Shown here: positions 1 to 64,000 of the stretch, in pieces
Layout of the letters: each line of letters opens with the position of its first letter
Numbering within the stretch: position 1 is the stretch's first letter
IMG/VR virus record: IMGVR_UViG_3300018894_000001
Span: 1-64,000 of that record
Source of the DNA: a virus
Reading direction: 5' to 3' (one strand)
Length of the DNA: 64,000 bases
Made by a program: the position numbers and the translations under genes
The notes under the pieces: generated by a model
Database searches by the model: none
The model's input: only the letters and a program-made list of their open reading frames with translations
What the model was told of the DNA's origin: nothing

Positions 1-112
1 CGGCGGCCTCGTAGTTGGCGGCGGCGAGGTTGCCCCAGGCCTTCGAGTCGTTGGGGTTCTTCAGCACCGCGTCAGTCAGCTTCGCCATCTTCTTGTCGGA
101 GTTGCGCGCCAT
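1..112 (-). CDS. Small 54-aa helical protein, copy 1 (5' part only; 3' end lies left of the window)
   Basis: Positions 1-127 are identical to 18530-18656. ATG at 112 is preceded by GAAGGGA. Copy 2 is complete at 18477-18641. Confidence 0.5.
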   Translation of the reverse strand, partial: MARNSDKKMAKLTDAVLKNPNDSKAWGNLAAANYEAA

Positions 113-160
113 GTCGTGTCCCTTCGTGCCGGGCGGCACCATCGCCGCCCCATGAACAGA

Positions 161-201
161 GTTATACGCAGGTCTCCTGGTCGTGTCAACAGACCGCGCG
201 C
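161..201 (-). promoter_or_regulatory. Sigma-70-like promoter with extended upstream motif (leftward)
   Basis: Minus strand reads GCGCGCGGTCTGTTGACA, then 17 nt, then TATAAC, about 50 nt upstream of the ATG at 112. Confidence 0.55.
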
Positions 202-210
202 AGTGGAGAA

Positions 211-1167
211 TCAGCCAGGCCGCGACGTCGATGGTGCCTTGTCGCCGCCCGGCGGCTGGAGTCGCGGCGGGTGGCACGCGCCGATGTAGGCGGCCTCTGC
301 CGCACGAGCGGCGCGCGCTGCCGTCGTCCACTCCGCAGCCAGTCGCCGCCTGTCGTTGGCATCCGTTGACGCCTCGAAGCGGGACCATGCGATGACCTGA
401 GCGTGCGCGGCCTCGTCTCGACGGGATGCCAGCGCCGCGCAGTCGGCGGCCGAAGCGGACTGGCTCAGCGACAGGGCACACAGCAGCACCAGCGCCCAGC
501 CATGCCGCTTGAGGACGGCCGCCACATCCGGTGGACGCCAGCCGTCGGGCTTGAGCACCTTGCCGTCGGCCTGGATGCGAGCGCGCCCGTCGGGGCCGAC
601 CTTGCGCATGTTGGCCGCGTGCACTTCGGCGAACAGCGCGGTCAGAGGCAGACCGTGGGCCTCGGCCGTGCCGCTGAGTGTGTACTGCATGTCGCTCAAC
701 TCTTGGCCCATGGCCGGCAGGTCGGGCTTGGCTCCGACAACGCTGTGCACATCCAACAAATCGCCTGCGCCAATCAATCTGCAGCCGCTCGCCTGTATGA
801 ACTCCTTCAACTCCTCGAGCATCAGCCTACACCTGAGTGCGCGAGTGCTGGCGTCCTGCGTCGTGGGCGTGGCGCTGACGGCGGCGCCGGTCGCCGTGTG
901 GAACTCGCGCACCTTCGCCTGGTAGTCCAGCTGGTACATTCGTTCAACCACTGCGGCATGGTCTTCCCTGGCCTCGTGCGTCCGCTGGCGCGCCTCGGTT
1001 GTTTCCGCTTCCGCCTCCTCCACCACCTCCAGGAGTTCGGACACCCGGTCAGCCAAGTCGCGGCAGGTGGCGGCGTCCGTCACGCCGAAGACGCGCACCT
1101 TGCCGGCCAGTGCCTTCGTTTCCTCAATGAACAGCGACCTCTGGTTCTCCGTCATCGTCAGCGGCAT
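211..1167 (-). CDS. MazG-like nucleotide pyrophosphohydrolase domain protein with a C-terminal extension carrying a signal-peptide-like segment
   Basis: Central region (EELKEF...DLLDV...VHAANMRK...KPDGW) matches the MazG/HisE-like pattern. The C-terminal ~105 aa begins KRHGWALVLLCALSLSQSASA. Confidence 0.5.
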   Translation of the reverse strand: MPLTMTENQRSLFIEETKALAGKVRVFGVTDAATCRDLADRVSELLEVVEEAEAETTEARQRTHEAREDHAAVVERMYQLDYQAKVREFHTATGAAVSATPTTQDASTRALRCRLMLEELKEFIQASGCRLIGAGDLLDVHSVVGAKPDLPAMGQELSDMQYTLSGTAEAHGLPLTALFAEVHAANMRKVGPDGRARIQADGKVLKPDGWRPPDVAAVLKRHGWALVLLCALSLSQSASAADCAALASRRDEAAHAQVIAWSRFEASTDANDRRRLAAEWTTAARAARAAEAAYIGACHPPRLQPPGGDKAPSTSRPG

Positions 1168-1184
1168 GTCGTGTTCCTCCGGTG

Positions 1185-1484
1185 CTACGGGTCCAGTCCT
1201 TTGTCACAGCGCACGGGGTGGCCGTCCCGTTCGCAGTCCAGCACGTCCCGCGCCGGCCCGAGGTGCAGGACGCCACCTTGCGGGCAGTCGAAGCCCTGTG
1301 CCACCGGCTCGCACGGAGCCTTCGTTGCGAAGTCCTCCGGGCGCACGGGACGGCGCTCTTCGGCAGCGTCCAGCCCGTGGGTGAAGCCCAGGGCGTAGCC
1401 AGCACCTACCGCCGAGCAGAGGGCGCCGACCAGCGCCGCCACCATCAGGGCCAGCCGCGCATTTTCAATACGGGACGCCTTCAC
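1185..1484 (-). CDS. Small membrane-anchored Cys-containing protein
   Basis: N-terminal hydrophobic helix LALMVAALVGALCSAVGAGYALG. Tightly packed in the minus-strand operon. Confidence 0.45.
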   Translation of the reverse strand: MKASRIENARLALMVAALVGALCSAVGAGYALGFTHGLDAAEERRPVRPEDFATKAPCEPVAQGFDCPQGGVLHLGPARDVLDCERDGHPVRCDKGLDP

Positions 1485-1510
1485 GGAGTCCTCCCTTCAC
1501 CACGGTGGTA

Positions 1511-1840
1511 TCAGCCATGACGTCGGACCTCCAGGGTGTCGAACGGATGCACGCCCAGTCGCCGCCGGTCGTCAATGAACGTCCGAAGGGACGCCTGTAC
1601 CTCGGCCATGACGAGCGGCGTAGCGTGGCGTCGCAGGTATGGGCCCGCCCACTCATCCATGCTCGCCAATACGGTGGACTCGATTCTGGATAGCGCGGAG
1701 TCCGCAAACTCCGGCCTGAGACCTACGGACGGGCGGAAGTCAAATCGCATCTCATGCAGCAGGCGGCGCATGTTGATGCTGATGCGCACATGCGAGGTCC
1801 CGGCGTCTACCTCGTAGAGAAATGCGCTGGTCTCAGCCAT
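1511..1840 (-). CDS. Hypothetical protein
   Basis: ORF trimmed to the ATG at 1840, which overlaps the stop of the upstream PP2C gene. Non-repetitive composition. Confidence 0.5.
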   Translation of the reverse strand: MAETSAFLYEVDAGTSHVRISINMRRLLHEMRFDFRPSVGLRPEFADSALSRIESTVLASMDEWAGPYLRRHATPLVMAEVQASLRTFIDDRRRLGVHPFDTLEVRRHG

Positions 1841-2576
1841 GGGGCACCCGCACAACCAGCGCCGTGGCATTGTCCGTGCCGCCGCGCTCAATGGCGCGGC
1901 AGGTGAGTTCCTCGGCCATCCACCGGGCCGAAAGCGTGGCAACTGGCCCGACATGCGCGTCCATGAGCACCTGACCCACTCCCTGGCTGCCCAGGACGCC
2001 CCACACGCCTTCTGTCACGAGCGCGAAGACGTCGCCTGGGTGCGCGTCCGTCTCGTGGTACTCGGGCGTTGCGCTGTCGCCGCCGCTGAGGTCCCCCAGG
2101 CGGCGCAGCAGCATGCCCCCTGCGTCGCGGTGGTCGCGCACCAGCAACGAGGGCCGCCACTTCGTCACGGTCCCCTCAACGCCCTCAAGCCGGAGGCGGT
2201 ACACGCGGACGTCGCCGCACCACGCCGTCAGCGCCCGGTTGCCGCGCAGGAGCAGAGCCGCCAGGGACGCCTGACAGGGGAGGTCCCGCGCGGACTGCTC
2301 GCGCAGCACGGCCAGCGAGGCCATGTGCATCCCATGCCGCAAGGCCTCCCCCGCGTCCATGCCCCGCCTGTCGCGCGCCACGTCCAGCACCTGCTGCACC
2401 GCCTCCACCGCGGCGTACTGGCCGCCCTGGCGCTGGCCGAGCCCGTCCGCCACGACGAAGCACCCCGTGGCCGCTTCGTACCCGTGCGCGTCCTCCATGC
2501 GCGGCTGGGCGCCCTGCTCTCCGTGCCCGTGCACGTCCAGCTTCATCTCCGTCGTCACCTTGCGCTTCGCTGTCAT
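1833..2576 (-). CDS. PP2C-family Ser/Thr protein phosphatase
   Basis: Motifs RMEDAH, VADGLGQ, GDVRVY and GGTDNATALVV. The start forms an ATGA overlap with the upstream gene. Confidence 0.8.
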   Translation of the reverse strand: MTAKRKVTTEMKLDVHGHGEQGAQPRMEDAHGYEAATGCFVVADGLGQRQGGQYAAVEAVQQVLDVARDRRGMDAGEALRHGMHMASLAVLREQSARDLPCQASLAALLLRGNRALTAWCGDVRVYRLRLEGVEGTVTKWRPSLLVRDHRDAGGMLLRRLGDLSGGDSATPEYHETDAHPGDVFALVTEGVWGVLGSQGVGQVLMDAHVGPVATLSARWMAEELTCRAIERGGTDNATALVVRVPHG

Positions 2577-3049
2577 GGCTGCCTCCACTTCTTCTCTTCA
2601 AGCATCCGCGCCATGGCTTCGAGCTCTCGCGCGGCGTCACGCTGTTCCGTTTCGTTCAGCCTGCACACCCATACGGTGGACAGGTCGTTGACCTTCTGCG
2701 CCGCATCGCCACACCGGGCGAAACGTCGTTCAAGCGTGGCCGCTTCAGCAGCGGCAGCCCGTAGCGCACCGGCGATGTCCCTGCCGATGGTCGGTGCGTC
2801 CTCGCGCGGCACCGGCAGCGGGCCGCGTCCCATACCAGCAAGTCGATCCAGGACACGGCGGGCATGCGCCCGGCTGAATGCCGCAAGCACCATGAGCCGT
2901 GCCCGGCACCTAGCGTCGCCGACTGCTTCGGCCAATGCGAGGTGACACCGGCCCGCGTACACACTCGCCTCCCACAGCACGGCGAGCTGCGCGGCGAGCG
3001 GGCCATGTCTCGGGCTCTGGCGGCGCTGCGCGTCCTCGGGGCTAATCAC
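2573..3049 (-). CDS. Hypothetical protein
   Basis: ORF in the operon frame with overlapping start and stop codons on both sides. Confidence 0.5.
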   Translation of the reverse strand: MISPEDAQRRQSPRHGPLAAQLAVLWEASVYAGRCHLALAEAVGDARCRARLMVLAAFSRAHARRVLDRLAGMGRGPLPVPREDAPTIGRDIAGALRAAAAEAATLERRFARCGDAAQKVNDLSTVWVCRLNETEQRDAARELEAMARMLEEKKWRQP

Positions 3050-4094
3050 CTGGCACCTCGCGCACGCGGACGTACTCTGGCCACTCGCCTATGTCGCCGC
3101 CCTTCGGGTCGGCCAGGTCCATCGGCACGTCATCAACGCGCGGCGCCATCGACACTCCTCGGATGGTGCGCGTATCGACGGGCTGGGCCCCGAGCTGCTT
3201 CACGAAGCACTTCACGCCAGCTTCGGCGCACTGCTTCACGATGTCGCGGACCCACGCGACGTTGAGCGGGCGAGCCTTGCTGCCCGACTCGCCGCCGACA
3301 ATCACCCACGAGATTGGCCACTCCCACCGCCCGCCCTCGTTTGGGATGCGAGGGTCCGGATGCTGGAGATGATCGCCGCCGTTCGTGTGAAGCACAGGCT
3401 TGAGCCACCGAGACAGGTCCACCGGCCCCACCAGAGGCTCAACGGACAGGAAGCGGCGCCGGAAGCCCTTCGCCGCGAGCAGGCGAGGGGCCCACTCGTC
3501 CGCCGTCTTCTGGTCGCTGACGGACGTGCCCAACCACACCAGCGGCCGGACGTCCTCGGGCGCCAGGGCCCAGTTCTCCGGGCGCTTCGTGAGGAGGAGC
3601 CAGTCCAGGCCGGGCGCCTGGGGCATCGCGAGCGTGCCGCCCTCGCGCTCCAGGTCGTCGTCCGGCAGCGACACTGGCATGCGCGTCGTTTGTCGAATGG
3701 TGTCCCAGAGCCGCGCGCGGGCTGCGTCGAGCGCCCGCCGCGCTACGAGAACAAGCTCCCAGCGCAGCTCTTCCTCCAGCGAGCCCCCGGACTCCGGTGG
3801 TGCGTGTGGCACTTCCAGTACGTCAGCCAGCGAGGCGCAGAACACGCGCCGCCGCTCTCCCGCGCGGGCCGCCTCTCTGGCCCACTTCAGCGGCTCCTTC
3901 CACCCGCTGTCCGCCTTCACGACACGCTGGCCGCCCTGCCACACCTCGCCCCACTGGATCTTTCCGCCAGGGCGCATGGCTACTGGGAGGGCGTGCTCGG
4001 CGTAGCACGAGGTACAGCCCGTATGGACCTTGGAACAACCCATCCAGGGGTTGAACGTGTGGTGCGCCCATTGAATCTTCGTCTGCTCTCCCAT
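3042..4094 (-). CDS. Phage Gp37/Gp68-family protein (DUF5131-like)
   Basis: N-terminus IQWAHHTFNPWMGCSKVHTGCTSCYAE, plus WLLLTKRP and VIVGGESG signatures typical of this family. Confidence 0.8.
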   Translation of the reverse strand: MGEQTKIQWAHHTFNPWMGCSKVHTGCTSCYAEHALPVAMRPGGKIQWGEVWQGGQRVVKADSGWKEPLKWAREAARAGERRRVFCASLADVLEVPHAPPESGGSLEEELRWELVLVARRALDAARARLWDTIRQTTRMPVSLPDDDLEREGGTLAMPQAPGLDWLLLTKRPENWALAPEDVRPLVWLGTSVSDQKTADEWAPRLLAAKGFRRRFLSVEPLVGPVDLSRWLKPVLHTNGGDHLQHPDPRIPNEGGRWEWPISWVIVGGESGSKARPLNVAWVRDIVKQCAEAGVKCFVKQLGAQPVDTRTIRGVSMAPRVDDVPMDLADPKGGDIGEWPEYVRVREVPGD

Positions 4095-4118
4095 GTCCGC
4101 GTCCCTTCGTCCTGCGTG

Positions 4119-4508
4119 TCAGTGAATTTCAGAGGAGGGCCACAGCACGAGGCGCGGCGAGTCCTCCCCGAGGAGCAGCAACTGCGACACGTCGTCGAGT
4201 TCTTCGAGCTGTAGCCCGACCAGATTGGAGCCGTCGAAGCCGCACACCAGCATGGGCCCCCACACCTCAAGCGGCTGCCCCTGGCGCCCGTCGCGGTCCA
4301 CGTGGCCCAGGGTAACGTTGCGGCGGCGGCCGCGCTCCTGGGCGTCTTCGTCCACCGCCACGACAAGCCCCGGGCCCCAGGGGAGCCAGTCCACGCGCGC
4401 TGCGCCGAGCAGGCGCTGCACCTCGTCCGCGAGCGACTCGGGCTCCACGAGCGCGCGGCTCGGGCTCTTGCCCGGCGACTTCTCCAGCAGCAGCAGGGGC
4501 CGGCTCAT
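4119..4508 (-). CDS. Hypothetical protein
   Basis: Trimmed to ATG 4508 (ATGA overlap with the HNH gene stop). Confidence 0.5.
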   Translation of the reverse strand: MSRPLLLLEKSPGKSPSRALVEPESLADEVQRLLGAARVDWLPWGPGLVVAVDEDAQERGRRRNVTLGHVDRDGRQGQPLEVWGPMLVCGFDGSNLVGLQLEELDDVSQLLLLGEDSPRLVLWPSSEIH

Positions 4509-4801
4509 GGACGCCTCCCGGCGGCGCGCTGCGCACCGCCCGTCTCGCTGTTGCAGCGCTCGCAGGCCGGGCGGATGTTGTGCCGGACGTAGCGCCCGCC
4601 CTGGCAACCGGGCGTGACACGGTCCACGGTGACGGTGGTTGCGTCGAGCAGGCGCCCGCACCGGTAGCAGCGGCACGTCCCCGGGCCCTTGTTGGACTCG
4701 TAGGCCTTCACGAGGTACGCCCTGCGGCGGGCGCGGTCTGCGCTGTTGCCGCGGGCGTTGCGGTTGGTGGTGCCGCGAGCGGGGCGACTCACGGGTGGCA
4801 C
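4505..4801 (-). CDS. HNH endonuclease (small)
   Basis: CxxC ... DRVTPG..GG.Y...NIRPAC.RCN pattern. Confidence 0.7.
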   Translation of the reverse strand: MPPVSRPARGTTNRNARGNSADRARRRAYLVKAYESNKGPGTCRCYRCGRLLDATTVTVDRVTPGCQGGRYVRHNIRPACERCNSETGGAQRAAGRRP

Positions 4802-4924
4802 CTCGCCTCCACAGTCGTGATCGCTTCGGCTTTCATCAGGCCCTCGGGTAGCAGTCGCACCCGGGAGAGGTTCACGCGGTCCATGTTCGTCCCTTCTGGC
4901 GCCAGCGGAGGCACCTGGGATGAA

Positions 4925-4942
4925 TGTAAACAGACCGCGCGC
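4925..4942 (-). promoter_or_regulatory. Copy of the conserved GCGCGCGGTCTGTTTACA motif (leftward)
   Basis: Minus strand reads GCGCGCGGTCTGTTTACA. No clear -10 element. The downstream leader AGAAGGGACGAACATG resembles the leader of the 54-aa ORF. Confidence 0.35.
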
Positions 4943-4948
4943 ACCCAG

Positions 4949-5521
4949 TCAAGTTCGCTTGCGGAGTTTCGGCTCCTTGCCCCGGGCCCACGTCAAGTCG
5001 CCGTTGGCATATCCGTACGCCAACATCTGCACGCCCTGATATCTGGAGTCATCAGTGCGTGCTCCGACCTGGACGCCGAGCATCGCCACCCTGTCCGCAA
5101 CCGTGCGCTCGACGCGGGCGCCAATGTCTACGTCAACCACGTGGCCTAGCGCGTACGCGACGATGCGGTCGCGCTTCCACTTGAGATCACCGCGCGCGTA
5201 ATGCTCAAGCAGTGCCTGGACGCCTCGGTACCTGGACCGGCCTTTTCGTGCGCCCACCTGGACACCAAGGGCCTCTATCTTTGTAGCAACCGTCTGCCCT
5301 ACGCGAGTGCTCACGTACACAACGTCATCACGCTTACGTCCGTGCCTCCCAAGCAGTGGTGTCAGAAGGTCCGGCTTGTAGTCTCGGCGTTTGAGTTGCA
5401 TCAGGTGGCCGGTGCACAGCGCCTTGCCACGCATGGGCTTGTCGCAGGGCGTGGCCTCGCCCCAGTTCGTAGAGCGCTTGTGTGCCTCGCACGTCGGCTT
5501 TGTCGTCACGTTCGTCTCCAT
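4949..5521 (-). CDS. Hypothetical protein with an N-terminal Cys/His cluster and an internally duplicated ~45-aa domain
   Basis: The repeats VATKIEALGVQVGARKGRSRYRGVQALLEHYARGDLKW and VADRVAMLGVQVGARTDDSRYQGVQMLAYGYANGDLTW are visible in the translation. Confidence 0.5.
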   Translation of the reverse strand: METNVTTKPTCEAHKRSTNWGEATPCDKPMRGKALCTGHLMQLKRRDYKPDLLTPLLGRHGRKRDDVVYVSTRVGQTVATKIEALGVQVGARKGRSRYRGVQALLEHYARGDLKWKRDRIVAYALGHVVDVDIGARVERTVADRVAMLGVQVGARTDDSRYQGVQMLAYGYANGDLTWARGKEPKLRKRT

Positions 5522-5564
5522 GGGTGCATGGTAGTGGGCGCGCGGCGGGTCCGCACGTTTCCGG

Positions 5565-7196
5565 CTATTGGAGCACGACTCCGCCAGCGGTCTTCGGAGC
5601 CTCTTCCGTGTCGCTGGGCTCCTCGGCCGCGTCGCTCGGCGGAGAGTCCGAGGCCTTCTGCTGTTGCTCCGCCGCAGCACGGCGGACCGGTGGCGGCACG
5701 TACGCCGTGCACGCGCACGTCTCACCTGGGCGTCCGTCGAACTCAACGCGGATGCTGGCCATGCACTGGCCGCTAGAGCCGGAGTGGTCCGCCTCCGAGT
5801 GGCCGCACCTGGCGCGCTGGCAGCGGTGCTTCACCGGGGCCTGCACCGTCATGTCGCTGGTGGCGTCGGGCGTGGCCTTCCGGCGCTGCTCCTCAGGCTC
5901 CAGGTCCAGCACCTGGGTAGTCGTCACGGACAGGGAAAGCTCCGACGCGGGTGGTGGGCGCTTCTTCCGGGCTCGAGGCGCTGGCTCCTCATCGTCTTCT
6001 TCTTCGGTGGGCGCCTCGACGCGCGGGCGAGAGTGGAACGGCGCGCTGCTGTCGTCCTCGGCGTAGACGCGGTACGACTGGTCGGCTAGGTCCATGGCCC
6101 GCGAGTCCACGACCTCGTAAGTGTCCGTGCGGACGCGCCACACCGCGCGCAGCGGGTACACCACCACCTCCAGCGTCCGAACGTCGCGAAACTCCTTCCG
6201 GGACTGGATTTCAGCAACGAGCTTCGCGCGGCGCACGTCCACCTCTTCGCGCTTGCGCTTCATCTGGTCCTTGAAGGCCTTCTCCTCCAGGTCCAGCTCG
6301 CCCTCCTCCTCGTAGGTGGCCGTGAGCAGGTCGTCTTTCCGGAGCCGTGCCTCGTGCGTCAGCGGCACCGGCAGCGATTCAACCGCCTCGGAAATCTTGC
6401 CGCCCTCCCCGAAGATGTGAGCCGTCTGCATCCAGCGCCGGAGCAGGTCCCCCTTTCGCTCCTCTGACGGCACGTCGGCGATGCGGGGGCGCTCCTCGGC
6501 AGCCCGTGGCGGTGGCTGGTCGGCCGCACCCTGGGATTCAGCGGTGAGCGCCTCCAGCGCGAGCCCCAGTGCTTCCTCGACATGGTCGTGATCATCCGCG
6601 GGGGCCGTGTCGGGGCTGCCGCATCGGCACGTGTCAGCGTCAGCAAGCAGCATTCCACCTTCGGCATCGAATCGATAGGGGCCGTGCGAGACGATGCTGC
6701 CCAGGCTTGCCACCTCCAAAGCCAGCGTGGCCCCTTCCGGGGAAATGCTCTCCACGTGGACCGTCCAGACCATCAGCGGCCCCTCGGAGACGTCCAGCGC
6801 GTACTCGCCGACCTCGAGCTGCTCGAAGGCCGGCAGCAGCATCCGGAACTCGGGGGCCTTCTCCCCTTGCCCAGGTTCTGCGAGCGGCGCCTGCGGTAGC
6901 CCCTGACCCTTCAACGCGGCGCAGGCGTACGCCTCCAGAGCCTCCAGGACGACCTGCGGCACCTCCTTGTAACTCCCGTCCGCCGCCTGGCTGGCGGCCA
7001 ACACCAGCGACTTGGCGCGCAACGTATCCGCGGCCACGAGCGTCTCGCCCTTCCGCATGTGCCACGGGCCCCAGTTCTTCCCCGTGCTCTCCTGCTCCAG
7101 CCGCACTCCTCCCTTGTCGTCCAGCGCCCCGCGCCAGTCCGCCAGTACTCCTTCGCCGAGCTTCGTCCACTGCAACGACGCCTTCGTCTTCGTCAT
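5565..7196 (-). CDS. Large acidic hypothetical protein with a C-terminal Cys/His cluster
   Basis: Trimmed to ATG 7196 (MTKTKASLQW). Protein-like composition across 543 aa. Confidence 0.55.
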   Translation of the reverse strand: MTKTKASLQWTKLGEGVLADWRGALDDKGGVRLEQESTGKNWGPWHMRKGETLVAADTLRAKSLVLAASQAADGSYKEVPQVVLEALEAYACAALKGQGLPQAPLAEPGQGEKAPEFRMLLPAFEQLEVGEYALDVSEGPLMVWTVHVESISPEGATLALEVASLGSIVSHGPYRFDAEGGMLLADADTCRCGSPDTAPADDHDHVEEALGLALEALTAESQGAADQPPPRAAEERPRIADVPSEERKGDLLRRWMQTAHIFGEGGKISEAVESLPVPLTHEARLRKDDLLTATYEEEGELDLEEKAFKDQMKRKREEVDVRRAKLVAEIQSRKEFRDVRTLEVVVYPLRAVWRVRTDTYEVVDSRAMDLADQSYRVYAEDDSSAPFHSRPRVEAPTEEEDDEEPAPRARKKRPPPASELSLSVTTTQVLDLEPEEQRRKATPDATSDMTVQAPVKHRCQRARCGHSEADHSGSSGQCMASIRVEFDGRPGETCACTAYVPPPVRRAAAEQQQKASDSPPSDAAEEPSDTEEAPKTAGGVVLQ

Positions 7197-7397
7197 GGTG
7201 CGTCCCTCCGGAAAGACACGGAGCCCGGCGGCAGGGGGAACGCCGTCCAGGCTCCGCGGGCGCGGTGCTGCTGGCGCCGTGTGAAAGACCCCGCCCATGC
7301 AGGCACGGGGCGCCACCTCCCACGAGGTGGCAGGCGGCGAGCGGTGGTGCTGGTGGAAGCCAGCCCGGCGAATGCCGGCGCCCGCACGCCCACAGGT

Positions 7398-7739
7398 TCA
7401 ACCCTCCTGCCCGTCAGCCCACGCGTTCTCTGAAGAGACATCGGCCCACAGCGCGTGCAGCGCTGATGGGTCGTCGGTGTTCAGCGCCGCCACCTCCTCC
7501 GACGTGGGGCGGCGAGCCGTGACGTTGACGGCGTTGACGTCGCAGTCGTCCGGGTAGCTGGGGCGAAACGTCAGGTCGAAGTCCAGGACAGAGAGCCCCT
7601 GCGGAAGCCCGTCGAAGCCGTCGATGTGGTCGAGCTTTCCGACCTCCTGCTGCTCGTGCTCGACCCAGTAACCCTTCACGACCATCCAGAGCCAGTCTTC
7701 GCTGACGGACACGGCGACCATCGCGCGATTCGTCGCCAT
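7398..7739 (-). CDS. Hypothetical protein
   Basis: Acidic 113-aa ORF immediately downstream of the ATPase gene. Confidence 0.5.
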   Translation of the reverse strand: MATNRAMVAVSVSEDWLWMVVKGYWVEHEQQEVGKLDHIDGFDGLPQGLSVLDFDLTFRPSYPDDCDVNAVNVTARRPTSEEVAALNTDDPSALHALWADVSSENAWADGQEG

Positions 7740-7741
7740 GG

Positions 7742-8971
7742 TCAGCCCTCGCTCCCCGGCTCGCGCGTCGTCTGCTGGGCCTGCTTCGCGCGTTCGCGGC
7801 GACTCACCTCCGCCTCAACGTCGGCCATGCAACGCGTCAGCGCGGTGAACCAGGGCTGCTTCGGAGCCCCTGGGGACTGCGCATGCTCCGCGCCCTGGTC
7901 GTGGACGGCCGAGAGTTCATGGTCGCTCAGAGAGGAGATTTCCCGACCCTTGAGCTTGCCGAAGGTGACCTCCGGCTCGCGAAGTGGCGTGGCCATCTTC
8001 TCCATCAGCCACTTCGCCAGCGCCGTCTGCGTTGCGCGCAATTGGGGGGCGTTGTGCACCGGCTTGTCGCTGCCCAACTCTGCCCTCATTGCGTCCACGC
8101 ACTCGCGGACCTGCTCAACGGTGGCCTCGCCCAGGCGCAGCCCGCTCCACTTCCCGTAGCCGATGAAATCGCCACCGTTCGCCACCAGCGCCGAGGCATG
8201 GTCGGCAGGTATCGGCGCGCTGTAGCCGAGAGCGCTATGGGGACCGGCTGGGCGCGCCTCCCGTGTCGCCTGAACGGGCTGCACTGCTCCATCGGTCAGC
8301 CACGCCCGGAGCGTCTCCCCGAGCTTCTCCCCTGGCTCCGCTATGACGGCTTTGGCGAGTTCAGGGCAACGCGTCTTGGTGACGACCAACTCGGCGCCGT
8401 CGAGGTCGGCGACGACATCAAACTCGTACTCCAGCCCGTCGCGCTGGACTGGCGCAAGCCCCACCTTCCTCGGCGTCTTCTTGCCGTTGACCTCTTCAAC
8501 CACGTACTCGGTCTTCACGCGCAGCGTCACGATGACGTGAAGCCGGGCCCGAAGGATGGCGTCCACCATGGCGTTGTGCTCCGGCGTCACCGAACGCCAC
8601 GCGTCGAAGCTGTTCCTGGACTTCGACTGCTTCGCCGCTGCATCCACCATTTCGAGCGCACCACCCTTGCCCATCCATGCGTGCGACAGGCTGTCGATGA
8701 TGAGGACGTCGTATCCCGCTGCCTCCGCCTCCTGAATCACGCGGATGTAATCGCGTGGGGAGAACGTCTCCAGGTTGTCTGCGTCGAAGTCGAAGCGGTC
8801 CGCGTACTTGCTGGCGCTGCCTCGCTCCGAGTCGGCCAGGGCGATGCGCCCTGTCGCGCCCGCGAGTCCTCGAGCTATGCGCAGCGCGGAGAACGTCTTG
8901 CCGCTGCCAGACGGGCCAATGAGCGCGACACGCGCCCGCGCTGCTCTCTTGGTGGCTTTCTGAAACGCCAT
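7742..8971 (-). CDS. Sak4-like / AAA_24-type phage recombination ATPase with a C-terminal extension
   Basis: Walker A motif GPSGSGKT and Walker B-like VLIIDSLSHAW. N-terminal ~230 aa fit the phage nucleotide-binding protein pattern. Confidence 0.8.
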   Translation of the reverse strand: MAFQKATKRAARARVALIGPSGSGKTFSALRIARGLAGATGRIALADSERGSASKYADRFDFDADNLETFSPRDYIRVIQEAEAAGYDVLIIDSLSHAWMGKGGALEMVDAAAKQSKSRNSFDAWRSVTPEHNAMVDAILRARLHVIVTLRVKTEYVVEEVNGKKTPRKVGLAPVQRDGLEYEFDVVADLDGAELVVTKTRCPELAKAVIAEPGEKLGETLRAWLTDGAVQPVQATREARPAGPHSALGYSAPIPADHASALVANGGDFIGYGKWSGLRLGEATVEQVRECVDAMRAELGSDKPVHNAPQLRATQTALAKWLMEKMATPLREPEVTFGKLKGREISSLSDHELSAVHDQGAEHAQSPGAPKQPWFTALTRCMADVEAEVSRRERAKQAQQTTREPGSEG

Positions 8972-8983
8972 GTGCTGTCCCCT

Positions 8984-9451
8984 TCAGATGTGCTTCCACG
9001 AAGCACGACAGTGAATGTTGCTGATGGTCATGCACGTTACGCCGTAACGTGCGGCAAGCTCCGCATGCATAACGCCGCCTTCGCAGGCGGCGCGAATCGC
9101 CAGAACATCGCTGGCCGTGAGCTTGGCCTTCCCGTTTCGCTCGCCCTTGGGAAGGATGCGCCGGCCCTTCTGGTGCATGTCGAGGCTGTTGAGTGCATGA
9201 GACCCCAAGAACAGATGATCCGGACGCACACAGGCTCGGTTGTCGCAGTGGTGGCAGACGCACAGGCTGACTGGGACCGCTCCATACTCCAGCTGCCACG
9301 CAAGCCGATGGGCGTGAACCAACACGCCCCCTGCTCGAGCTGTCCCATATCCGTTCGCCTTGATGTGGCCGCGCCAGAACCAGCACCCATCCATCGGATG
9401 GGCCCGCACATTCGACAGGAAGCGCTGAATCAGTTCCAACCTATCTTCCAT
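8984..9451 (-). CDS. HNH endonuclease (HNH_3 type with C-terminal HTH-like region)
   Basis: GCWFWRG..ANGYG, HRLAW and CHHCDNRACVRPDHLFLG motifs. Confidence 0.8.
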   Translation of the reverse strand: MEDRLELIQRFLSNVRAHPMDGCWFWRGHIKANGYGTARAGGVLVHAHRLAWQLEYGAVPVSLCVCHHCDNRACVRPDHLFLGSHALNSLDMHQKGRRILPKGERNGKAKLTASDVLAIRAACEGGVMHAELAARYGVTCMTISNIHCRASWKHI

Positions 9452-9608
9452 GCGTCGTCCCCTCTTCGACCGCCGGGCAATGCGCCCAGCCACAGAATGC
9501 ACACTACACGCATGGGCCGACATTGCAAGCTCCATGGCGCGCGCCATCTGTTGCCGTCGTGCCGCATGCGGTGTACAGCTTGGATGCATTCCACCAGGAG
9601 ACCAGCCG

Positions 9609-9878
9609 ATGCCGCGACCGAAGAAGACACCAGCAACCGAGCGCCCGCGAGACGCAGGTCCGCCAGCACCGCTGCCCACGGCCCGCCAGACGAGCGGCAA
9701 CGGGACGTACGTGCCGTGCGAAGCGTGCGGCGGCATGCGAATGCCCGGCGGGCCCCATGCCGCCGCGCACATTGAGAACCCGCCCCTGCCATGGCCGCAG
9801 TGCGAGCACGGTGCAGCGTACCTGGTGGACTGCCGGCGCAATGCGGTGGCGCCCCTGTGCTGCCGGGGTATCGCATGA
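9609..9878 (+). CDS. Small Cys-rich protein translationally coupled to the C5-methyltransferase
   Basis: AGGAGA lies 6 nt upstream of the ATG. The stop forms an ATGA overlap with the methyltransferase start. Cys residues at CEACGG ... C ... C ... CC. Confidence 0.4.
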   Translation: MPRPKKTPATERPRDAGPPAPLPTARQTSGNGTYVPCEACGGMRMPGGPHAAAHIENPPLPWPQCEHGAAYLVDCRRNAVAPLCCRGIA

Positions 9879-10786
9879 AGGCCGTTGACCTATTCGCCGG
9901 AGCTGGAGGTTGGACTACGGGCGCGACGCAAGCCGGGGTGCAGGTGGTAGCAGCGATTAACCACTGGCCACGCGCCGTGGAGACGCATGCCGCCAACCAC
10001 CCTGGAGTCATGCACCGGTGCCAGGACATCACGCTGATGGACCCGAGGGATCTGCCTCGCCACGACATGCTAATCGCCTCGCCTGCATGCACAGGCCACA
10101 CCCGAGCCCGCGGAAAGGAGCGCCCCCACCACGACGCCAGTCGCGCAACGGCGTGGGCGGTCGTGGATGTGGCTGAGGTGACACACCCTCGACTTCTACT
10201 GGTGGAGAACGTGCCCGAGTTCCGTCAGTGGCGCCTGTACCGCGCGTGGTGGGCGGCGCTGACGCTGCTGGGCTACCACCTTCAAGAGCATGTCCTCGAC
10301 GCAGCGGACTTCGGCGTGCCTCAGCACCGGGTGCGCCTCTTCGTGGTGGGCCGTCTGGGCAAACGCGCCCCGGTGGTGGTGGCGCCGCGGGTGCCGCACG
10401 TGCCCGTGCGATCCATCCTCCGGTGGGACACCGGCACCTGGTACCCGGTGAGTTCGCGGGTAGAGTCCACGCGCAACCGGGTGGCCCGCGGCCGCGCCGC
10501 CTTCGGCCCCCGCTTCGTCATGCCCTACTACGGCAGCGGCTCCGGCGCGACGGGACGCAGCCTGGACCGTCCGCTTGGCACTGTGCCCGCGGCTGACGTC
10601 TGGGCCGCGGTGGATGGCGACTCCATGCGGATGCTCACCGTTGCCGAACTCCAGGCAGCCATGGGCTTCCCCGCGGAGTATCGCGTCCTTGGCACCCGGG
10701 CAGACCAGACGAAGCAACTCGGCAATGCCGTCGTACCGCCGGTGGCTCGCGAAGTGGTTCGTCAGGTGCTGGAGGCCACCTCATGA
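9875..10786 (+). CDS. DNA (cytosine-5)-methyltransferase
   Basis: Motif I DLFAGAGG, plus LLVENVPEF, QHRVRLF and GNAVVPPVA. Motif IV is atypical (SPACTG rather than PCQ). Confidence 0.85.
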   Translation: MKAVDLFAGAGGWTTGATQAGVQVVAAINHWPRAVETHAANHPGVMHRCQDITLMDPRDLPRHDMLIASPACTGHTRARGKERPHHDASRATAWAVVDVAEVTHPRLLLVENVPEFRQWRLYRAWWAALTLLGYHLQEHVLDAADFGVPQHRVRLFVVGRLGKRAPVVVAPRVPHVPVRSILRWDTGTWYPVSSRVESTRNRVARGRAAFGPRFVMPYYGSGSGATGRSLDRPLGTVPAADVWAAVDGDSMRMLTVAELQAAMGFPAEYRVLGTRADQTKQLGNAVVPPVAREVVRQVLEATS

Positions 10787-11316
10787 CGCGCGCCGTCTTC
10801 CGCGCGGTTCTGCCGCTCCCGACGTCCGTCAATAACTCCCTGCGGCCAGCCAGCCTCGGCAAGGGCGGCACCAGGCTGGTGAAGACACGCGAGGCGAAGG
10901 ATTTCGAGACGAAGGCGCGCGCCGCCCTGCGCGGCATGTCGCCGCCGCTGGTTCTGCACCGCGGGCCCGTCGAGCTGTACCTGACCGTCTACGTGCCTAC
11001 GCTGGCATCCGATGGCCTGAACCGGCTGAAGCTCCTTGAGGACGCACTGAAGGGGCTGGCGCTCCACGATGACAGACAGTTGGTGGAGTGGCACGTGGTG
11101 AAGCGCGTCGATGCCGACCGCCCGCGCGTCGAATTCGTCCTTCAGCACGCCAACGTCGCCGAGCACGCGGACGTCGCCGAGCGGCTCGCCCGCGCCGAGC
11201 GCGACCTGGGCCCGCCCGCGTACTACGAACCGAAGACGGCGCGCGCGACGGCACGGGCCGCGAAGAAGCAGGCGGGCGTGAAGCTCTCCACCGCGTACAA
11301 GCCGCACCGGCCTTGA
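10783..11316 (+). CDS. RusA-like Holliday junction resolvase (diverged)
   Basis: LPLPTSVNN and SDGLNRLKLLEDALKG..HDDRQLV align with RusA LPWPPSNN and DLDN..K...DAL..DD.QV. One acidic catalytic position is not obviously conserved. Confidence 0.6.
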   Translation: MTRAVFRAVLPLPTSVNNSLRPASLGKGGTRLVKTREAKDFETKARAALRGMSPPLVLHRGPVELYLTVYVPTLASDGLNRLKLLEDALKGLALHDDRQLVEWHVVKRVDADRPRVEFVLQHANVAEHADVAERLARAERDLGPPAYYEPKTARATARAAKKQAGVKLSTAYKPHRP

Positions 11317-11377
11317 CGCCCAGCCCGGGTGGGGTAGCGTTGCCCCACCTGCTCCGCAGGCGAGTGCCGTACGCTCT

Positions 11378-11413
11378 GAGGGCCCCCGGTAACGTCCCTT
11401 CCCGGGGGCCCTC
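11378..11413. terminator. Perfect 12-bp GC hairpin between convergent genes
   Basis: GAGGGCCCCCGG, 12-nt loop, CCGGGGGCCCTC. No strong U-tract. Confidence 0.4.
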
Positions 11414-11419
11414 GTCTGC

Positions 11420-11896
11420 TCAGCGTTCCCGCTTCGGCTGCGGGATGATGCCCAAGTCGTAGCACTCGGCCAGCGGGACCACTGGCTGCTGGTGTTCGCA
11501 AGAGCGAGTGCACGGGCCTCCGGTGTTGGCGCCACATCCGGCCCGGTGTTGCGGCTCGCCCTCCTCCCCGCCGACCTCAGACGTGGGCCGGGAGGTGCAG
11601 GAACAGGGCAGCGCATTGCCGGTGGTGTCGTCCTCAAAAGAATCGCAGTCCTCATTGTGCTGCGGCTTCCCGCCGCCCTCGGGCGTGGGCGCGCCCGGGG
11701 CGAGGCCCAGCACCCACCGAATCTGAGCACCCTCCGGGTCGCTGCCCCAGGCCTCGTGCGCCACCCTGGCCAAGTTGGCCCGGTCCTTCGCGCGCTCGCA
11801 CGCCTCGCGGTACTTCCGGGCGTCGAGGACGTCCTGGATCTCCCCAGCGTTTGCAGTGTTCCTTGTGTTGTGAATGGAGATTCTCTCACTAGTCAT
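11420..11896 (-). CDS. Hypothetical protein
   Basis: ATGA overlap with the Dam gene stop. Acidic and Cys-containing. Confidence 0.5.
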   Translation of the reverse strand: MTSERISIHNTRNTANAGEIQDVLDARKYREACERAKDRANLARVAHEAWGSDPEGAQIRWVLGLAPGAPTPEGGGKPQHNEDCDSFEDDTTGNALPCSCTSRPTSEVGGEEGEPQHRAGCGANTGGPCTRSCEHQQPVVPLAECYDLGIIPQPKRER

Positions 11897-12795
11897 TGTG
11901 CCTCCAGCACTATGTCTGTTACGGGCGATGTCGCGACCACACTCAGAAGGGACTCGTGGAGATAAACGCGCTCTGTTCGGCGCCCGCGAGTGCCGTTGCC
12001 ACTTAGCTTGGCGCCAGAGCCGGCGGCTAGAATGCAGACGAAATCATGGGGAGCAGAGTATTCGGACGCAACGACTACGTTACGGCGACTGGCAGATCGC
12101 ACCCAGTCCCAGAAAGCCGACGTATCAAACCTGCCTTGATACTCTGTCGTCCCAAGATAGGGTGGGTCCGCGTAAATGAGCGCGCCCTGCCAATCCCCTT
12201 CTCGGTAGTCGCAACATGACAGGCTTACATCGCGACACTTCGCCATTGTGTTCAATAGAGACTTCCGAGCCACTCTCGCGAAGTAGTGGCGCGCTTTTTC
12301 GGGAGGGGATAGGCCTGCGGCGGCAGCCTCGTCAGAAGACAGGAGGGTGCGCGAGTACCCATCTTGGGCCCGCCCCACCCAGCGCTTAATGTCCACAGAA
12401 TTATATCCCCACCGGAACGACACAGAACCGTCCGGCCGCATCTCCTTCCCCCAGTGGTTGGAGTCGCGGCGGGCATACCCGCCGAACCACTTTCCACCAA
12501 ACGAACATCCGAACCCCGCGAACGCAGTCATCGGGTCGTCCGGGTCTCGTGTATCGGATAGGCGCGCGTATTCGGCTTCCGCAAGAGATTCCGGAGGAGC
12601 CCAGCCACCCTGCACAGCACGCAGCAAACAAATAAGGGGGCGGCTGATGTCATTTGCGTAGCGTTCTCCACTCATTGCCGACGTCACCGATAAGGTGCCG
12701 CAGAAGAGGTCCACAAATGGACGACCACTCCGGATGGACTCAAGCAACGCGGAAAGTGGTCGGGCGATTTGTCTCTTGCTCCCCATGTATTGCAT
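11893..12795 (-). CDS. N6-adenine DNA methyltransferase, D12 (Dam) class
   Basis: YMGSKRQIA, DLFCGTLSV and ADPPY motifs. The gene sits in visibly lower-GC DNA. Confidence 0.8.
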   Translation of the reverse strand: MQYMGSKRQIARPLSALLESIRSGRPFVDLFCGTLSVTSAMSGERYANDISRPLICLLRAVQGGWAPPESLAEAEYARLSDTRDPDDPMTAFAGFGCSFGGKWFGGYARRDSNHWGKEMRPDGSVSFRWGYNSVDIKRWVGRAQDGYSRTLLSSDEAAAAGLSPPEKARHYFARVARKSLLNTMAKCRDVSLSCCDYREGDWQGALIYADPPYLGTTEYQGRFDTSAFWDWVRSASRRNVVVASEYSAPHDFVCILAAGSGAKLSGNGTRGRRTERVYLHESLLSVVATSPVTDIVLEAQ

Positions 12796-12796
12796 A

Positions 12797-13948
12797 TCAG
12801 TCCTGTCCGTGTTTTGTTGTTTTGCAGTACGGGCACGTAATCCGCAAATTGCCAAATGCAGATTCGCCATAGCCCTTGCCCCAGCACGCCCAGCACCATC
12901 GATTCACCACGCCCTTCGCGGCCTCGTAGGCGGCGGCCATGCGCTCGAAGTCAAGGGCCGTAACGCCAACGCTGTCCCCTTGAAACTCGGCCCGGTATAC
13001 CTCGCCGCTGATGCGCGCGCTCATGGGCGGCGTGAAGCGCAGCAGCATCCGCCCCACAGCGGCGAACGGCCCCACCGCCTCCAGCAGCCCGGCCGGGGCG
13101 GTGGGCGTGGCGGGCCTCGACCTCAAAGTCGCGAGTGCGAGCGCCATCTCAGCAGCGGTGTGTGCGTCGTCGCGCGCAACCATGCGCTGGCCGTGCACCG
13201 TGGCCTCCAGTTCCGCCACGCGCCGCTCGGCGGCCTCTCGCTCGGCAGCGAGCCTCCGCACGAACTCCGGGAAAATCTCCGAGTCCTTGGCGCCCAGTTC
13301 CTTCCGAAGCGCGTCGTTCCCGTCGAATTCCGCCTGGAGGTCGCGCTTGTAGGCGTCGCGCTCCGCCTCGGCGGCCTCGGCGCGGGACTTCTCGGCCAGC
13401 CAAACGTCGTTCAGGAGCTTGTTGGCCTTGGCGCATCGCTCGTTCTCGGCCTCCAGCGTTGCGACCTGGGCGCGGAGATTGGGAAGGTACGTTGCCATGC
13501 GCTGCCGAAGCTCTTGCACCTCCCTCAGGAACGCGGCGGCCTCCTGCCGGGCGGCGTCGCGCTCGGACTCGGCCTGTTCGGCGCGGTTCTCCATGCCGCG
13601 AACCAGGGCGGAGACCTTGCAGCGCTCTTCCATCTCGCTGTCGCGTTCGCGGGTGCGCTGCGCCAACTCCGCCTCCAGCGCCCTCCCCTGCACGGCCCAG
13701 GCGTGGAGCCGGGCGAGGGCGGCGTCTTCCGGCATGCGCACGTCCTCTGGCCAGTTTTTGAGCGCGGCACTCAGGGGCGCAAAATCCCGCGCCACCTCCT
13801 CCGAGGTGGGGGGCGTCAAGGTCGCAATGTGCGCCAGTGCCCGTTCCAAGCCGCGCGCAAGGTCCGTGAAGGTCGGGCTCGTCTTGCCTGCCGCCATCCG
13901 TCGAAGCTCTGCCAGTTCGTCCGCAGTCAGCCGCGTCCCTTCGGCCAT
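12797..13948 (-). CDS. Coiled-coil protein, paralog 1 of 3, with a C-terminal CxxC..CxxC cluster
   Basis: Shares LRAQVATLEAENERCAKANKLLN(D/E)VWLAEKSRAEAAE with the 24813-25907 product. Long heptad-like E/R/A-rich stretches. Confidence 0.6.
   Translation of the reverse strand: MAEGTRLTADELAELRRMAAGKTSPTFTDLARGLERALAHIATLTPPTSEEVARDFAPLSAALKNWPEDVRMPEDAALARLHAWAVQGRALEAELAQRTRERDSEMEERCKVSALVRGMENRAEQAESERDAARQEAAAFLREVQELRQRMATYLPNLRAQVATLEAENERCAKANKLLNDVWLAEKSRAEAAEAERDAYKRDLQAEFDGNDALRKELGAKDSEIFPEFVRRLAAEREAAERRVAELEATVHGQRMVARDDAHTAAEMALALATLRSRPATPTAPAGLLEAVGPFAAVGRMLLRFTPPMSARISGEVYRAEFQGDSVGVTALDFERMAAAYEAAKGVVNRWCWACWGKGYGESAFGNLRITCPYCKTTKHGQD
13367..13477. repeat. 111-bp inverted repeat, partner at 25137-25247 (110 of 111 identical)
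   Basis: Direct comparison of the reverse complement; the single mismatch is at 13406. Confidence 0.85.
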
Positions 13949-13996
13949 CGTCCTGCCTCCATGCATGCGGAGCGAATCGCCCGCGCATTCACATCA

Positions 13997-14038
13997 TCGC
14001 ATGCGCACTTGCGCATGTCCACAGATTGCGCTTATTCT
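13997..14038 (+). promoter_or_regulatory. Candidate operator and promoter upstream of the RHH gene
   Basis: Palindrome ATGCGCA-ct-TGCGCAT at 14001-14016 overlaps TTGCGC, a 17-18 nt spacer and TATTCT. Further GCGCAT-type half sites lie just upstream. Confidence 0.35.
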
Positions 14039-14079
14039 GGCGACACTCGCCGCGATGTCGGCGAGCGAAGGGACATGCC

Positions 14080-14457
14080 ATGACGACATTGAAGCCGCTG
14101 AAGCCGAACTCCTACGAGGTGATGGACGGCGCTACCGTGCTGGGTACGGTGCGCCGCGTGACGGTGCGCCAGCTCGGGCGGGACGTGCTCCGCTGGAAAA
14201 CTGCGGCACCAGGACAGGCAGAGTCTGAGGTGAACCACGTCACGCAGCAGGGGGCGATTGACTCTCTGAAGCCCAAGCCGCAGTCGCCGCGTCGTAGTCC
14301 CGCCCTGGTCAGCGTCGTCTTCAAGCTGCAGCGCACCAGCAGAGACGCGGTGGACCAGCTCGCGACGGAGACGCGGGTGCGCAAATCGGAGTACCTGCGC
14401 GAGGCGATTGCCGACCTGCTCGCCAAGCACGCCGAAGAACTGGACGGGACGCCATGA
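14080..14457 (+). CDS. Ribbon-helix-helix (CopG/Arc-like) DNA-binding protein
   Basis: C-terminal VSVVFKLQRTSRDAVDQLATETRVRKSEYLREAIADLLAKH fits a beta-strand plus two-helix RHH pattern. Confidence 0.6.
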   Translation: MTTLKPLKPNSYEVMDGATVLGTVRRVTVRQLGRDVLRWKTAAPGQAESEVNHVTQQGAIDSLKPKPQSPRRSPALVSVVFKLQRTSRDAVDQLATETRVRKSEYLREAIADLLAKHAEELDGTP

Positions 14458-15002
14458 GCGCACCCCACTGCGACTGGTGCGCGTGTCCGTTCCGCGCGGT
14501 CCTCCTGCAGGTGACGCGGGCGGGGGCCCGTCCGGCTGTCATCTCCCGGCACTACGGGCTGCACCTGTCCACCGTCTCCACCGTCCTCCAGTCAGCTCGG
14601 AAACTCGGCTGCTTGCCGGCCCCGGCCTGCACCTTCTGCCCCAGGACGGTCAACGTGCTCGGTGGCATCTGCGGCGCTTCGGAGTGCAGGCGCGCGTATG
14701 AGCGCGAGTGCAAGCGCCTCAACCGCGCGCGCTACGGCCGGGGTTCGGCTCCTGGGGCCGGACGTCCCCGCTACATCGAGCCAGAGGGCTTCGTCTGGCC
14801 GGTGCTTCCCGAGAACCAGCGACGGCAGACGGGCCGGGTTACGCCTGTCGTCATCCGTGCGCCGCCCATCCTCTACCCGGCGTTCCTGCGCGGAGAGGGC
14901 AACCGCTACCCGATGCAGGCCCCGAGGAACCCCTTGACTGCCCCGCCACTGGCACCAACGCTGTGCAGCACCTGGGATGCGAGGTGGCGCCGTGCAGCGT
15001 GA
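14454..15002 (+). CDS. Hypothetical Cys-rich protein with a possible HTH
   Basis: ATGA coupling to the RHH gene. ISRHYGLHLSTVSTVLQSARK is HTH-like. Confidence 0.45.
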   Translation: MSAPHCDWCACPFRAVLLQVTRAGARPAVISRHYGLHLSTVSTVLQSARKLGCLPAPACTFCPRTVNVLGGICGASECRRAYERECKRLNRARYGRGSAPGAGRPRYIEPEGFVWPVLPENQRRQTGRVTPVVIRAPPILYPAFLRGEGNRYPMQAPRNPLTAPPLAPTLCSTWDARWRRAA

Positions 15003-15960
15003 GCCGCCGCGCCCCTACTACGAGGAGCCGCGCGCCAAGCTCTACGTTGGCGACTGCCTAGATGTGCTCGCGACCCTGCCGGACCGCGCGGCTCGGACCT
15101 GCGTCTCCTCCCCGCCGTACTGGGGGCTCCGTGACTACGGCGTTGCGGGCCAGATCGGCAACGAGCCTACACCAGAGGAGTTCGTCGCCAAGCTCGTGGC
15201 CGTGTTCCGCGAGGTGCGGCGCGTGCTGGCCGATGATGGAACGCTCTGGCTCAACCTGGGCGACTCCTACGCGGGTGCGGCTGGCGGATGTCAGGGGAAG
15301 AACGGCCAGCGTGCGTCTCGGGCATTCACTGCCAAGGTGCAGTCTAAGGCCGGAGAAGGGCTCAAGCCGAAGGACTTGGTAGGCATCCCGTGGATGACCG
15401 CCTTCGCGCTCCGTGCGGACGGCTGGTTCCTTCGCTCAGACGTCATCTGGCACAAGCCCAACCCGATGCCCGAGAGCGTCACGGACAGGCCGACGAAGGC
15501 ACATGAGTACGTCTTTCTCCTCACGACGTCAGCGCGCTACTTCTACGATTCGGCCGCCATTCGCGAGCCTGACAGCGGGCTTCCTTCTGGCAACGGCTTT
15601 ACCGGCCGGCAAGGTGGTTCCGAGCGTGTTGGCCACCTCAGCGGCGGCCCAGGCACATCTGAGCGATGGCAGCCAGGGAAGGGACGCAACGCCCGCACCG
15701 TGTGGAGCATCGCCACTCAGCCCAGCGGCGTGGAGCACTTCGCGCCGATGCCGCCCGAGCTGGCGCGAAGGTGCATCCTCGCAGGCAGCGCGCCCGGTGA
15801 CACGGTGTTGGACCCCTTCAGCGGCGCCGGCACAACGGGCATGGTGGCCATGCAGAACGGCCGCCGATACGTGGGGGTGGAACTCAACCCCGAGTACGCG
15901 GGCGAGACGGTGACGCGCTGGAACCGGGAATGCGCCCAGCTCGGCATTTTCGCCGGCTGA
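14977..15960 (+). CDS. N4/N6 DNA methyltransferase (N6_N4_Mtase, beta class)
   Basis: SSPPYW, VIWHKPNPMPES and DPFSGAGTT motifs. The start is uncertain (alternative GTG at 14992). Confidence 0.85.
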   Translation: MRGGAVQREPPRPYYEEPRAKLYVGDCLDVLATLPDRAARTCVSSPPYWGLRDYGVAGQIGNEPTPEEFVAKLVAVFREVRRVLADDGTLWLNLGDSYAGAAGGCQGKNGQRASRAFTAKVQSKAGEGLKPKDLVGIPWMTAFALRADGWFLRSDVIWHKPNPMPESVTDRPTKAHEYVFLLTTSARYFYDSAAIREPDSGLPSGNGFTGRQGGSERVGHLSGGPGTSERWQPGKGRNARTVWSIATQPSGVEHFAPMPPELARRCILAGSAPGDTVLDPFSGAGTTGMVAMQNGRRYVGVELNPEYAGETVTRWNRECAQLGIFAG

Positions 15961-15975
15961 GCGCCCGGTGAAGCC

Positions 15976-16173
15976 CTACTCCTCGGTGGCGCGCTTCCGC
16001 TTGCCCCACCGAGCCTCAGCCGCCTTCCTGCCGGCGGCGCTGCGCTTCGGGTCGGGCTTCTTCGCCCGGCCCACCTTCGGCGCGGCGCCCTTCCGGGCCT
16101 TCGCCTTGCCGCGGGAGGTAACATTCCGCTTGTTGGACGTCTTCTTGGTGACTGCCGTCTTTCTCGAGGCCAT
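15976..16173 (-). CDS. Small very basic Lys/Arg-rich protein
   Basis: 65 aa. GGAGGG Shine-Dalgarno 3-4 nt upstream of the ATG at 16173. Confidence 0.4.
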   Translation of the reverse strand: MASRKTAVTKKTSNKRNVTSRGKAKARKGAAPKVGRAKKPDPKRSAAGRKAAEARWGKRKRATEE

Positions 16174-16255
16174 CGGCCCTCCGTGGTAGGTGCGTGAGGG
16201 TAGCGCCGTTGCGTCCAGGCGCAAAGCAGATACTCGGACGCATGTTGGGGACGAG

Positions 16256-17008
16256 ATGACGCTGACGCAAGTGCAACTGGATGACGTGAAGCGACGTGCT
16301 GAAGTCGCGGGTGATGAAGACGTGCTGGACGTGGTGGCGGAACTGGAGCGGCTGCGCACGCCCACGGGCGCCCCCGGGCGGGCGGGGTACGACGCCTACG
16401 GTGACGCGCGCGGATGGCGCGTCTTCAGCGGCGCCCCCATGCCGACGTGGGAGCAGCAGCTGGAGAAGACGCCGGACGTCGCCGCAGCGTGGGTGCGTGC
16501 CGGCCAGGCGGAGCGCGCGGTTGCGTACACGCTGGCCGCCGGGCGTGTGTCGCCGAGCGATGCGGACGCCGTCAGGAAGTTGGCGCACGCGCCAACTTCC
16601 GCAGCAGAGCGGATGGCCCGCGTGGCGTCGCTGCTGCGCGAGGCGGGCGCCCTCTCCGCCGAGGTGTTGGTGGACACGGACGCCGAACCAGGACTTCGCG
16701 CGGTGGCCGAGAGCGCCTGCCGCGTGACGACCTCAGAGTCCACGGCGATGGCGAGCCTTCGCTGCTGGCAGGTGCGGTGCGAGCTCGGCCCGCCCCCCCC
16801 AGACATGCAGCCGTCGTCCTTGCTCATTTGGAACGCGGCTACTACGACACAGGTGGCGCTCACCAGCGCGCGCGCCGCCGCTCGTAGCCACTCTTCCCCA
16901 GCCTTGGGGGCCGCCATGGCCTACCTGGAAAGAACCGCCGAGCTTCTGGAGACGGCCCAGCGACTGGACCCGGTGGAGGAAGAGTCTCCCCGCCAGGACA
17001 AGCCGTGA
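16256..17008 (+). CDS. Hypothetical protein
   Basis: ORF trimmed to ATG 16256. Confidence 0.45.
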   Translation: MTLTQVQLDDVKRRAEVAGDEDVLDVVAELERLRTPTGAPGRAGYDAYGDARGWRVFSGAPMPTWEQQLEKTPDVAAAWVRAGQAERAVAYTLAAGRVSPSDADAVRKLAHAPTSAAERMARVASLLREAGALSAEVLVDTDAEPGLRAVAESACRVTTSESTAMASLRCWQVRCELGPPPPDMQPSSLLIWNAATTTQVALTSARAAARSHSSPALGAAMAYLERTAELLETAQRLDPVEEESPRQDKP

Positions 17009-17267
17009 GACTCCTGCCCCTGCCCGCGGTGGTGCTGATGGTCGCCATCGCCGCGGAGCGGGCGGCCCAGGGGTTGTGGGGCGCGACCGTGGCGTTCGCG
17101 CTGCCGGCCGGCGCTCTCCTCTACCTGGCGGCGCGGCCCCGGGGCCCGTGAAGTGTCAGCCTGGGCTCGTCCTTGGGGCCAGGTGGGGGCCGGGACGCCC
17201 AGGAGGAACTACATTGCCCACGTCAGGGCAAGCGGGCGCCCTCGTCCAGCCCGGCAGGAGGACACGT

Positions 17268-17558
17268 ATGGCTACAGCTACCCGATTCGCCATCCTGAGC
17301 GACTGCCTCTCCCGCGCCGCGCGGGCCCCCGGCCTGCGGGCTGACCCGGGGCTCGTCTCCGAACTCCACGCAGGCGAGCGCCAGCTGCGCGAACTGCGCC
17401 AGGAGCATGAGCGCCTCGCCCGGGTGCGGGACGCCTTCGCCAGCGTCCGGCTCACCGTCGGCGAGGGGGCGCCCGTGGAGCGCCTCCAGGCTGCCCTGCT
17501 CGATGCCTACCAGCAGGCGGCGCCTCACTTCAACGAGACGCCTCCCGCAGGCCAGTAG
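17268..17558 (+). CDS. Hypothetical protein
   Basis: AGGAGG lies 7 nt upstream of ATG 17268. Confidence 0.45.
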   Translation: MATATRFAILSDCLSRAARAPGLRADPGLVSELHAGERQLRELRQEHERLARVRDAFASVRLTVGEGAPVERLQAALLDAYQQAAPHFNETPPAGQ

Positions 17559-18135
17559 TTCCCCAGCCCTCCACGGGGCTCCAGGTGCCGTCCGGGGCCC
17601 GGCGCCACGTCGCGCCGCCGGCGAGCGTCACCAGGTTGCGACCCAGCGGCCGGTGGCTGCGGTACCAGCGCCTCCAGTGGGGATAGCCGGTCCGCCAGCC
17701 GAAGGCCACGGCGCCGACCCACCCGAAGGTGAGCGCCAGTGCCACGAGTCCCAGCCACGGCATGAGGGCCCGGAGTTGCGCAGCCCTGGGCGAGCACTCC
17801 ACCCGCACCGGCTCCCGTCCCTCCGCCTCGGCCTGCTCCTTCTCCCGGGCGCCGATGGAATCCAGCTCGGCGCCGTAGAGCAGCGCGGCGATGGACACCC
17901 CCAGCGCGGCCGCGGTCCGGAGCGTCTCCACCAGCGGCGCCTCCCCCAGGCTGCCGCCGTGCTGGAGCGCCACGGCACCCAGGAGGAGCGCGCCGTACGC
18001 CACGCGCTCCAGGTGCCAGGTCCGCACCCCGACTGCGTCCGCGCGCGCCTCCAGGACCAGCAGCACCCGGCGCAGCCATGGCCCCAGGTCGCCGCGTTCC
18101 TCCACGATGCTTCCAAGTTCTCTGGTCATGCTCAT
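17530..18135 (-). CDS. Integral membrane protein
   Basis: Several hydrophobic helices (YGALLLGAVAL, LGVSIAALLYGA, PWLGLVALALTFGWVGAVAFGW). Confidence 0.5.
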   Translation of the reverse strand: MSMTRELGSIVEERGDLGPWLRRVLLVLEARADAVGVRTWHLERVAYGALLLGAVALQHGGSLGEAPLVETLRTAAALGVSIAALLYGAELDSIGAREKEQAEAEGREPVRVECSPRAAQLRALMPWLGLVALALTFGWVGAVAFGWRTGYPHWRRWYRSHRPLGRNLVTLAGGATWRRAPDGTWSPVEGWGTTGLREASR

Positions 18136-18147
18136 GACGTCCTCCGC

Positions 18148-18411
18148 TCACATAGGGTTGGGCCGGATGCGATCCTGCGGGCGGCTACTTGGGGCGTTGG
18201 CTGGCTGGGATGTCGCTACCATCCCACCAACCCTCTGCGTGTCCGAAACAGACTCTGATGCGCCGCCACCACCTGCCCAAGAAAAAAAGGCCCCTTCTTC
18301 TTCCTTGTCGCAGATTTGAGGAAGCGTCACGGCTCCGACGCCTCCCCACTTGGAATACTGCTCTTCACATCCTTCATCCGAATTATCACTACAGATGAAA
18401 CACGTTCCCAT
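18148..18411 (-). CDS. Small acidic Cys-containing protein in a low-GC patch
   Basis: GGAGAC upstream of the ATG. Sits downstream of the 54-aa ORF, and local GC is visibly lower. Confidence 0.35.
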   Translation of the reverse strand: MGTCFICSDNSDEGCEEQYSKWGGVGAVTLPQICDKEEEGAFFSWAGGGGASESVSDTQRVGGMVATSQPANAPSSRPQDRIRPNPM

Positions 18412-18476
18412 GGTGTCTCCAGCGGTGGCCCGAATCTCGAGCGGGTGGTGCCCCGGTGAGGCCCGGGGCGTGGGTG

Positions 18477-18641
18477 CTACGCGGCGAGCTGCATGCGGCC
18501 GGTGGCGACGAGGAGGTCACGGAAGGCCACGGCGGCCTCGTAGTTGGCGGCGGCGAGGTTGCCCCAGGCCTTCGAGTCGTTGGGGTTCTTCAGCACCGCG
18601 TCAGTCAGCTTCGCCATCTTCTTGTCGGAGTTGCGCGCCAT
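18477..18641 (-). CDS. Small 54-aa helical protein, copy 2 (complete)
   Basis: Translation MARNSDKKMAKLTDAVLKNPNDSKAWGNLAAANYEAAVAFRDLLVATGRMQLAA. The 5' part is identical to 1-112. Strong promoter upstream. Confidence 0.6.
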   Translation of the reverse strand: MARNSDKKMAKLTDAVLKNPNDSKAWGNLAAANYEAAVAFRDLLVATGRMQLAA

Positions 18642-18689
18642 GTCGTGTCCCTTCGTCCCGGGCGGCTTCAGCGCCGCCCCATGAAGAGA

Positions 18690-18730
18690 GTTATACGCAG
18701 GTCCCGATGCCGTGTCAACAGGTCGCGCGC
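18690..18730 (-). promoter_or_regulatory. Sigma-70-like promoter with extended upstream motif (leftward)
   Basis: Minus strand reads GCGCGCGACCTGTTGACA, then 17 nt, then TATAAC. Confidence 0.55.
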
Positions 18731-19218
18731 ACGCGTTGGCGTGACGGGTCGTGCATGGCGGTTGTCGCGAATTCCCGGATGCTCCACGCGCATGCAACAC
18801 GCGCGTTGGCGGTGCCGTTCCCAACGCAAGCGTCCAAGCGCATCATACGTTCGTGCAATGCGTGCCGCTGGAGCTGTACCTGTCCCCGACAAGCAACGAG
18901 ACGCTGGAGTCCGCAGAGGCGCTGGCTCGAGCCCGCTGGCTCCGCCTTGCGGAAACGTCGGGCCTGACGCCGGCATGGCCCTCGGTGGTAGCAACGGCCA
19001 CCGCGTGGGGTGTGCATGTACGCGGGATGCTCTGGCGCCCGGCGCCGCGCGGGCTGTAGTCCATACCTCGCGAGAGGTACGCCGCGGAGCTGGCGCAGGA
19101 CGCCCAGGCTGGTAGCTTCCGCGCCGTCCACCGGCCGTCCTGGCCGGCGGCTCTACGAAGGACGTCCCCATGAAGCTGGTCACCCTGCCCGAAGGCCCGT
19201 GAGTTCTGGTCGGACCTC

Positions 19219-19737
19219 GTGGAGCACTCCAAGAAGCAGGGACGGCAGATGTTCGAGGACACCAAGAAAACGACTGGGCTGAAGAATGGCGACATGCGCA
19301 AGAAGGACTGGGACTGCCTCTTCTGGCGTGTGGCGGCCACGTTCGCGAACCAGCTCCAGCGCAAGCAGCCAGGACTCCAGCCACCGCAATTCGCACGGGA
19401 CCTCGAGAATACGGCCATGGACGAGGACGACTGCCCCGACCAGGGCGGGCCCGGCTCGTTCGGCGTTCAGGTCTTCCAGACGGCGGCCAATCAGGTTTCA
19501 GCGAGGCGGAACGGCTGGCAGATGACAGCAAACACCGAGCCCTCGCGTGACGAGCTTCCAGCCAGCGCTCGCTTGTCGGCAGAGGCCATGCGCACCTTCA
19601 TGGCCGTGGGCGTCGCGATTGGCGACGCAGCCCGAGGTGCCGCCGCGGCAGCTGGCGGCGTGCTGCCGATTCTCGTCCTGCCCCAGGAGATGGTGGACGA
19701 ACTCGTAAGCGGCCAGAAGTCACAGAAGCCGCTCTGA
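19219..19737 (+). CDS. Hypothetical protein
   Basis: Lys-rich N-terminus and non-shadow composition. The start is uncertain (GTG 19219 or ATG 19249). Confidence 0.45.
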   Translation: MEHSKKQGRQMFEDTKKTTGLKNGDMRKKDWDCLFWRVAATFANQLQRKQPGLQPPQFARDLENTAMDEDDCPDQGGPGSFGVQVFQTAANQVSARRNGWQMTANTEPSRDELPASARLSAEAMRTFMAVGVAIGDAARGAAAAAGGVLPILVLPQEMVDELVSGQKSQKPL

Positions 19738-19909
19738 GCATGCGTCGTCATGTGGCGCACGATGCGGGCGGCGTGCAGTGGGCGCGGGCGCTGCACCGTG
19801 AGCACCTCTCCACCAGCGGCGGCGCGGTGGTGGAGGGGTAGGCGCTGGGGCCGATGGCCGCGTACGCCGCACCTCAGCCCTTCGTGATGCGTGTCGTAGC
19901 CGGCGGACG

Positions 19910-20116
19910 TCACGGCTGAAGCTCGAGCCGCCCGGTGGCCTGCACCGCGCGCAGCTCGCACAGCGGGCAGCCCGTGGCGCCTCCACGTTGGCTGCGCGTC
20001 GCAACCGTGGTGCCGCACCGCACGCAATGGAACACCGCGTCCAGGCCGAAGAAGCGAGCCTCCTCGGCTGCCTCCAGCAGAACGGACCGAAGCATGAGGC
20101 TCTTCCACCACGCCAT
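19910..20116 (-). CDS. Small zinc-ribbon-like protein
   Basis: CVRCG...CPLC pair. The start overlaps the upstream stop (TGATG). Confidence 0.5.
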   Translation of the reverse strand: MAWWKSLMLRSVLLEAAEEARFFGLDAVFHCVRCGTTVATRSQRGGATGCPLCELRAVQATGRLELQP

Positions 20117-20550
20117 CAGGGTTCCCCTTTCAGGCTCGTGGGCGGGCGTTGTCCCTTGACGACAGGCGAGAAGCAGCCGCCCTTGTGCTCGTAGAGTCCG
20201 GCGGAGCATGGGGGCTCCGCGCCCTCCACCTTCGCCCAGCACGCGTTGTTGATGACGTGCATCCATTTCTCTTTGCACGGCGGGCGCTCCCAGTTCGAGC
20301 CGGGGGGCGGCGCGGGCGGCAGGATGCGCCGCACCGGCCTGTTGCCCCACTCCTGGCCCGTGGTGACCAGCACGGCCCCGTCAACGTCGGCGGCGACCAC
20401 CACCCGGGGCCTGCGCAGCGGCAGCACGCACAGCTCGAGACCGAGCACCGTCAGCAGCACCCACAGCCAGGGATTGCGCGGCGGGCGCGGTGGCCAACGA
20501 CTCGGCAGCAAGTACTCCCACGCGCGAGGCTGTGGGCAGATGGCTAGCAT
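20116..20550 (-). CDS. Single-pass membrane protein with a C-terminal 4-Cys domain (paralog A)
   Basis: TM helix WLWVLLTVLGLELCVL and tail PPCKEKW..ACWAKV..PPCSAGLYEHKGGCF, paralogous to 20657-21214. Confidence 0.5.
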   Translation of the reverse strand: MLAICPQPRAWEYLLPSRWPPRPPRNPWLWVLLTVLGLELCVLPLRRPRVVVAADVDGAVLVTTGQEWGNRPVRRILPPAPPPGSNWERPPCKEKWMHVINNACWAKVEGAEPPCSAGLYEHKGGCFSPVVKGQRPPTSLKGEP

Positions 20551-20656
20551 GGCGACTCCAGGACTACACGTAGCGGTGACCCGCATGAGGACTTAGCGGC
20601 CACATACACAGTGCATCGCCGACCATCCAGGCGCCAGAATCCAGACAGGCGCGCGT

Positions 20657-21214
20657 CTACCGCCCGAGGCTCGTGTCTGGCCGGCGCGCGGCGCCCACGG
20701 CAACGAAGCAGGCCCCCTCGTCCTCGTACAGCTCCGGCGGACAGGGCGGCTTCCTGGCGGCGCGGATGTAGCAGGCCCCGCCGCGCGCCTCCTCAACATT
20801 TTTCAGGCATGGCGGACGTTTCTGCCACCGCTCCGGACTGGACGGAACCGCGCGACCGACCTGGAGCGGGACTGATGCGTCCACGTAGGTGTCCACGACC
20901 ACCGGAGCGGGCGCGAACTCCTCGCCAGCGTCCGGCGCCACCGCCAGCCCGGCCGCGTCCGGGGGCTCCGGCCGAGTGGCTCCCAGCGTCAGCACGTCCA
21001 GGCAGCACCACGCCAGGGGCAGGCACGCTGCGAGGGCCAGCCACGGCCAGGGGCCGCGGACCCGTTCCGGCTGGGGGTTGTGGCGGCGCGGCTCAAGGCC
21101 GGATCGAGGGGCGCGGTGCTTCGACGGCGAGCCTGGGGCGGGGCAATGGGGAGGGTCGTCCATCTCCAGAGTGTCCGTCCGCTCACACTTTGCGTCAACC
21201 GTCCTGCTGGGCAT
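20657..21214 (-). CDS. Single-pass membrane protein with a C-terminal 4-Cys domain (paralog B)
   Basis: TM helix WPWLALAACLPLAWCCL and tail PPCLKNV..ACYIRA..PPCPPELYEDEGACF. The start is uncertain. Confidence 0.5.
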   Translation of the reverse strand: MPSRTVDAKCERTDTLEMDDPPHCPAPGSPSKHRAPRSGLEPRRHNPQPERVRGPWPWLALAACLPLAWCCLDVLTLGATRPEPPDAAGLAVAPDAGEEFAPAPVVVDTYVDASVPLQVGRAVPSSPERWQKRPPCLKNVEEARGGACYIRAARKPPCPPELYEDEGACFVAVGAARRPDTSLGR

Positions 21215-21397
21215 CGCGGGTGGGTCATTTGAGTCTTCTTGACGGCGCCACAGACTGCGCGCATTGTCGCAAGCAGGTGCTGCCCAGGACCGCGACCCGG
21301 GGCAGTGCAATCCCTACCCTGTATTGCCACCTTCACGGGTGGTAGTCGGCTCCCTCGGGTGCTGTCGCGGCCCCGAGGTGAGCCGGCGCTTTCTCCC

Positions 21398-21865
21398 ATG
21401 ACACAACCAGCGAACGCGCACGCCGCTGAGCCGCGAATCCGAGCTCTCACCCTGTGGCGTCCCTGGGGCTGGGCCATCTTCCACGGAGGCAAGGACGTGG
21501 AAAACCGGGGCCTGCGATTCCCGGCACCGCCGGTGGGTTCCTGGCTGGCCATCCACAACGGGAAGACGTGGGACGAGGAAAACGCCGAGGCCATGGAGGA
21601 CGAGTTCGGCCTGACGGTGCCGCCGGAAGACGAGCACCCGGCCGGCGTCATCATTGGCGTGGCCCGGGTAGAGGCCGTAACGCGCGGGACACCTCTTCGC
21701 CCGAGCCGCTGGTACATGGGCGAGACAGGGTTGTGGCTCGCCGAGGCGACGCCCATTGCGCCGGTGCCCGTCCGTGGCGCTCAAGGGCTATGGCCTCTTC
21801 CTCCGGATGTTCTGGCAAAGGTGCGCGAGGGTTGGGCCGCAGCCCGGAAGGCGGTGACGCCGTGA
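21398..21865 (+). CDS. ASCH-domain protein
   Basis: N-terminus IRALTLWRPWGWAIFHGGKDVENRG is typical of ASCH/PUA-like proteins. Confidence 0.65.
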   Translation: MTQPANAHAAEPRIRALTLWRPWGWAIFHGGKDVENRGLRFPAPPVGSWLAIHNGKTWDEENAEAMEDEFGLTVPPEDEHPAGVIIGVARVEAVTRGTPLRPSRWYMGETGLWLAEATPIAPVPVRGAQGLWPLPPDVLAKVREGWAAARKAVTP

Positions 21866-22170
21866 ACGCGCACGCCCACGCCGCCCGGAAGCACGCGAAG
21901 CGCCGCGCTGTGTCGCGCTTCGGCGCACGCCTCAACCGCCACCACCTGCGCGAGCTTGTAGAATCCATCCGCCAGGGCCGGGCGCGCTTCCTCTGGCGCG
22001 AGTCACGCACCCGGTGCTGCTTCCTGGTTGCCGTGAACGGGAAGCCCGCGGTAGCCGTCTACTCGTCCCAGAGCGGGGTGATTCACACGTTCCTGACTCT
22101 GGAAATCGCTAGGCGCAAGCTGACGCCGCTCGGCGTCTTCGTGCCCGAGGAGGTTGCACCATGCGCGTGA
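21862..22170 (+). CDS. Hypothetical protein
   Basis: GTGA overlap with the ASCH gene stop. Confidence 0.45.
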   Translation: MNAHAHAARKHAKRRAVSRFGARLNRHHLRELVESIRQGRARFLWRESRTRCCFLVAVNGKPAVAVYSSQSGVIHTFLTLEIARRKLTPLGVFVPEEVAPCA

Positions 22171-22700
22171 TGTTTTTCGGCTCCCGATCGCTGACGTGGC
22201 GGCATCTCCCGGTGCTGCGCGCACTCGCGCTGCATGCATCCCTCGACTTGGCGCAGTACGACGCAGGGCACTCAGTGCCGCACATGGACCTCGACCTGAT
22301 GCGCCTGTTGATGGCCGGCGGCGATGACGAGTGGCCAGCCCTGCCGGAGTCCGAGCCCTTGATCCTCCTGCATGGCGACGGCCCGCCAGGGAAGGTTCCC
22401 GGGGCCATCGGCGCCGACAAGCTCGCGGAACTCGCGTGCATGGAGGGGTGGCCAGAGCGTCGCAGGCTGAAGCGCTTCCCCGTCGAGCAGCATGCGGGCG
22501 AGACGTGGGGCCAGGCCGCGGCGCGCCGGAATGCGGCCATGGTGGCAGCGCGCCCTCACCGCGCATATGCGATTCACACCGACCTCGACGCATCAAAGGG
22601 CAGTTCGATGACGGCCAGCTTCCTCACCTCGGCGGGGATTCCGTACTGGTACGTCCGGGTGCGCCAGTCCGGAGAGCTGGTGTCCGTGGAGCAGCGGTAG
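22161..22700 (+). CDS. SLOG / DUF2493-like protein
   Basis: Pattern MRVMFFGSR...ILLHGDG..GAD..A...A...G......W....AA.RN..M resembles DUF2493. Confidence 0.55.
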   Translation: MRVMFFGSRSLTWRHLPVLRALALHASLDLAQYDAGHSVPHMDLDLMRLLMAGGDDEWPALPESEPLILLHGDGPPGKVPGAIGADKLAELACMEGWPERRRLKRFPVEQHAGETWGQAAARRNAAMVAARPHRAYAIHTDLDASKGSSMTASFLTSAGIPYWYVRVRQSGELVSVEQR

Positions 22701-22815
22701 AACGCCATGTTGACGGGCGGGCATGCCGCCAGTACCTTCACGCAGTTCCCGCTGGTGTCTTGCACCATCAGCGGTGTTGAATCCCTTCAAGTGCCTGGGC
22801 TCACGCCTTTGGCTG

Positions 22816-22853
22816 CCCCGGACCCACGCGTGTGCAAGCGCGTGGGTCCGGGG
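22816..22853 (+). promoter_or_regulatory. Perfect 15-bp stem, 8-nt loop hairpin upstream of the replication-organiser gene
   Basis: CCCCGGACCCACGCG-tgtgcaag-CGCGTGGGTCCGGGG, followed by AGTCCTTTCC. Could be a terminator, attenuator or operator. Confidence 0.4.
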
Positions 22854-22864
22854 AGTCCTTTCCG

Positions 22865-23797
22865 ATGGCCCCTTGCCTCCCAGTGCAGCAGCAGGACGCG
22901 CCGCCCGCGGATGCTCCCGGTGCCGGGCTTGCGGCATCCGAGCTGGAACTGCTCCGGGCCGAGATCGCTGAGGAGCGGGCCGCACGTCTCGTGGCGGAAG
23001 GTGTGGCCGAAGGCTACCGGCGCGCGCTGGCGCAGCTGCTCGCGGCGCTCCCCGTCGGGACTGTGCCCCCCTCCGCTGTCCCCATGTCCCCTGGGGACAT
23101 GTCCCCATGTCCCCAGGGACATTCGGGGACATTCGGGGACATGAAGGGGGGTAGGGGGGTAGCAGCAACAGCGACGACGAAGTCGGAGCTGTTGAGAGAG
23201 AAAGAAAGACTCAAGAAGCAAAGACAGAGAGCACTTCAAAAAGCTGCTGCTGAAGCCGCGCGAGGAGTGTCCCCTATTGTCCCCAGGGGACAAGGGGACA
23301 TGTCCCCTGTCCCTGTTCCAGTTGAGGCCTCGACCGTCACATCCAGTCCGCCAGCAGTTCGCCGCGCGCGCCCGGCCTGGATGGAAGACTCCCCGCCGGG
23401 CCCGGAGGTGGCCTTCTTCGCCGCCTGCCAGGAGGCGCGCCGTCAGGTCTTCCCCCAGGCGCTGCCGGAGTCCCCGCCCCCGACATGGGCCTCCTGGTAC
23501 CGAGAAGCCCTCGCCGTAGTCGGCGGCGATGAAGCCCGGCTGAAGGCGGCCTGGGGCGCCTACCTGAGCGATGACTGGGCCCGCAAGTGCAAGCCGGTGT
23601 GCCCCGCAAAGGCCTTCTGCGCGCCGGAGGTGTGGCGGCGGCACGTACCAGGGCAGGACGTTCTCGCCCCAGGCGCCCCGAGGACCAGCTCGCCCCACCG
23701 AAGGGGCAGCCGGACGGACACGAGCATGAGTGACTGGAGCAGTTTGCCCGAGGGGGGGATTGACCTCTCGGCGCCCGAAGAAGGGACGACGACATGA
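22865..23797 (+). CDS. Putative replication initiator or replisome organiser (contains iterons)
   Basis: Translationally coupled (ATGA) to the DnaC-like loader gene. Iteron clusters and an AT-rich tract lie inside the gene, as in lambda O. No recognisable domain by eye. Confidence 0.45.
   Translation: MAPCLPVQQQDAPPADAPGAGLAASELELLRAEIAEERAARLVAEGVAEGYRRALAQLLAALPVGTVPPSAVPMSPGDMSPCPQGHSGTFGDMKGGRGVAATATTKSELLREKERLKKQRQRALQKAAAEAARGVSPIVPRGQGDMSPVPVPVEASTVTSSPPAVRRARPAWMEDSPPGPEVAFFAACQEARRQVFPQALPESPPPTWASWYREALAVVGGDEARLKAAWGAYLSDDWARKCKPVCPAKAFCAPEVWRRHVPGQDVLAPGAPRTSSPHRRGSRTDTSMSDWSSLPEGGIDLSAPEEGTTT
23077..23314. repeat. Iteron array: 14 copies of TGTCCCC/GGGGACA in two clusters flanking an AT/purine-rich tract
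   Basis: Cluster 1 at 23077-23142 has 8 copies and includes the palindrome GGGGACATGTCCCC. Cluster 2 at 23268-23314 has 6 copies. The spacer at 23196-23243 is GAGAGAGAAAGAAAGACTCAAGAAGCAAAGACAGAGAGCACTTCAAAAAG. Confidence 0.6.
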
Positions 23798-24777
23798 GGA
23801 CGGAGCGAGTCGAGGCAGAGAACGGCAGCCCCGAAGAGCACCCGATGCGCAAGGTGCTGGGCTGGCTGCGCAACGGCGGGGGGCGAGCGTGGCGCGAGGA
23901 GCGCCAGCGCCTGGAGCGCGAGGGCCGGGAGATCGTGCTGTGTCCCCCGGACTGCTCCGCGAAGCTGCGGGCGGACACGCCGCACGCCCATACGTGGTGG
24001 GATATGTGGACCATGCGCGGCATGGCCGAGTATGAGTGCGAACTCCGGCGCGCGCTGGCCGAGAGCCAGACGGCGAAGCCTGACATCATGGGCAAGCTCG
24101 CCGCCGCGGGGGTGGGGCGGACGCACCTGGACAGGCTCCGGGAGAAGATGGACGAGCGCGCCAGCTTCCGCGCCGCGCGCAGGTGGTGGGACCAGCCACG
24201 TCCCATGATTTCGCCGGACCAGTACGGCAACCCGGCCCGACGCGGGCCCATGTCCTTCCCCTGGTTGCTGCTGCTGGGGGCCACAGACTCCGGGAAGACT
24301 CAGGCCGCCGCGTGGTGCCTGCAGCAGCACTTCCGCGCGTGGCCCTGGAACGGTCAGGCCAGCGGCCCCCGACAGCCCCCGCCGGGGCTCTTCTTCACCG
24401 CCGCCGAACTGCTCACCCTTCACGCCGCAGGCAGCGACGGCATCCAGGGGCGCGACAGGCTGGATGACCTGCGGAGAACGCCCCTGCTCGTTGTGGATGA
24501 CCTGGGCGCCACGCCCCTCACGGAGTACGCGCTCGGCTTGCTGTACGACATCCTCGATACACGGTACCGCGAGCGCCGCCGGACGGTGCTGACCGCCAAC
24601 CTATCGCCGCGGGACTTCGAGCAGCGCTTCGACCTGCGCGGTGGGCAGCGGGACGGCGCTTCCAACGAGGGACGCCTGTATCGGCGGGCCTCCGAGCACG
24701 GATACATGGCGCACCTCACGAAGACGGGCGGGAAGCTCTTCGTCGGCGGACGCGAGCAGACGGCGAAGGCAACCTGA
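23794..24777 (+). CDS. DnaC/IstB-like AAA+ helicase loader
   Basis: Walker A GATDSGKT, Walker B LLVVDDLG and sensor-like TVLTANLS. Confidence 0.7.
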   Translation: MRTERVEAENGSPEEHPMRKVLGWLRNGGGRAWREERQRLEREGREIVLCPPDCSAKLRADTPHAHTWWDMWTMRGMAEYECELRRALAESQTAKPDIMGKLAAAGVGRTHLDRLREKMDERASFRAARRWWDQPRPMISPDQYGNPARRGPMSFPWLLLLGATDSGKTQAAAWCLQQHFRAWPWNGQASGPRQPPPGLFFTAAELLTLHAAGSDGIQGRDRLDDLRRTPLLVVDDLGATPLTEYALGLLYDILDTRYRERRRTVLTANLSPRDFEQRFDLRGGQRDGASNEGRLYRRASEHGYMAHLTKTGGKLFVGGREQTAKAT

Positions 24778-24812
24778 GCGGCGGACACAGCACAACCAGA
24801 AGGGACGGAAGC

Positions 24813-25907
24813 ATGAGCACGAATGCGATTCACGAGGCGCTGGCGGAGCTGGAGAGGCACTCCAGCACGGACTGCAACAGCAGCGCGCACGCCAGCGACG
24901 TGGTGAAGATTCTGGAGGCGGCGCGCGCTGGGCTCGCAGCGCTGGAGGCCGACGACGCAGCGCTGCTGGCTGCGCTGTGGACATTGCAGCACGTTGAGTC
25001 CAGGAATCCGGAAGAGGGCATGTCCTACTGCCCTGCCTGTGGCGAGTGCGAAACCGGCCACACACAGGACTGCGAGTTGGCCGCCATCCTGTCCGACCCC
25101 CACCCGGGCGCCGCGCTGCTGGAAGAACTGCGCACCCTCCGCGCCCAGGTCGCAACGCTGGAGGCCGAGAACGAGCGATGCGCCAAGGCCAACAAGCTCC
25201 TGAACGAGGTTTGGCTGGCCGAGAAGTCCCGCGCCGAGGCCGCCGAGCGGCGCGTGGCGGAGTTGGAGGCGGAGGTGCTCAGCTTGGAAGAGGCACTGAA
25301 GGAGGAACACCTCAAGGCCGAGGGAGCCTATGCGCGCGGTCTCGTGGCCCACGTGGCGGAGGAGCCCGCCACGCACCCCGAGCACGCCCCGGCCGGTCCA
25401 CCCCAGGCGCTGCGCCTAGCGGCCCTGGCACTGGCCCTGAAGGTGGTGGAAGAGGAGCGCGCGAAGTGGGGTGGGGCTGTCCACACGGCCTGCGACGCCA
25501 TCTCCGGGCGGCTCCGCTACCTCTCGCAGTACCACTTCCCGCCCGCCCCGGCCGGGCTGCTGGATGCGGTGGGCATGGCGCTGGAGGCGTACGAAGGGCT
25601 TGACGCGGCGACGTGCCTTGAGGAGTTGCAAGCCGCCAAGAAGGCAACGCCGCCAACCATGTCCCGCCTCCGCTCCGTCTACGAGGCCGCGAAGGGCGGG
25701 GCCACGGACCGGCTCCAGCGCCTGGAGACGTTCGCCGAGCACTTCGCGGGGCTTGTTGACGCCGCCGTGGCCCACCAGCAGTGGAAGGCGGATGGCTCGA
25801 AGGGGATGCAGGTCCCGTTTCACGACGACTTCGCCAACGCCCCTCCATCCGTCATTGGCTCTCTGCGCCGGCTCGCGCGAGACGCCCGGGAGGCGCTGAA
25901 GCCATGA
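24813..25907 (+). CDS. Coiled-coil protein, paralog 2 of 3
   Basis: Contains HPGAALLEELRTLRAQVATLEAENERCAKANKLLNEVWLAEKSRAEAAE and a CPACGEC cluster. Confidence 0.6.
   Translation: MSTNAIHEALAELERHSSTDCNSSAHASDVVKILEAARAGLAALEADDAALLAALWTLQHVESRNPEEGMSYCPACGECETGHTQDCELAAILSDPHPGAALLEELRTLRAQVATLEAENERCAKANKLLNEVWLAEKSRAEAAERRVAELEAEVLSLEEALKEEHLKAEGAYARGLVAHVAEEPATHPEHAPAGPPQALRLAALALALKVVEEERAKWGGAVHTACDAISGRLRYLSQYHFPPAPAGLLDAVGMALEAYEGLDAATCLEELQAAKKATPPTMSRLRSVYEAAKGGATDRLQRLETFAEHFAGLVDAAVAHQQWKADGSKGMQVPFHDDFANAPPSVIGSLRRLARDAREALKP
25137..25247. repeat. 111-bp inverted repeat, partner of 13367-13477
   Basis: The reverse complement matches 13367-13477 with one mismatch. Confidence 0.85.
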
Positions 25908-26116
25908 GCGCATGTCTGGTGTGCGGGGCAGATGCCCCCGGCGGCCCGATAGTGGGCATCAAGCAGCGGCACCTGTGCGACGAGCATCGGACAGCCTGGG
26001 CGGCATCTGGGGAGGCCAAGCGCGCCTTTGCGTCAGCTAGCACCCGGGCGGCGCGGCTGGCCTTCATGGACTGGCTGACCCGGGTCCGCGCCGAACGGCG
26101 GAACGCGGCGACGTAG
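25904..26116 (+). CDS. Small hypothetical protein
   Basis: ATGA overlap with the upstream stop. Confidence 0.45.
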   Translation: MSACLVCGADAPGGPIVGIKQRHLCDEHRTAWAASGEAKRAFASASTRAARLAFMDWLTRVRAERRNAAT

Positions 26117-26147
26117 CGAGGTTCTGGCGCCGGCTCACCACCGGAGC

Positions 26148-26921
26148 ATGATGCGAACGCAGGACACCCAGGAGGGACACGTGACGCCTTTCTTCGAATC
26201 GCCGCAGCAGGTGGACGGCAAGCCGCAGGTCGTCATCTACAACGCCCGCTGGGAGGACGTGTGGCCCACGCTCGGGCTCCAGCCCAAGGACGTGGACCTG
26301 TGCTGGGCGGACCCGCCGTATGGGGTGAAGGAACGAACGAAGCGAAACAGCGCGGGGCGCGGAATCGGAGAAAAGCGGATTCATGCCAGCAGGCGGGCCC
26401 GGGACTGGAGTGAGTTGGTTGGAGATGATCGAAAATTTGACCCCATGCCGCTGTTGGAATTTCCGCGCTTGGTCACATGGGGTGCGAACCACTACGCGCG
26501 ACAACTCCCGTTGTCCTCGTCATGGTGGTGGGACAAAAGAGAGGGGACGACGCCTGACGACAACGCAGACGGCGAGCTGGCGTGGACGAACCTGGGAGGG
26601 CCCGCGCGCCAGTTTTCGCACCTCTGGAGGGGGCTGTGTCAGGCATCGGAGAAGATGGGTGGCGGTGAACGTATCCACCCCACTCAGAAACCCGTTGCCC
26701 TGTGCGAGTGGGGCTTCCAACGCGCGGGGCTCAAACCCGGCCAGCTCGTCTTCGCTCCGTACTTGGGCAGCGGTCCCGAGGTGCGGGCCGCGATCAACAT
26801 GGGTCTGCGCATCATCGGCTGCGAGGTGGACGCGGACTACTGCCGGACGGTGGTGGCCCACCGCGTCGCGCTCGCGGCGCCCCGCAGGGGGCAGGAGGGT
26901 CAGGTGCTGCTACCGCTCTGA
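26148..26921 (+). CDS. DNA methyltransferase (N6_N4_Mtase-like, DPPY type)
   Basis: WADPPYG, IHPTQKPVAL and FAPYLGSG motifs. Confidence 0.8.
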   Translation: MMRTQDTQEGHVTPFFESPQQVDGKPQVVIYNARWEDVWPTLGLQPKDVDLCWADPPYGVKERTKRNSAGRGIGEKRIHASRRARDWSELVGDDRKFDPMPLLEFPRLVTWGANHYARQLPLSSSWWWDKREGTTPDDNADGELAWTNLGGPARQFSHLWRGLCQASEKMGGGERIHPTQKPVALCEWGFQRAGLKPGQLVFAPYLGSGPEVRAAINMGLRIIGCEVDADYCRTVVAHRVALAAPRRGQEGQVLLPL

Positions 26922-26959
26922 CGCGCCATAGCGCCCGCCTGCCGCCACCGCAACTCAAA

Positions 26960-27001
26960 GCGCGCGACCTGTTGACACCTCGACACGAGGGGCGCTATGT
27001 C
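26960..27001 (+). promoter_or_regulatory. Sigma-70-like promoter with extended upstream motif (rightward)
   Basis: GCGCGCGACCTGTTGACA, then 17-18 nt, then TATGTC. A degenerate tandem copy of the ~40-bp unit follows at 27032-27070. Confidence 0.5.
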
Positions 27002-27260
27002 TCTGGGCGTGGACGGCGCACCCGGCCACCCCTCAAAGCGTGCGACTTGTTGGTCGCATGCGCACGAGGGAGTAGCGCGAAGTCGCGAAGTATGCTGTAA
27101 CATTCTTGCCCCGCTGCTTGCGGGGTTGTACGAATGGAAACACCGGGGCTGAGCTGGTTGTCTTGGCGGACCCAGCCCAACCCCGGGCACCACCCCGCAC
27201 GCTGCCAGGCGCGCGGGAACACAGCTGGCATCCCCCCGAGTCAGTGAGGCAACACCAGAC

Positions 27261-28013
27261 ATGAAAATCATAAACCGCGCTTCGTTTCTCGCATTCTTTT
27301 CGCTCGTTTTCGCAGCATGCGGTGACGGGCAGCAGACAGAGCAGACGGGCAGTCACACCTACGCGGACGGACCGGATGCGTCCGCCATCAACTGCAGCAC
27401 GTATCCGCTTCCCGCGGGCTGCTACGACGAGAACGAGGATGGGCCGAGGGAGGTCTACATGCCGGTCAACGGCAGCGGTCTCACTCCCGCACAGGTCCAG
27501 CTGCGGCTCAAGGCCGATGGCTACAGCGGGCAGGGCTTCAGCCAGGAGTCGCTGTCCGGCAGCCGTCGCCGGTGGACGTACTGGGCCAAGCCCTGCGCGG
27601 ACGGGTTTCGCTGGTGCCTCTCAAATACGGGCAGCGGCACGCCCTACTCGGTCACCTTCCAAAATGAGGTGATGTCGAGCGCGGACGTGTGGCAGCGACT
27701 CAGTATCAAGTTCTGGAACGCCTCTGGCAGGTGGTGTCGGCTCTCGCTCTCCTACGCCTACGAAGGCGAGACATCCACCAGCAACCTCTTTGATGGCACC
27801 ATCCCCTACGTCCCGCCTGCCGAATACGACAAGTACGCAACGGCCGGTAGGTGGATCTGGCCCGGAACGACCGTGGCGATGAAGGCATTCTGCAACGCGC
27901 CAGGGGCCCCTACCGTCCAGTACGCAGAGAAGTACTGGACGGTGACAATGACCGGCCCGATCACCTGGAATCTTACGTCAATCGTCTCAGGTTCAACCGC
28001 AACCCTCGAATAG
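27261..28013 (+). CDS. Predicted lipoprotein (accessory 'moron' gene)
   Basis: Signal peptide MKIINRASFLAFFSLVFAAC with a lipobox-like FAAC. Lower GC, its own promoter, and convergent to the tail fibre gene. Confidence 0.65.
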   Translation: MKIINRASFLAFFSLVFAACGDGQQTEQTGSHTYADGPDASAINCSTYPLPAGCYDENEDGPREVYMPVNGSGLTPAQVQLRLKADGYSGQGFSQESLSGSRRRWTYWAKPCADGFRWCLSNTGSGTPYSVTFQNEVMSSADVWQRLSIKFWNASGRWCRLSLSYAYEGETSTSNLFDGTIPYVPPAEYDKYATAGRWIWPGTTVAMKAFCNAPGAPTVQYAEKYWTVTMTGPITWNLTSIVSGSTATLE

Positions 28014-28021
28014 TCGCACCA

Positions 28022-28050
28022 CGTCCGGAGGCGGGGTTCGCCTCCGGACG
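28022..28050. terminator. Bidirectional hairpin between convergent genes
   Basis: CGTCCGGAGGCG-gggtt-CGCCTCCGGACG, a perfect 12-bp stem. Confidence 0.55.
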
Positions 28051-28054
28051 TGCC

Positions 28055-29038
28055 TCACGTCGCGGTTCGCCACCGAGTCCCGCCCAGATGAACAAGGACT
28101 GCTTCTGAGGTCGGGTTGATGCCTCGAACGCTGATGTTCCCACTCGCAAAAACCACCATCAGGGCCACGTAGAAGCTCGTTCCTTCTTGAATCACGACCG
28201 GGAATGACTGGTTGTAAAGGGCCAAGTAGATGTTTGTCGGTCCCGATACTGGCAGTTGGCTCACTTGGTACAGCGCTGTTGGAGAGGCACTGGTCAGCGA
28301 GCCGGCGGCAAGGCTCACTGTTCCAAGCAGTCCTGCATACCCAGTGATATCCCTATACAGCCAGCTGTCGGTTCCAAGGTTGGATGCAAAGATTCCGCTC
28401 CAGCCCATGAGCAACTCGGCATAGCGGACCGTGTTGCTCATGGTCGCCACGTTGTCCGCCGTGAACCCGAGCACCTGCCCCTTGGTTCCGGAGCCTGGGA
28501 TGAACACACCGGTGGTGAATGCTCCATCGGCAAACGGGGTGGTGTTGGGCGCCGTGTACGTCTTCACGGTGAGCCCTGAAGAACTCAACTGGAACCAGAG
28601 CGACGCCACGTTGGGCGTATCGGCAACCCAGCCGCTCCCGTCCCAGGCCGCGTTGATGGTGATGATGACGCTGTTGGTTGAGGTGGTGATGAAGCGGCAG
28701 GCCATGCCACTCGTGAGCGTCAGCTTCATGCCCAGCGAGCGCGCGGCCGTCGCGAGCTTGTAGAAGAACCCGGGAGCGGCTTCGGTCCCCTGGAAATCCG
28801 CCGTAATACTGCTGTTCGCTGCGAAGCCGCCGACGAACGTCTGGATGGCCGTCCACGAGCTGGCGAGGTTGAGGAACCCCGCCTTCTTCCGGATGCGCTG
28901 AAGCTGGTCGATGAGCGGCTGGAAGGTGGTGTTGAACGTGGACGCGTTGCCCGGGTCGTTGTCAACGGGGATGGGCAGAATGAGGTCGCTTCGGTCGTCG
29001 TTCACGCCTACTTCTGTTCCGGGATAGTTGGTGGGCAC
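28055..29038 (-). CDS. Tail fibre / receptor-binding protein
   Basis: N-terminal PVDNDPGNASTFNTTFQPLIDQLQRIRKK and ...WTAIQTF resemble conserved tail-fibre N-termini. S/T/G/N-rich, lower GC, and distal to the baseplate genes. Confidence 0.6.
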   Translation of the reverse strand: MPTNYPGTEVGVNDDRSDLILPIPVDNDPGNASTFNTTFQPLIDQLQRIRKKAGFLNLASSWTAIQTFVGGFAANSSITADFQGTEAAPGFFYKLATAARSLGMKLTLTSGMACRFITTSTNSVIITINAAWDGSGWVADTPNVASLWFQLSSSGLTVKTYTAPNTTPFADGAFTTGVFIPGSGTKGQVLGFTADNVATMSNTVRYAELLMGWSGIFASNLGTDSWLYRDITGYAGLLGTVSLAAGSLTSASPTALYQVSQLPVSGPTNIYLALYNQSFPVVIQEGTSFYVALMVVFASGNISVRGINPTSEAVLVHLGGTRWRTAT

Positions 29039-29623
29039 TCAGGACTCCTTGTTGGGCGCGGCGTGGGCGGCACGGACGGCGGAGGAAAGCGCGGTGGCCT
29101 GCTCGGTGGAGAGGCCCATGGCCTTGGCCTCCACGTACACCGCACGCGCACCGTTCGCGTACGCGTTGGCCTCTCGTTCGTCAGCGTCTTCGGCCATGTG
29201 CTTCCGAAGCATGGACATTTCGTGCTCCCGGGCGGCCTCTCCGGATAGGGCGAGGGCAACGGCGTGGCCCGCCATGTCCGCGAAGGCGCGGCCCTTGTCG
29301 CCCAGCGCCTCGCCCGTACGGACGCGCTCCAGCAGCGCGTAGAACTCGGCCTGATGCTCCATCAACATGCCGCGAGGCCACGCAGCGCCTGCCTTGTCTG
29401 CGGTGCGCTCGCTGGGCGTTTCGAGGATGACGGCCCGCAGGCGCTCCAACTCTGCGCCCACGCGCCGCTCGACGCGCGTCAGCAACTCCGCCGGGTTGAA
29501 TGCCGGGAGGGGGCGGGCCGCTCGGAGCTTCGACACCTCGGACGACAAGGCGTCGCACCGCTCGTGCATCACGTGCAGGGCTTCGTTCAGCTTCCGTACC
29601 TCGTTCGGGTCAGACTGGCTCAT
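29039..29623 (-). CDS. Hypothetical protein (helical)
   Basis: Abuts the fibre gene start; ATGA overlap upstream. Confidence 0.5.
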   Translation of the reverse strand: MSQSDPNEVRKLNEALHVMHERCDALSSEVSKLRAARPLPAFNPAELLTRVERRVGAELERLRAVILETPSERTADKAGAAWPRGMLMEHQAEFYALLERVRTGEALGDKGRAFADMAGHAVALALSGEAAREHEMSMLRKHMAEDADEREANAYANGARAVYVEAKAMGLSTEQATALSSAVRAAHAAPNKES

Positions 29624-29835
29624 CGCTTTGACTCCTGGTTGGACTGCGAGGTGAGGGGGCAATCTCCGCGCGCCGCGAGCTTGGCGGCGTACACCGCGAA
29701 GACATCGGGACGGTGCGCGCGGATCAGCTCTTCTAGCATGGCGCGGGACTCGCGCAGCATGCGCCCCGCGCGGCAGAGGCTGACGAAGAAGAAGACGGCG
29801 GTCAGCCAGCCGAGCGCGGCCATCAGGGCGAACAT
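29620..29835 (-). CDS. Small single-TM protein
   Basis: MFALMAALGWLTAVFFFVSLC helix. Confidence 0.45.
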   Translation of the reverse strand: MFALMAALGWLTAVFFFVSLCRAGRMLRESRAMLEELIRAHRPDVFAVYAAKLAARGDCPLTSQSNQESKR

Positions 29836-30065
29836 TGCAACTCCGGCTGGCTGTGGCCCGGTAGTGGCGTGCGCGGCGCTGGAGGGCACCGCGAGTCTTG
29901 GCCGGGCTCGCCGCAGGGCGGCCAGTATGCGGGCTCCTCGGCGCGGGCGGCGGGGCACTCGGAGAAGAGGACGGCAGCCAGGGCGAGAAAGCCGAGCCAC
30001 TGGAGCATCTTCACGAGGTCAATGAGGATGCCGAGCCGAAGCTGGCGGCTGGTGTAGTCGTTCAT
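29823..30065 (-). CDS. Small single-TM protein
   Basis: LQWLGFLALAAVLF helix. Confidence 0.45.
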   Translation of the reverse strand: MNDYTSRQLRLGILIDLVKMLQWLGFLALAAVLFSECPAARAEEPAYWPPCGEPGQDSRCPPAPRTPLPGHSQPELQCSP

Positions 30066-30277
30066 CGGGGAAGCTCCTTCGGGACGGGGCATCCGTGCTG
30101 GGCGGACTGCTCGGTGCTGGCTGCAGGTAGGAGCAACGAGAGGATGAGCGCCAGGACGAAAATGGCGCAGTAGGCCACGCCCAGCCACAGCAGCGAGGGC
30201 ACCTCGCCGCCAAGGACTCGGGGCATGTGCTTCCGGTAGAAGTCGTCCAGTCCTTCAGCGACTCGATTCCACGTCAT
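30062..30277 (-). CDS. Small single-TM protein
   Basis: SLLWLGVAYCAIFVLALILSLLL helix; ATGA overlaps. Confidence 0.5.
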   Translation of the reverse strand: MTWNRVAEGLDDFYRKHMPRVLGGEVPSLLWLGVAYCAIFVLALILSLLLPAASTEQSAQHGCPVPKELPR

Positions 30278-30753
30278 GGCTCACCGTCCTTTTTCAGCGC
30301 CGGCCCAGTAGGCGGCGGGGTTGGTCCAATGCGAGATGCCGGCGCCTCGCAGTCGCCCGCGTGCGGCCACGCGAGCAGGCAGCCGTCGCCGAACACAGAG
30401 CCGGCGCAGGACTCGCGCCACGTCCGGGCACGTCGCCGGCTGCGAGGCACGGGCAGCGAAGGGAAGGCGGAGCGCAACTCGTCCACCGCGGCGCGCTCCT
30501 CCTGGGTGTCCGGGCTGACGTGGTGCCACACCTTGGCGAGCGCAGCGCCGACATAGACCTTCTCCCACTCCAGCCTCAACACCTCCTCCTGGCGCGCGAG
30601 ACGCAGCTCGGAATGGAACTCCACGTCCCGCTTGTGCTCCTCCGCCAGCGCCTGCCACGCCTCGGCGGTGTGCCGCCAGCGGACGGCCATGCCCCAGCAC
30701 CACACCGCGAGGCAGCACGCCGTCAGGGTCACCAGCACGAGGGCCGCCGTCAT
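30274..30753 (-). CDS. N-terminally membrane-anchored protein
   Basis: MTAALVLVTLTACCLAVWCWGMAV anchor. Confidence 0.5.
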   Translation of the reverse strand: MTAALVLVTLTACCLAVWCWGMAVRWRHTAEAWQALAEEHKRDVEFHSELRLARQEEVLRLEWEKVYVGAALAKVWHHVSPDTQEERAAVDELRSAFPSLPVPRSRRRARTWRESCAGSVFGDGCLLAWPHAGDCEAPASRIGPTPPPTGPALKKDGEP

Positions 30754-31061
30754 AGGGACGGCTCCTTGTGAGTCGCGGCGCGGAACAGGGCCACCGCCTT
30801 CTCCATGCACTTCTGCACGTCCGTCAGTTCCATCCACCCCGCCTGGAACGGTCCGCCCGGCCACTCCTCCTCGTGGTGGAAGCCGCCCTCTCCGTAGGGG
30901 AAGACGTCCAGCGGGTCCTTGCCCTCCTCGGCTACCGACAGGCTCCACTCCTCCCAGCGTGCACGGAAGTAGAAGCGCCTTCCGTCCACCTCGCCGAGCC
31001 CCTGCACGGGCGTGGTGCCGCCGAACTCTCCACGCCAACCGTCACCGGAGAGCGTCGTCAC
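30750..31061 (-). CDS. Hypothetical protein
   Basis: GTGA overlap with the upstream stop. Confidence 0.45.
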   Translation of the reverse strand: MTTLSGDGWRGEFGGTTPVQGLGEVDGRRFYFRARWEEWSLSVAEEGKDPLDVFPYGEGGFHHEEEWPGGPFQAGWMELTDVQKCMEKAVALFRAATHKEPSL

Positions 31062-31255
31062 GGCGTCCTCAGCGCGCGCCGCCGGTCCCGCGCGGTGCGC
31101 TTCTGCCCGCGCTTCCAACGGCGCAGGAGTCGTCCGGTATGCAGGTCCCTCCGTTCAACTCGTCCGTCGGTCCAGCGGACAGTCAGTGTCACGTAAGAGT
31201 TGCCGCTACGCTCGAACTCGAACGAGAACGGCGTGGGTGCAGGGGTCAACGGCAT
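31058..31255 (-). CDS. Small basic hypothetical protein
   Basis: Trimmed ORF in the operon. Confidence 0.4.
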   Translation of the reverse strand: MPLTPAPTPFSFEFERSGNSYVTLTVRWTDGRVERRDLHTGRLLRRWKRGQKRTARDRRRALRTP

Positions 31256-31458
31256 GGGGAAGCCTCCATGGGTGAGGTGCGCGCGGACACGGTGAGACGC
31301 CTGGGCGTGCCCGGCCCGTCGGAGGACTCGCGGACCAGCACCGTCGGCCACACCAACACCTCGCGGGACTCGGCAGCCGCGCGGAGTTGGTCCAGGCACG
31401 CCATGGGGTACATGGACGGCGCCTCGTCCAACGGCATGGTGGAGGAGATGTAGCCCAT
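31246..31458 (-). CDS. Small hypothetical protein
   Basis: ORF in the operon. Confidence 0.4.
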   Translation of the reverse strand: MGYISSTMPLDEAPSMYPMACLDQLRAAAESREVLVWPTVLVRESSDGPGTPRRLTVSARTSPMEASPCR

Positions 31459-31460
31459 GG

Positions 31461-32750
31461 CTACTTCACCTCGTCCAGGGCTTGCACGGCTTCATACAGC
31501 CGCGGCCACGCGCCGCGGGCCTCACTGAGCACGTCGTTCACGGCCTGCGCGACAGCCTGAAGCAGAGACACGCCGTGGGTGACGCGCTCCAGCGCCTGCA
31601 TGCCGCCGTGCAGGCACGTACCCTTGGCCCACCACCGCTGCCCGCCGCACTCGTAGAGCGCGCTGAGCGCCTCCTTCACCGTGCGCAGGTCGTCGCGCAT
31701 GCCCGGCTTGGGGGCACCGTCCGTCTTGGGCTCGACGGGCGCAGACCTCGGCTCCAGGTTGCGGATGCGCCGGGCAACGGACTCCGCCGTCGCGACCTGC
31801 TGGTCATAGCACTTGGCGAGCGCCTCGTTGCTGGCGCCCCGAGCGTCGCTGGCCATGGCGCTGGATTCCTTGGCCACGGTGTCGGCGACTTGCGCCGCGC
31901 GCTCCAGGTCCGAGATGGGGCCCGCCTCCGGGCGCACGACGTAGACGGGCTTGGCGGGCTGGGGGGTCAGTGCGGCGACGAAGGCCGCAAGCTGCTCGGG
32001 CGCCGGGCAGGCATCGGGCTTCAGATCCTCGCCGTTCATGAGCGCCTCAAGCATCGGCAGCACCGGACGGATGACGTCCAGCGGCACGGTGATGCCGTAC
32101 CGCTGCCCCGGCGCGTCATCCTGGCGGATGGAGACGGTGGTGCGCCCCGTCTCGGTTTCGGTCACGTGCGCAGCATCCCAACTCCTGGCGGCGGCTTCGC
32201 CCAATGGCACCCCTTGGCGGCGATGACGAGGGCATTTCCAGTCGGGGTTGTAGAGAGAGGCCATGCCGCGTGGCGCTGTGCATCCGGGCTCGGTGCACGT
32301 CGCGTCCGCGCCCAGCGTCTCCTGCTTCAGGCCCGGCTTCGTGCTCGTACTCGGCGCCCCCGGGTTGACGGTGATGTCGGCCTTCGCTCCCGCACCGCTC
32401 ACCCGGACGTTTGGGGACATCGGGTCCTGTCGCAGCGTCGCGATGACGCGCGCCCACGCCTCGGCGCGCATGTGGTCGCCTTGAGAGATGGCGCGGGACA
32501 GGGAGCGATACGCCTGCTTCAGGACATCCTGCTCCGTGGAGGCGCTCTCGCTGACATGGGGTGCCATGCGGTGCCGCTGCACCTCGCGCACAAGAGACAG
32601 GACATCATCCGGGGTGAATGCCTTGGGACCGAGTTGCTCTCGAATCCACAGCATCACTCTCTCCTGGTGCCCGAATTTCGCGCAGTCGAAGAACTCCTGA
32701 ATCGCCTGCCCCAGTTCCTTCAGCCGCTCGTCCGTCAGTTGCTCCGCCAT
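31461..32750 (-). CDS. Hypothetical protein (429 aa)
   Basis: Protein-like composition; lies between the baseplate genes and the small-gene run. Confidence 0.55.
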   Translation of the reverse strand: MAEQLTDERLKELGQAIQEFFDCAKFGHQERVMLWIREQLGPKAFTPDDVLSLVREVQRHRMAPHVSESASTEQDVLKQAYRSLSRAISQGDHMRAEAWARVIATLRQDPMSPNVRVSGAGAKADITVNPGAPSTSTKPGLKQETLGADATCTEPGCTAPRGMASLYNPDWKCPRHRRQGVPLGEAAARSWDAAHVTETETGRTTVSIRQDDAPGQRYGITVPLDVIRPVLPMLEALMNGEDLKPDACPAPEQLAAFVAALTPQPAKPVYVVRPEAGPISDLERAAQVADTVAKESSAMASDARGASNEALAKCYDQQVATAESVARRIRNLEPRSAPVEPKTDGAPKPGMRDDLRTVKEALSALYECGGQRWWAKGTCLHGGMQALERVTHGVSLLQAVAQAVNDVLSEARGAWPRLYEAVQALDEVK

Positions 32751-32888
32751 CGCGTCACCAAGGGCACGGCACCCCCGGCGCCATGACTCGCCGGGAGGCC
32801 GTGCGGCACAGGCCGAAGCCCGCGCGCATGGTGTTGGGTGTCGCCTGGGTCATGGGTCCAGGCCGGTGCGGAGTATGCCACCGCTTCG

Positions 32889-34268
32889 TCAAGGCTGGTA
32901 CTTCAGCACCGTACTTCCGCCCAGCGTCCATGTGCCGTCGCCTAGGGTGGCCAGAGGCCAGCCAAGGGCGCGGCCGGTCGTGACGACGTAGATGCCATCG
33001 AACACGGCAGCCGCGTTGTTCCATTCCTTGGTGAGGGCCCGAATCAGGTTCATTTCCGGGGAGAACTCTCCGGGGACGTTGCCCGGCACATCCGTCACCA
33101 GCCACTGCCAGGAGGCGCCAGCGTAGTGCGTGGAGACGTTGGGCCACGTCACCTCAAGCCCTGACGCGGTGTTGTCGGCCTTGAGGAGTGGCACCGGCAT
33201 GCCGCGCTGCATGGGCACGGTGCGCCACGCAGCCCCCGCCACCTTGTAGCGAAACGTGTACGTGTTTTCGCCCGTTACCACCTCCACCACGACGCTTCCG
33301 GTGAAGGTGGGCGTAGCACCCGACGCAACGGCCATGACTGGCGGCGTGCTGACGAACACCCCCGTGGGGCCTCGCGACACGTCGAATTCCCATTGGTCGT
33401 ACAGGCCGTAGGACTGCGGCGCCCACGTAACTTGAAGCCCAGTAGAGAGTGAGGGGTCGTCCCCGTAGTCCTCAAGCATCTGCGCAGGGGAGGGGAACAT
33501 GTCCAGCTCGTACGCACCTTTGCCGGAGCCGTCCTGGACGCTCCAGTTCCACGTGTACGCTGGTCCGCCCTCAATGACGGTAACGGCCAGAGTCTTGTTC
33601 TCGATGAAAAACGCCACCGGTCCCCCAGTGGCTGAGACGACGGGCGGCGGCGTCGAGCCATTCGTGGTGCGCAGAGGACTGAGTAGCAACTCGCCGTTGG
33701 CTTGGCCGGTGGCGCTGAGAGTCTCTCGCGCTCCCAGGGTGCGCACGGTTGTAGCTGTCCATGCGGGCGGGAGGTTGGGCTGGCTGAAGAGAATGGCGTA
33801 CCGACTCCAGAAGGGTTGGGGCTCCGGCTCGAAGCACCAACTGCCGGCCGGCAGCGTCGTCACCACCAGCTCGCCGGCCGAGTCCAACTTGTAGAGGCGC
33901 TGGCTGCGCACCACCAGCATCGCCTCGGGGTAGCCAGCGGCGCGAAGTGCGCGCAGGGCCCCGCGCGGGGTGCCGCCGTCCGCGTGAATCTCCCAGGCGT
34001 CTGCAAGGCGCGCGGCGTACCCGGCGTCGGGCTCCCCCACCGCTCGCGGCATCAGCCTGTCGCGCCCGAGCGCTTCCAGCGCGCCCGTGGGGGCGTGCGG
34101 CGCGAGCTCGGCGGCCCCGGGGCGAATGGGCATAGACGCGGCCACGCGCTCCTTCAGCAGCGAGGCCAGCGCGTCCTTCACACCATCCGTGGCCCGCGCC
34201 CAGGCGGTACCGTACTCGTCCAGCAGCCATGGGGGTAGCACCGTCAGCGAGTAGTCGCGCATCGGCAT
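32889..34268 (-). CDS. Baseplate/tail protein, P2 gpI / Mu gp48-like N-terminus with a long C-terminal extension
   Basis: N-terminal LTVLPPWLLDEYG...A.LL....A..P pattern and position directly after the J-like gene. Confidence 0.55.
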   Translation of the reverse strand: MPMRDYSLTVLPPWLLDEYGTAWARATDGVKDALASLLKERVAASMPIRPGAAELAPHAPTGALEALGRDRLMPRAVGEPDAGYAARLADAWEIHADGGTPRGALRALRAAGYPEAMLVVRSQRLYKLDSAGELVVTTLPAGSWCFEPEPQPFWSRYAILFSQPNLPPAWTATTVRTLGARETLSATGQANGELLLSPLRTTNGSTPPPVVSATGGPVAFFIENKTLAVTVIEGGPAYTWNWSVQDGSGKGAYELDMFPSPAQMLEDYGDDPSLSTGLQVTWAPQSYGLYDQWEFDVSRGPTGVFVSTPPVMAVASGATPTFTGSVVVEVVTGENTYTFRYKVAGAAWRTVPMQRGMPVPLLKADNTASGLEVTWPNVSTHYAGASWQWLVTDVPGNVPGEFSPEMNLIRALTKEWNNAAAVFDGIYVVTTGRALGWPLATLGDGTWTLGGSTVLKYQP

Positions 34269-34271
34269 GGG

Positions 34272-35741
34272 TTACACCGTCGTCCAGGTGAGGTTGTTGA
34301 CGAGGACTGCCACCTGTCCCTCGGTGAATGTCGGGTCGCTCGCGGGCAGCGTCAGGTCCAGGTCGATCACGCCCGTGGTGCTCGTGCCGAATCCGTCCTG
34401 CGGGCGAATAGCGGCCACCAGGGCTTCCCGGTCGAGAATCCCCGGCTCTCCTCCGGACTTGTCGCCGCCAATGGGTAGGACGGCGAAGAGGGCCGCCAGG
34501 TTGGCCTCGGCGACGGCCTGGGCGGTGGACAGCAGCCCCGCGCGCACCCGCGCGGTACCCGAAATGGTGACAGTCGCCGCCGTGGCAGCCACCGCCACCG
34601 GGACAACCGTGGTGGGCGCCACCTTCTCGAGTGCTGCCTGCACCGTGGCCACCACTGCTGGCGAAACTGGGCCGGATGGCCCCGCCAGGTACACGTTGAC
34701 GGCGCCGGCCAGCGTGGTGGAGGGTTTCGGCTGCGCCCGCGTCACCTCGGGACTCGCGTCCATCGCCCAGAATTCATACCCGCGCGGCGGCCCGCCAGCC
34801 CCCAGCGTGCCCCACCGATTGCGGCACCGGTTGCGCAGCTCGCCCTGCGTCTCTGGGTTGGTGCCCTGGCGCGTCAGCCACGTCCCCGTGCCACCAATGG
34901 CCGGGCTCGTCACCGTCACACCGGGCAGCACCGTGAGGAGCTGCGACACGGCGCCCACCGGCACGTTGTAGGACACGCCCACGTCCTCCGCCGTGAAGAG
35001 CAGCGTCAGCGCCCCCGACTTCGCCAGCGTGCCGCCCGCGCTGTTCCGGTACAGGCGCCCGCCGGTGGAAGCCACCACCAGCTGCCCAGGCTGGATGACG
35101 AAGGGGCCTTGCCCGGCGGAGTCGGTGAGCACCACCAGCCCCTGCGCCTGGATGCCTGCGCGCCAGGGGAGCCGGTACTTGCTGGCCGCGAGCATCCGCA
35201 ACCACGGGCCCGCGGGGCTGTTGTCGGGGAGGCCCGGGTCGGCGAACTCCAGGAAGCCGCCGGACGCCACAGCCACGCCGAGGGCCTCGAAGGCGGAGAG
35301 CGCGTCCGCATCCGCCTCCACGAGCTTCAGCGGCACGGAGCCTGGCTGCCACGAGGTGGTGGGGAACCGGATGGCGGACACGTCCGCGGTGAAGACGTCG
35401 CCCACCGCGAAGCTCGGCTGCGCCGCGTCCTCCGAGTTGGCGAAGACGAGCGTCACCCCGAAGTACGTCGTGCCCAGCACCCCGGACACGGGCACCGTCG
35501 CCGCGGTGCCGTAGTTGGCTCCGCCATTGGTGGACACCTGGACGGCTGCCGTGCCCAGCACTCCGGCCGTTGAGACGCGCACCGCCAGCGCGTAGGACTC
35601 CGTGGGCGTCCCCGCCAGCGTCAGCGTGCCGGCGCCAAGCCCGCGCTGGAGGACGACGCCGCGGCCGTCCAGGGCCGCCAGCGTCTGGTTGCGGAAGTCC
35701 TGCGGTGGGCGCTGGCGTAGCAGTGCGTCGAAGGTGCGCAT
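34272..35741 (-). CDS. Baseplate J-like protein
   Basis: Size, position and composition are consistent with the gpJ / Mu gp47 family. Confidence 0.6.
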   Translation of the reverse strand: MRTFDALLRQRPPQDFRNQTLAALDGRGVVLQRGLGAGTLTLAGTPTESYALAVRVSTAGVLGTAAVQVSTNGGANYGTAATVPVSGVLGTTYFGVTLVFANSEDAAQPSFAVGDVFTADVSAIRFPTTSWQPGSVPLKLVEADADALSAFEALGVAVASGGFLEFADPGLPDNSPAGPWLRMLAASKYRLPWRAGIQAQGLVVLTDSAGQGPFVIQPGQLVVASTGGRLYRNSAGGTLAKSGALTLLFTAEDVGVSYNVPVGAVSQLLTVLPGVTVTSPAIGGTGTWLTRQGTNPETQGELRNRCRNRWGTLGAGGPPRGYEFWAMDASPEVTRAQPKPSTTLAGAVNVYLAGPSGPVSPAVVATVQAALEKVAPTTVVPVAVAATAATVTISGTARVRAGLLSTAQAVAEANLAALFAVLPIGGDKSGGEPGILDREALVAAIRPQDGFGTSTTGVIDLDLTLPASDPTFTEGQVAVLVNNLTWTTV

Positions 35742-35745
35742 CGGG

Positions 35746-36138
35746 TCACCGTGCGGAGAGGACGACCACCGTGGCGGCGTCCAGGGAGAAGGTGAAGAGG
35801 AAGGGGCCCGTGGCTGTCAGGACGCGCACCGAGAGCAGCACCGTAGCCGCCGGCTCGTTGAAGACTGCCGTGGCCGTGGCCTGCTGGATGCGCTCGTCCA
35901 GTTCGGCGCCCTCCTCTGCCTCAGCCTGCAGCTGCGCCAGCACCTCTGGCGTCATCGGCTCGTTGAGGTAGCGGCGCAAGTCGCGGCCCCAGTCGGGGTG
36001 CCACGTGTCGCTACCCTGGGGCGTCTGGTAGATGCGCGCCAACACCTCGGCGAGCACGCGCACGCCGGTGATGGGCAGGAATACCGGGTCCAGGATCGGG
36101 AACGTGCTGACGTCGGTGCCGAAGTCGGGCGCGGCCAT
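35746..36138 (-). CDS. Baseplate wedge protein (gpW / gp25 / Mu gp46-like)
   Basis: 130 aa with ...DWGRDLRRYLNEPMTPEVLAQLQAEAEEGAELDERI, similar to the GPW_gp25 pattern. Confidence 0.5.
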   Translation of the reverse strand: MAAPDFGTDVSTFPILDPVFLPITGVRVLAEVLARIYQTPQGSDTWHPDWGRDLRRYLNEPMTPEVLAQLQAEAEEGAELDERIQQATATAVFNEPAATVLLSVRVLTATGPFLFTFSLDAATVVVLSAR

Positions 36139-36139
36139 G

Positions 36140-36703
36140 TCATCGCCTTTCGAGGTGAAGGGGCGGGCGATACGGGAGGGCCGGGGGCGTCAGCCGCAGG
36201 GCCGGCGGCAGAGGTACGACGCGGAGCGGAGCGCCTGCATCGGCGGTTCCGATTGGATGGCAAGGGCCGAACGAGTAGTGCACCGAGCGCATTGTCCGAT
36301 CCTCTGACTGAGTGCGATCTGGTCGGACGTAGTACCCACCATCCCGCTCCATGACTTGTCTCGGCAGCGTGGCGGTGAGGTGCGGAGTTCCTGAGCAGCC
36401 TCCAGACTCGAAATAGAGATGCGCACTGGGGGCGTATGTCGTGGCGCGGTCGGGATCGAGGCCCCACAGGCGACCATCTGAGTCTGCCAACCGGCCGAAG
36501 TCGTCTGTCGGAACTTCACGTCCTTCGGCATCCACGTAGACAAAGCCCCCGCGCGAGCCACCGGCGGGGCCTGGGGGACCAGCTTCTCCGCGCGGCCCTT
36601 GAGGACCGGGCGGGCCTTGGCGCCCTTCGTTTCCGCCACCAGGCGCAGGCGTTGTGCATCCCATCGCCAAGAGAACCACCACTGCCACTAGTGTCATTCG
36701 CAT
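36140..36703 (-). CDS. Lipoprotein with a collagen-like G-X-Y tract
   Basis: Signal and lipobox MRMTLVAVVVLLAMGC, then GPPGPQGPRGEAGPPGPAG. Confidence 0.6.
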   Translation of the reverse strand: MRMTLVAVVVLLAMGCTTPAPGGGNEGRQGPPGPQGPRGEAGPPGPAGGSRGGFVYVDAEGREVPTDDFGRLADSDGRLWGLDPDRATTYAPSAHLYFESGGCSGTPHLTATLPRQVMERDGGYYVRPDRTQSEDRTMRSVHYSFGPCHPIGTADAGAPLRVVPLPPALRLTPPALPYRPPLHLERR

Positions 36704-36712
36704 GCGCGGATT

Positions 36713-37342
36713 CTACTTCGTCTTGACGGTGGTTGAGAGGTATCCAGCGCTTCCGCCTTCAAATGCTGTGATGGTGGCAGAGGCTGCGGCAAGCGCAGTG
36801 CCGGCCGTGGCCAGAAACCCGGCTGCTGCCGGAGCGGCGGCGACAAGGGCTGCATCAACTGCGGCGGAACCTATGGCTGTGCCAGCCCCAGAAAGCTGGA
36901 GCGCCAGCGCTGCATGGAAGGTGGCTTCGGCTGCGCGGTAGGACGTCCCAAGCACCAGGGCTTGAGTGGCTGTGGGCCCTCCCAGGCGTAAGTCGGCGGC
37001 GTCCAGCACCACCTGCGGCGCCTTCACCGTGACTTTCACGGAGGCGTCCATCTCCAGTTCCAGCAACCCTTCCCCCTCCCACAGAGCTACTTCGGAGGCG
37101 CCTTCCTCCCCGCCGGAGAAGTACATGCGTACGCGCGTCCCGGGGCCCACCTTCACCTTGATGCCGGGTACCCCGAGCCGGAGCGGCACGCCCTTCTGCG
37201 GGCCAACGGCCGGGCTGTCCGGCTTCACCTCGACGCTGCCGTCGCTCGCCTGGGCGACAACCTGGCCTGGGTGCTGGGCGTACCAGAGCAGCGAGCCCAC
37301 GGTGTTGCGAATGAACTCCCTGAGAGCAGGGCCGAAGCTCAT
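36713..37342 (-). CDS. Baseplate spike/assembly protein (gpV / Mu gp45-like), tentative
   Basis: Position in the baseplate operon, size, and an Ala/Gly-rich C-terminus. Confidence 0.45.
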   Translation of the reverse strand: MSFGPALREFIRNTVGSLLWYAQHPGQVVAQASDGSVEVKPDSPAVGPQKGVPLRLGVPGIKVKVGPGTRVRMYFSGGEEGASEVALWEGEGLLELEMDASVKVTVKAPQVVLDAADLRLGGPTATQALVLGTSYRAAEATFHAALALQLSGAGTAIGSAAVDAALVAAAPAAAGFLATAGTALAAASATITAFEGGSAGYLSTTVKTK

Positions 37343-38007
37343 AGCGTTTCCTCGAAGGTGACGGCCGTCCGCATCTCGTCCGGCCCGAAGTGGTGGGCGA
37401 CGTGCCCCACAGGGCGCCCGAAGAGTACTTGGCCGGGCAGCACGGAAGGAGCATCCGAGGCCAGCCACACCGCGCGTTGCTGCGGCATCTCCTCCAGCAC
37501 CTCGTAGGTGCCCGCCGCCGCGCGCCAGCGCTCCGGGCCCAGCCACACCGCGCCGGAGGGCAGCACGCGCCAGGACTGCCCCGCCCGCGAGGCGAGCGCC
37601 TCGAGGCTGCGCGCCGCGGTGCCGGCCATGCGCGCCCAGCGCTGGAGGAAGACGCCGAGGGCGCCCGCGTCAGTCTCCTGGGCCAGCACCTCCCCGGCGT
37701 CGGAGATGAGCGCGCGCAGGGGCACGGACAGCGGCACGTTGTGGTAGCCCGCGGCGCCCACGGTGCGGCGGAGCCCGCCGGCACCACCCACAAGGCGCAC
37801 CTGGGCGGACTCGCGGACGGCGCCGGTGCCCGGCGCTAGGACGGTGCCAACCAGCCGCAGGGCCCCACCAGCCAGCACCAGATCCACACGGCCCGATGGA
37901 ACTGCCGCCGTGTCCAGGCGCACGTCCGCCGCCCACGCTCCGATGCGCGGCAGGTGAATGGCTCCGGAGAGCGCGGCCGTGCCTGCGACGGTGCACCAGG
38001 CGCTCAC
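37339..38007 (-). CDS. Tail/baseplate hypothetical protein
   Basis: Lies between the tape measure and baseplate genes; ATGA overlaps. Confidence 0.5.
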   Translation of the reverse strand: MSAWCTVAGTAALSGAIHLPRIGAWAADVRLDTAAVPSGRVDLVLAGGALRLVGTVLAPGTGAVRESAQVRLVGGAGGLRRTVGAAGYHNVPLSVPLRALISDAGEVLAQETDAGALGVFLQRWARMAGTAARSLEALASRAGQSWRVLPSGAVWLGPERWRAAAGTYEVLEEMPQQRAVWLASDAPSVLPGQVLFGRPVGHVAHHFGPDEMRTAVTFEETL

Positions 38008-38750
38008 GGCTTGTTGTCCGTGGACGAGGGTGGCGGGCGCACGGTGAGTTCCGGGGCCAGGCGAATGCTGCCCAGGCCGGAGTCGGTGGCTCCTGCGGTG
38101 GACGTGGTGACGGCTGCCGCCCGCTTCGCGGTGAAACGCGTCCCCTTCAGCGTCACCTCGTACAGCCCGTTGCGCACCTTGCGCGGAGACGTCAACTCCT
38201 CCATGTGCAACTGACGGATGTCCGCCCCCGCCAACGCTGGGTGGTACACGGAGACGGGGGCCAGGGCCCGCTTCCTGGCAGCCTCCGAGCGCGAACTCGC
38301 CGCCGTCGAAGAGATCGTTACCAGCAGCCCGAGGCCTTCAGCCACTGCCTGGGCGGGCTGGTTCACCAGCAGCTCTTGCTCGAGCGCGGCGGTGTAGCTG
38401 TAGGCGTTGCCGAACGTCGTCTTGACGAAGAAGTTCTGCGGGATGCCGTTGGCGTCGCTGGCCGCGCCGGAGCTGGGCTTCGCTGGAAGTTTCGGCTGCA
38501 CGAGCGGTACGAGCACGCGCGTATAGAAGGTCCAGTGCTCCTCCAGCCACATCTCCAGACGGATGGTAACGTCACAAGGACGCTCGCCGGTGTCCGTCAC
38601 CGTGGCGCCGTTGACGCCGGGCGCTGACTTCACGTCGCGGCGCCGCCCCAGCTTGAAGTCCACCTGCACCGGCCCGGAGAACGTCTCTCCGGCGATCACC
38701 AGCCTGTCCCACGTCTCGGGCGACGTCGCCCAGCTCGGACTGCTGCCCAT
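38004..38750 (-). CDS. Tail hypothetical protein
   Basis: Immediately downstream of the tape measure gene. Confidence 0.5.
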   Translation of the reverse strand: MGSSPSWATSPETWDRLVIAGETFSGPVQVDFKLGRRRDVKSAPGVNGATVTDTGERPCDVTIRLEMWLEEHWTFYTRVLVPLVQPKLPAKPSSGAASDANGIPQNFFVKTTFGNAYSYTAALEQELLVNQPAQAVAEGLGLLVTISSTAASSRSEAARKRALAPVSVYHPALAGADIRQLHMEELTSPRKVRNGLYEVTLKGTRFTAKRAAAVTTSTAGATDSGLGSIRLAPELTVRPPPSSTDNKP

Positions 38751-38753
38751 GGC

Positions 38754-40685
38754 CTACCCTCCCACCTGGACGGACTCCAGGGTGATGACCTGGCCGAGCG
38801 CCGCGGGGAGCTCGCGGAGCAGGAAGTCACGGAGCCGGGGCCCGAAGTCCTCGACGTCCTCGCCAGCACCGGCCATCACCTGCAGCGGTATCGTCAGGTG
38901 AATGGTGTTGCCGCCCATGCGCGCGCCGCCTGTTGGAGCGCCCGAGGCGTCCAGCTCGGCGCCGTCCGCGGCCCCCACCATGCGGTCCACGGCCGCTTCC
39001 GCCCCCGGGATTCCCGACTCCAGGCCCAGCGCCCAACCCTCGGTGGCCCAGGCCCCGTACCGAGCGAAGAGCCGGCTTGGGGAGTGCGTCTCCGTGCCCG
39101 CTTCGTACCCGCCCTTGATGGCGGCCACCATCAGGTCAGTGGCATTCACCGGCCCCGTCAGCGTCTGCAGAATGCCGTCCTTGAGCCCGGCCGTCAGGGA
39201 CGCCCCCCAGGAGAAGCCCTGCTGCGAGGCGCTCGCCGGGTCCAGCACCGGCTTGGCGCCACCTCCGAAGAAGTCGGCCACCTTCACCAGGGGCTGGAGG
39301 AGGAAGAGGACGGCATCCGCGAGCCCGAAGATGCGCGTTGCCAGCTCGCCGACACGCGAGCCGATGGCCTCCAAGTCCTTCGGGTTGAGCATGTCGCCGA
39401 GGCTCCCCAGTCCCGCCATTCGTTCCATGCTCTTCATGAGTCCGGAAGCGAAGCCGGCCCCGAAGCCCTTCAACAGCGCCAGGAAGTTGCGAATGGCTGG
39501 GAGTGCGCCTTCCACAGCATCCGCCATGCGCAGAGTCAGACGCTCCATGGTGGCGAGCCCGCCAGCGCTGCCGACATCGCCGAACAGGCCGACCATCACC
39601 GTGTTGTAGATCTTGCCGGCCACCTCCTGCAGTCGCTGCCCCGACTTGCTGCCTGTGTCGAAGAGCTTGACGAGGTTGGAGACGAAGCCCTTGACGGAGT
39701 CGAAGCCCGGCAGCTTCGTCAGGTCCATGCTCATGAAGAAGTCCCCGGGCGCGCTCGCCAGCGTGGACATCAGCCCCTTGAGCGTCTTGGACTGCTCAGC
39801 CATGAGGTTGCCCACGGCACCGCCCGACTTCTGCTCAAGCGCTTTGATGATCCCGAAGATGGCGGAGTCGGCATCCACGCCTCCCGCCTCCTGCAGCTTG
39901 ATGACCTCCGCGCGCGTCTTCCCCATGCGCTTGCCGATCTGGTCGTAGATCGCCATGGTGCCGACGCCCGCCTTCCCAAGCGCCTCGTTGACCTGGAGCA
40001 TCTCCCCGCCCATCAGCCGCCCCTTGGCGCGAATCTGCGCGAAGGCCGTCACCATGCGGTCGATGACTTGCTGGTCGAACCCAGAAGCCGCCGCGGCGTC
40101 GCCGATGGCGGCGAACACCGTGGAGACCTCGGACTCCTTGAAGCCGGCGCCCAGGAGTTGCGTGAAGCCGCCGAGGACGTCACGCGTGTCAAACGGCGTC
40201 TTCTTCGCGAACTCCACCGCCTGGCCGAAGATGCGCTGCGCGCTCGCCTCGGTGCCCGTCATCACGCGGAGCGCGGTCAGCGTTTGCTCCTTGAAGGCGA
40301 TGGCGTCCGTCGCGAACTTCGCACCGGCAACGCCAAGTTCGACGGTCTTCGCGGCGAAGGTGGCAACGCCGCCGATAGCGCGCTGGATGACGCCGGACAT
40401 GATGTCGGTGCCGAGCGTGTAGCCCCCGGCGGCCTTCTCCGCAGCCTTCAGCGCCTGCGCCTGCTCGTGGAGGGCGTGCTTGTTCAACTCCAGCTGGAGC
40501 TTCTGGCGCTTCAGCGGGTCAACCGTCTTCTCCAGCTTCGTCTTCTTCGCCTGGACGTCGAGGTCTTTCAACGCCTTGCCAGCGTCCTCAATGGCGTCGT
40601 TGAGCTTCTCAACGTCCGTCTTCATGGCCTTGGCGGGCCCGGACATCTGGTTGACGAGGCGGAAGAAGTACTCGAGCTTGTCCAC
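38754..40685 (-). CDS. Tail tape measure protein
   Basis: 643 aa, Ala/Gly/Lys-rich and helical. Follows the frameshifting chaperone pair. Confidence 0.8.
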   Translation of the reverse strand: MDKLEYFFRLVNQMSGPAKAMKTDVEKLNDAIEDAGKALKDLDVQAKKTKLEKTVDPLKRQKLQLELNKHALHEQAQALKAAEKAAGGYTLGTDIMSGVIQRAIGGVATFAAKTVELGVAGAKFATDAIAFKEQTLTALRVMTGTEASAQRIFGQAVEFAKKTPFDTRDVLGGFTQLLGAGFKESEVSTVFAAIGDAAAASGFDQQVIDRMVTAFAQIRAKGRLMGGEMLQVNEALGKAGVGTMAIYDQIGKRMGKTRAEVIKLQEAGGVDADSAIFGIIKALEQKSGGAVGNLMAEQSKTLKGLMSTLASAPGDFFMSMDLTKLPGFDSVKGFVSNLVKLFDTGSKSGQRLQEVAGKIYNTVMVGLFGDVGSAGGLATMERLTLRMADAVEGALPAIRNFLALLKGFGAGFASGLMKSMERMAGLGSLGDMLNPKDLEAIGSRVGELATRIFGLADAVLFLLQPLVKVADFFGGGAKPVLDPASASQQGFSWGASLTAGLKDGILQTLTGPVNATDLMVAAIKGGYEAGTETHSPSRLFARYGAWATEGWALGLESGIPGAEAAVDRMVGAADGAELDASGAPTGGARMGGNTIHLTIPLQVMAGAGEDVEDFGPRLRDFLLRELPAALGQVITLESVQVGG

Positions 40686-40688
40686 GGG

Positions 40689-41218
40689 CTACTCCTTCAA
40701 CTTCACCCCTGAGAGGCCAGCGGCCAGCCGCATGAGTGTGTCCAGGTTGCGCAGCCCTCGGGCCAGAAGTAGTCCGCCCACCATTTCGTCGTCCGACGGC
40801 TCTTGCCCGTCCCCGTGCATCGCCAGCAGGAGGTAGCGCGCGGCGGCCGTGTCGCTGCGCCGCGCGCGCTCCAACTTCCGGGCTACAGGTCTTTTTTTTC
40901 GACGTCCTTGTTGTCCAGGCCGTTGAAGGCCATGGCCTCGGCGCCGAAGTTCTGCACCAGCCCGGGGACCGTGCGGAACATCGCCTTCACCTCTTCGGCC
41001 GCCGGGAAGACGGCCGTCGTCTCCAGGAGCCAGCGCTGGCCACCGTGCCGCTTCTGAGCCTCGGCGAACATCGCGGAGAAAGCCTCCCACTCCGCCTCCG
41101 AGGCGCGGCGGAGGATGACGCCATGGCCCATGTGCTGGAGCAGGCGCAGCGCGCCGTGCTCGCGCTTCAGGTCGGCCACCTTCTGCTTCATCTGCTCGCT
41201 GCTCAGGTCGATTTGCAT
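40689..41218 (-). CDS. Tail assembly chaperone frameshift product (gpGT-like), -1 shift at the A8 run
   Basis: The -1 frame stays open from the slippery site to 40689 (RKKRPVARKLER...GVKLKE). Confidence 0.55.
40883..41218 (-). CDS. Tail assembly chaperone (gpG-like)
   Basis: 111 aa located between the tube and tape measure genes. Ends just after the A8 slippery run. Confidence 0.65.
   Translation of the reverse strand: MQIDLSSEQMKQKVADLKREHGALRLLQHMGHGVILRRASEAEWEAFSAMFAEAQKRHGGQRWLLETTAVFPAAEEVKAMFRTVPGLVQNFGAEAMAFNGLDNKDVEKKDL
40892..40899 (-). other. Slippery sequence A AAA AAA A for a programmed -1 frameshift
   Basis: T8 on the plus strand. The zero frame reads GAA AAA AAA GAC CTG TAG. 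Confidence 0.6.
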
Positions 41219-41256
41219 GGTGCGTGTCTCCGCGCGTGGCGCGCGTCAGGCCCAGG

Positions 41257-41721
41257 CTACGGGCGCTTGAATTCCGGGTAGGGAGGGCGGCCGTTGCGGA
41301 CGATGCCCATGACGTGCAGCTCTGCCTTCTGCTTCAAGGCGTCGCTGCCTTGCTGGTGCGAGTCGGTCAACTTCTTCAAGCGTGCGCCGAGGATTTCGTA
41401 CGTCTGGACGATGCTGCCGCGCTTGATCTTGACGACCATGTTGAAGCGCGAGCCGTAGACACCGCCGGGCCGGGCGGCGAGCAGAGAGCAGATGGTGTCC
41501 ATTTGCGGGAGCGGGCACGAGAAGTCCGCCGACGCGCTGTACTCGCCGGGCGTGGTGCCGATGACCTGGGCGGAGTTGCCGCGCACGTCGCCGGGCTCGC
41601 GCCCGTCCTCGAAGTTCAGCTCGTCCAGGCCCACGGGGATGGAGGTGCCTGCGATGTCGATGTTGATCGAGGCGAAGTCGGGATAGTCGCCATTGACGAA
41701 GGGGTAGCTGACGGTGGCCAT
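41257..41721 (-). CDS. Tail tube protein
   Basis: 154 aa, directly downstream of the sheath gene. Confidence 0.6.
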   Translation of the reverse strand: MATVSYPFVNGDYPDFASINIDIAGTSIPVGLDELNFEDGREPGDVRGNSAQVIGTTPGEYSASADFSCPLPQMDTICSLLAARPGGVYGSRFNMVVKIKRGSIVQTYEILGARLKKLTDSHQQGSDALKQKAELHVMGIVRNGRPPYPEFKRP

Positions 41722-41724
41722 GGG

Positions 41725-43194
41725 TTACGCCTCCTGGACGGACGGGGTCTCAAAGCCCAGGTCCACGTCGATGAATTCGGCGTAGCCCAAGGGGCGCACG
41801 CGCGCCTTGATGCGAAGCGTGCTCGTGCTGGTGAGGTTGTCGGTGCGGTTCACCTGCACGCTGACATCGCTGGCCTGCTCGGGCTGGACCAGCACGGAGC
41901 GGAGCCCCGAGGACAGGTTGGACTCGATGCTTCGCGCCTCCTCCTCGAGGATTCGCCCGGCCCCGTCCACTAGAACGCTGTCATTCAGGTACTCCTGCGC
42001 GTCCAGCGACACGCGGCGGGCGGCAACGTCCATGACGCGCCGGTACTCGGTGCGCTGGAAGTCGCTGCCCACGGGGAAGGCGATGCGCCCTCGGGTGAGG
42101 AAGAAGCCGGGACGGCCCACGTGCGTGCGAAGCGTGGTGATACGCGCCTCGTCCAGGCCGGGCGTCACGCGCTCGTCCCGGTACAGGCGGAGGATGCCGC
42201 CCACCGAGCCGCGCTTGATGCGCCCGAGGTGCTCGGCAATCGGCACCAGCGTTGCGCGGGAGACGGACGCGAGCCCGGCGGAGGCCTTGAAGGCCACGCC
42301 CTTCATGCCGCCGCGGTCCAAGGCGGAGACGTAGTCCGCGAACCCTCCGGCAAGCTCAACGCGCGTGCTCGCGAAGGCCGTGGTGCCCGTCTTGATGTTG
42401 CTGTCCGTGTCCTGCGGCAACTCCACGGTGCCGTAGAGGAAGCGGTACGCCAGCGCGGCGGAGTCCATGCGCGCCGCAAGCGACGTCGCGAGCGTGGCAG
42501 CCGCGGAAACGCTCGCGGGCTGCCCCACCAGGTGCACTTTGAAGAAGTTGGCGGGGTCGGCCAGTGCCGCGTCCACGCCCGCCAGGGCCTCGCTGCTGGA
42601 GTAGTAGGGCGCCGTGGTGGTGAAGGTGAAGGCGTCGCCAGTGTTGAGGAAGACGACTCCCGCGTCAGCGCCGTCGGTGAAGGTGAGCGTCAGCCCCGTG
42701 CCAGGCACCACGAAGGTGCCGGAGGTGGGCACCGGGTAGGTGGGAGAGTACGTGGCGGAGTTCGCGTCCACCGCGGCGTAGTCGAGGGAGTAGCGGAAGG
42801 TGGCCGTGCCACCCGCCATGGTGGCGCCGTCGGACATGACCTCCACCCGCACGGAGTAGGCGTCCAGCGCCGCGCCGGAGACGGCCAGCGTCCCCTCGGA
42901 GTCCTTGCCGGTGGGCTCCGTCTTCGTGACGGCCCCCGCGGCGCCCGCCACGGACGAGGGGACGCGCACCACGTAGACGGTGCCGCCCGCCTGGGCCAGG
43001 ACGAAGGCGGCATACTCCGCCAGCGGACCAGACGTCAGCGCCGCCTTGAGCGCCTGGAGGTCGCCGAAGGACTGCAACACGTTGGTGGGCCCGCTGGTGC
43101 AGGCGCCAATCAGCACGGCCACATTCTCGCCGCCCGGGGACACCAGCCCCAGCGCGCCGTCCGTCACTTCGGTTTTCACTCGGGGCAGAGCCAC
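41725..43194 (-). CDS. Contractile tail sheath protein
   Basis: 489 aa with position and composition typical of myovirus sheath proteins. Confidence 0.75.
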   Translation of the reverse strand: MALPRVKTEVTDGALGLVSPGGENVAVLIGACTSGPTNVLQSFGDLQALKAALTSGPLAEYAAFVLAQAGGTVYVVRVPSSVAGAAGAVTKTEPTGKDSEGTLAVSGAALDAYSVRVEVMSDGATMAGGTATFRYSLDYAAVDANSATYSPTYPVPTSGTFVVPGTGLTLTFTDGADAGVVFLNTGDAFTFTTTAPYYSSSEALAGVDAALADPANFFKVHLVGQPASVSAAATLATSLAARMDSAALAYRFLYGTVELPQDTDSNIKTGTTAFASTRVELAGGFADYVSALDRGGMKGVAFKASAGLASVSRATLVPIAEHLGRIKRGSVGGILRLYRDERVTPGLDEARITTLRTHVGRPGFFLTRGRIAFPVGSDFQRTEYRRVMDVAARRVSLDAQEYLNDSVLVDGAGRILEEEARSIESNLSSGLRSVLVQPEQASDVSVQVNRTDNLTSTSTLRIKARVRPLGYAEFIDVDLGFETPSVQEA

Positions 43195-43210
43195 GTTGTA
43201 TCCTCCGGAA

Positions 43211-43714
43211 TCAGGGTGTGTTGCCGCTGGCCAGGGCCAGCTCCGTCTCAGTCGCCACCGCCGCCACCGTCGCCACCGTCTGCGGGCGCGTCACGGGCGC
43301 GTCGAATTCGAATGTCAGCACGTACCAGCGCCCCATCTGCGCCTTGGGCGCGTTGGCGTGCCAACTTCCAGAGTTCAGGCGGTAGCTCCCTCTCAGGGCA
43401 TCCTCGACTGCGAAGATGACGCTGGTAGCCAGCGCCAGGGCGGCGCGCATGTCCTCCTTGGCGGTCCGGATCCGGCCAGCGCCAATGCCCCAGCAGGCCA
43501 CCTCAACCGCCTCCACGCGCGTGTACTTCGCGTGCGGCAGGCCGCGCGACCTGGGCGGCGCGTAGGCATCAGTGCCCGGAAACCACATGACGGTGCCCGG
43601 ACGCAGCCCGGTGGCGGACATGTCTTCAGCACTGGCGCCCACCAAATGCGTGGTGCTCGGCATGGCCGCCTGCACGGCCTCCATGACGTCGATGAAGGCG
43701 GGCATGCTACGCAC
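43211..43714 (-). CDS. Head-tail joining / tail completion protein (hypothetical)
   Basis: Position between the morphogenesis gene and the sheath gene. Confidence 0.45.
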   Translation of the reverse strand: MRSMPAFIDVMEAVQAAMPSTTHLVGASAEDMSATGLRPGTVMWFPGTDAYAPPRSRGLPHAKYTRVEAVEVACWGIGAGRIRTAKEDMRAALALATSVIFAVEDALRGSYRLNSGSWHANAPKAQMGRWYVLTFEFDAPVTRPQTVATVAAVATETELALASGNTP

Positions 43715-44267
43715 CCTCCATCACGGCCTGAATGGTGAGGCGGGCCACGTCGCGGAAGGCGGTCGTCCAGCGATTGCCCAGGCGGTTTCCGACAGGGAGG
43801 AAGGAGCGGCGGGGGATGCGCACCTGCATGACACGCACCCAGCGGAACAGCCCGCGGGTTCGCTTCAGACGCTGGCCCTTCGCCCCGAAGACGACAGTGC
43901 CCACGCGTGCGCGGAACACCAGCCCCTTCGACGTCTTCGCCTTGATGATGCCGCCATAGTTGTGGATGGCGGCGTACTTCACGTTGGTGGACAGGCGGAA
44001 CCCGTCCTGCGTCACCATGGACGGGGCAATGCTCTTGAGCAGCCGGCCCGTGTCCCGAAGCGGCGCGCCGCCGCGGAAGCGGTTCGGCAGCCAGGGCCGG
44101 TCATACGGATCCACCCCGCGCTCGAAGGACTCCACCACCTGGGCGCGCGCCTCCTCGGCGAGCTGGCCATTCAGGCGCGCCAGGAACACGGGCGAGTCGA
44201 GCACGGCAATGCCGTTGAGCAGGCCGCGAAGCCGCTTGATGTCCCCGTACGCTCCGGAGCCGGCCAT
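43707..44267 (-). CDS. Phage virion morphogenesis protein (Mu gpG-like)
   Basis: ...PWLPNRFRGGAPLRDTGRLLKSI....STNVKYAAIHNYGG pattern. Confidence 0.65.
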   Translation of the reverse strand: MAGSGAYGDIKRLRGLLNGIAVLDSPVFLARLNGQLAEEARAQVVESFERGVDPYDRPWLPNRFRGGAPLRDTGRLLKSIAPSMVTQDGFRLSTNVKYAAIHNYGGIIKAKTSKGLVFRARVGTVVFGAKGQRLKRTRGLFRWVRVMQVRIPRRSFLPVGNRLGNRWTTAFRDVARLTIQAVMEGA

Positions 44268-44268
44268 G

Positions 44269-44757
44269 TCACCACCCCCGGGGCCGCGGCGGGCCCACCA
44301 CGTAGCTGTCGCCGTCATCCGAGAGGCGCGGGGAGACCACATAGCCGCCCACCGGCGTGTTCTTGGAGCCGTCGTCGTCCGGAACGGGCTGGGAGGAGTC
44401 GTCCGCGTCTGGCGTCACCGTGCCATCCGCAACCTTGTCCAGCCACTTCTCAACCAACGCAACGCGCTTGTCGAGCTGGGTGGAGTCATCGCCCTGGTTG
44501 GCGGGATTGAAGCCGCGGCCCGAGAGCAAGTCATGTGCGGCGATGAAGCACACCGCGCGCGTGATGGCCGACCCGGCCCGCACCAGCGGCAGCGTGAAGC
44601 GCTTGGCCAAGTAGCTGTCCACGTGCCCGCACGCCGCCTCAAGTCCTGCCTCAATCTGCGAGTCCGTGAGGTTCAGCTCCGGGTTGGAGTGGCCACGAAA
44701 CGCCGCTTCGGGGGCGCCGATGTTGAAGAGGTCTGCGAGGGTGGCGTAACGGGCCAT
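44269..44757 (-). CDS. Mu gp36-like protein (DUF1320)
   Basis: N-terminus MARYATLADL...IEAGLEAACGHVDSYLAKRFTLPL is typical of DUF1320. Confidence 0.65.
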   Translation of the reverse strand: MARYATLADLFNIGAPEAAFRGHSNPELNLTDSQIEAGLEAACGHVDSYLAKRFTLPLVRAGSAITRAVCFIAAHDLLSGRGFNPANQGDDSTQLDKRVALVEKWLDKVADGTVTPDADDSSQPVPDDDGSKNTPVGGYVVSPRLSDDGDSYVVGPPRPRGW

Positions 44758-44767
44758 GGCTCAGGTG

Positions 44768-45130
44768 CTACTTCTTCGGCTGCTCGTTGGACTTCGCGGC
44801 CTTCGCCTTGCGGTGGTTCTCCACCAGGGCGCGCTCCTCGTCAGAGAGCACCATGGCACCAGGAACGACCTGGGCGGCCGCCTGCTCCGGCGTCATGACG
44901 GACAGCGTGTGCCGCTCGGACCGGAGTTCGGACAGCTGCGCCTCGGTGATGAAGCGCCGGGCCTCGCCTGCCTGGCGCGCGGCCTTCTGCGCCTCGTCCT
45001 TCGCCTTGCTGTCCGCCACCACCTCCACATGGGTGGTGCCGTTCGGCCAGAACTCGCTCGCGCTGAAGTACCCGTTAAAGCTCTGGCGCGGGGCCACGTT
45101 CACCACCGCGCGCTTCGTCGTATCGCTCAT
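44768..45130 (-). CDS. Hypothetical head-module protein
   Basis: Downstream of the major capsid gene. Confidence 0.5.
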   Translation of the reverse strand: MSDTTKRAVVNVAPRQSFNGYFSASEFWPNGTTHVEVVADSKAKDEAQKAARQAGEARRFITEAQLSELRSERHTLSVMTPEQAAAQVVPGAMVLSDEERALVENHRKAKAAKSNEQPKK

Positions 45131-45165
45131 GTCGTTGTCCTCGTGTGCTTGTTTCGGGACGTGGC

Positions 45166-46098
45166 TCAGGCTTCGTTCCGCATCGCGAGGAAGGGCAGCG
45201 AGTAGCCGGCGGCCCCACGCGAGTCGGACGCGTAGATGTATTCCTTCATGTGGACCACGTTCGGGTCCGTCGGATTGGTCAGAGAGACCATCATCGGAGC
45301 CTGGCGCAGCTGCCAGATGAAGGGGCGGATGGGCATGTCGTTGGCCACGAGGTACCAGACGGTGGGCTGATCGGAGAGTTCCGGCAGCACCAGCAGTTTG
45401 GCGGTGTCCTTGTAGATGTTGTTGTCCTCCGACACGCCGCCGCCAACCGCGCGAATCAAGCGGTCATTGGTGAGGATGCGCGTCCCCATGTCGCGCAACT
45501 GCGGAGGAACCACCAGCAGCGAGGGCGACACGGCCATGGGCTTGCCCGCGTCGTTCACCCTGGACTCGAACTGCGCGCGCGCTATGCCGTAGTTCTCCGG
45601 CGTGAGCGCGAAGCCCGTGTTGAGGTTGGAGTACGTGCCCTTCGACGGGTTGTCCAGGTCGATGGGATGGGAGCCGTGGAAGAAGGACTGACCGTCGAAG
45701 CAGATGCCGGCGGCGGTGTTGCCGGCCTTGATGGCTGACGCAAGAACCTCGTCCGGCCACTTCGCGGCCGCGCGGCCCATCATCTCGAAGTTGGCGTTGT
45801 AGATACCGAGCTGCTCGTCCTGCACCGCATTGCGCGGCACCTTCACCGTCAACTCGAAGTCCTCGTTGGCGATGACCTGGCCACGGCTGACCAGCTCATG
45901 CGCCTGACGCTCGCCAATCCACTTCCTGAAGCCGGGGATCTCCTTCAGCCAGGCGTACGTCTCGCTGCTGGTGGACGACGTCACGAGGGTGGACAGTTCA
46001 TTCCACCACGGCTTGGCACGGCTGAAGCCCTGCTGGAAGCGCAGGTTGAATGCGGTGTACGTCGCGTCGAGGGTGGTGGGATTAATCGTAAGAGCCAT
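45166..46098 (-). CDS. Mu-like major head subunit gpT
   Basis: ...TSSETYAWLKEIPGFRKWIGERQ... and overall length are typical of the Mu gpT family. Confidence 0.85.
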   Translation of the reverse strand: MALTINPTTLDATYTAFNLRFQQGFSRAKPWWNELSTLVTSSTSSETYAWLKEIPGFRKWIGERQAHELVSRGQVIANEDFELTVKVPRNAVQDEQLGIYNANFEMMGRAAAKWPDEVLASAIKAGNTAAGICFDGQSFFHGSHPIDLDNPSKGTYSNLNTGFALTPENYGIARAQFESRVNDAGKPMAVSPSLLVVPPQLRDMGTRILTNDRLIRAVGGGVSEDNNIYKDTAKLLVLPELSDQPTVWYLVANDMPIRPFIWQLRQAPMMVSLTNPTDPNVVHMKEYIYASDSRGAAGYSLPFLAMRNEA

Positions 46099-46146
46099 GG
46101 CTTGCGGGAGTCCTTGGAGGTGAGGGAAGAAGCGGGCGAGCCCGGC

Positions 46147-46572
46147 TCAGTAGATTTCGACAAGGGGGAGTCCGGCGTCGTTGAAGCCGACGAACTTCCC
46201 GGCGATGGAGCGGCCGGTGGAGGTGATGGTGAGGGTGTTGTCGTCCAGGAAGTAGACGCTGGAGAGCAGCGCGGCCTGGGTAATGGCGTCGCCCGCCGTG
46301 GCGTTGTTCGCGGGGAAGATGCCGCGCGCGACGCGGCAGCGCTTCGCGCCGTTGGCCCCGCCGGTGTTGTCCACGCGCTCCTCGGCGCGTCCCGCAGCGC
46401 GAAGGCCGGTGGCGCTGGACGCGGGCACCAGGTATCCGGTGGAGTCCACCGCCACCAGGGCGCCCTTGAAGATGATGGCGTTGGCCTTGACGGGCAGGTC
46501 CAGGAAGTGGAGGAGCGGGCCATGCCCCACGACGGGGCTGGTGACGGGGGTGTCCTTGGTGAGCGCGGCCAT
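46147..46572 (-). CDS. Head-associated hypothetical protein (possibly decoration-like)
   Basis: 141 aa between the scaffold/protease gene and the capsid gene. Confidence 0.45.
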   Translation of the reverse strand: MAALTKDTPVTSPVVGHGPLLHFLDLPVKANAIIFKGALVAVDSTGYLVPASSATGLRAAGRAEERVDNTGGANGAKRCRVARGIFPANNATAGDAITQAALLSSVYFLDDNTLTITSTGRSIAGKFVGFNDAGLPLVEIY

Positions 46573-46615
46573 TGAGTCGAGTCCTTGGGGAGGGGTGAGA
46601 GAGAGCGGCCCGCGA

Positions 46616-47668
46616 CTACGCGGCCTTCGTGCGCGCGGCCTTCGCCTTCGCGAAGTCTTCGGGGGAGATGCCGGAGGCCTTGGCAACGGCCAGCTCCTCG
46701 GCGCAAAGCGCGGAGGTGTCCACGACGCCCTCCTTCACCTTGGCACCCTCGATGACGACGACGGGTGCCTTGACGTTCAGGTAGGCCTTGAGCCCGGACA
46801 TGTTGGTCTTGCCATACGCCTCCAGCTCCGCGCGCTCGCCGGGCGGCACCTTGCCGGCCTTCTGCGCCTCGTCCAGCAGCGCCTTCAGCTCGGACTCGGC
46901 GCTGGCCTTCTCGAGCGCGCTCAGTTGCGCCTGGACGGCGGGCAGCGCCGCGTTGGCCTCCTGCCAGGCCTTCATGGTGCCGAGCGCGGCGGAGAGATCG
47001 GCGGCGCCGGTGAGGCTCAGCACCGCGTCCACGTTGGCCTTCAGCGCCGTCGCGGCGGTGAGTTGCGCGTCGCGGGCGGCAACAGCATTCAGCGCCTCCT
47101 GCTCGGTGGCGGTGACGGGGAGGGAGAGGGCGGCGAGCAGCTTCAGCATGTTCGGGGGCTCCGTGGAGGTTTCGCCGAGGCGCGAGGCCGTCAGCGGCTT
47201 GAGGTTCTTGGTGGCTGGCGTGTTGGTGAGCGCCACGTTGTGGAGTTCGTGAATCCGGCGCGTCTCGCCGTCGTAGGAAAACCAGGGCGACGTGTAACGC
47301 CACTCGCCAGCGGCAATGGCGGCGTGCGCGGCCGGCGTCCAACGGACGTTGACGGCCCAGAGCCCGCCCGACTCACCCGCGCCGCGATCCTCGAGGGAGA
47401 ACCAGCCCGCGGCCTTGCCGGACAGGGCTGGGTCCACCGGCCAGCCGTCAGCCATGCCGTGGTTGTAGTCGAGGCACAGTTCGTTGCCGTAGTCGGCGGC
47501 GCACTTGACGATGGACGCAACCGCGTCCGCGTCGCACAGGAACAGTCCCTTCGTCGTCTCGAAGGCGCCGGCCTTGAATACCTGGAACTCGGTGGGCGGC
47601 TTCTTCGAGCCGGCTTCACCGTCAGCCAGGGCAATTCGGGCGCTGAGGAAGTCCTTCTGGAGGGCCAT
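46616..47668 (-). CDS. Mu gpI-like head protease / scaffold
   Basis: FQVFKAGAFETTKG...LCLDYNHG N-terminal pattern and an Ala-rich, scaffold-like C-terminal half. Confidence 0.8.
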   Translation of the reverse strand: MALQKDFLSARIALADGEAGSKKPPTEFQVFKAGAFETTKGLFLCDADAVASIVKCAADYGNELCLDYNHGMADGWPVDPALSGKAAGWFSLEDRGAGESGGLWAVNVRWTPAAHAAIAAGEWRYTSPWFSYDGETRRIHELHNVALTNTPATKNLKPLTASRLGETSTEPPNMLKLLAALSLPVTATEQEALNAVAARDAQLTAATALKANVDAVLSLTGAADLSAALGTMKAWQEANAALPAVQAQLSALEKASAESELKALLDEAQKAGKVPPGERAELEAYGKTNMSGLKAYLNVKAPVVVIEGAKVKEGVVDTSALCAEELAVAKASGISPEDFAKAKAARTKAA

Positions 47669-47831
47669 CGCAACGAAAGTCGCCGGGGTTTGTGGCCACG
47701 CGCAAGCGCCTGCCTACCCCGTGCGTGCCGCAGCGCATCCGGCCCGCCTGGACGGAGGGCGTTTCCTTGCGCCGCCGCATGTGGGTGCTATGGCTCTTTG
47801 GCCGGCATCCGCTGGCAGGAGGACGCACGCG

Positions 47832-48044
47832 ATGGGCATCAAGAAAATCGAGCTTCAGATGGTGATTCACCCCGAAGAGGGCGAGCGGAAGGAGTTGAGC
47901 GTGGACTTCAACGGGCGCCTGCTGGAGGCATGGCGCGGAACGGCGGACATCTCCGCCCTGGAGGCGGACCTCGCCGAGGTCATGCACCGCGCGATGGCGG
48001 ACGTCATGGCCGTGATTTCCAAGAACACCCGGGGCCCAGTCTGA
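47832..48044 (+). CDS. Small hypothetical protein, opposite in orientation to the head operon
   Basis: AGGAGG lies 8 nt upstream of the ATG, and a strong intrinsic terminator follows. Confidence 0.45.
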   Translation: MGIKKIELQMVIHPEEGERKELSVDFNGRLLEAWRGTADISALEADLAEVMHRAMADVMAVISKNTRGPV

Positions 48045-48049
48045 CCGTC

Positions 48050-48082
48050 AGCCCGGCGGGTTGCTCACCGCCGGGCTTTTTC
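48050..48082 (+). terminator. Rho-independent terminator
   Basis: AGCCCGGCGG-gttgctca-CCGCCGGGCT followed by TTTTCG. Confidence 0.65.
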
Positions 48083-48086
48083 GTGC

Positions 48087-48287
48087 TCACGCACTCGCGG
48101 CGCGCAGGCGCTCCAGCGTCGGCCGTAGCCGCTCCGGCATCGGCTGAAGCAGTGGCGCCCACTGCCGTGCCGCCTCGCTGTCCGGGGCCGCCAGGGCGAG
48201 CCCGTCGCCGATGCCCTTCCCAGGGCCCAGCTCGGCGCGCACGGGGTGCAGTACCTCTCCCGTCTCCAGCACCAGGTAGGCTCTCAC
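48087..48287 (-). CDS. Small hypothetical protein
   Basis: GTGA overlap with the MuF gene stop. Confidence 0.4.
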   Translation of the reverse strand: MRAYLVLETGEVLHPVRAELGPGKGIGDGLALAAPDSEAARQWAPLLQPMPERLRPTLERLRAASA

Positions 48288-49690
48288 TGTCCACCCCACT
48301 TCTGGGCGCCGTACTCGCGCGCCATGTAGTCGGCCACCGACTCGCCGAACTCCTGCGCCACCAACTGCCGCCCGTAGTCGCCGCCGCCCACGGACCACAG
48401 CACCGCGAAGGCCTCGGCGAACGACTCCGAGCGTCCCGTCACCGCGTCGTTGTAGTGGGGCACACGCGTCACCGGAGCCCCGGATGCCATGAAGTCGTCC
48501 CACGCCTTGCGCCACGCGGGCGAGTCGCTCTCCTTCTTGCCGCTGGCGTCGTCCAGGGCGTGCCCCACCTCGTGGATGACGGTGATTCCGCTGTCGCCAA
48601 CGCTCCCGGACACCAGCACCTCGCGCAGTCCGCCCTGGGTGAAGAAAACGCCGCCGATCGCATCCCAACTCATGCCGTCAGCCTGCGGCGGCGCGGCGGC
48701 GATGGCCTCCCCCACCTTCCCGCTACGGCCCAGCAGCCGCAACGGCAGCGGGCTCAGGTGGATGTCCGTCACGGCCTTCTCAATCCTCTCAAGCAGCGCC
48801 GGGGGCAGCCGCGAGAGGTTCGCCACCGCCTCGCGGATGTCCGCCGACTCCTTGGCCCCGTCCACGCGCAGCTTGTCGCCGAGGATGGCTGCGAGCTGCG
48901 GGAGTTCGGCTTCCACCAGGGCGGCGTCCTCCCCGCGCACCGGTCCGCGAGGCAGGCGCTCGTCTACCGCCAGCGGGGGCGGGCCGGCAGCCTCCTTGGC
49001 GCGGTAGGCCGCCTGGAGGGGCGCCGGGGCGTCGGACACGTCCGGCGTCCACGCGTCCCCTGCTGAGCCTGGAGCGGCGCCGAAGCCCGGCGCGGGGGCC
49101 ACGGGCGGCGGCACCGCCGTCACCCCGCGGGCCTTCGCCTGCCTCTCGGTGAGCGCGGACTGCACCCGCCGGCATCGGTGGTGGAGGGGGCTCCAATGCG
49201 TCTGCCACCAGGGATGGGCAGCGGGGAGAACCACGGCTCCAATGCGCCGGCAGATGTCGCTGTTGCGCTCGTCCCGCTGCACCTGAGACAGCACGTAGGG
49301 CCGCACCCGGCGCGTCAGCGGGTCCTGCAGCTGCGTCCACGTCCCGCGGGAGTACGCGGTGGCCAGGTTCGTCCGGTAGATGGTTTCGAGCCGGTGGCCC
49401 GGGTTCGTCACTGTGCCCGCCCATGCCGCCTTCACCTGGGCGCCGACGCGCTTCTTGAAGTCGGCGAAAGTCTCACCGTCCGCCACGGACTTCTCGAGCG
49501 CCTTCCAGACGTCCTGCACGAGTCCGAGCTGCGCGAGTCCGGCCACGCCGAACGCCCGCGAGCGCGCGGCGGCGCCCATGCTCGCCCAGGTGGCGCCGTC
49601 CACGGCAAGGCGCGCGCGGAAGGCGTCCACCGCCTCTTGAAATGCGGGGCCGGAGGGGTTGGCGGTGCCGTTGAGAGGGCTGGAGGCCAT
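48284..49690 (-). CDS. MuF-like minor head protein with a C-terminal HExxH metallopeptidase-like domain
   Basis: MuF pattern RLETIYRTNLATAYSRG...DERNSDIC...PLHHRCRR in the N-terminal half, and ITVIHEVGHALDD in the C-terminal third. Confidence 0.75.
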   Translation of the reverse strand: MASSPLNGTANPSGPAFQEAVDAFRARLAVDGATWASMGAAARSRAFGVAGLAQLGLVQDVWKALEKSVADGETFADFKKRVGAQVKAAWAGTVTNPGHRLETIYRTNLATAYSRGTWTQLQDPLTRRVRPYVLSQVQRDERNSDICRRIGAVVLPAAHPWWQTHWSPLHHRCRRVQSALTERQAKARGVTAVPPPVAPAPGFGAAPGSAGDAWTPDVSDAPAPLQAAYRAKEAAGPPPLAVDERLPRGPVRGEDAALVEAELPQLAAILGDKLRVDGAKESADIREAVANLSRLPPALLERIEKAVTDIHLSPLPLRLLGRSGKVGEAIAAAPPQADGMSWDAIGGVFFTQGGLREVLVSGSVGDSGITVIHEVGHALDDASGKKESDSPAWRKAWDDFMASGAPVTRVPHYNDAVTGRSESFAEAFAVLWSVGGGDYGRQLVAQEFGESVADYMAREYGAQKWGGQ

Positions 49691-49697
49691 GCGGCGT

Positions 49698-49910
49698 CTA
49701 CTGCTCCAGTTGAGAGACGAGGCGGGCCCAGTTGATTCCCAGGAAGGCGTCGGCCACGGCCTTCAGGTGCAACCGGAGACACTCCGGGCTGTGACCCGCG
49801 GCCTTCGCGCGCGCCCACGCATCCATGGCGTCGCGCGTGGTCTCCTGGGGCAAGGGGACGGCGAGGACAGGGGCGCCGCAGGTGGCGCAGGCCTCCGGAG
49901 CGCCCATCAT
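49698..49910 (-). CDS. Small Cys-containing hypothetical protein
   Basis: ATGA overlap with the portal gene stop. Confidence 0.45.
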   Translation of the reverse strand: MMGAPEACATCGAPVLAVPLPQETTRDAMDAWARAKAAGHSPECLRLHLKAVADAFLGINWARLVSQLEQ

Positions 49911-51514
49911 GACACCTGCTCCTTGATGGACGTCTGGCCCGCGAGTTCCGCGAGCAGCCACGCCCGGCGCGTCAGGCCCATGAGCGCGTCGGGCTGCATG
50001 CCGGCGTAGAGCGCCGTGAGCCGCTCGCGCAGGGCCTCCGGGGACTCCGCCGCGTCGATGGCGCCCAGCACCGTCTCCAAGTCGCCCGCGAGCGCCTCGG
50101 CGGCCTGGGCCACCGTGTTCCGCTCAAGCTGGTCCAGGTAGTCCTGGCCGCGCTGAGTCGGGGTCGACAACGTCGCGCCCGCCCGGGAGAGCTTCGCTGG
50201 GACGTCGACCTGCCCCTGCTGCTCGTCCTGGTCGACGTCTGGTGCGGGCTTGGGCTCCGGCGGGGGCTTCGCAGGGCCCCGGGTGGCCACTCCGAAGCGC
50301 TCCGCCTCGGCGTCCACGTCCACGTCCATGCCCGTCGCCTGCAGCGCCTGAATCCCCTCGCCGAGAGCCTTGTACGTGGTGGCGCGCGCCGCCTTGTCCT
50401 CCGGCGGTGAGGCGTCCCACTCGGGCCAGGGCGCCAGCTCGGAGTTGCCGAAGTTGAAGTGCGCCCAGGGCTTCAGCAGTTGCTCCCGGAGGCAGGCCGT
50501 CAGCGTGGTGGCGTCGCTCGCCAGTTTCCGCTGCGCCACACGCTCGTGTACGGACGCCGCGGCGCGGCTGCCCTCCTTGACTTCGGTGGTCAGGTTCTGG
50601 CCCAGCACCCGGATGGCGATGGCGCTGTCGCAGCGGGCAATGAGCTTGTCAAAGCCCTCCTCGGAGCGCCCCAAGGCCTCGACCAGTTCCATGTCGAAGA
50701 CCTCCTCCTGCTGCCCGTTCTTCATCCGCGGCATGACGATGGTGCTCTCAGCGCCGAGCCCAGCCACTTCGTCCCGGAATCGCCGCAGGGCCTTCTCGTC
50801 CACCTTCGCCGGCACGATGGCCTTGCGAATCGGCATGCCGTGCACTTCGCTGTACCGGCTCCAGTCGCGCAGGCAGAACTGGCGCACAAGGAAGGGGATG
50901 GCCAGGCTTCGCACCAGCCCCCGCATCCACGGGCGCTCCGTGCCGTGGGGGGCGTACAGCACCCACTCCGGGCTCCCTGCCTCCACCACGCGCTCGCCGT
51001 CCTCGGCCACGATGCGGAAGGTGCGGGTGCCCCAGTCGTAGCGCAGGAAGCGCGGGTGCCAGACCTTCAGCCGCGGCACCCAGGTAGGCCCCGAGGTGTC
51101 CCACACCTTCTGCGCCACCCCTACGCCAAGCCAGAGCGCCCAGGTGCGGAGCTCGGCGAGCGCTGCCTCGTCCAGCATGACGGGCGCGCTGGTGAGCGCC
51201 TGAGCGGCAGCCTCGTCCGCGCGGGAGCCCAGTCCCTCCGCTGGCTGCACTTCGAATGGCAGGCCCCCGAGCGCTTCCAGCCGTTGCTGCACGGTGGCTT
51301 CAATCCGGTCGTCCCGGCCCATCGCGTCCACCAAGGACGCCGCCTCGGTGAAGATGCCCGACTCCAGGCCCGCCAGCGCGCGCTTCACCTTCGCCACGCG
51401 GTCGAAGTCCGAGGTGCCGAAGAGCGGGAGTTCCTTCGCAGGCACCGCCGGAGGGCGCTCGTAGTCCCGCGCGGGTGCCTGGGGAGCCGGGGCGGCCGTC
51501 GTCTTCTTCGCCAT
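49907..51514 (-). CDS. Portal protein (Mu gp29 / DUF935-like)
   Basis: 535 aa. In gene order it lies between the large terminase gene and the MuF gene. Confidence 0.75.
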   Translation of the reverse strand: MAKKTTAAPAPQAPARDYERPPAVPAKELPLFGTSDFDRVAKVKRALAGLESGIFTEAASLVDAMGRDDRIEATVQQRLEALGGLPFEVQPAEGLGSRADEAAAQALTSAPVMLDEAALAELRTWALWLGVGVAQKVWDTSGPTWVPRLKVWHPRFLRYDWGTRTFRIVAEDGERVVEAGSPEWVLYAPHGTERPWMRGLVRSLAIPFLVRQFCLRDWSRYSEVHGMPIRKAIVPAKVDEKALRRFRDEVAGLGAESTIVMPRMKNGQQEEVFDMELVEALGRSEEGFDKLIARCDSAIAIRVLGQNLTTEVKEGSRAAASVHERVAQRKLASDATTLTACLREQLLKPWAHFNFGNSELAPWPEWDASPPEDKAARATTYKALGEGIQALQATGMDVDVDAEAERFGVATRGPAKPPPEPKPAPDVDQDEQQGQVDVPAKLSRAGATLSTPTQRGQDYLDQLERNTVAQAAEALAGDLETVLGAIDAAESPEALRERLTALYAGMQPDALMGLTRRAWLLAELAGQTSIKEQVS

Positions 51515-51632
51515 GCCCCATGGCTTCGCCTATGTCTGTGGCCACGGTCCAGTCACCTACATGGCGGGAACTTGCCGGGGCCCCGGGCACTGGTACCGTC
51601 CTGGTGCCGGTTGGTCCCGGTATGGAGGAGCA

Positions 51633-51968
51633 ATGTTGATGGCGTCCCCTCTGATTCCGCGCATCCTCGCTATCTTGGCGCATCATGGCTTCTCGTGGCC
51701 GGGAGGTGCCGCTCCATCCGATCTGGAGGTGCGCACCATTCGCTCATCACGGGCGCAACGCACGTCTGGTGCGTGGTCTTGGTCTCTCTGGTCGGACTCT
51801 TGCGCCAAGGCCGCAGACATAGGCAGCCAGGAAACTGCATCCCGAATCGCTCAACTAGGTCCACTTCGTACCACCATCGACACCAACCGCTACGGCCAGA
51901 TCTCAATTGACCCAAGTCGGGATGTGGGTCGCAAACTGGGCACCCCTGCGGAGTCCTCCTCTTCGTAG
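51633..51968 (+). CDS. Hypothetical protein (cassette gene A), low confidence
   Basis: GGAGGAG upstream of the ATG, moderate GC3, and a terminator-like hairpin downstream. Could alternatively be non-coding. Confidence 0.35.
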   Translation: MLMASPLIPRILAILAHHGFSWPGGAAPSDLEVRTIRSSRAQRTSGAWSWSLWSDSCAKAADIGSQETASRIAQLGPLRTTIDTNRYGQISIDPSRDVGRKLGTPAESSSS

Positions 51969-51996
51969 GCGGGACCACACCGAGCGCGGGTAGGCG

Positions 51997-52034
51997 AGGG
52001 CTCCGGGGAAACCTGGGGCCCTTCGTCTTTCTTG
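51997..52034 (+). terminator. Terminator-like hairpin plus T-rich tail (inside direct repeat DR1)
   Basis: AGGGCTCC-10 nt-GGGGCCCT followed by TCGTCTTTCTTG. Confidence 0.45.
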
Positions 52035-52098
52035 CGGTGTCGCGCCGCGTGCCGCATGGTGCGGGTGCCGGTTTGCCCCGGCAGAAAGCGAGCACGCA

Positions 52099-52785
52099 AT
52101 GAGCAGCATCACCTTCAGCAATGGCGAGGATTCGGCAGAGCTTCGCGGTAGTGAGCGCGCATGGATGGGGTACGTGTGCGATGCGCTCGCCGCGGCGTCT
52201 CTGGGGCCAGTGTTTGACGATCCGGATCGTCCGCACTGGACGCGCCGACTGTTCCCGCCGGGTCACTACGTCGCACAGAAGGCGGGGCGCGAATACGAGG
52301 AGAGCATCCTGACGTGGCTTCGGGTTGGCGGCCGTGGGATGTGCAATCCGGAGACCGGGGCGCCCGTGGATGCCTTCGGCGTCATCCTCAACACGGCGAT
52401 GACCCTGGGTGGAGACGCCGTGCGCCTGATGGCCCGCATTCACGCGCAGTGCGAAATCCACGGGTTCATCCCGCCAGAGTCGGCCGACTTCGTTGTGGGC
52501 ATCATCGAACAGGGCCGGAAGACGCGGTTGTGCCGCGACGGCATGGGGTGGGAGGCCGTGACAGCGCTGCTGAAGGCGTCGGCTGTCGCCAAGCTACCGG
52601 TCGTCATGTCCTACAGCGTTACCGACACCTTCCCTGGCTGGGACGCGCAGAAGGACGAGCCGAAGACGTGGGATGTCGCCTTCGCGGAGCTGGACGGCCT
52701 GCTGGCCATCCGCGAGGAGACGTGGAAGGACTACCACTTCGGCGATGGGAGCACGCTCCTTTCGCTGGAGCCGCGCACACCGTAG
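52099..52785 (+). CDS. Hypothetical protein (cassette gene B)
   Basis: 228 aa with protein-like composition. Opposite in orientation to the flanking packaging genes. Confidence 0.55.
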   Translation: MSSITFSNGEDSAELRGSERAWMGYVCDALAAASLGPVFDDPDRPHWTRRLFPPGHYVAQKAGREYEESILTWLRVGGRGMCNPETGAPVDAFGVILNTAMTLGGDAVRLMARIHAQCEIHGFIPPESADFVVGIIEQGRKTRLCRDGMGWEAVTALLKASAVAKLPVVMSYSVTDTFPGWDAQKDEPKTWDVAFAELDGLLAIREETWKDYHFGDGSTLLSLEPRTP

Positions 52786-52814
52786 CGTACGCCGTCACCG
52801 AAAGTGAGCACGAC

Positions 52815-53282
52815 ATGGGTCAAAGCACGGACGCGATTCTTTTTTGGGGCTACTGCTGGGACGAGGAGCGAGCCTGGCCGTGGGACGATCCGGGTGCAGA
52901 TGAAGAGGAGACCGCTAGCGAGCGATACGCGCGCCTGACTGGCCTCAAGCAGCCTGACAACGGGTATCCTATGGAGATCGACAAGAGCCCTGAAGCCGAT
53001 GCCATCCGAGCAAGGCATGCTGAGTACTGGCAGGCGGAGAACGAGGCATGGAATGCCGTGCGGATGGAGGTGGGCACGCACTGCCATGGCGAGTGCCCCA
53101 TGCCCTACGTCGCAGTCGGCGAGAGTCACACGCTCGCCAGTCGCGGCACGCCGGAGCCCATCTCTTCTCTTGCGGTTGGCGAGGACTGGCGAGCGCGCCT
53201 GGACAGCTTCTGCAGTCTCATGGGGATTGAGCCGCCAGGAGGCCAGCAGCCACAGTGGTGGCTCGTGAGCGACTGGCACTAG
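52815..53282 (+). CDS. Hypothetical acidic Trp-rich protein (cassette gene C)
   Basis: 155 aa. Its leader GAAAGTGAGCACGACATG resembles the gene B leader GAAAGCGAGCACGCAATG. Confidence 0.55.
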   Translation: MGQSTDAILFWGYCWDEERAWPWDDPGADEEETASERYARLTGLKQPDNGYPMEIDKSPEADAIRARHAEYWQAENEAWNAVRMEVGTHCHGECPMPYVAVGESHTLASRGTPEPISSLAVGEDWRARLDSFCSLMGIEPPGGQQPQWWLVSDWH

Positions 53283-53349
53283 CGCACACCGTAGCGGTGG
53301 CTCTGCCGCAACGGCGGGCAACCCTGGCCCGGGGGCGCGAAGGGCGGCG

Positions 53350-53390
53350 AGGGCTCAGTGCCGAGAGGTGCCGGGCCCTTCGTCTTTCCT
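53350..53390 (+). terminator. Weaker terminator-like element (inside direct repeat DR2)
   Basis: AGGGCTC...GGGCCCT followed by TCGTCTTTCC. Confidence 0.3.
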
Positions 53391-53392
53391 GG

Positions 53393-54961
53393 CTACATGC
53401 TCCGCTCGACGCCCGCGCTGAAGTCGAAACCTCCCATGTCGCCCCAGTCCACCTCTTCGCCGAGCATCAACTCGGTGATGGCCCACACCACCGAGTCCAT
53501 CCGGTTGGGGCTCGACTTCGAACGCCCCGGGACCCAGGTGGTCTGCTCGTCCTCCAGCGCCACCAGCCGCCCCACGTGGTGGACCATGTCGCGCTCGTAG
53601 AGGGCCGCCACCGGCTCGGCGCGCACCGCCTTGCCTCGGGAGGCTGTGACCATCTTCACGTTGACCTGGCGCCCCATCTCCTTCGCCTTGGAGCGGATGT
53701 TGGTGAGCACCAGGTCGCCACCGAAGTTCTTCTCCGCTACCACGACGTCGGCCTTCTCCCGCTCGTACAGCGCCAGCGCCTTCGTTGCCCATGCCTCGGC
53801 GGAGAGCTTCCCCGAGGCGTCTTCCCAGACGTAGGCGTGCCCATCCGTCGCGCGGCCGGCGCAGGTGATGCCCACCTCGTCATTCTCCGGGCCGTCGCCG
53901 CCGCTCGGGTCCACGGCAACGACGATGCGTACCATATCCAGTGGCTGTCCCAGGCTGTCGGTGGGGCGAGCGGGCCTGCGCGAGCGGTCGAGAATCTCTT
54001 GGGTCCAGAGCGCGCCCACGGCCGCAGCCTTGAATGCCTCCTCTGCGGTGGCCGGGTACTCTCGCCGGAAGTGGTGGACGCCGCCGAGCTCCACGATTTT
54101 CGAGCGCCGCCACGCCATCTGCTCGACGTCCAGCCCATGCTCTTCCTGGTAGCGCTCTTCCTCGCTCGTGAGGACGAAGCCCTTCGCGGGCGCCTTGCGG
54201 TACTCCGCGCTCCAGAACCACGGCACGAAGATGAGCTGGTAGTCGCCTTCTCCACGCTGTGCGGCCATGGCGATTTCGTAGAAGACGCCGGCCGGCCCGT
54301 TGCTCGTGGACTCGAGGATGATTTCGGTGCCTGGCAGGTCCGGCACCGCCTGGAGCACGCCAGCCACGTGCGTGTCAGCATTGGGCCAGAAGGCCACCTC
54401 CGAGCCGTGGAAGTAGTGGATGGTGGAGCCGCGCCCCGTTCCCCTGCTTCCGGCAGTGCCGACTTTGTAGCCGCTGTTCAGCTGGTCGAAGAGCAATTCC
54501 TTGGCGTTCGCCGCTCCGGTGGACGGCCTCACGCCCTCCGGGCAATTGTCATGGTACATCTTCGCCATGTCGAAGAGGTTCGTGGTCGCGCTGTCCTCAT
54601 GCGTGAGGATGTACGCGCGCCGCCCCTTCTGGCTCGTCACCTTGTGGTAGTAGCGGGCCTCCGTGTACGTCGAGCAGCCCTGCTGCCGTCCTTTCAGGAT
54701 GACGGCGCGCACCCGGCCAGTCTCGCGCAGCTGCTCCTCCAGGCGCTGGTGGATGTACACCTGGGGCTGGTTCAGCTTCAGAGGGTGAATGCCGCCTTCC
54801 TTCGTGCGGATGAAGAGGCATGTGGCGGCGAAGTGCGGGAAGTCCTCCCGCAGTCGCTGCCGCTCAGCCCGTTTCGTCCTCTCCGCCTCCACCGCCGTCA
54901 GCAGTGTCAGGGCCGAGGAGTGCGCGCTGCGCGATGCGCCCGAGCGCCTCAAGGTCGTCAT
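53393..54961 (-). CDS. Terminase large subunit
   Basis: Walker A-like ILKGRQQGCST and a nuclease-domain pattern (VAVDPSGG...VVVAEKNFGGD). The start is uncertain because it overlaps the upstream gene. Confidence 0.85.
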   Translation of the reverse strand: MTTLRRSGASRSAHSSALTLLTAVEAERTKRAERQRLREDFPHFAATCLFIRTKEGGIHPLKLNQPQVYIHQRLEEQLRETGRVRAVILKGRQQGCSTYTEARYYHKVTSQKGRRAYILTHEDSATTNLFDMAKMYHDNCPEGVRPSTGAANAKELLFDQLNSGYKVGTAGSRGTGRGSTIHYFHGSEVAFWPNADTHVAGVLQAVPDLPGTEIILESTSNGPAGVFYEIAMAAQRGEGDYQLIFVPWFWSAEYRKAPAKGFVLTSEEERYQEEHGLDVEQMAWRRSKIVELGGVHHFRREYPATAEEAFKAAAVGALWTQEILDRSRRPARPTDSLGQPLDMVRIVVAVDPSGGDGPENDEVGITCAGRATDGHAYVWEDASGKLSAEAWATKALALYEREKADVVVAEKNFGGDLVLTNIRSKAKEMGRQVNVKMVTASRGKAVRAEPVAALYERDMVHHVGRLVALEDEQTTWVPGRSKSSPNRMDSVVWAITELMLGEEVDWGDMGGFDFSAGVERSM

Positions 54962-55340
54962 CGGACAAGTGCTCCAGGTTGTCGAGGGAAACGCTCAGCG
55001 GACCGCCGCCAGCGCCCGTCACCTCAATGAACTTCTGCGCCGTGCCATGCATCCTGTCGTAGAGCACCTTCTGCGCGGCGATGCTCTCCGCGAAACTGGG
55101 CGGCTCCTCCACCTGTACCACACCGTCCTTCGTGACGATGTGCCGCACGCGCGTCACCTTTCCAAGCACCACTGATCGTAGAAAGTCACCACCCTCTTTG
55201 CCGTTGCGGGTCTGCAGGCGCAGGTACTTAGCGAGCCCAGCGGCGCCCTTGGGACGGCCGTTGGGGTTGCCGCTCGTCTTTGGCGGGAAGGGGCGTCCAG
55301 GCGGCTTCTTCCCGCCGCTGTTACCAGCGTCGTCGCCCAT
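54864..55340 (-). CDS. Small terminase-like protein
   Basis: N-terminal PGRPFPPKTSGNPNGRPKG motif, common in small proteins encoded just upstream of large terminases. Confidence 0.5.
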   Translation of the reverse strand: MGDDAGNSGGKKPPGRPFPPKTSGNPNGRPKGAAGLAKYLRLQTRNGKEGGDFLRSVVLGKVTRVRHIVTKDGVVQVEEPPSFAESIAAQKVLYDRMHGTAQKFIEVTGAGGGPLSVSLDNLEHLSDDDLEALGRIAQRALLGPDTADGGGGGEDETG

Positions 55341-55343
55341 GGC

Positions 55344-55685
55344 CTACAGCGACTCCGGGCACAGGTCGGCCAGGACGTCATTGCGCGGCCGTGCAGTACT
55401 CCAGTCGTCGCGCGCGTCGAACTCGTCCAGCGCGTCCAGGTGGGCCCTGGTGATTTGCCGTGGCCCCAAGTCCGGCACGTTGCGCCTCGCTGGAGTCTGC
55501 CCGCGGGCGTCCTCAGTGCGCAGCCCCTGCCCAAGCCCCGCCTCCTGCAGCCACCGGACGATGGAGCGGCGCCCAGCGCCCGTGCGCTGCGCGAGGATGT
55601 CGTAAGAAAGGTTCGGGTCGCCGCGGCGGAGCGCCAGCACGCGCGCCTTGACGAGGTTCTCGTCTGAGGGGCCTTTACATGCCAT
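55344..55685 (-). CDS. HTH DNA-binding protein (packaging-associated or regulatory)
   Basis: LSYDILAQRTGAGRRSIVRWLQEAG helix-turn-helix. Confidence 0.5.
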   Translation of the reverse strand: MACKGPSDENLVKARVLALRRGDPNLSYDILAQRTGAGRRSIVRWLQEAGLGQGLRTEDARGQTPARRNVPDLGPRQITRAHLDALDEFDARDDWSTARPRNDVLADLCPESL

Positions 55686-55833
55686 GTCGTAATCGTTGGC
55701 ATGGATTCGTGGCCATTCGCAACCACGCGCCCATGCAGTCAGCGTTGTGGGGACGCTGGTAACAGCGCCAGCGACACATCGCATCCCGAAGGGCGGGTGG
55801 ACGCTGGCCACAAATGGCGCGTAGCACGGTGGC

Positions 55834-56328
55834 ATGCCGATTCGTTTCGCGTTGCTGTCGGTGTTGGCCCTCCTCTGTGCGTCCTCCGCCTCAGCCCAGT
55901 CTCTCCTCTCGTGCACGGCCGGCGTCCAGTGCCCCGGGAGGTACTACTGGGAAACCTCGCCAACCACGCGCACCCCGCCCAGCGCCGCGCCGGTGTCCGG
56001 CACCGTGGGGAGCGGGATGAACTTGGCGGGCACCTACGGGGTAATCGTCAGCGTGTGCCCGGAGGCGGGGCAGACTCTGACGGGCACCGGGACTCTCCGC
56101 GCGCTGGTGTGGGACCACTCCGCGGGCGCCGCCTCGGGCTGGATGTGGAGCCCCGAGGCCGACTTGACGCTCTCCAAGGTGACGACGCTGGCCAACCCGT
56201 GCGTCACCTTCGGCGACCGTCAGGTTGCCTACCGGGCGGGCCGGGCGCTGCTGTACGTGCCGGACGGCGTGGGCGTCTCCGGCGGAAGCACCGTGGCGGT
56301 GCGCCTTAGCGCGCAGGTGTCCCCATGA
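55834..56328 (+). CDS. Secreted protein
   Basis: Signal peptide MPIRFALLSVLALLCASSASA-QS. Confidence 0.55.
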   Translation: MPIRFALLSVLALLCASSASAQSLLSCTAGVQCPGRYYWETSPTTRTPPSAAPVSGTVGSGMNLAGTYGVIVSVCPEAGQTLTGTGTLRALVWDHSAGAASGWMWSPEADLTLSKVTTLANPCVTFGDRQVAYRAGRALLYVPDGVGVSGGSTVAVRLSAQVSP

Positions 56329-56948
56329 AGGTGGCGTTCCTTCTGCTTATGCTGCCGGCGCTCGCGGCTGCCCAGTTCATCCCGAAGACTTCAGGTGGTG
56401 GTGGTGGCGGCGGTGGCGGCGAAGCCTGCACCCTGGACGGCACGACGGCGGTATTCGCGAGCTACTTCCGCGCAACCGCGACGTCCGGCACCGGCTACCA
56501 GTGTGACGCGCTTCTGGCGTCCTGCATCGACTTGGGACCCGGGGCCCGGAATTACATCGGCACCAACGCGGCGGGCGACATTCTGCTGGGCCCGGACTCA
56601 GGCACTGCCACGGTGGTGCGCATCTTCGGCACCGCTTACGCAGCTGGGTTTGCCACAACTAACGGCATCTTTGACGCAACCCTCAATACGTACATTGGGA
56701 ACACGTGGCCAGGCGAGCCGCTCAAGGTGGATGACGCCGAGGGCTTGAAGCTGGTGGGGCGGACGACTCTGGCCACGTGCTCGGCCTCGCTTCGCGGCAC
56801 CCTGCAGTCGTTCTTGTTCGCCGCCGGCTCAGGCACGGCGGACAGGTTGTGTTGGTGCCGCAGCGACAACGCCGCGAGCCCCACATACCGCTGGGTTAAT
56901 GCGATGTCGGGAAACGTTGGAACCACTGCCACGGAGTGCCCGCTGTGA
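56325..56948 (+). CDS. Secreted protein with a Gly9 tract
   Basis: Signal peptide MKVAFLLLMLPALAAA-QF and nine Gly codons at 56394-56420. Confidence 0.55.
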   Translation: MKVAFLLLMLPALAAAQFIPKTSGGGGGGGGGEACTLDGTTAVFASYFRATATSGTGYQCDALLASCIDLGPGARNYIGTNAAGDILLGPDSGTATVVRIFGTAYAAGFATTNGIFDATLNTYIGNTWPGEPLKVDDAEGLKLVGRTTLATCSASLRGTLQSFLFAAGSGTADRLCWCRSDNAASPTYRWVNAMSGNVGTTATECPL

Positions 56949-57625
56949 CTGCGATTCTCCTTTCGATGCTCCTGGCAGCCAGTTGCCCAGCCCCAGCCAC
57001 CCGGCTGCTTCCCACCATCGGCGGCTATGGCGACTCCATCATGTTCGGCGTCGGTGGTGGAAGCCCGCTGGCGCGGTTGGACTCCACCTTGCCAGGGGGT
57101 GCGTCGTACGGCTGGCTCACCTCCAACCGCGCCGTGTCTGGAGAGACGGCGGCGCAGATTCGCACCAGGTACACGGCAGAGGAGGCCACCGCATGCGACG
57201 GCAAGCGCTGCGCCGTCCTGTTTCTGGAGGGTGGCGTCAACTCACTGCGCAGCGGCGTGACTCCGGCGGCGACGTTGACGGACATGGTGTGGATTGTGGA
57301 CGACGCGCTCGCCAAGGGCATCTGGATCGTCTGGCTGGACGTGACGCCCTATGGCTCCTTCTCTGGCGCGGGCACCAACCCGCAGGGACAAGCCACCGGG
57401 TACAACGCGGCCATGGCCATCGCCTGCGCGGCACGGGTGAGCAGCAGACTCAGGTGCGTCTTCAACTACGCGGCGCTGGAGAACCCTGCGACGCCCGGCA
57501 CGCTGCTGGCCACGTACAACAGCGGAGACGGCATCCACCTGTCCGTTGCCGGTGCGAACTACCTGGGCGACGCCGCGTACGTCGCGTTGTTGCAGATGGC
57601 GCCCCTTGGCCTGGTGGCGCCGTAG
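56936..57625 (+). CDS. SGNH/GDSL-family hydrolase, possibly a lipoprotein
   Basis: Block I GGYGDSIMFG, block III-like EGGVNS and block V GDGIHLS. N-terminus LLAASC. Alternative GTG start at 56945. Confidence 0.7.
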   Translation: MPAVTAILLSMLLAASCPAPATRLLPTIGGYGDSIMFGVGGGSPLARLDSTLPGGASYGWLTSNRAVSGETAAQIRTRYTAEEATACDGKRCAVLFLEGGVNSLRSGVTPAATLTDMVWIVDDALAKGIWIVWLDVTPYGSFSGAGTNPQGQATGYNAAMAIACAARVSSRLRCVFNYAALENPATPGTLLATYNSGDGIHLSVAGANYLGDAAYVALLQMAPLGLVAP

Positions 57626-57696
57626 CACCAGCTGCATTTCGCTGCACCGCCGAGGGGAGCCCAGCATGTGCTCGCCCTCGGCTTCACCTGACGCAT

Positions 57697-58035
57697 GTGG
57701 AGCCCTGCTTGAGTTCGTCCGACGCCCCCGCCCGCCTCTCCGGGGCTACCACTATCACCCTGTCCGCACTCGTGGGCCTGCTCACCAGCGGCGCGGGCGC
57801 GCTCGTGAATTACGGCATGCTCTCCGCCGACGTGCGGCACGTCCGGGAAATTGCCTCCGAGCTCCGGGACGACCAGAAGGCCGCGGCGACGCAGTCGGAG
57901 AACACGCGAGACCGAGTGGCCCGCCTCGAGGAGCGCATGTCCGGCATCGACCAGACGCTGGGGCGCATTGAGGGCAAGGTGGACAAGCTCGGCGCCGCAG
58001 CGGCGCCGGCCGTGTACCGGAGGGTCATCCGATGA
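57697..58035 (+). CDS. Holin candidate
   Basis: Single TM helix ITLSALVGLLTSGAGALVNYGML followed by a charged coiled-coil tail. ATGA overlap with the endolysin gene. GTG start is uncertain. Confidence 0.45.
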   Translation: MEPCLSSSDAPARLSGATTITLSALVGLLTSGAGALVNYGMLSADVRHVREIASELRDDQKAAATQSENTRDRVARLEERMSGIDQTLGRIEGKVDKLGAAAAPAVYRRVIR

Positions 58036-58559
58036 AGCTCCCGCAGCGCCTCATGCAGTGGAAGGACGTCGTGGAGCCGTGCGCGCGCTACTACCGCCTG
58101 GACTCGGCTCTCGTCTACGCCGTCATGGACAGGGAGTCCAACGGCGGCGAGCTACTCAAGCCCCGCGGGCCCGGCGGCACCGGGGACTTCGGCCACGGCA
58201 GAGGCCTTATGCAGATCGATGACCGGGCACACCCCTTCACCTCTTGCGAGGACGACACGGGCCGCGCGCTCTGGGCTGACGCCTGGTTCAACGTCTCCTA
58301 CGCCTGCCGCCTGCTCGCGCGCCTCATGCTCACCTTCAACGGTGACGTAGCAGCGGCCGTGGGAGCGTACAACACGGGCGCCGGCAACGTGCGCAAGGCA
58401 CTGGCGGGCGTGGCGGCGACGGCGAGCCTTGAGGAGCGCGTCAAGGCCGTGGACAGGTACACGGCGGGCCATGACTACGTGCGGGACGTGCTACGGCGGC
58501 GAGCGTCCTTCCTCGGCGAGCCCGGGCCGGTGCCGCCGCCGGTGCGCCCCATTGCCTGA
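58032..58559 (+). CDS. Lytic transglycosylase (SLT-domain) endolysin
   Basis: DRESNG (catalytic Glu), GLMQI and AYNTGAGNV motifs. Confidence 0.8.
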   Translation: MKLPQRLMQWKDVVEPCARYYRLDSALVYAVMDRESNGGELLKPRGPGGTGDFGHGRGLMQIDDRAHPFTSCEDDTGRALWADAWFNVSYACRLLARLMLTFNGDVAAAVGAYNTGAGNVRKALAGVAATASLEERVKAVDRYTAGHDYVRDVLRRRASFLGEPGPVPPPVRPIA

Positions 58560-58676
58560 AAAGACGAAGGGCCCCGGTCGTTCAACCCGAGGCCCTTCAC
58601 CCTGGACCTTGGCGGTACCCAGAGACACTTGGCGGTGCACGCCCTTTCTACCTCACCGCGAGCTGAGCGCAAGCCC

Positions 58677-58841
58677 ATGACCTGCCACAACGTCACCTGC
58701 GCCACGCCGCCGTGCTGGCGCCTCACCGAGGCCGAGCGCCCGGGGCTCGTCTTCCACGCCTGCGCCGCGCACTTGGTGCCGCTGCTCACCGCGAGCGCGG
58801 CGCACGTGCTGGAGCGCCTGCCGGAAGGTCAGCCCGCGTGA
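58677..58841 (+). CDS. Small Cys-containing ORF, low confidence
   Basis: 54 aa with no clear Shine-Dalgarno sequence. Confidence 0.3.
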   Translation: MTCHNVTCATPPCWRLTEAERPGLVFHACAAHLVPLLTASAAHVLERLPEGQPA

Positions 58842-60478
58842 CCCTTGAGCCCGTAGCGCTTCGCTTCGGCCTGCGTAGGCGCGCACGTGATGCAGCGCAC
58901 ACCCCAGTGGAAGATGTGGCCTGGGTGCTCAGTCAGCATCTTGAGCACGTCGGGGTGGACAGCATCGAAGACCTTCAGGTCCCGCTCCAGCCGCCTCATC
59001 TGGGCCTTGAGCGCATCAACTCCCGCCTGCTCCCGCGAGCCGGGGGCCTTGAGCGCCGCTACCCGAGCCAGCGCGTCGCGTGCCCCCTCTGCGCGGCCCA
59101 TGTGGCGGAGTTCCCATTCAGGGACGCGACTGGTGCGTGCCGCGTTGCGCTGCTCTTCGGCGTATTCCTCGACAACGCCGATAATCGCATCGAGCGCGAA
59201 GTGACGCGCTGGGGAGGACTTCAGGCTGCGGATGGTGTCGGCGATTTGCCCGGCGGTGTTATCCATGGCCTCCGCAGCAACGGGGCTGTGGTCGCGCTGG
59301 ACTGCCTCCGCGCGCGCGGCGCGCGCCTTCTCCCGGGCTGCATCTGCCGCGTCCGCAGCCTCCTCAAGGGCCGCGTCGCGGGCATCCCTGGCGATGATAT
59401 CTCTCAGCGGCTCGGACATGCCATCGACGCGCAGGGCGACGGGCTCCCGGGACACCCGTGCGGCGACCTGGTCCACCGTCAAGTTGGCCTGCCCGGCTGG
59501 AGAGAACAGCGGTGCACTCGGCATGAGGCATCGCCACGTCAAGGCGTCCGTGTCGAAGTCGTGTTCGCATCGACGCTTGCCGCATCGCGTGCAGGAGGTA
59601 TCAGGAGAGTGCTTGGCGGTCCCAACCTGAGCGACTGCGTCCACCAATGCATCCCGCCAACGGCCGTACTGCATAGCGCTCGCGGCGGTGGCCGCCGCGT
59701 CTTGCAACGTCTTCATGTCTGCTTCCAATGTGGTGGCCTGGGCCTTCCAGTGGTCGCGCTCGCGGGTGGCGCGCTCCATCTCGGCATTCGCCATGGAGAC
59801 GGCGTCCATTGCGGCGCTCAGCGCTGCCTGGGCGGCGTCCCGCTGGCGCTCCAGCATGGCGCGGGCCTCTCGCTCCACGGTCGCTTCATTGCGCGCATCC
59901 TCTGCCTCCCTACGAGCTGCATCCGCATCCGTTTCCGCAGCCGTCACCTCTGCCTCCAGCGTGGCGACCTGCGCGCGGAGGGACAGGATTTCGAGGTACT
60001 TCGCAAGATTGCCGTCGCGCTCCTCGCGGACCTGGAGGGTGAGCAACTCCGCCTCCTGCCGGGCGGCGTCGCGCTCGCCCCGGCGCGTCTCCACCTGGGC
60101 GCGGAGGGCGCGCAGCTCCTCCAGCAGAGCGGCGCCGGGGTGGGGTTGTTCTGCAGCCGCGCGGAAGCTCCCCGCCAGTCCCTCGGCGGTGTCGGCGGTG
60201 ATTTGCACGATGCCGTCCCGGGTCGCCTCCTTCGCCAGCCCCTCGAAGGCCGCAACCGCCGTGCGCAGTTCTGCACGCAGCGCCGCGTTGTCGGCCTCCA
60301 GTGCCTCCGTGCCGCGCTTCGACTCCGCCAGCGCGCGGGCGAGTTCGTAAACCCGGGCGTGGTCCGGCTTCGGTGGCCCCTGCACGAGAATGCCCATTCG
60401 TCCTTCGTACAGCGTGACACGGAGGTCAGGCAGAACGTCTCCCTCCCACACCACGTCACTGCTCTTCGTCTCGTCCAT
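58829..60478 (-). CDS. Coiled-coil protein, paralog 3 of 3
   Basis: GGAGGG lies 6 nt upstream of ATG 60478. Contains HPGAALLEELRALRAQV and LRAQVATLEAEV, plus a CTRCGKRRC cluster. Confidence 0.6.
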   Translation of the reverse strand: MDETKSSDVVWEGDVLPDLRVTLYEGRMGILVQGPPKPDHARVYELARALAESKRGTEALEADNAALRAELRTAVAAFEGLAKEATRDGIVQITADTAEGLAGSFRAAAEQPHPGAALLEELRALRAQVETRRGERDAARQEAELLTLQVREERDGNLAKYLEILSLRAQVATLEAEVTAAETDADAARREAEDARNEATVEREARAMLERQRDAAQAALSAAMDAVSMANAEMERATRERDHWKAQATTLEADMKTLQDAAATAASAMQYGRWRDALVDAVAQVGTAKHSPDTSCTRCGKRRCEHDFDTDALTWRCLMPSAPLFSPAGQANLTVDQVAARVSREPVALRVDGMSEPLRDIIARDARDAALEEAADAADAAREKARAARAEAVQRDHSPVAAEAMDNTAGQIADTIRSLKSSPARHFALDAIIGVVEEYAEEQRNAARTSRVPEWELRHMGRAEGARDALARVAALKAPGSREQAGVDALKAQMRRLERDLKVFDAVHPDVLKMLTEHPGHIFHWGVRCITCAPTQAEAKRYGLKGHAG

Positions 60479-60566
60479 GTCCGTCCCTCCGGCGCCGTGC
60501 GCCAGCATCGTCATACGCGCGCCGTGTGATCGCGCAAACTTTCACCCCGCAGCCCAGGAGTCCGCC

Positions 60567-61094
60567 GTGTCCCAGAGCAACGAACCGCAGTTTGACATCG
60601 ACGTGCAGCCCCCCGCCCCCGCCCGTGAGGGCTCCGTCAACCTCGCGAGCATCGGCGCGGCCAGCGCTGCCGCTCCCCAGCCGAAGATGGACGGCGAGGG
60701 CGTGGAGAGTTCTCAGCAGGCGCCCCAGCCCGCCCCGGCGACCGAGTCCAAGCCGCTGGTGTCCGGGCGCGCTGGCGCGGTGCTCGGCATCATCTCGCTC
60801 ATGGCCGCCGCGGGCGCCGGCTTCACCACAGGCACGGTGCAAGGCGTGCTCGTGGTGCTGGCCATGCTGTCCGGGCTGGCGGTGGGCAAGTTCGCCGTGG
60901 ACGTCCCGGCATTCGCCGCCGGGCGGCCCCTCGTCTCGGGAAGCTGGGCTCTGTTGGCGACGGCTGGCGCTGGGCACCTCGGCACGCTCGCCAACGTGCT
61001 GCCGCCGGGCCTGGGTGCGTCGCTGGCGGTGGCTGGCGGCGCGCTCTGCTGTCTGCTGGCCGGGCTGCCGTTCTCGCGGCCCGTGAAGCGGTAG
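60567..61094 (+). CDS. Multi-pass membrane protein
   Basis: AGGAG upstream of the GTG start. Gly/Ala-rich hydrophobic helices in the C-terminal two thirds. Confidence 0.5.
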   Translation: MSQSNEPQFDIDVQPPAPAREGSVNLASIGAASAAAPQPKMDGEGVESSQQAPQPAPATESKPLVSGRAGAVLGIISLMAAAGAGFTTGTVQGVLVVLAMLSGLAVGKFAVDVPAFAAGRPLVSGSWALLATAGAGHLGTLANVLPPGLGASLAVAGGALCCLLAGLPFSRPVKR

Positions 61095-61139
61095 CGTGAA
61101 CCACTGGGCCCCGGGACATGCACCCGGGGCCCGCCGGCC

Positions 61140-61661
61140 CTACCGCGGGGCCTGCTCGAGCGCGTAGACGCCGTAAATCTGGCCGTCGGGGCCCCTCTCC
61201 ACGTCCTCCGGGCCCGTGCCCGGCGAGTACACGTCGCGGCGCCCATGCCCGCGCAGCGCCTGGGCAACCATGGTGGACACGACGTATTGCGGCTGCGACT
61301 GCGCCACGACCTCCATTCGTGCGCCGCTGCTGCTGCCGGTGGGGACGTACTCCGTACGAGCCTGGGGCGGCGGCAGGTTGAAGACGCGGCCTGGAGTTGA
61401 GGGGCCACGAACCTGAAAGCCGGTGCCGCGTAAGTAGTGCATGGCACTGTCCATCTGGCGCCAATCGAGAGACTGGGCCAGAGCCATCTCCACCCGGGCT
61501 ACATGGCCGGACGGCGCGAGGTCGGCCAGCAGCGTGAAGCCGCCGCCAGGCTTGCGCGCCAGCAGGCGCACGACGTGCGGGGTGAGGTTCACGAACCGGC
61601 AGCGGATCTCCGCTCCGCGGTCCTGGTCCTCGGGCACTACCGGGTAGATTTTCCTGTCCAC
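61140..61661 (-). CDS. Hypothetical protein
   Basis: 173 aa with protein-like composition. Confidence 0.5.
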   Translation of the reverse strand: MDRKIYPVVPEDQDRGAEIRCRFVNLTPHVVRLLARKPGGGFTLLADLAPSGHVARVEMALAQSLDWRQMDSAMHYLRGTGFQVRGPSTPGRVFNLPPPQARTEYVPTGSSSGARMEVVAQSQPQYVVSTMVAQALRGHGRRDVYSPGTGPEDVERGPDGQIYGVYALEQAPR

Positions 61662-61723
61662 GTTCGACTCCTGCCCGCGGCGCGGGCGTCATGGGTGTGC
61701 TGCATCGCCTTTCGGCATCACTG

Positions 61724-61993
61724 CTACCAGGACTCCCGAGCGGCGGACCAGTCGTGCGCCATGGCCTCGCGCCGCGCGATGTCTTCGTCAATGGCGTTGC
61801 GCTCCTCCTCAGCTCGGATGGCGTCCGCCGCCGCTTCGCGCGCCATTTCCTCGCAACTCCAGCAGGGCTCGCCGAACTCGGGTGCGGCCGGCGACAGAGC
61901 CCGATAGTCTCCAATGGCCGCCGCGCAGTCCGCGCAGCAGGCGCCCTCATAGCCGCGTCGGGTGACGTAGTGGGTGTTGATGCCGATGTCCAT
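61724..61993 (-). CDS. Small Cys-rich hypothetical protein
   Basis: ORF with CC..C and C..C clusters. Confidence 0.45.
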   Translation of the reverse strand: MDIGINTHYVTRRGYEGACCADCAAAIGDYRALSPAAPEFGEPCWSCEEMAREAAADAIRAEEERNAIDEDIARREAMAHDWSAARESW

Positions 61994-62022
61994 GGTGGTC
62001 CCCTCTGGCTGGTTGATGGTTA

Positions 62023-62244
62023 CTACCCGATGACGAGGTCAGACCCATCGCTCGCGGCCAGCAACTCGACCAGGAAGTGAGCGTAGGTGCAGGGCGCGTG
62101 GGCACCGTGGAGCGCCTCCCGCATGTCGTCGTCCACGTTCTGCAGCGCCTGCTCCAAGAGGTGCTGGGCCTGTTGCTCCGGAAGCTTGCGCGCCTCGTCA
62201 GCGGTGATGCGGGGGCCTGCTCCGTTGCCGAGAATGAGGTCCAT
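62023..62244 (-). CDS. Small hypothetical protein
   Basis: ORF in the leftward operon. Confidence 0.45.
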   Translation of the reverse strand: MDLILGNGAGPRITADEARKLPEQQAQHLLEQALQNVDDDMREALHGAHAPCTYAHFLVELLAASDGSDLVIG

Positions 62245-62276
62245 GGCGACTCCTGTGTGATGTGAGCAGCTGGGTG

Positions 62277-62471
62277 CTACTTCTGGGCTTCGGCGTTGAT
62301 ACGGCGCTCATGCATGTCCACGAGCGCCTTGAACTTCTTCTCCAAACGCGAGCCCTTGGCGATGTCCAGGCACTCCTGCGCCAACGACTTGCACAACCTC
62401 TCGTCCTTCGGCTGAGCGTAGAGGGCTTTCATGTACTTCGCATGCGCTGCGTCGAGAGTTGCTTGCGACAC
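62277..62471 (-). CDS. Small Lys-rich hypothetical protein
   Basis: Lower-GC ORF in the leftward operon. Confidence 0.45.
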   Translation of the reverse strand: MSQATLDAAHAKYMKALYAQPKDERLCKSLAQECLDIAKGSRLEKKFKALVDMHERRINAEAQK

Positions 62472-62540
62472 GGTCGCCTCCTTGGATGTGCTGCATGGTG
62501 TCGGGTAGCGCCCGGCAGTCTCCCCGCTCTCGGGCAGCTG

Positions 62541-62855
62541 CTACCAGAAGATGCGCGCGGCAACGAGAGCGCCGAGAATGCTGGCGCCCTTCGCGCTCGG
62601 CGCCTTGATCCGGCGATTGCGCCTGACCTCCTCGGTGAGGTCTCGAAGCGTGGCGGCGGCCAGTACGCCAGGAATGCCCTCGGCAACCTCACGAGCGTTG
62701 ATGCAGCGACGCACGTCAGCCGCGTCATCAGCATGCGACTGCGCCGCGCCCAGGTCCCCAGTCGCATCGCAGGCGCGGGCGCTGGCCTCGGATTCCTCCT
62801 CCTGCGCCTCCAGCTCGAGCATCGTCCGCCCACACCACGCGCACTTGTGAACCAT
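62541..62855 (-). CDS. Hypothetical protein with N-terminal CxxC and a C-terminal hydrophobic tail
   Basis: Trimmed to ATG 62855, directly downstream of the promoter at 62904-62944. Confidence 0.5.
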   Translation of the reverse strand: MVHKCAWCGRTMLELEAQEEESEASARACDATGDLGAAQSHADDAADVRRCINAREVAEGIPGVLAAATLRDLTEEVRRNRRIKAPSAKGASILGALVAARIFW

Positions 62856-62903
62856 GACCAGTCCCTTCGTTCCGCTGGGCTGCATTGCCCAGCGGTGAAG
62901 ACA

Positions 62904-62944
62904 GGTATACGCCCGCCCACGCTCCATGTCAACAGGTCGCGCGC
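62904..62944 (-). promoter_or_regulatory. Sigma-70-like promoter with extended upstream motif (leftward)
   Basis: Minus strand reads GCGCGCGACCTGTTGACA, then 17 nt, then TATACC. Confidence 0.55.
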
Positions 62945-63195
62945 TACTTATCCTCCACGAGCGCCAGCACGGGCCCCGGCGGGTCGATCTGGTCCGCAAC
63001 GGCGAGGAGCTTCCGCGCCCACGCCCGCATCGTGTCGGGGTGCAGCAGCAACTCCTCGGTCTCCTCGCCCAGTACGAGGGACACGTGGCCGCGCCCGTCG
63101 AGGTTGTCGTACGCCTTGAGGTCAATCCCGTCTGCTGCGAGCACATGGAACCCCTGGCGCCGCCTCCGTGCTGACTCCAGGTCAATCACGCTCAC
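62944..63195 (-). CDS. Small hypothetical protein
   Basis: 83-aa ORF whose stop abuts the promoter motif. Confidence 0.45.
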   Translation of the reverse strand: MSVIDLESARRRRQGFHVLAADGIDLKAYDNLDGRGHVSLVLGEETEELLLHPDTMRAWARKLLAVADQIDPPGPVLALVEDK

Positions 63196-63419
63196 GACGC
63201 CACCTCAGAGCTTGCCTGCTCGCTGGGGTGGGTCAACTTCATCGCCTCGGCGCAACGCTGCGCCTCCCTCGTTTCACCCAGCTGGCGCTGCGCCTCCGCC
63301 ATGGCTTCGGACCCGAGTTCCGCCGTCTCACGGTTGAAGGCGAGGCGCTGCGCCCGCGACACGCTGCCCGTCCTGGCGGCGGCCAGCATCCGCCGGAGGA
63401 GAGAGTCGGCGGGGGTCAC
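63192..63419 (-). CDS. Small hypothetical protein
   Basis: GTGA overlap with the upstream stop. Confidence 0.4.
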   Translation of the reverse strand: MTPADSLLRRMLAAARTGSVSRAQRLAFNRETAELGSEAMAEAQRQLGETREAQRCAEAMKLTHPSEQASSEVAS

Positions 63420-63700
63420 CGCAGCACCCCGGCCTTCTGGAGCGCCGCTGTGACAGTCAGACACGGCTCACAGGAGCACGCGGCGCCATGCGCTGGGCGC
63501 AGGGTCAGAAGCGCCCGCGCCATGTCCGGCGCGGCGGAAGCGAGCCGCAGGCGCCCCTCGGCCGTCTTGTCTGGGTCGCCAACATCGTCTCGCGAATAGG
63601 CAGTGATAACTGCGTAGCCGTCAGCGTCAATCGCTACGTAATCGCCGTCGCCTACGGCTTCTTCATCTGGCGTCCAACTCTCTTCCCACGGCTTCGTCAT
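63416..63700 (-). CDS. Small acidic hypothetical protein
   Basis: AAGGAAGGG upstream of ATG 63700. Confidence 0.5.
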   Translation of the reverse strand: MTKPWEESWTPDEEAVGDGDYVAIDADGYAVITAYSRDDVGDPDKTAEGRLRLASAAPDMARALLTLRPAHGAACSCEPCLTVTAALQKAGVLR

Positions 63701-63767
63701 GGCTGTCCCTTCCTTGGTTGGCACTGCATGGGCCCGGCAGGGCGGCCGGATGCGCTCCGGCGGGCGG

Positions 63768-63947
63768 CTACTTGCTGATCTGGCGCTGACAGCCGTGGCA
63801 CTCAGCCCAGCGCGTCGAGTACTGCCCGCGACCACTTCCGCCGCGCGTGCAGCACTTGGCGCACACGAGTCGCGTACAGGCGTTGCAGCGGAAGCGCCGG
63901 GACCGCGTCATCGGTGCCTTATGACATCGCTCGCAGGGGTGGTGCAT
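63768..63947 (-). CDS. Small Cys-rich zinc-finger-like protein (59 aa)
   Basis: Translation MHHPCERCHKAPMTRSRRFRCNACTRLVCAKCCTRGG...CHGCQRQISK with GGAGAC upstream. Shorter than the ORF-track cutoff. Confidence 0.4.
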   Translation of the reverse strand: MHHPCERCHKAPMTRSRRFRCNACTRLVCAKCCTRGGSGRGQYSTRWAECHGCQRQISK

Positions 63948-63948
63948 G

Positions 63949-64000
63949 GCGTCTCCAGGGTGGCCCGAGCTCGGGCGGTGGGTGTCCCGGTGAGGCCCGG
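63949..64000. repeat. 3' flank of a probable third copy of the 54-aa ORF module
   Basis: Resembles 18413-18465, including GGTGGCCCGA and CCCGGTGAGGCCCGG. The ORF itself would begin about 12 nt beyond the window end. Confidence 0.5.

Follow-up and report, generated by a model that had tools for sequence, protein, structure and literature searches.

A probable replication origin embedded within a candidate replisome organiser gene of an Mx4-like myxophage

Introduction

The iterons of phage lambda are about 19 bp long, and those of plasmids are typically direct repeats of ~17–22 bp located outside the rep gene. In lambda, the replication origin occupies the middle of gene O, where the iterons are accompanied by an AT-rich tract, and gene P, which codes for the helicase loader/recruiter, is next (PMC7466680). 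There are four iterons in lambda and six in the Stx phages, all of them to the same side of the AT-rich tract, and among the lambdoid/Stx phages the number of iterons alters the length of the linker that they encode (PMC7466680). Phage SPP1 has a comparable arrangement in which oriL is situated in gene 38 and includes the AB boxes bound by the organiser G38P together with an adjacent DNA-unwinding element (DUE), with the loader gene (G39P) downstream (PMC5737612).

Here we describe an array of short repeats at 23077–23314 of a 64,000-nucleotide stretch of viral DNA (positions 1 to 64,000 of IMG/VR record IMGVR_UViG_3300018894_000001; hereafter the window). A preliminary description likened the locus to lambda, with its ori in gene O and upstream of P, and the parallel is an apt one (PMC7466680). 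As in lambda, the putative origin is in the middle of a candidate initiator gene with the loader gene directly after it, and origin and initiator are swapped as a module between related phages (here at locus L009; see below). However, there are 14 repeat units of only 7–9 bp (12–18 in relatives), present in both orientations and tightly packed on the two sides of a core, the protein is not similar to lambda O (the window ORF does not match the Pfam family Phage_rep_O), and the loader resembles DnaC/IstB and not P. The resemblance to SPP1 is that repeats and a candidate DUE are within a candidate organiser gene, and that some members of the protein domain family match PHROG 'replisome organizer' entries; unlike SPP1, the window protein itself has no replisome organiser match, the iterons are on both sides of the DUE, and the ORFs scanned include no recognisable phage helicase gene. 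Short-repeat arrays beside an AT-rich DUE and near an initiator gene are also a feature of plasmid iteron origins (the RepA/Rep_3 types of pPS10, F, and R6K), although Pfam searches of the window ORF revealed neither Rep_3 nor any other plasmid Rep domain.

The repeat array

Between 23077 and 23314, a span of 238 bp, there are 14 copies of TGTCCCC or its complement GGGGACA when both strands of the window are considered, 12 of which are exact and two of which (AGGGACA at 23115 and TGTCCCT at 23308) have a single mismatch. This agrees with the count, the mixed orientations and the arrangement in two clusters given in the preliminary description, and the palindrome that it reported (GGGGACATGTCCCC) is present twice, at 23093–23106 and 23294–23307. 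The features of the locus are listed in Table 1. In the left cluster, units start at 23077, 23085, 23100, and 23108 in the forward orientation and at 23093, 23115, 23125, and 23135 in the reverse, with a start-to-start spacing of 7–10 bp; in the right cluster they start at 23268, 23278, 23301, and 23308 (forward) and at 23286 and 23294 (reverse). TGTCCCC occurs exactly 20 times in the two strands of the 64-kb window, compared with 11.1±2.9 expected from shuffled sequences, and 12 of the 20 are within 23077–23307. The array represents the strongest clustering of any 7-, 8- or 9-mer in the 64 kb, and all seven copies of CATGTCCCC in the window are inside it. Other AT-rich regions of the window are not associated with iteron arrays.

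Table 1. Features of the candidate origin locus (window coordinates)
Feature	Position	Strand	Remarks
Host gene, 310 aa, candidate replisome organiser/initiator	22865..23797	+	Open frame; homologues P0001–P0009
Left iteron cluster, (C/A)ATGTCCCC-type units	23077..23141	both orientations	8 copies: 7 exact, 1 with one mismatch
G-box GGGGGGTAGGGGGG	23146..23159	+	G6-N(1-2)-G6 kept in every allele irrespective of iteron type
Inverted-repeat left arm AGCAGCA	23161..23167	+	Rare Ala codon GCA; arm pair brackets AT-rich core
Low-GC purine-rich core, candidate DNA-unwinding element	23168..23242	+	Translated as K/R/E-rich helix
Inverted-repeat right arm, box GCTGCTGCTG	23243..23252	+	Rare Ala codon GCT; kept in every allele
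Right iteron cluster	23268..23314	both orientations	6 copies: 5 exact, 1 with one mismatch; contains palindrome 23294–23307
Conserved all-helical domain, family hallmark (~aa 180–262)	23402..23650	+	Domain-only model pLDDT 94.4
C-terminal tail (~aa 281–310)	23705..23794	+	91% identical in nucleotides to L009, whose initiator allele is otherwise unrelated
DnaC/IstB-like AAA+ helicase-loader gene	23794..24777	+	ATG overlaps host-gene TGA

The copies occupy all three frames of ORF 22865–23797 as well as both orientations, and because a single DNA word is thereby read into different peptides, the array is a feature of the DNA and not a peptide repeat. In 20,000 simulations in which the same peptide was encoded by synonymous codons drawn from phage codon usage, the expected number of copies is 2.05±1.22 as against the 12 observed, and the highest number reached in any simulation was seven (P<5e-5).

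Two other observations concern the repeats. Extra pairs of TGTCCCC in the related loci L001 and L006 are in conserved coding sequence (VSPGTLDSGDN) and are coincidental. Repeat arrays also seem to interrupt short-read assemblies, a point of relevance when prophages are annotated in draft genomes of myxobacteria.

The core between the clusters

A low-GC, purine-rich centre of 108 bp separates the two clusters, and the AT- and purine-rich stretch that had been noted there is confirmed, with a GC content of 0.46 and a purine fraction of 0.70 over 23184–23250 (0.70–0.72 for the core). The 60 bp from 23183 have a GC content of 0.417, the second lowest of any 60-bp window in the 64 kb, for which the overall value is 0.68. 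The codon usage of the centre is also atypical. The GC content at third codon positions (GC3) is 0.476 compared to 0.864 in phage genes, AGA is used for four of the six Arg codons versus 1% in the background, and AAA, CAA, GCA, and GCT are other rare codons present; the core itself makes use of AGA, AAA, GAA, CAA, and TTG codons. In the synonymous-codon simulation the GC content of the centre is 0.712±0.018, whereas the observed value is 0.540. The centre is thus kept AT-rich via rare synonymous codons, and the synonymous sites of array and core are constrained at the DNA level. The K/R/E-rich helix encoded here may be simply the translation of a polypurine tract.

The core is bordered by the G-box on its left and by a pair of inverted-repeat arms (Table 1). 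We considered whether AGCAGCA/TGCTGCT forms an RNA or DNA hairpin and rejected this; the arms are invariant, with no covariation or compensatory changes, and the z-score of the fold is only −1.78.

The host gene and its product

The AlphaFold model of the 310-residue product predicts a coiled-coil helix (residues 24–60), a K/R/E-rich helix (residues 103–132), the conserved helical domain (residues 180–260) and a C-terminal tail. Residues 61–102 and 133–170, encoded by the left and right clusters respectively, are predicted to be disordered linkers, such that the array coincides with predicted disordered segments between the helices and the conserved domain. A first frame plot had indicated minus-strand coding at 22830–23070, which we have discarded; translation of the minus strand gives Arg/Gly-rich nonsense, homologues of the plus-strand ORF are conserved, and the high first-position GC of this interval is accounted for by the coiled coil being rich in Ala, Glu, Leu, and Arg.

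The conserved C-terminal helical domain is common to ~170 proteins (168 representatives). About 20 of 76 proteins with this domain match replisome organiser and 'replication initiation protein' families (PHROGs 9474, 16167, 1408, 2149, and 13246) by way of residues 1 to ~150, and the PHROG labels matched by N-termini in the family are 'replication initiation protein', 'replisome organizer' and 'DnaD-like loader'. A DnaA_N-like domain forms the C-terminus of some family members (best E value 2.9e-6; weak in Mx4_p24). The window ORF itself matches nothing in Pfam (E≤0.01), NCBIfam, PHROG or PDB, and extending the Pfam search to E≤1 for the window ORF and its nine homologues also gave no match. 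It has no profile match to the N-terminal origin-binding domain of the replisome organiser and 'replication initiation protein' PHROGs, and no match to any characterised DNA-binding fold. Since the relatives match through their N-termini, it is only the C-terminal domain that they have in common with the window protein. A DnaD/DnaB_2-like identity for this domain was considered and set aside, as there are no Pfam, NCBIfam, or PDB-sequence matches, and a Foldseek search with the pLDDT-94 model returned no PDB match at E≤0.001; matches in BFVD are weak, the best being to an uncharacterised protein (probability 0.89, TMq 0.68).

The earlier suggestion that the ORF represents a novel initiator family therefore holds only in part, in that the ORF lacks database matches of its own but shares its C-terminal domain with proteins having initiation-type N-termini in PHROG. 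Because of this shared domain, the window ORF is best read as an aberrant offshoot of an initiator group that is poorly characterised. Its bipartite iteron arrays and the absence of the usual N-terminal origin-binding domain mark it as a variant distinct from both lambda ori/O and SPP1 oriL/G38P.

The loader gene and genomic surroundings

The stop codon of the host gene and the start codon of the next gene overlap in an ATGA at 23794–23797. The product of this downstream gene (23794–24777) matches Pfam IstB_IS21 with 30.8 bits (cut-off 24.1), PHROG 'DnaC-like helicase loader' entries with E values down to 4.9e-16, and Aquifex DnaC (3ec2) with an E value of 7e-4, which bears out the preliminary assignment of a coupled DnaC-like loader gene. 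Several of the homologous loci have no DnaC-like gene downstream. Promoter and terminator scans of 21800–24200 found nothing, and the window as a whole gave no Rfam or tRNA match. Near 22 kb the cumulative GC skew reaches a local minimum, which is weak evidence because skew is confounded by gene orientation.

Related loci in prophages and phage Mx4

Homologous genes in Corallococcus and Pyxidicoccus prophages and in phage Mx4 (gene product Mx4_p24) contain the same layout in the same place, consisting of iterons, a G6N2G6 box, an AT/purine core, a GCTGCTGCTGA box, and further iterons. Across nine loci there are 6–9 copies on the left and 4–9 on the right, separated by a gap of 125–153 bp, and the centre has a GC content of 0.53–0.61 and a purine fraction of 0.68–0.81. 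In two more distant members of the family (L025 and L026), repeat arrays and an AT-rich tract immediately precede the conserved domain. In integrated prophages on contigs of 0.2–13 Mb, one of which is the 13.2-Mb chromosome of P. parkwayensis, the gene is intact together with its two clusters and has phage genes on either side. A metagenome scan using the G-box pattern returned at least 120 loci, which are unrelated, and the right-hand box is in none among the matches listed.

The iteron word itself varies. It is TGTCCCC (type A) in the window and in L001, L006, L008, L010, L011, L022, and L209, a mixture of CGTCCCC and TGTCCCC in L004, TGTCCAC (type C) in L023 and L218, and CGTCACGC (type B) in L007 and phage Mx4; a YGTC(C/A) core, a pattern noticed post hoc, is common to most of the alleles. 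Peptides resembling 'GDMSP' recur among the homologues, and the array peptides of L007 and Mx4 (rich in VT and RDA) are entirely unlike the others, while the DNA architecture is the same. L007 and L010 have 65–87% nucleotide identity over the rest of the gene, as against 0.18–0.57 across the iteron–core–iteron segment. The iteron type is independent of which N-terminal, conserved-domain, or C-terminal protein variant is present, such that the reader of the iterons could be another factor. We examined two neighbouring genes for such a role and rejected both; neither co-varies with iteron type or contains a Pfam domain. For the product of the conserved upstream gene (~220 aa), identity is 46% within type B (two loci) and 53% when type B is compared with type A, and the ~90-aa neighbour is not common to the two type B loci.

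Mx4_p24 (OK085710.1, coordinates 11646–12947) is annotated as a 'hypothetical protein', and is a true homologue of the window protein, to which it is 45% identical in the conserved domain (E 1e-23 in a protein-level search). Its gene likewise has the G-box, the AT/purine core and the GCTGCTGCTGA box with an iteron cluster on either side, and the array is at ~11,920–12,214. It differs in the iteron word, of which there are 14–15 copies, and the C-terminus is weakly DnaA_N-like instead of consisting of the tail followed by a DnaC-like gene. The portal protein of the window is 57% identical to that of Mx4. A nucleotide search of 22000–26000 against the phage collection gave no match, and Mx4 was found at the protein level. 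Mx4 has no annotated origin, nor is one discussed for it.

An informative departure is seen in L009, which is 82–91% identical to the window on both flanks and has exactly the interval 22872–23704 replaced by an unrelated allele. This allele (P0009) is of the canonical kind, its N-terminus falling in phrog_9474 ('replication initiation protein'), and the linker contains repeats of its own; the C-terminal tail and DnaC-like gene are retained. The gene body and its repeats thus travel as a module between related phages, with the tail and loader gene staying in place. Because the tail is common to the window and an otherwise unrelated allele, it is a candidate for the contact with the loader.

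Discussion

We propose that an Mx4-like myophage or prophage probably uses the segment 23077–23314 as its origin of vegetative (theta-type) replication, and that this origin is embedded in the gene of its own replisome organiser. The initiator role of the ORF 22865–23797 product is suggested by its family and its context. The protein would oligomerise on both arrays of 7–9-bp iterons, and the resulting nucleoprotein complex would strain and melt the low-GC, purine-rich core of ~75–108 bp that lies between the conserved G6N2G6 and GCTGCTGCTG boxes. The gene order and the conservation of the module suggest that the C-terminal tail recruits the DnaC-like loader made from the coupled downstream gene, and that the loader then would place the host DnaB helicase onto the opened strands.

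Somewhat doubtfully, origin and specificity determinant could form a single portable cassette of ~400 bp. The iterons may be read by a peptide encoded within the cassette, comprising a GGRG motif and the K/R-rich helix from the unwinding element, or the conserved C-terminal domain may read the shared YGTC core through an unknown fold. If the first of these is true, a stretch of DNA encodes the reader of its own flanking sites, and specificity could be switched by a single recombination event.

We have weighed several other explanations. One accepts the location of the origin, and has the iterons read by a separate phage- or host-encoded DNA-binding protein with the ORF product acting solely as an adaptor to the helicase loader. 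This would accommodate the uncoupling of iteron type from all protein segments outside the cassette, the lack of a recognisable DNA-binding fold in the conserved domain, and the fact that the window protein and Mx4_p24-type relatives lack the N-terminal domain of the related 'replication initiation protein' PHROG members. However, the lambda and SPP1 origins are bound by the proteins encoded around them (PMC7466680, PMC5737612), no neighbouring gene co-varies with iteron type, and the YGTC(C/A) core of most alleles, noticed post hoc, fits a common reader within the family protein. A separate reader thus seems unlikely. That the repeats are a by-product of a low-complexity protein linker (e.g. 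one with Ser-Pro motifs), with no function as DNA, has in its favour the predicted disorder of the region and the recurrence of 'GDMSP'-like peptides in homologues. It is effectively refuted by the differing peptides specified in the three frames and two orientations together with the excess of copies over the synonymous-codon expectation, and the wholly different peptides of L007 and Mx4 within the same DNA architecture and the collapse of GC3 in the centre also argue against it; we give it almost no weight.

The array could alternatively be a cis-acting site for some other transaction, such as a packaging site of the P1 pac type, a partition site resembling a centromere or a densely packed set of operators. 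A central stretch with a cluster of short repeats on either side is the layout of P1 pac and of parC in plasmid R1 as well as of the array reported here, and in pac sites of the P1 type the short repeats flank the region of cleavage. Furthermore, the account of Mx4 in PMC10720576 describes it as a generalised transducer, and it therefore probably packages by a headful mechanism. Nonetheless, the array is within the replication module and ~30 kb from the large terminase gene (53393–54994), where a P1-type pac site would be expected in or beside the terminase (pacA/small terminase) gene, and there is no adjacent ParA-, ParB- or ParM-type gene as for a partition site; operators have no need of a melted AT-rich, purine-rich core. 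The array also travels with an initiator-type gene, only the gene body and repeats being replaced in L009, and replication-related domains are present in family members, and we regard these other cis-acting roles as improbable. Least credible of all is an attP-type recombination site within the gene, with arm-type sites around an AT-rich core. The attP site of phage Mx8 has been reported to lie within its int gene, and the ~240-bp size and the repeated sites around an AT-rich centre do resemble an attP, but this is refuted by the arrays being whole, rather than divided into attL and attR, in integrated prophages; moreover, the host gene does not encode an integrase, and the lytic phage Mx4 carries the array.

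An origin embedded in a replisome organiser gene is thus the explanation that we favour. Myxophages, including Mx4, which has been a genetic tool for decades, have had no described replication origin or initiator, and a candidate for each is hereby proposed for the Mx4-like phages and prophages of Myxococcus, Corallococcus, and Pyxidicoccus. Plasmid pMF1 was, according to a 2011 paper, the sole autonomously replicating plasmid identified in myxobacteria (PMC3235114), and with so few autonomously replicating vectors available, a compact unit of ~2 kb containing origin, organiser and loader could seed new replicons. The question of origin specificity is made sharper by the protein having no known origin-binding domain, and the series of iteron words TGTCCCC, CGTCCCC, TGTCCAC, and CGTCACGC within a conserved scaffold provides a natural system for the evolution of that specificity.

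The host gene and its neighbors

The window belongs to an Mx4-like myophage or prophage whose host is a member of the Myxococcaceae. Its minus strand carries, at 31-55 kb, genes for the terminase, portal, Mu-F-like head protein, protease, major head, sheath, tape-measure and baseplate, and its portal protein shares 57% identity with the one of Myxococcus phage Mx4. The 310 aa product of the host gene, the ORF containing the array, has no matches in Pfam, PHROG or NCBIfam. The preliminary description proposed translational coupling to a DnaC-like gene, and the host-gene stop and the next start do overlap as ATGA; the downstream gene codes for a DnaC/IstB-like AAA+ loader. A frame plot hinted at minus-strand coding of the 5′ part of the ORF, but this was rejected because that strand yields a nonsense translation and homologues exist for the plus-strand ORF. 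An AlphaFold2 model built with 76 sequences predicts the protein segments listed in the table; the charged helix encoded by the AT-rich center may largely be a passive translation of the polypurine tract, since purine-only codons encode K, R, E and G.

A stem-loop with 15 perfectly paired bp and an 8-nt loop (CCCCGGACCCACGCG / CGCGTGGGTCCGGGG) ends 11 nt 5′ of the ORF ATG. In locus L009, a pair of compensatory double changes (ACGCG to GTGCG with CGCGT to CGCAC) preserves the stem. The stem-loop lacks a T-run and is not called by a terminator scan; ahead of the candidate initiator gene, it could act as a terminator or attenuator, bind a protein or affect RNA stability. Further upstream, a ~208 aa ORF is homologous, at 33% identity across 145 aa, to a ~220-aa protein conserved in the other Mx4_p24-type loci having upstream sequence (Mx4_p22, L001, L004, L006, L007, L008 and L010), where its gene lies 0-1 genes before the candidate initiator gene. 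This protein has no Pfam domain, does not co-vary with iteron type, and is probably a further member of the replication or early module. The window also carries five accessory genes (see table), and there are no tRNA or Rfam matches across the whole 64 kb.

Coordinates of features in the window, the host protein and compared loci
Feature	Position	Comment
Host gene	22865-23797 (+)	
DnaC/IstB-like loader gene	23794-24777 (+)	
Left iteron cluster	23077-23141	8 copies; both orientations in array
Right iteron cluster	23268-23314	6 copies; both orientations in array
14-bp palindrome GGGGACATGTCCCC	23093-23106; 23294-23307	contains ACATGT
Stem-loop	22816-22853	L009 4914-4951
~208 aa ORF	21239-21865 (+)	
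Remaining lowest-GC stretches	12623-12870; 18186-18440; 28088-28400	GC 0.49-0.56
N6/N4 methylase genes	14938-15960; 26148-26921	
MazG/PRA-PH-like pyrophosphohydrolase	211-1203	
PP2C phosphatase	1833-2597	
DUF5131 (Gp37/Gp68-like)	3042-4118	
Sak4-like AAA_24 recombinase	7742-8983	
Lipase-like moron	56900-57625	
Helix (coiled coil), predicted	aa 24-60	encoded by ORF 5′ part
Disordered, predicted	aa 61-102	encoded by left iteron cluster
K/R/E-rich helix, predicted	aa 103-132	encoded by AT-rich center
Disordered, predicted	aa 133-170	encoded by right iteron cluster
Compact helical domain, predicted	aa 180-260	pLDDT 98; encoded by conserved domain region
Left flank shared with L009	21839-22871	L009 3951-4969
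Right flank shared with L009	23705-24969	L009 5955-7220
Type B palindrome GTGACGCGTCAC	L007 6440-6452; L012 (Mx4) 4789-4801	contains ACGCGT
YGTCCA-type run	L026 925-1085	
Tandem TAACAAGAACAC copies	L026 1095-1130	three copies; GC 0.40
(ACGCAG)4	L009 5434-5457	encodes TQTQTQTQ

The iteron array and its center

The earlier account of 23061-23320 as two clusters of short iterons flanking an AT-rich tract is borne out by the sequence itself. The 64 kb contain 20 copies of TGTCCCC and its complement (11.1±2.9 expected), 12 of them within 23077-23307, and the 14 copies claimed are reached by allowing one mismatch, which adds AGGGACA at 23115 and TGTCCCT at 23308. Start-to-start spacing is 7-10 bp. 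When all 7-, 8- and 9-mers of the window are ranked by clustering within 300 bp, TGTCCCC comes first by a wide margin, and all seven window copies of CATGTCCCC are inside the array. Between the clusters, GC falls to 0.417 (60 bp from 23183), the second-lowest minimum of the window, and the top strand is ~70% purine. Iteron-like arrays are absent from the other AT-rich regions of the window, including the remaining lowest-GC stretches, which are probably intergenic promoter regions where gene orientation switches. The cumulative GC-skew curve reaches a local minimum near 22 kb; this fits an origin, but gene orientation is a confounding factor.

We note that the palindromic iteron forms contain ACRYGT, both in the window and in the P. 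parkwayensis prophage (L007) and Mx4. Methyltransferase genes lie close to the arrays, e.g. Mx4_p21 (a C5 methylase) just upstream in Mx4, and there are two N6/N4 methylase genes in the window.

The iteron copies are spread over all three ORF frames and both orientations. In 20,000 synonymous recodings of the peptide, drawn from the codon usage of the phage, there were 2.05±1.22 TGTCCCC copies (maximum 7) compared with 12 observed, and the center GC was 0.712±0.018 (minimum 0.635) compared with 0.540 observed. GC3 is 0.476 in the center and 0.864 in 18 phage genes, AGA accounts for four of the six Arg codons in the center and 1% elsewhere, and AAA, GAA, CAA, TTG, GCA and GCT are likewise over-used. 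Synonymous sites are therefore constrained, both for the iteron word and for the AT-rich center. A reading of the array as a peptide repeat is excluded by the use of three frames and both orientations together with the simulation.

A conserved layout with a changing iteron word

We compared nine homologues with DNA (from Corallococcus, Pyxidicoccus and metagenomes), IMG/VR loci and phage Mx4. All compared loci share one arrangement, which runs from left iterons through ATGAAG/CTGGAG-GGGGGG-N(1-2)-GGGGGG, AGCAGCA, a purine-rich core, GCTGCTGCTGA and a CGCGCG-type box to right iterons. In nine loci there are 6-9 left and 4-9 right iteron copies with an inter-cluster gap of 125-153 bp, and the center is 93-120 bp long with a purine fraction of 0.68-0.81 and a GC of 0.53-0.61, against a locus GC of 0.68-0.73. 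The iteron word is TGTCCCC (type A) in the window, L001, L006, L008, L010, L011, L022 and L209, a mixture of CGTCCCC and TGTCCCC in L004, ATGTCCAC(C) in L023 and L218, and CGTCACGC (type B) in L007 and in Mx4_p24, the Mx4 homologue, which is annotated as "hypothetical protein" and contains it 14-15 times. The encoded peptides are wholly different by iteron type (GDMSP-like versus VT- and RDA-rich), whereas the DNA architecture is unchanged.

Two distant members have repeat arrays and an AT-rich tract immediately before the conserved domain. One (L025) has GGACR and TCTGACGTC repeats. The other (L026, DNA ~61% GC) has a run of YGTCCA-type words (CGTCCA/TGTCCA/TGGACA) followed directly by the tandem TAACAAGAACAC copies, just upstream of the domain; judged by its sequence, it is a second, different realization of putative iterons and DNA-unwinding element inside the gene.

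Several draft-genome and IMG/VR contigs stop inside or beside iteron arrays or the G-box (L002 1-30, the starts of L003 and L005, L011 1-90, and the ends of L013 and L021). Short-read assembly appears to fail at the arrays, possibly because one genome can contain several related prophages that share the cassette, the iteron-core-iteron segment.

Candidate readers of the iterons

Iteron type is uncoupled from every protein segment outside the cassette. The N-terminal segments of homologues P0007 (type B) and P0001 (type A) share 63% identity; in conserved-domain subtype, P0007 is like P0001, and Mx4 is like P0002 and P0005; and the C-terminal module (Cys-rich, DnaA_N-like, or tail-then-DnaC) occurs in any combination with iteron type. 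None of the neighboring genes co-varies with it. Nucleotide identity between L007 and L010 is 65-87% outside nt 300-715 and 18-57% inside, so the cassette was exchanged as one unit. A YGTC(C/A) core, a pattern noticed post hoc, is common to most alleles and linker-enriched in 9 of 11 loci. The reader may be the conserved domain, recognizing this common core; the GGRG and basic helix encoded by the cassette, recognizing the flanking words; or a separate factor that recognizes the iterons in trans. A domain-only model (pLDDT 94.4) has no PDB match, and its matches in BFVD are all weak and to uncharacterized phage proteins.

Relationship to replication proteins

The conserved-domain profile finds 168 representative proteins of 250-400 aa, usually with the domain at ~170-270, and no family member has a Pfam match to it. 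About 20 of 76 members match PHROG "replication initiation protein", "replisome organizer" or "DnaD-like helicase loader" through residues 1-~150, an N-terminal domain missing from the subgroup of the window protein and Mx4_p24. Five members have a DnaA_N-like C-terminus (best E 2.9e-6); the match is weak and below threshold in Mx4_p24 and P0008.

The most informative case is L009, whose identity to the window is 82-91% on either flank and which has no nucleotide similarity to window 22872-23704. There it bears a different allele, P0009, with an N-terminal match to phrog_9474 "replication initiation protein" (E 3e-10) and a linker with repeats of its own (GGAACCG/CGGTTCC and GCAGACGC). The final 30 residues of P0009 and the DnaC-like gene that follows match their counterparts in the window. 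This swap resembles the exchange of origin-and-initiator modules among lambdoid phages, and retention of the C-terminal tail through it suggests that the tail is likely the loader contact. The repeat set of the L009 allele also includes a microsatellite-like hexamer, (ACGCAG)4, which may vary in length.

The module after the conserved domain is interchangeable among P0001-P0008 and Mx4_p24 (alignment A1, columns 447-550). It is a Cys-rich CxxC-type segment in P0001-4, 6 and 7, and a weakly DnaA_N-like domain in P0005, P0008 and Mx4_p24; the window protein and P0009 have a short acidic tail followed by the DnaC-like gene. Such interchange suggests alternative routes of helicase recruitment.

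A probable origin and alternative interpretations

Integrated prophages on large contigs carry the arrays unbroken, and the lytic phage Mx4 has them too, which excludes an attP site. A pac, partition or operator site fits poorly: the terminase gene is 30 kb away, the array is tied to an initiator-type gene and loader, and the other AT-rich regions of the window have no arrays of this kind. The initial proposal of an origin inside a gene is supported at the comparative, in-silico level, and the array is quite likely a replication origin.

The arrangement works like those of lambda, where ori lies within gene O and is followed by gene P (PMC7466680), and SPP1, where oriL lies within gene 38 and is followed by a loader gene (PMC5737612). 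The host protein was tested for membership in the lambda O, G38P, DnaD and plasmid Rep families and belongs to none of these, and the literature searched on Mx4 and related myxophages describes no origin. Unlike lambda and SPP1, the window has numerous very short iterons that run in both orientations and flank the putative DNA-unwinding element on either side, conserved G6N2G6 and (GCT)3 boxes, and a candidate organizer that lacks a recognizable origin-binding domain, and the iteron words vary by allele within a conserved scaffold.

What the first reader, a model, noticed from the sequence alone, without database searches (positions are those of the whole stretch)
51515..53392. Plus-strand three-gene cassette array, bracketed by imperfect direct repeats, between the terminase and portal genes
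In Mu-like head modules the large terminase and portal genes are normally adjacent. Here they are 1.9 kb apart, and the gap carries three oppositely oriented ORFs (51633-51968, 52099-52785, 52815-53282) of visibly lower GC. The junctions share sequence. CGCACACCGTAGCG overlaps or follows the stops of genes B and C, and a related ACCACACCGAGCG follows gene A. The leaders of B and C are near-identical (GAAAGCGAGCACGCAATG versus GAAAGTGAGCACGACATG). The stretch GGCGAGGGCTC...GGGCCCTTCGTCTTTC(T/C)TG occurs both before the B-C pair (51991-52034) and after it (53345-53392), and in each case it forms a terminator-like hairpin with a T-rich tail. This looks like modular cassette gain by recombination at a conserved junction, that is, an accessory-gene hotspot. 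None of the three proteins is recognisable by eye. Genes in such phage hotspots are often defence, anti-defence or toxin-immunity functions, so this is the best candidate here for an undescribed system.
Basis: partly seen in the sequence, partly recalled or inferred. Interest (0 to 1): 0.7.

Follow-up and report, generated by a model that had tools for sequence, protein, structure and literature searches.

The report
Accessory-gene insert between phage terminase and portal
An Mx4-like phage of myxobacteria carries a 1.83-kb block of three uncharacterised accessory genes, with their own predicted start and stop signals, inserted backwards between its terminase and portal genes; this is an ordinary kind of phage gene gain ("moron") whose cargo has no known function.

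Summary
Window 51564-53392 is a 1.83-kb insertion relative to the closest relatives, where terminase (TerL) and portal genes lie 2-41 nt apart. A 7-nt direct repeat, CTACATG, flanks it.

It carries three real plus-strand genes: A (probably 51639-51968), B (52099-52785) and C (52815-53282). Each has a homolog family and dN/dS of 0.24-0.33. None matches Pfam, PHROGs, NCBIfam or PADLOC. B and C fold confidently (pLDDT 95) with no PDB neighbour.

The repeats are regulatory:
- Two strand-asymmetric intrinsic-terminator hairpins of a widespread high-GC type.
- A promoter-like motif plus an 18-nt palindromic leader before A and B.
- A duplicated 13-nt ribosome-site leader and 15-nt B tail, marking C as a 509-nt insertion behind B.

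In a 68%-identical B copy elsewhere (L003), B's stop is followed directly by the sequence that follows C here.

A, B and C never co-occur in the other loci examined. They sit in small-gene arrays or other slots of unrelated phages. This argues against an obligate multi-gene system.

Verdict: a serially assembled moron cluster with shared regulatory flanks, resembling the promoter-early stem-loop (PeSL) cassettes of T4-type phages. It is not a conserved hotspot at this junction. Function is unknown, and the prophage framing is unsupported. Interest is modest.

The parts
51515..51556 (-). Native TerL-portal spacer with the portal ribosome site. This is backbone, not insert.
   Evidence: Window 51400-51566 aligns with the L008 portal 5' end, its 41-nt spacer and the TerL stop.
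51557..51563 (.). Left copy of the 7-nt direct repeat CTACATG (reverse complement CATGTAG, the terminal Met codon plus stop of the ancestral TerL).
   Evidence: There are only two copies in 51500-53450, one at each edge of the insert.
51572..51599 (+). Promoter-like site for gene A: TTGCCG, 16 nt, TACCGT (inferred).
   Evidence: The same layout, TTGC(G/C)N-N16/17-xAxxxT a few nt before the leader, occurs upstream of window B, L003 B and the L008 188-aa gene. The strict sigma-70 consensus scan does not detect it.
51603..51620 (+). Leader palindrome GGTGCCGGTTGGTCCCGG, which is either a 5'-UTR hairpin or an operator.
   Evidence: (D1).
51639..51968 (+). Gene A. A basic protein (pI 9.8 computed for the 111-aa ORF from 51633) of an uncharacterised family with the motif AGRHQRSAGAWSW...VGSQ. 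It is 109 aa from ATG 51639; an alternative start is at 51633.
   Evidence: 25 homologs; alignment A6; dN/dS 0.32; no Pfam, PHROG, NCBIfam, PADLOC or PDB match.
51993..52034 (+). Terminator T1 hairpin plus T-rich tail. Its tail overlaps the -35 of the B promoter, forming a composite terminator-promoter.
   Evidence: -41 kcal/mol, z -5.2; the opposite strand gives only -23.5.
52032..52060 (+). Promoter-like site for B-C: TTGCGG, 17 nt, CATGGT (inferred, weak -10).
   Evidence: The homologous L003 site is TTGCGT-N17-GATAAT.
52064..52096 (+). Leader palindrome GGTGCCGGTTTGCCCCGG followed by the ribosome-site leader GAAAGCGAGCACG.
   Evidence: 73% nt identity to L003 starts 39 nt upstream of B.
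52099..52785 (+). Gene B. 228 aa, acidic (pI 5.0), an uncharacterised family with invariant E119, H121, R146, W151 and S171-Y172-S173.
   Evidence: 46 homologs; alignment A1; AF2 pLDDT 95.1; no PDB fold match; the only BFVD match is Gordonia phage VanLee gp61; dN/dS 0.27-0.33.
52773..52787 (+). First copy of the 15-nt repeat GCGCACACCGTAGCG (the last codons of B plus its stop).
52800..52812 (+). Duplicated ribosome-site leader GAAAGTGAGCACG in front of C.
   Evidence: The leader of the C homolog in L008 is unrelated.
52815..53282 (+). Gene C. 155 aa, acidic (pI 4.4), an uncharacterised family with the motifs MGQSTDAILFYGY...THCSGECPMPYV...WWLVSDW.
   Evidence: 56 homologs; alignment A2; AF2 pLDDT 94.8; no PDB fold match; dN/dS 0.24-0.30.
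53282..53296 (+). Second copy of the 15-nt repeat, a vestige of B's 3' end after C's stop (it reads R-T-P-stop in frame).
53297..53345 (+). Trailer that originally followed B.
   Evidence: 83% nt identity over window 53282-53351 to the sequence from the last 13 nt of B onwards in L003.
53346..53391 (+). Terminator T2 hairpin plus tail, flush against the TerL stop codon.
   Evidence: -37.8 on the plus strand against -28.0 on the minus strand.
53393..53399 (.). Right copy of the 7-nt direct repeat CTACATG (the actual TerL stop plus Met codon).

Best explanation
The block is a moron-type insertion in an Mx4-like, Mu-like-head phage of myxobacteria.

Two promoter-to-terminator units, oriented against the late operon, were placed exactly after the TerL stop codon. 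The units are P_A-leader-A-T1 and P_B-leader-B-C-T2.

The block was assembled in steps:
(1) A leader-B-trailer-terminator unit moves as a whole between phages.
(2) C was added behind B in a 509-nt insertion bounded by copies of B's 13-nt ribosome-site leader and its 15-nt 3' end.
(3) The A unit carries the same promoter/leader type and the same terminator type.

The outer joint shows only 7 nt of repeat, which points to microhomology or illegitimate recombination. The inner joints re-use regulatory sequence, as with PeSL cassettes of T4-type phages.

The hairpins are much stronger on the plus-strand RNA and have a U-tail only there. They should therefore stop A and B-C transcripts while letting antisense late transcription run from TerL into the portal gene.

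A, B and C are three independent, non-structural accessory proteins of unknown biochemistry. Their relatives sit among small genes of unknown function in other phages, next to replication genes in Gordonia phage VanLee. Their most likely role is host takeover or counter-defence during infection. That last step is inference only.
For: Insertion:
- TerL and portal are adjacent in Mx4, L008 and L048.
- Window 51400-51566 matches the L008 portal 5' end, spacer and TerL stop. Window 53393-53465 matches the L008 TerL tail.
- The CTACATG repeat sits at both edges.

Real genes.

Mobile unit:
- The L003 B unit shares 73% nt identity from 39 nt upstream of the start codon to the stop.
- Its trailer matches, at 83%, the sequence that follows C in the window.
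- L003 is otherwise a different phage.

Shared flanks with different cargo and sites:
- The leader occurs before window A, window B, L003 B and the L008 188-aa gene.
- The terminator occurs after all of these and after L008 C.
- Three variable slots between the collinear window and L008 each hold promoter-to-terminator units.

Strand asymmetry of the hairpins.

Independence of A, B and C: profile HMMs find B alone in L002, L003, L013 and L055, C alone in L008, L016 and L056, and A alone in L036. Further contexts are L093 and L095.

Other contexts: small-gene arrays of unknown function; in VanLee the array lies between replication genes.

Lower GC.

Concept sources: morons (PMC3594210) and PeSLs (PMC2839356 and PMC4122927).
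Against: - No transcription data exist. The strict sigma-70 scan found no promoter, and the proposed -10 of P_B (CATGGT) is poor.
- The leader hairpin is no more stable than shuffled sequence. It could be a DNA operator or simply shared ancestry.
- The terminator type is common in unrelated high-GC phages and bacteria. Once the right arm is fixed, the left arm is constrained by pairing, so similarity among terminators may be convergent.
- No variant lacking B-C or A was found, so recombination between T1 and T2 is hypothetical.
- Only three related phage contexts support the shared-flank pattern.
- The function of A, B and C rests on context and charge alone.
Confidence: 0.7

Rival explanations
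1. B and C, with or without A, form one functional system such as toxin-immunity, a defence system or a two-part anti-defence system. The cassette moves as that system.
For: B and C are co-transcribed by design: there is a 29-nt gap, no terminator between them, and a shared T2. Both are acidic. Genes in such inserts are often defence-related, but that is general knowledge rather than something tested here.
Against: There is no PADLOC hit. B occurs without C in L002, L003, L013, L055 and L095. C occurs without B in L008, L016, L056 and L093. In L003 the B unit is complete without C, and C is visibly a later insertion.
Confidence: 0.1
2. The junction similarities are only functional convergence (generic GC-rich terminators, similar ribosome sites) and played no part in how the genes were acquired. 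The whole block arrived in one illegitimate recombination event.
For: GAAGGGCCC...GGGCCCTTCGTCTTT hairpins occur in Actinomycetota, Acidobacteriota, Myxococcota and Betaproteobacteria and in unrelated viral contigs. The outer joint has only 7 nt of repeat.
Against: The exact 15-nt copy of B's coding 3' end after C's stop, and the 13/14-nt leader copy, are not functional requirements. They sit precisely at the edges of a 509-nt indel relative to L003. The leader palindrome with its promoter spacing is shared by four units with three different cargos. T1 and the L059 element share about 40 nt including non-stem flanks.
Confidence: 0.25
3. A, B or C are selfish mobility genes (homing-endonuclease-like) that inserted themselves next to the terminase gene.
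For: Insertions next to or within packaging genes are typical of homing elements. The relative L008 carries an intein in MuF. The TerL itself has been swapped.
Against: No member of the three families has a nuclease or other Pfam domain. There is no PDB sequence match, and no PDB fold match for B or C. The families mostly sit in ordinary small-gene arrays.
Confidence: 0.05
4. The three genes are conserved head or packaging accessory components of this phage group.
For: Their position inside the head module.
Against: They are absent from this position in Mx4, L008 and L048. Mx4 was not among the records matched by B or C in the phage collection. They have opposite orientation, their own predicted signals, and homologs in other phages outside recognisable head modules.
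Confidence: 0.02

Closest known systems
Morons of tailed phages (Juhala/Hendrix concept; reviewed in PMC3594210)
   Same: Extra DNA sits between two genes that are adjacent in related phages. It is bounded by its own promoter-like site and terminator, has deviating base composition, carries non-essential cargo of unknown function, and is spread horizontally as a unit.
   Different: It is oriented against the late operon. Three genes lie in two units assembled serially. The host phage group (Mx4-like) is considered virulent, so expression in lysogens, the classic moron setting, probably does not apply. Promoter activity is untested.
PeSL mobile regulatory cassettes of T4-type phages (PMC2839356, PMC4122927)
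   Same: Composite stem-loop terminator plus promoter motifs flank non-essential ORFs. The same motifs bound the indels that distinguish related phages. T1's tail runs straight into a -35-like TTGCGG. Direct repeats (T1/T2) bracket B-C.
   Different: The phage lineage differs (Mu-like head, high-GC myxophage). Few copies are present: three terminators and two leaders in 64 kb. The units sit inside the structural module rather than in hyperplastic early regions. No mini-circles or recombinants have been observed. There is no sequence relationship to PeSLs.
Uncharacterised phage protein families, e.g. Gordonia phage VanLee gp61 (B family); Rhodobacter phage RcXuper and Virus Rctr197k hypothetical proteins (C family)
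   Same: Clear homology: tblastn 4e-20 and 2e-11. Foldseek of B against VanLee gives E 2.5e-15 and TM 0.79.
   Different: In those phages the genes lie in long same-strand arrays of small genes, not as an inverted insert in the head module. None has an assigned function.

Membership tests
Moron | Inserted between two genes that are adjacent in related phages | tested here: met
   TerL|portal gap is 2 nt in Mx4, 41 nt in L008 and 5 nt in L048, against 1878 nt here. Both flanks align to the L008 junction.
Moron | Own transcription terminator | tested here: met
   T1 and T2 are hairpins with T-rich tails on the plus strand. This is a prediction only; there are no RNA data.
Moron | Own promoter | tested here: inconclusive
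   The strict sigma-70 scan found none. A conserved TTGC(G/C)N-N16/17-xAxxxT motif precedes four related units, and the L003 version is TTGCGT-N17-GATAAT.
Moron | Base composition differs from the neighbours | tested here: met
   GC is 0.61-0.67 against 0.69-0.74. GC3 is 0.63, 0.83 and 0.74 for A, B and C, against 0.89-0.91 for TerL and portal.
Moron | Transcribed independently of the surrounding operon (classically from the prophage) | not testable with these tools
   Needs RNA-seq. No lysogeny genes were found, and Mx4 is regarded as virulent.
PeSL-like mobile regulatory cassette | Composite stem-loop terminator plus promoter motif | tested here: met
   The T1 tail CGTCTTTCTTGCGG overlaps the -35-like hexamer of P_B. 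A similar composite occurs in L059. This is sequence-level evidence only.
PeSL-like mobile regulatory cassette | Motifs coincide with indel boundaries between related genomes | tested here: met
   Three variable slots between the window and L008, the B unit in L003, and the C indel are all bounded by promoter/leader on one side and terminator on the other.
PeSL-like mobile regulatory cassette | Many dispersed copies per genome in plastic regions | tested here: inconclusive
   Only three terminator copies and two leader copies occur in 64 kb.
PeSL-like mobile regulatory cassette | Recombination between copies (deletions, mini-circles) | not testable with these tools
   All four independent contigs carry the same A-B-C arrangement. 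No variant was seen.
Known anti-phage defence or toxin-antitoxin system | Components match known defence families | tested here: not met
   PADLOC gave 0 hits at E<=1. Pfam, NCBIfam and PHROGs gave 0 hits.
Known anti-phage defence or toxin-antitoxin system | Components co-occur as a conserved gene pair or set | tested here: not met
   A, B and C never co-occur in the other contexts examined.
Integron-type gene cassette array | Integrase plus attC-type imperfect inverted repeats at cassette ends | tested here: not met
   The junctions are direct repeats of coding and ribosome-site sequence plus terminators. No integrase was found among 27 window proteins scanned.
Homing endonuclease gene | Recognisable nuclease domain | tested here: not met
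   No member of the three families has a domain hit, and B and C have no structural neighbour in the PDB.

The most novel reading that the evidence does not exclude
Mu-like-head myxophages use a PeSL-like system of portable promoter-leader and strand-specific terminator modules. These plug single genes, in inverted orientation, into any intergenic joint of the late operon. Under this reading A, B and C are three new-fold effectors acting on the myxobacterial host or its defences (for example the CBASS/CRISPR island), each working alone.
Probability: 0.25. Interest if true: 0.55.

Novelty: new member of a known kind. Interest (0 to 1): 0.35.

Why it matters
The locus is a clean example of how phage accessory genes are acquired. 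The steps can be read from the sequence: first a unit, then a gene added inside the unit, all inserted flush against a stop codon.

It shows that regulatory flanks, rather than the genes, are what related myxophages share. This extends the PeSL idea beyond T4-type phages, although on few examples.

It also flags three protein families absent from Pfam, PHROGs, NCBIfam and PADLOC. Two of them have confident predicted folds without PDB neighbours, and they occur in phages of Myxococcota, Actinomycetota and Alphaproteobacteria. If any of them proves to be a host-takeover or counter-defence factor, the family would be broadly relevant.

As it stands, this is an ordinary phenomenon with unknown cargo.

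Tried and rejected
- ORF A as non-coding RNA or a decayed gene. I proposed this from its flat codon-position GC and its absence from gene calls. I rejected it after phmmer found 25 homologs, a conserved motif and dN/dS of 0.32. Rfam gave nothing above threshold, and no tRNAs were found.
- Function by sequence. Pfam, PHROGs, PADLOC and NCBIfam on the window proteins, and Pfam and PHROGs on family members, gave nothing. PDB profile searches gave nothing credible.
- Function by fold. Foldseek against the PDB gave nothing for B or C (best E 2.3 and 0.72, TM below 0.25). BFVD returned only B's own family.
- Relatives in representative genomes. The portal search found none.
- Leader scan in IMG/VR. 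It gave one apparently unrelated hit, L035.
- Terminator 16-mer scans. These showed a generic motif rather than a lineage marker.
- A long relic of the TerL 3' end beside the portal. Only CATGTAG is duplicated.
- The leader as an unusually stable RNA hairpin. This is not supported (z about 0).
Full report
**What is there**

The window is about 70% GC and appears to be phage throughout. The finding sits in a minus-strand Mu-like head module:
- a small-terminase-like gene, 54864-55340;
- TerL, 53393-54961 (Terminase_6C);
- the portal gene, 49907-51514 (Portal_Mu, 8e-65);
- MuF, 48284-49690.

The portal is 69% nt and 56% aa identical to that of Myxococcus phage Mx4. Between TerL and portal lie 1878 nt of lower GC (0.61-0.67 against 0.69-0.74), carrying three plus-strand ORFs.

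**Are the ORFs genes?**

B and C show normal codon-position GC bias. A does not, and gene callers skipped it in four identical contigs, so I first suspected A was non-coding.

That was wrong. phmmer against 1.84 billion representatives found 25 homologs, the best at 7.5e-27 and 58% identity. They share a conserved motif, AGRHQRSAGAWSW...VGSQ. dN/dS against the closest homolog is 0.32.

B has 46 homologs and C has 56. Both have strongly conserved motifs and dN/dS of 0.24-0.33.

The homologs of A start MSP..., and GGAGGAG lies at 51624-51630. The start of A is therefore probably ATG 51639 rather than 51633.

**Is it an insertion?**

Yes. TerL and portal are 2 nt apart in Mx4. They are 41 nt apart in the metagenomic phage L008, whose portal is 83% aa identical and which is collinear with the window over the head and tail genes. 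They are 5 nt apart in L048, whose TerL is 74% identical to the window's.

At nucleotide level:
- Window 51400-51566 aligns with the L008 portal 5' end, its spacer and the TerL stop.
- Window 53393-53465 aligns with the last 73 nt of the L008 TerL.

The extra DNA is therefore about 51564-53392. It is flanked by a 7-nt direct repeat, CTACATG, which is the terminal Met codon plus stop of TerL.

The arrangement is identical in contigs from four different samples, so it is not an assembly artefact.

**What the repeats are**

(1) T1 (51993-52034) and T2 (53346-53391) are hairpins with T-rich tails on the plus strand. A third copy lies at 58556-58620 on the minus strand.
- They contain G·U pairs, so they are much weaker on the opposite strand: -41.0 against -23.5 kcal/mol for T1, and -37.8 against -28.0 for T2.
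- They should therefore stop plus-strand transcripts while allowing the antisense late transcript to reach the portal gene. This is inference.
- The 16-mer GGGCCCTTCGTCTTTY is not specific to this phage. It occurs in 36 IMG/VR stretches, nearly all as hairpins in 58-71% GC contigs with no detectable relationship to this phage. It also occurs in many high-GC bacteria, including several Myxococcota.
- Once the right arm is fixed, the left arm is constrained by pairing. Some copies do share non-stem flanks with T1 (L059, L082, L090).

(2) An 18-nt palindromic leader, GGYGCCGGTTKGYCCCGG, lies 13-19 nt upstream of the start codons of A and B. It also precedes the B homolog in L003 and an unrelated 188-aa gene in L008.
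- Each copy is preceded at fixed distance by TTGC(G/C)N-N16/17-xAxxxT. In L003 this reads TTGCGT-N17-GATAAT.
- The strict consensus scan does not call these promoters.
- The hairpin is not unusually stable, so it could be a 5'-UTR stem or an operator.

(3) The B/C leader pair (13 of 14 nt) and the exact 15-mer GCGCACACCGTAGCG mark a 509-nt indel.
- In L003 (B 68% aa, 73% nt from 39 nt upstream of the start codon), B's stop is followed directly by the trailer and terminator that follow C in the window, at 83% nt identity over 71 nt.
- After C's own stop, the 15-mer still reads R-T-P-stop, which is B's C-terminus.
- The leader of the C homolog in L008 is unrelated.
- C was therefore inserted behind B, re-using B's ribosome-site leader and its tail.

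Its 3' part belongs to the T1 flank.

**Hotspot or general habit?**

Between the collinear window and L008 there are three variable joints:

| Joint | L008 | Window |
|---|---|---|
| protease\|MuF | 163 aa + 55 aa + a C homolog (57% aa) | a 70-aa gene, 47832-48044, with its own terminator |
| MuF\|portal | the 188-aa gene | no opposite-strand insert |
| portal\|TerL | empty | A-B-C |

All these inserts are opposite-strand, promoter-to-terminator units lying flush against the neighbouring genes. So the TerL|portal joint is not itself a conserved hotspot. The habit is to plug inverted units into any joint of the late operon.

The B unit also occurs in an otherwise different phage (L003), between baseplate genes.

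**Are A, B and C a system?**

Profile HMMs of the three families found them together only in this phage:
- B alone in L002, L003, L013 and L055 (Gordonia phage VanLee);
- C alone in L008, L016 and L056 (Virus Rctr197k);
- A alone in L036.

L095 (B) and L093 (C) add two further contexts. Distant homologs sit in long same-strand arrays of small genes of unknown function in 85-200-kb phage genomes or contigs. This argues against an obligate multi-gene system.

**Function**

- No hit in Pfam, PHROGs, NCBIfam or PADLOC, for the window proteins or for any family member scanned.
- No credible PDB sequence hit.
- AlphaFold2 models of B and C are confident (pLDDT 95.1 and 94.8) but have no PDB neighbour. 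In BFVD, B matches only VanLee gp61.
- B and C are acidic (pI 5.0 and 4.4) and A is basic (pI 9.8).
- B has an invariant E119/H121 within H-A-Q-C-E-I-H, plus R146 and S-Y-S. C has an invariant H89-C90.

These features are compatible with small enzymes or metal-binding proteins, but that is speculation. My best guess is infection-phase host-interaction or counter-defence proteins acting singly, held at low confidence.

**Lifestyle**

- No integrase or repressor was found among the 27 window proteins scanned.
- The portal has no relative in 185,579 representative genomes.
- Mx4 is regarded as virulent (PMC6070905).

**Comparison with known things**

The block meets the sequence-level criteria of a moron (PMC3594210). 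The composite terminator-promoter flanks that bound indels resemble the PeSL cassettes of T4-type phages (PMC2839356, PMC4122927), but with few copies and no evidence of ongoing recombination.

**Verdict**

This is a real, well-defined, serially assembled moron cluster with uncharacterised cargo. It is a new member of a known kind and of modest interest.

Noticed in passing
window 53393-54961 (-): TerL is a non-orthologous replacement. It shows no BLASTP similarity to the TerL of the closest relatives (L008, Mx4) except in the last 17 residues, yet it is 74% identical to the TerL in L048. Its last 73 nt are 78% identical to the L008 TerL tail. All four TerLs end W.D...F......R.M*. It is probably a chimeric TerL that keeps the resident portal-docking tail.
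   Followed up: partly
window 58556-58620 (-): A third copy of the same terminator type (GAAGGGCC...GGGCCCTTCGTCTTTT). It lies between the SLT-domain gene and a 561-aa minus-strand gene.
   Followed up: partly
window 47767-48083 (+): Another inverted moron in the protease|MuF joint: -35-like TTGCGC, a 70-aa gene at 47832-48044, and a classical terminator at 48050-48083. In L008 the same promoter region drives a different cargo that includes the C homolog.
   Followed up: partly
window 48284-49690 (-): MuF has a C-terminal half that matches a PHROG peptidase family (phrog_4415) and weakly matches the anthrax lethal-factor domain. It contains HEVGH, which suggests a MuF-fused metallopeptidase.
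   Followed up: no
L008 8811-11222: The MuF gene of the close relative carries an intein (Hint_2 / Intein_splicing). The window's MuF does not.
   Followed up: no
window 9791-10786, 14977-15960, 26148-26921 (+): Three DNA methyltransferase genes, one C5 and two N6/N4. They presumably protect the phage against restriction.
   Followed up: no
L095 ~3500-3610: The B homolog (52% aa) starts about 45 nt after a sequence with a tRNA T-arm signature (GGTTCGAATCC). A phage tRNA gene therefore seems to lie directly upstream.
   Followed up: no
window 51639-51968 and L036 708-1022: Gene A lacks the GC3 bias of its 70% GC phage. By eye, its closest homolog in another high-GC contig also uses AT-ending codons, although both are under purifying selection. 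This is unexplained; recent transfer or an overlapping constraint are possible reasons.
   Followed up: partly
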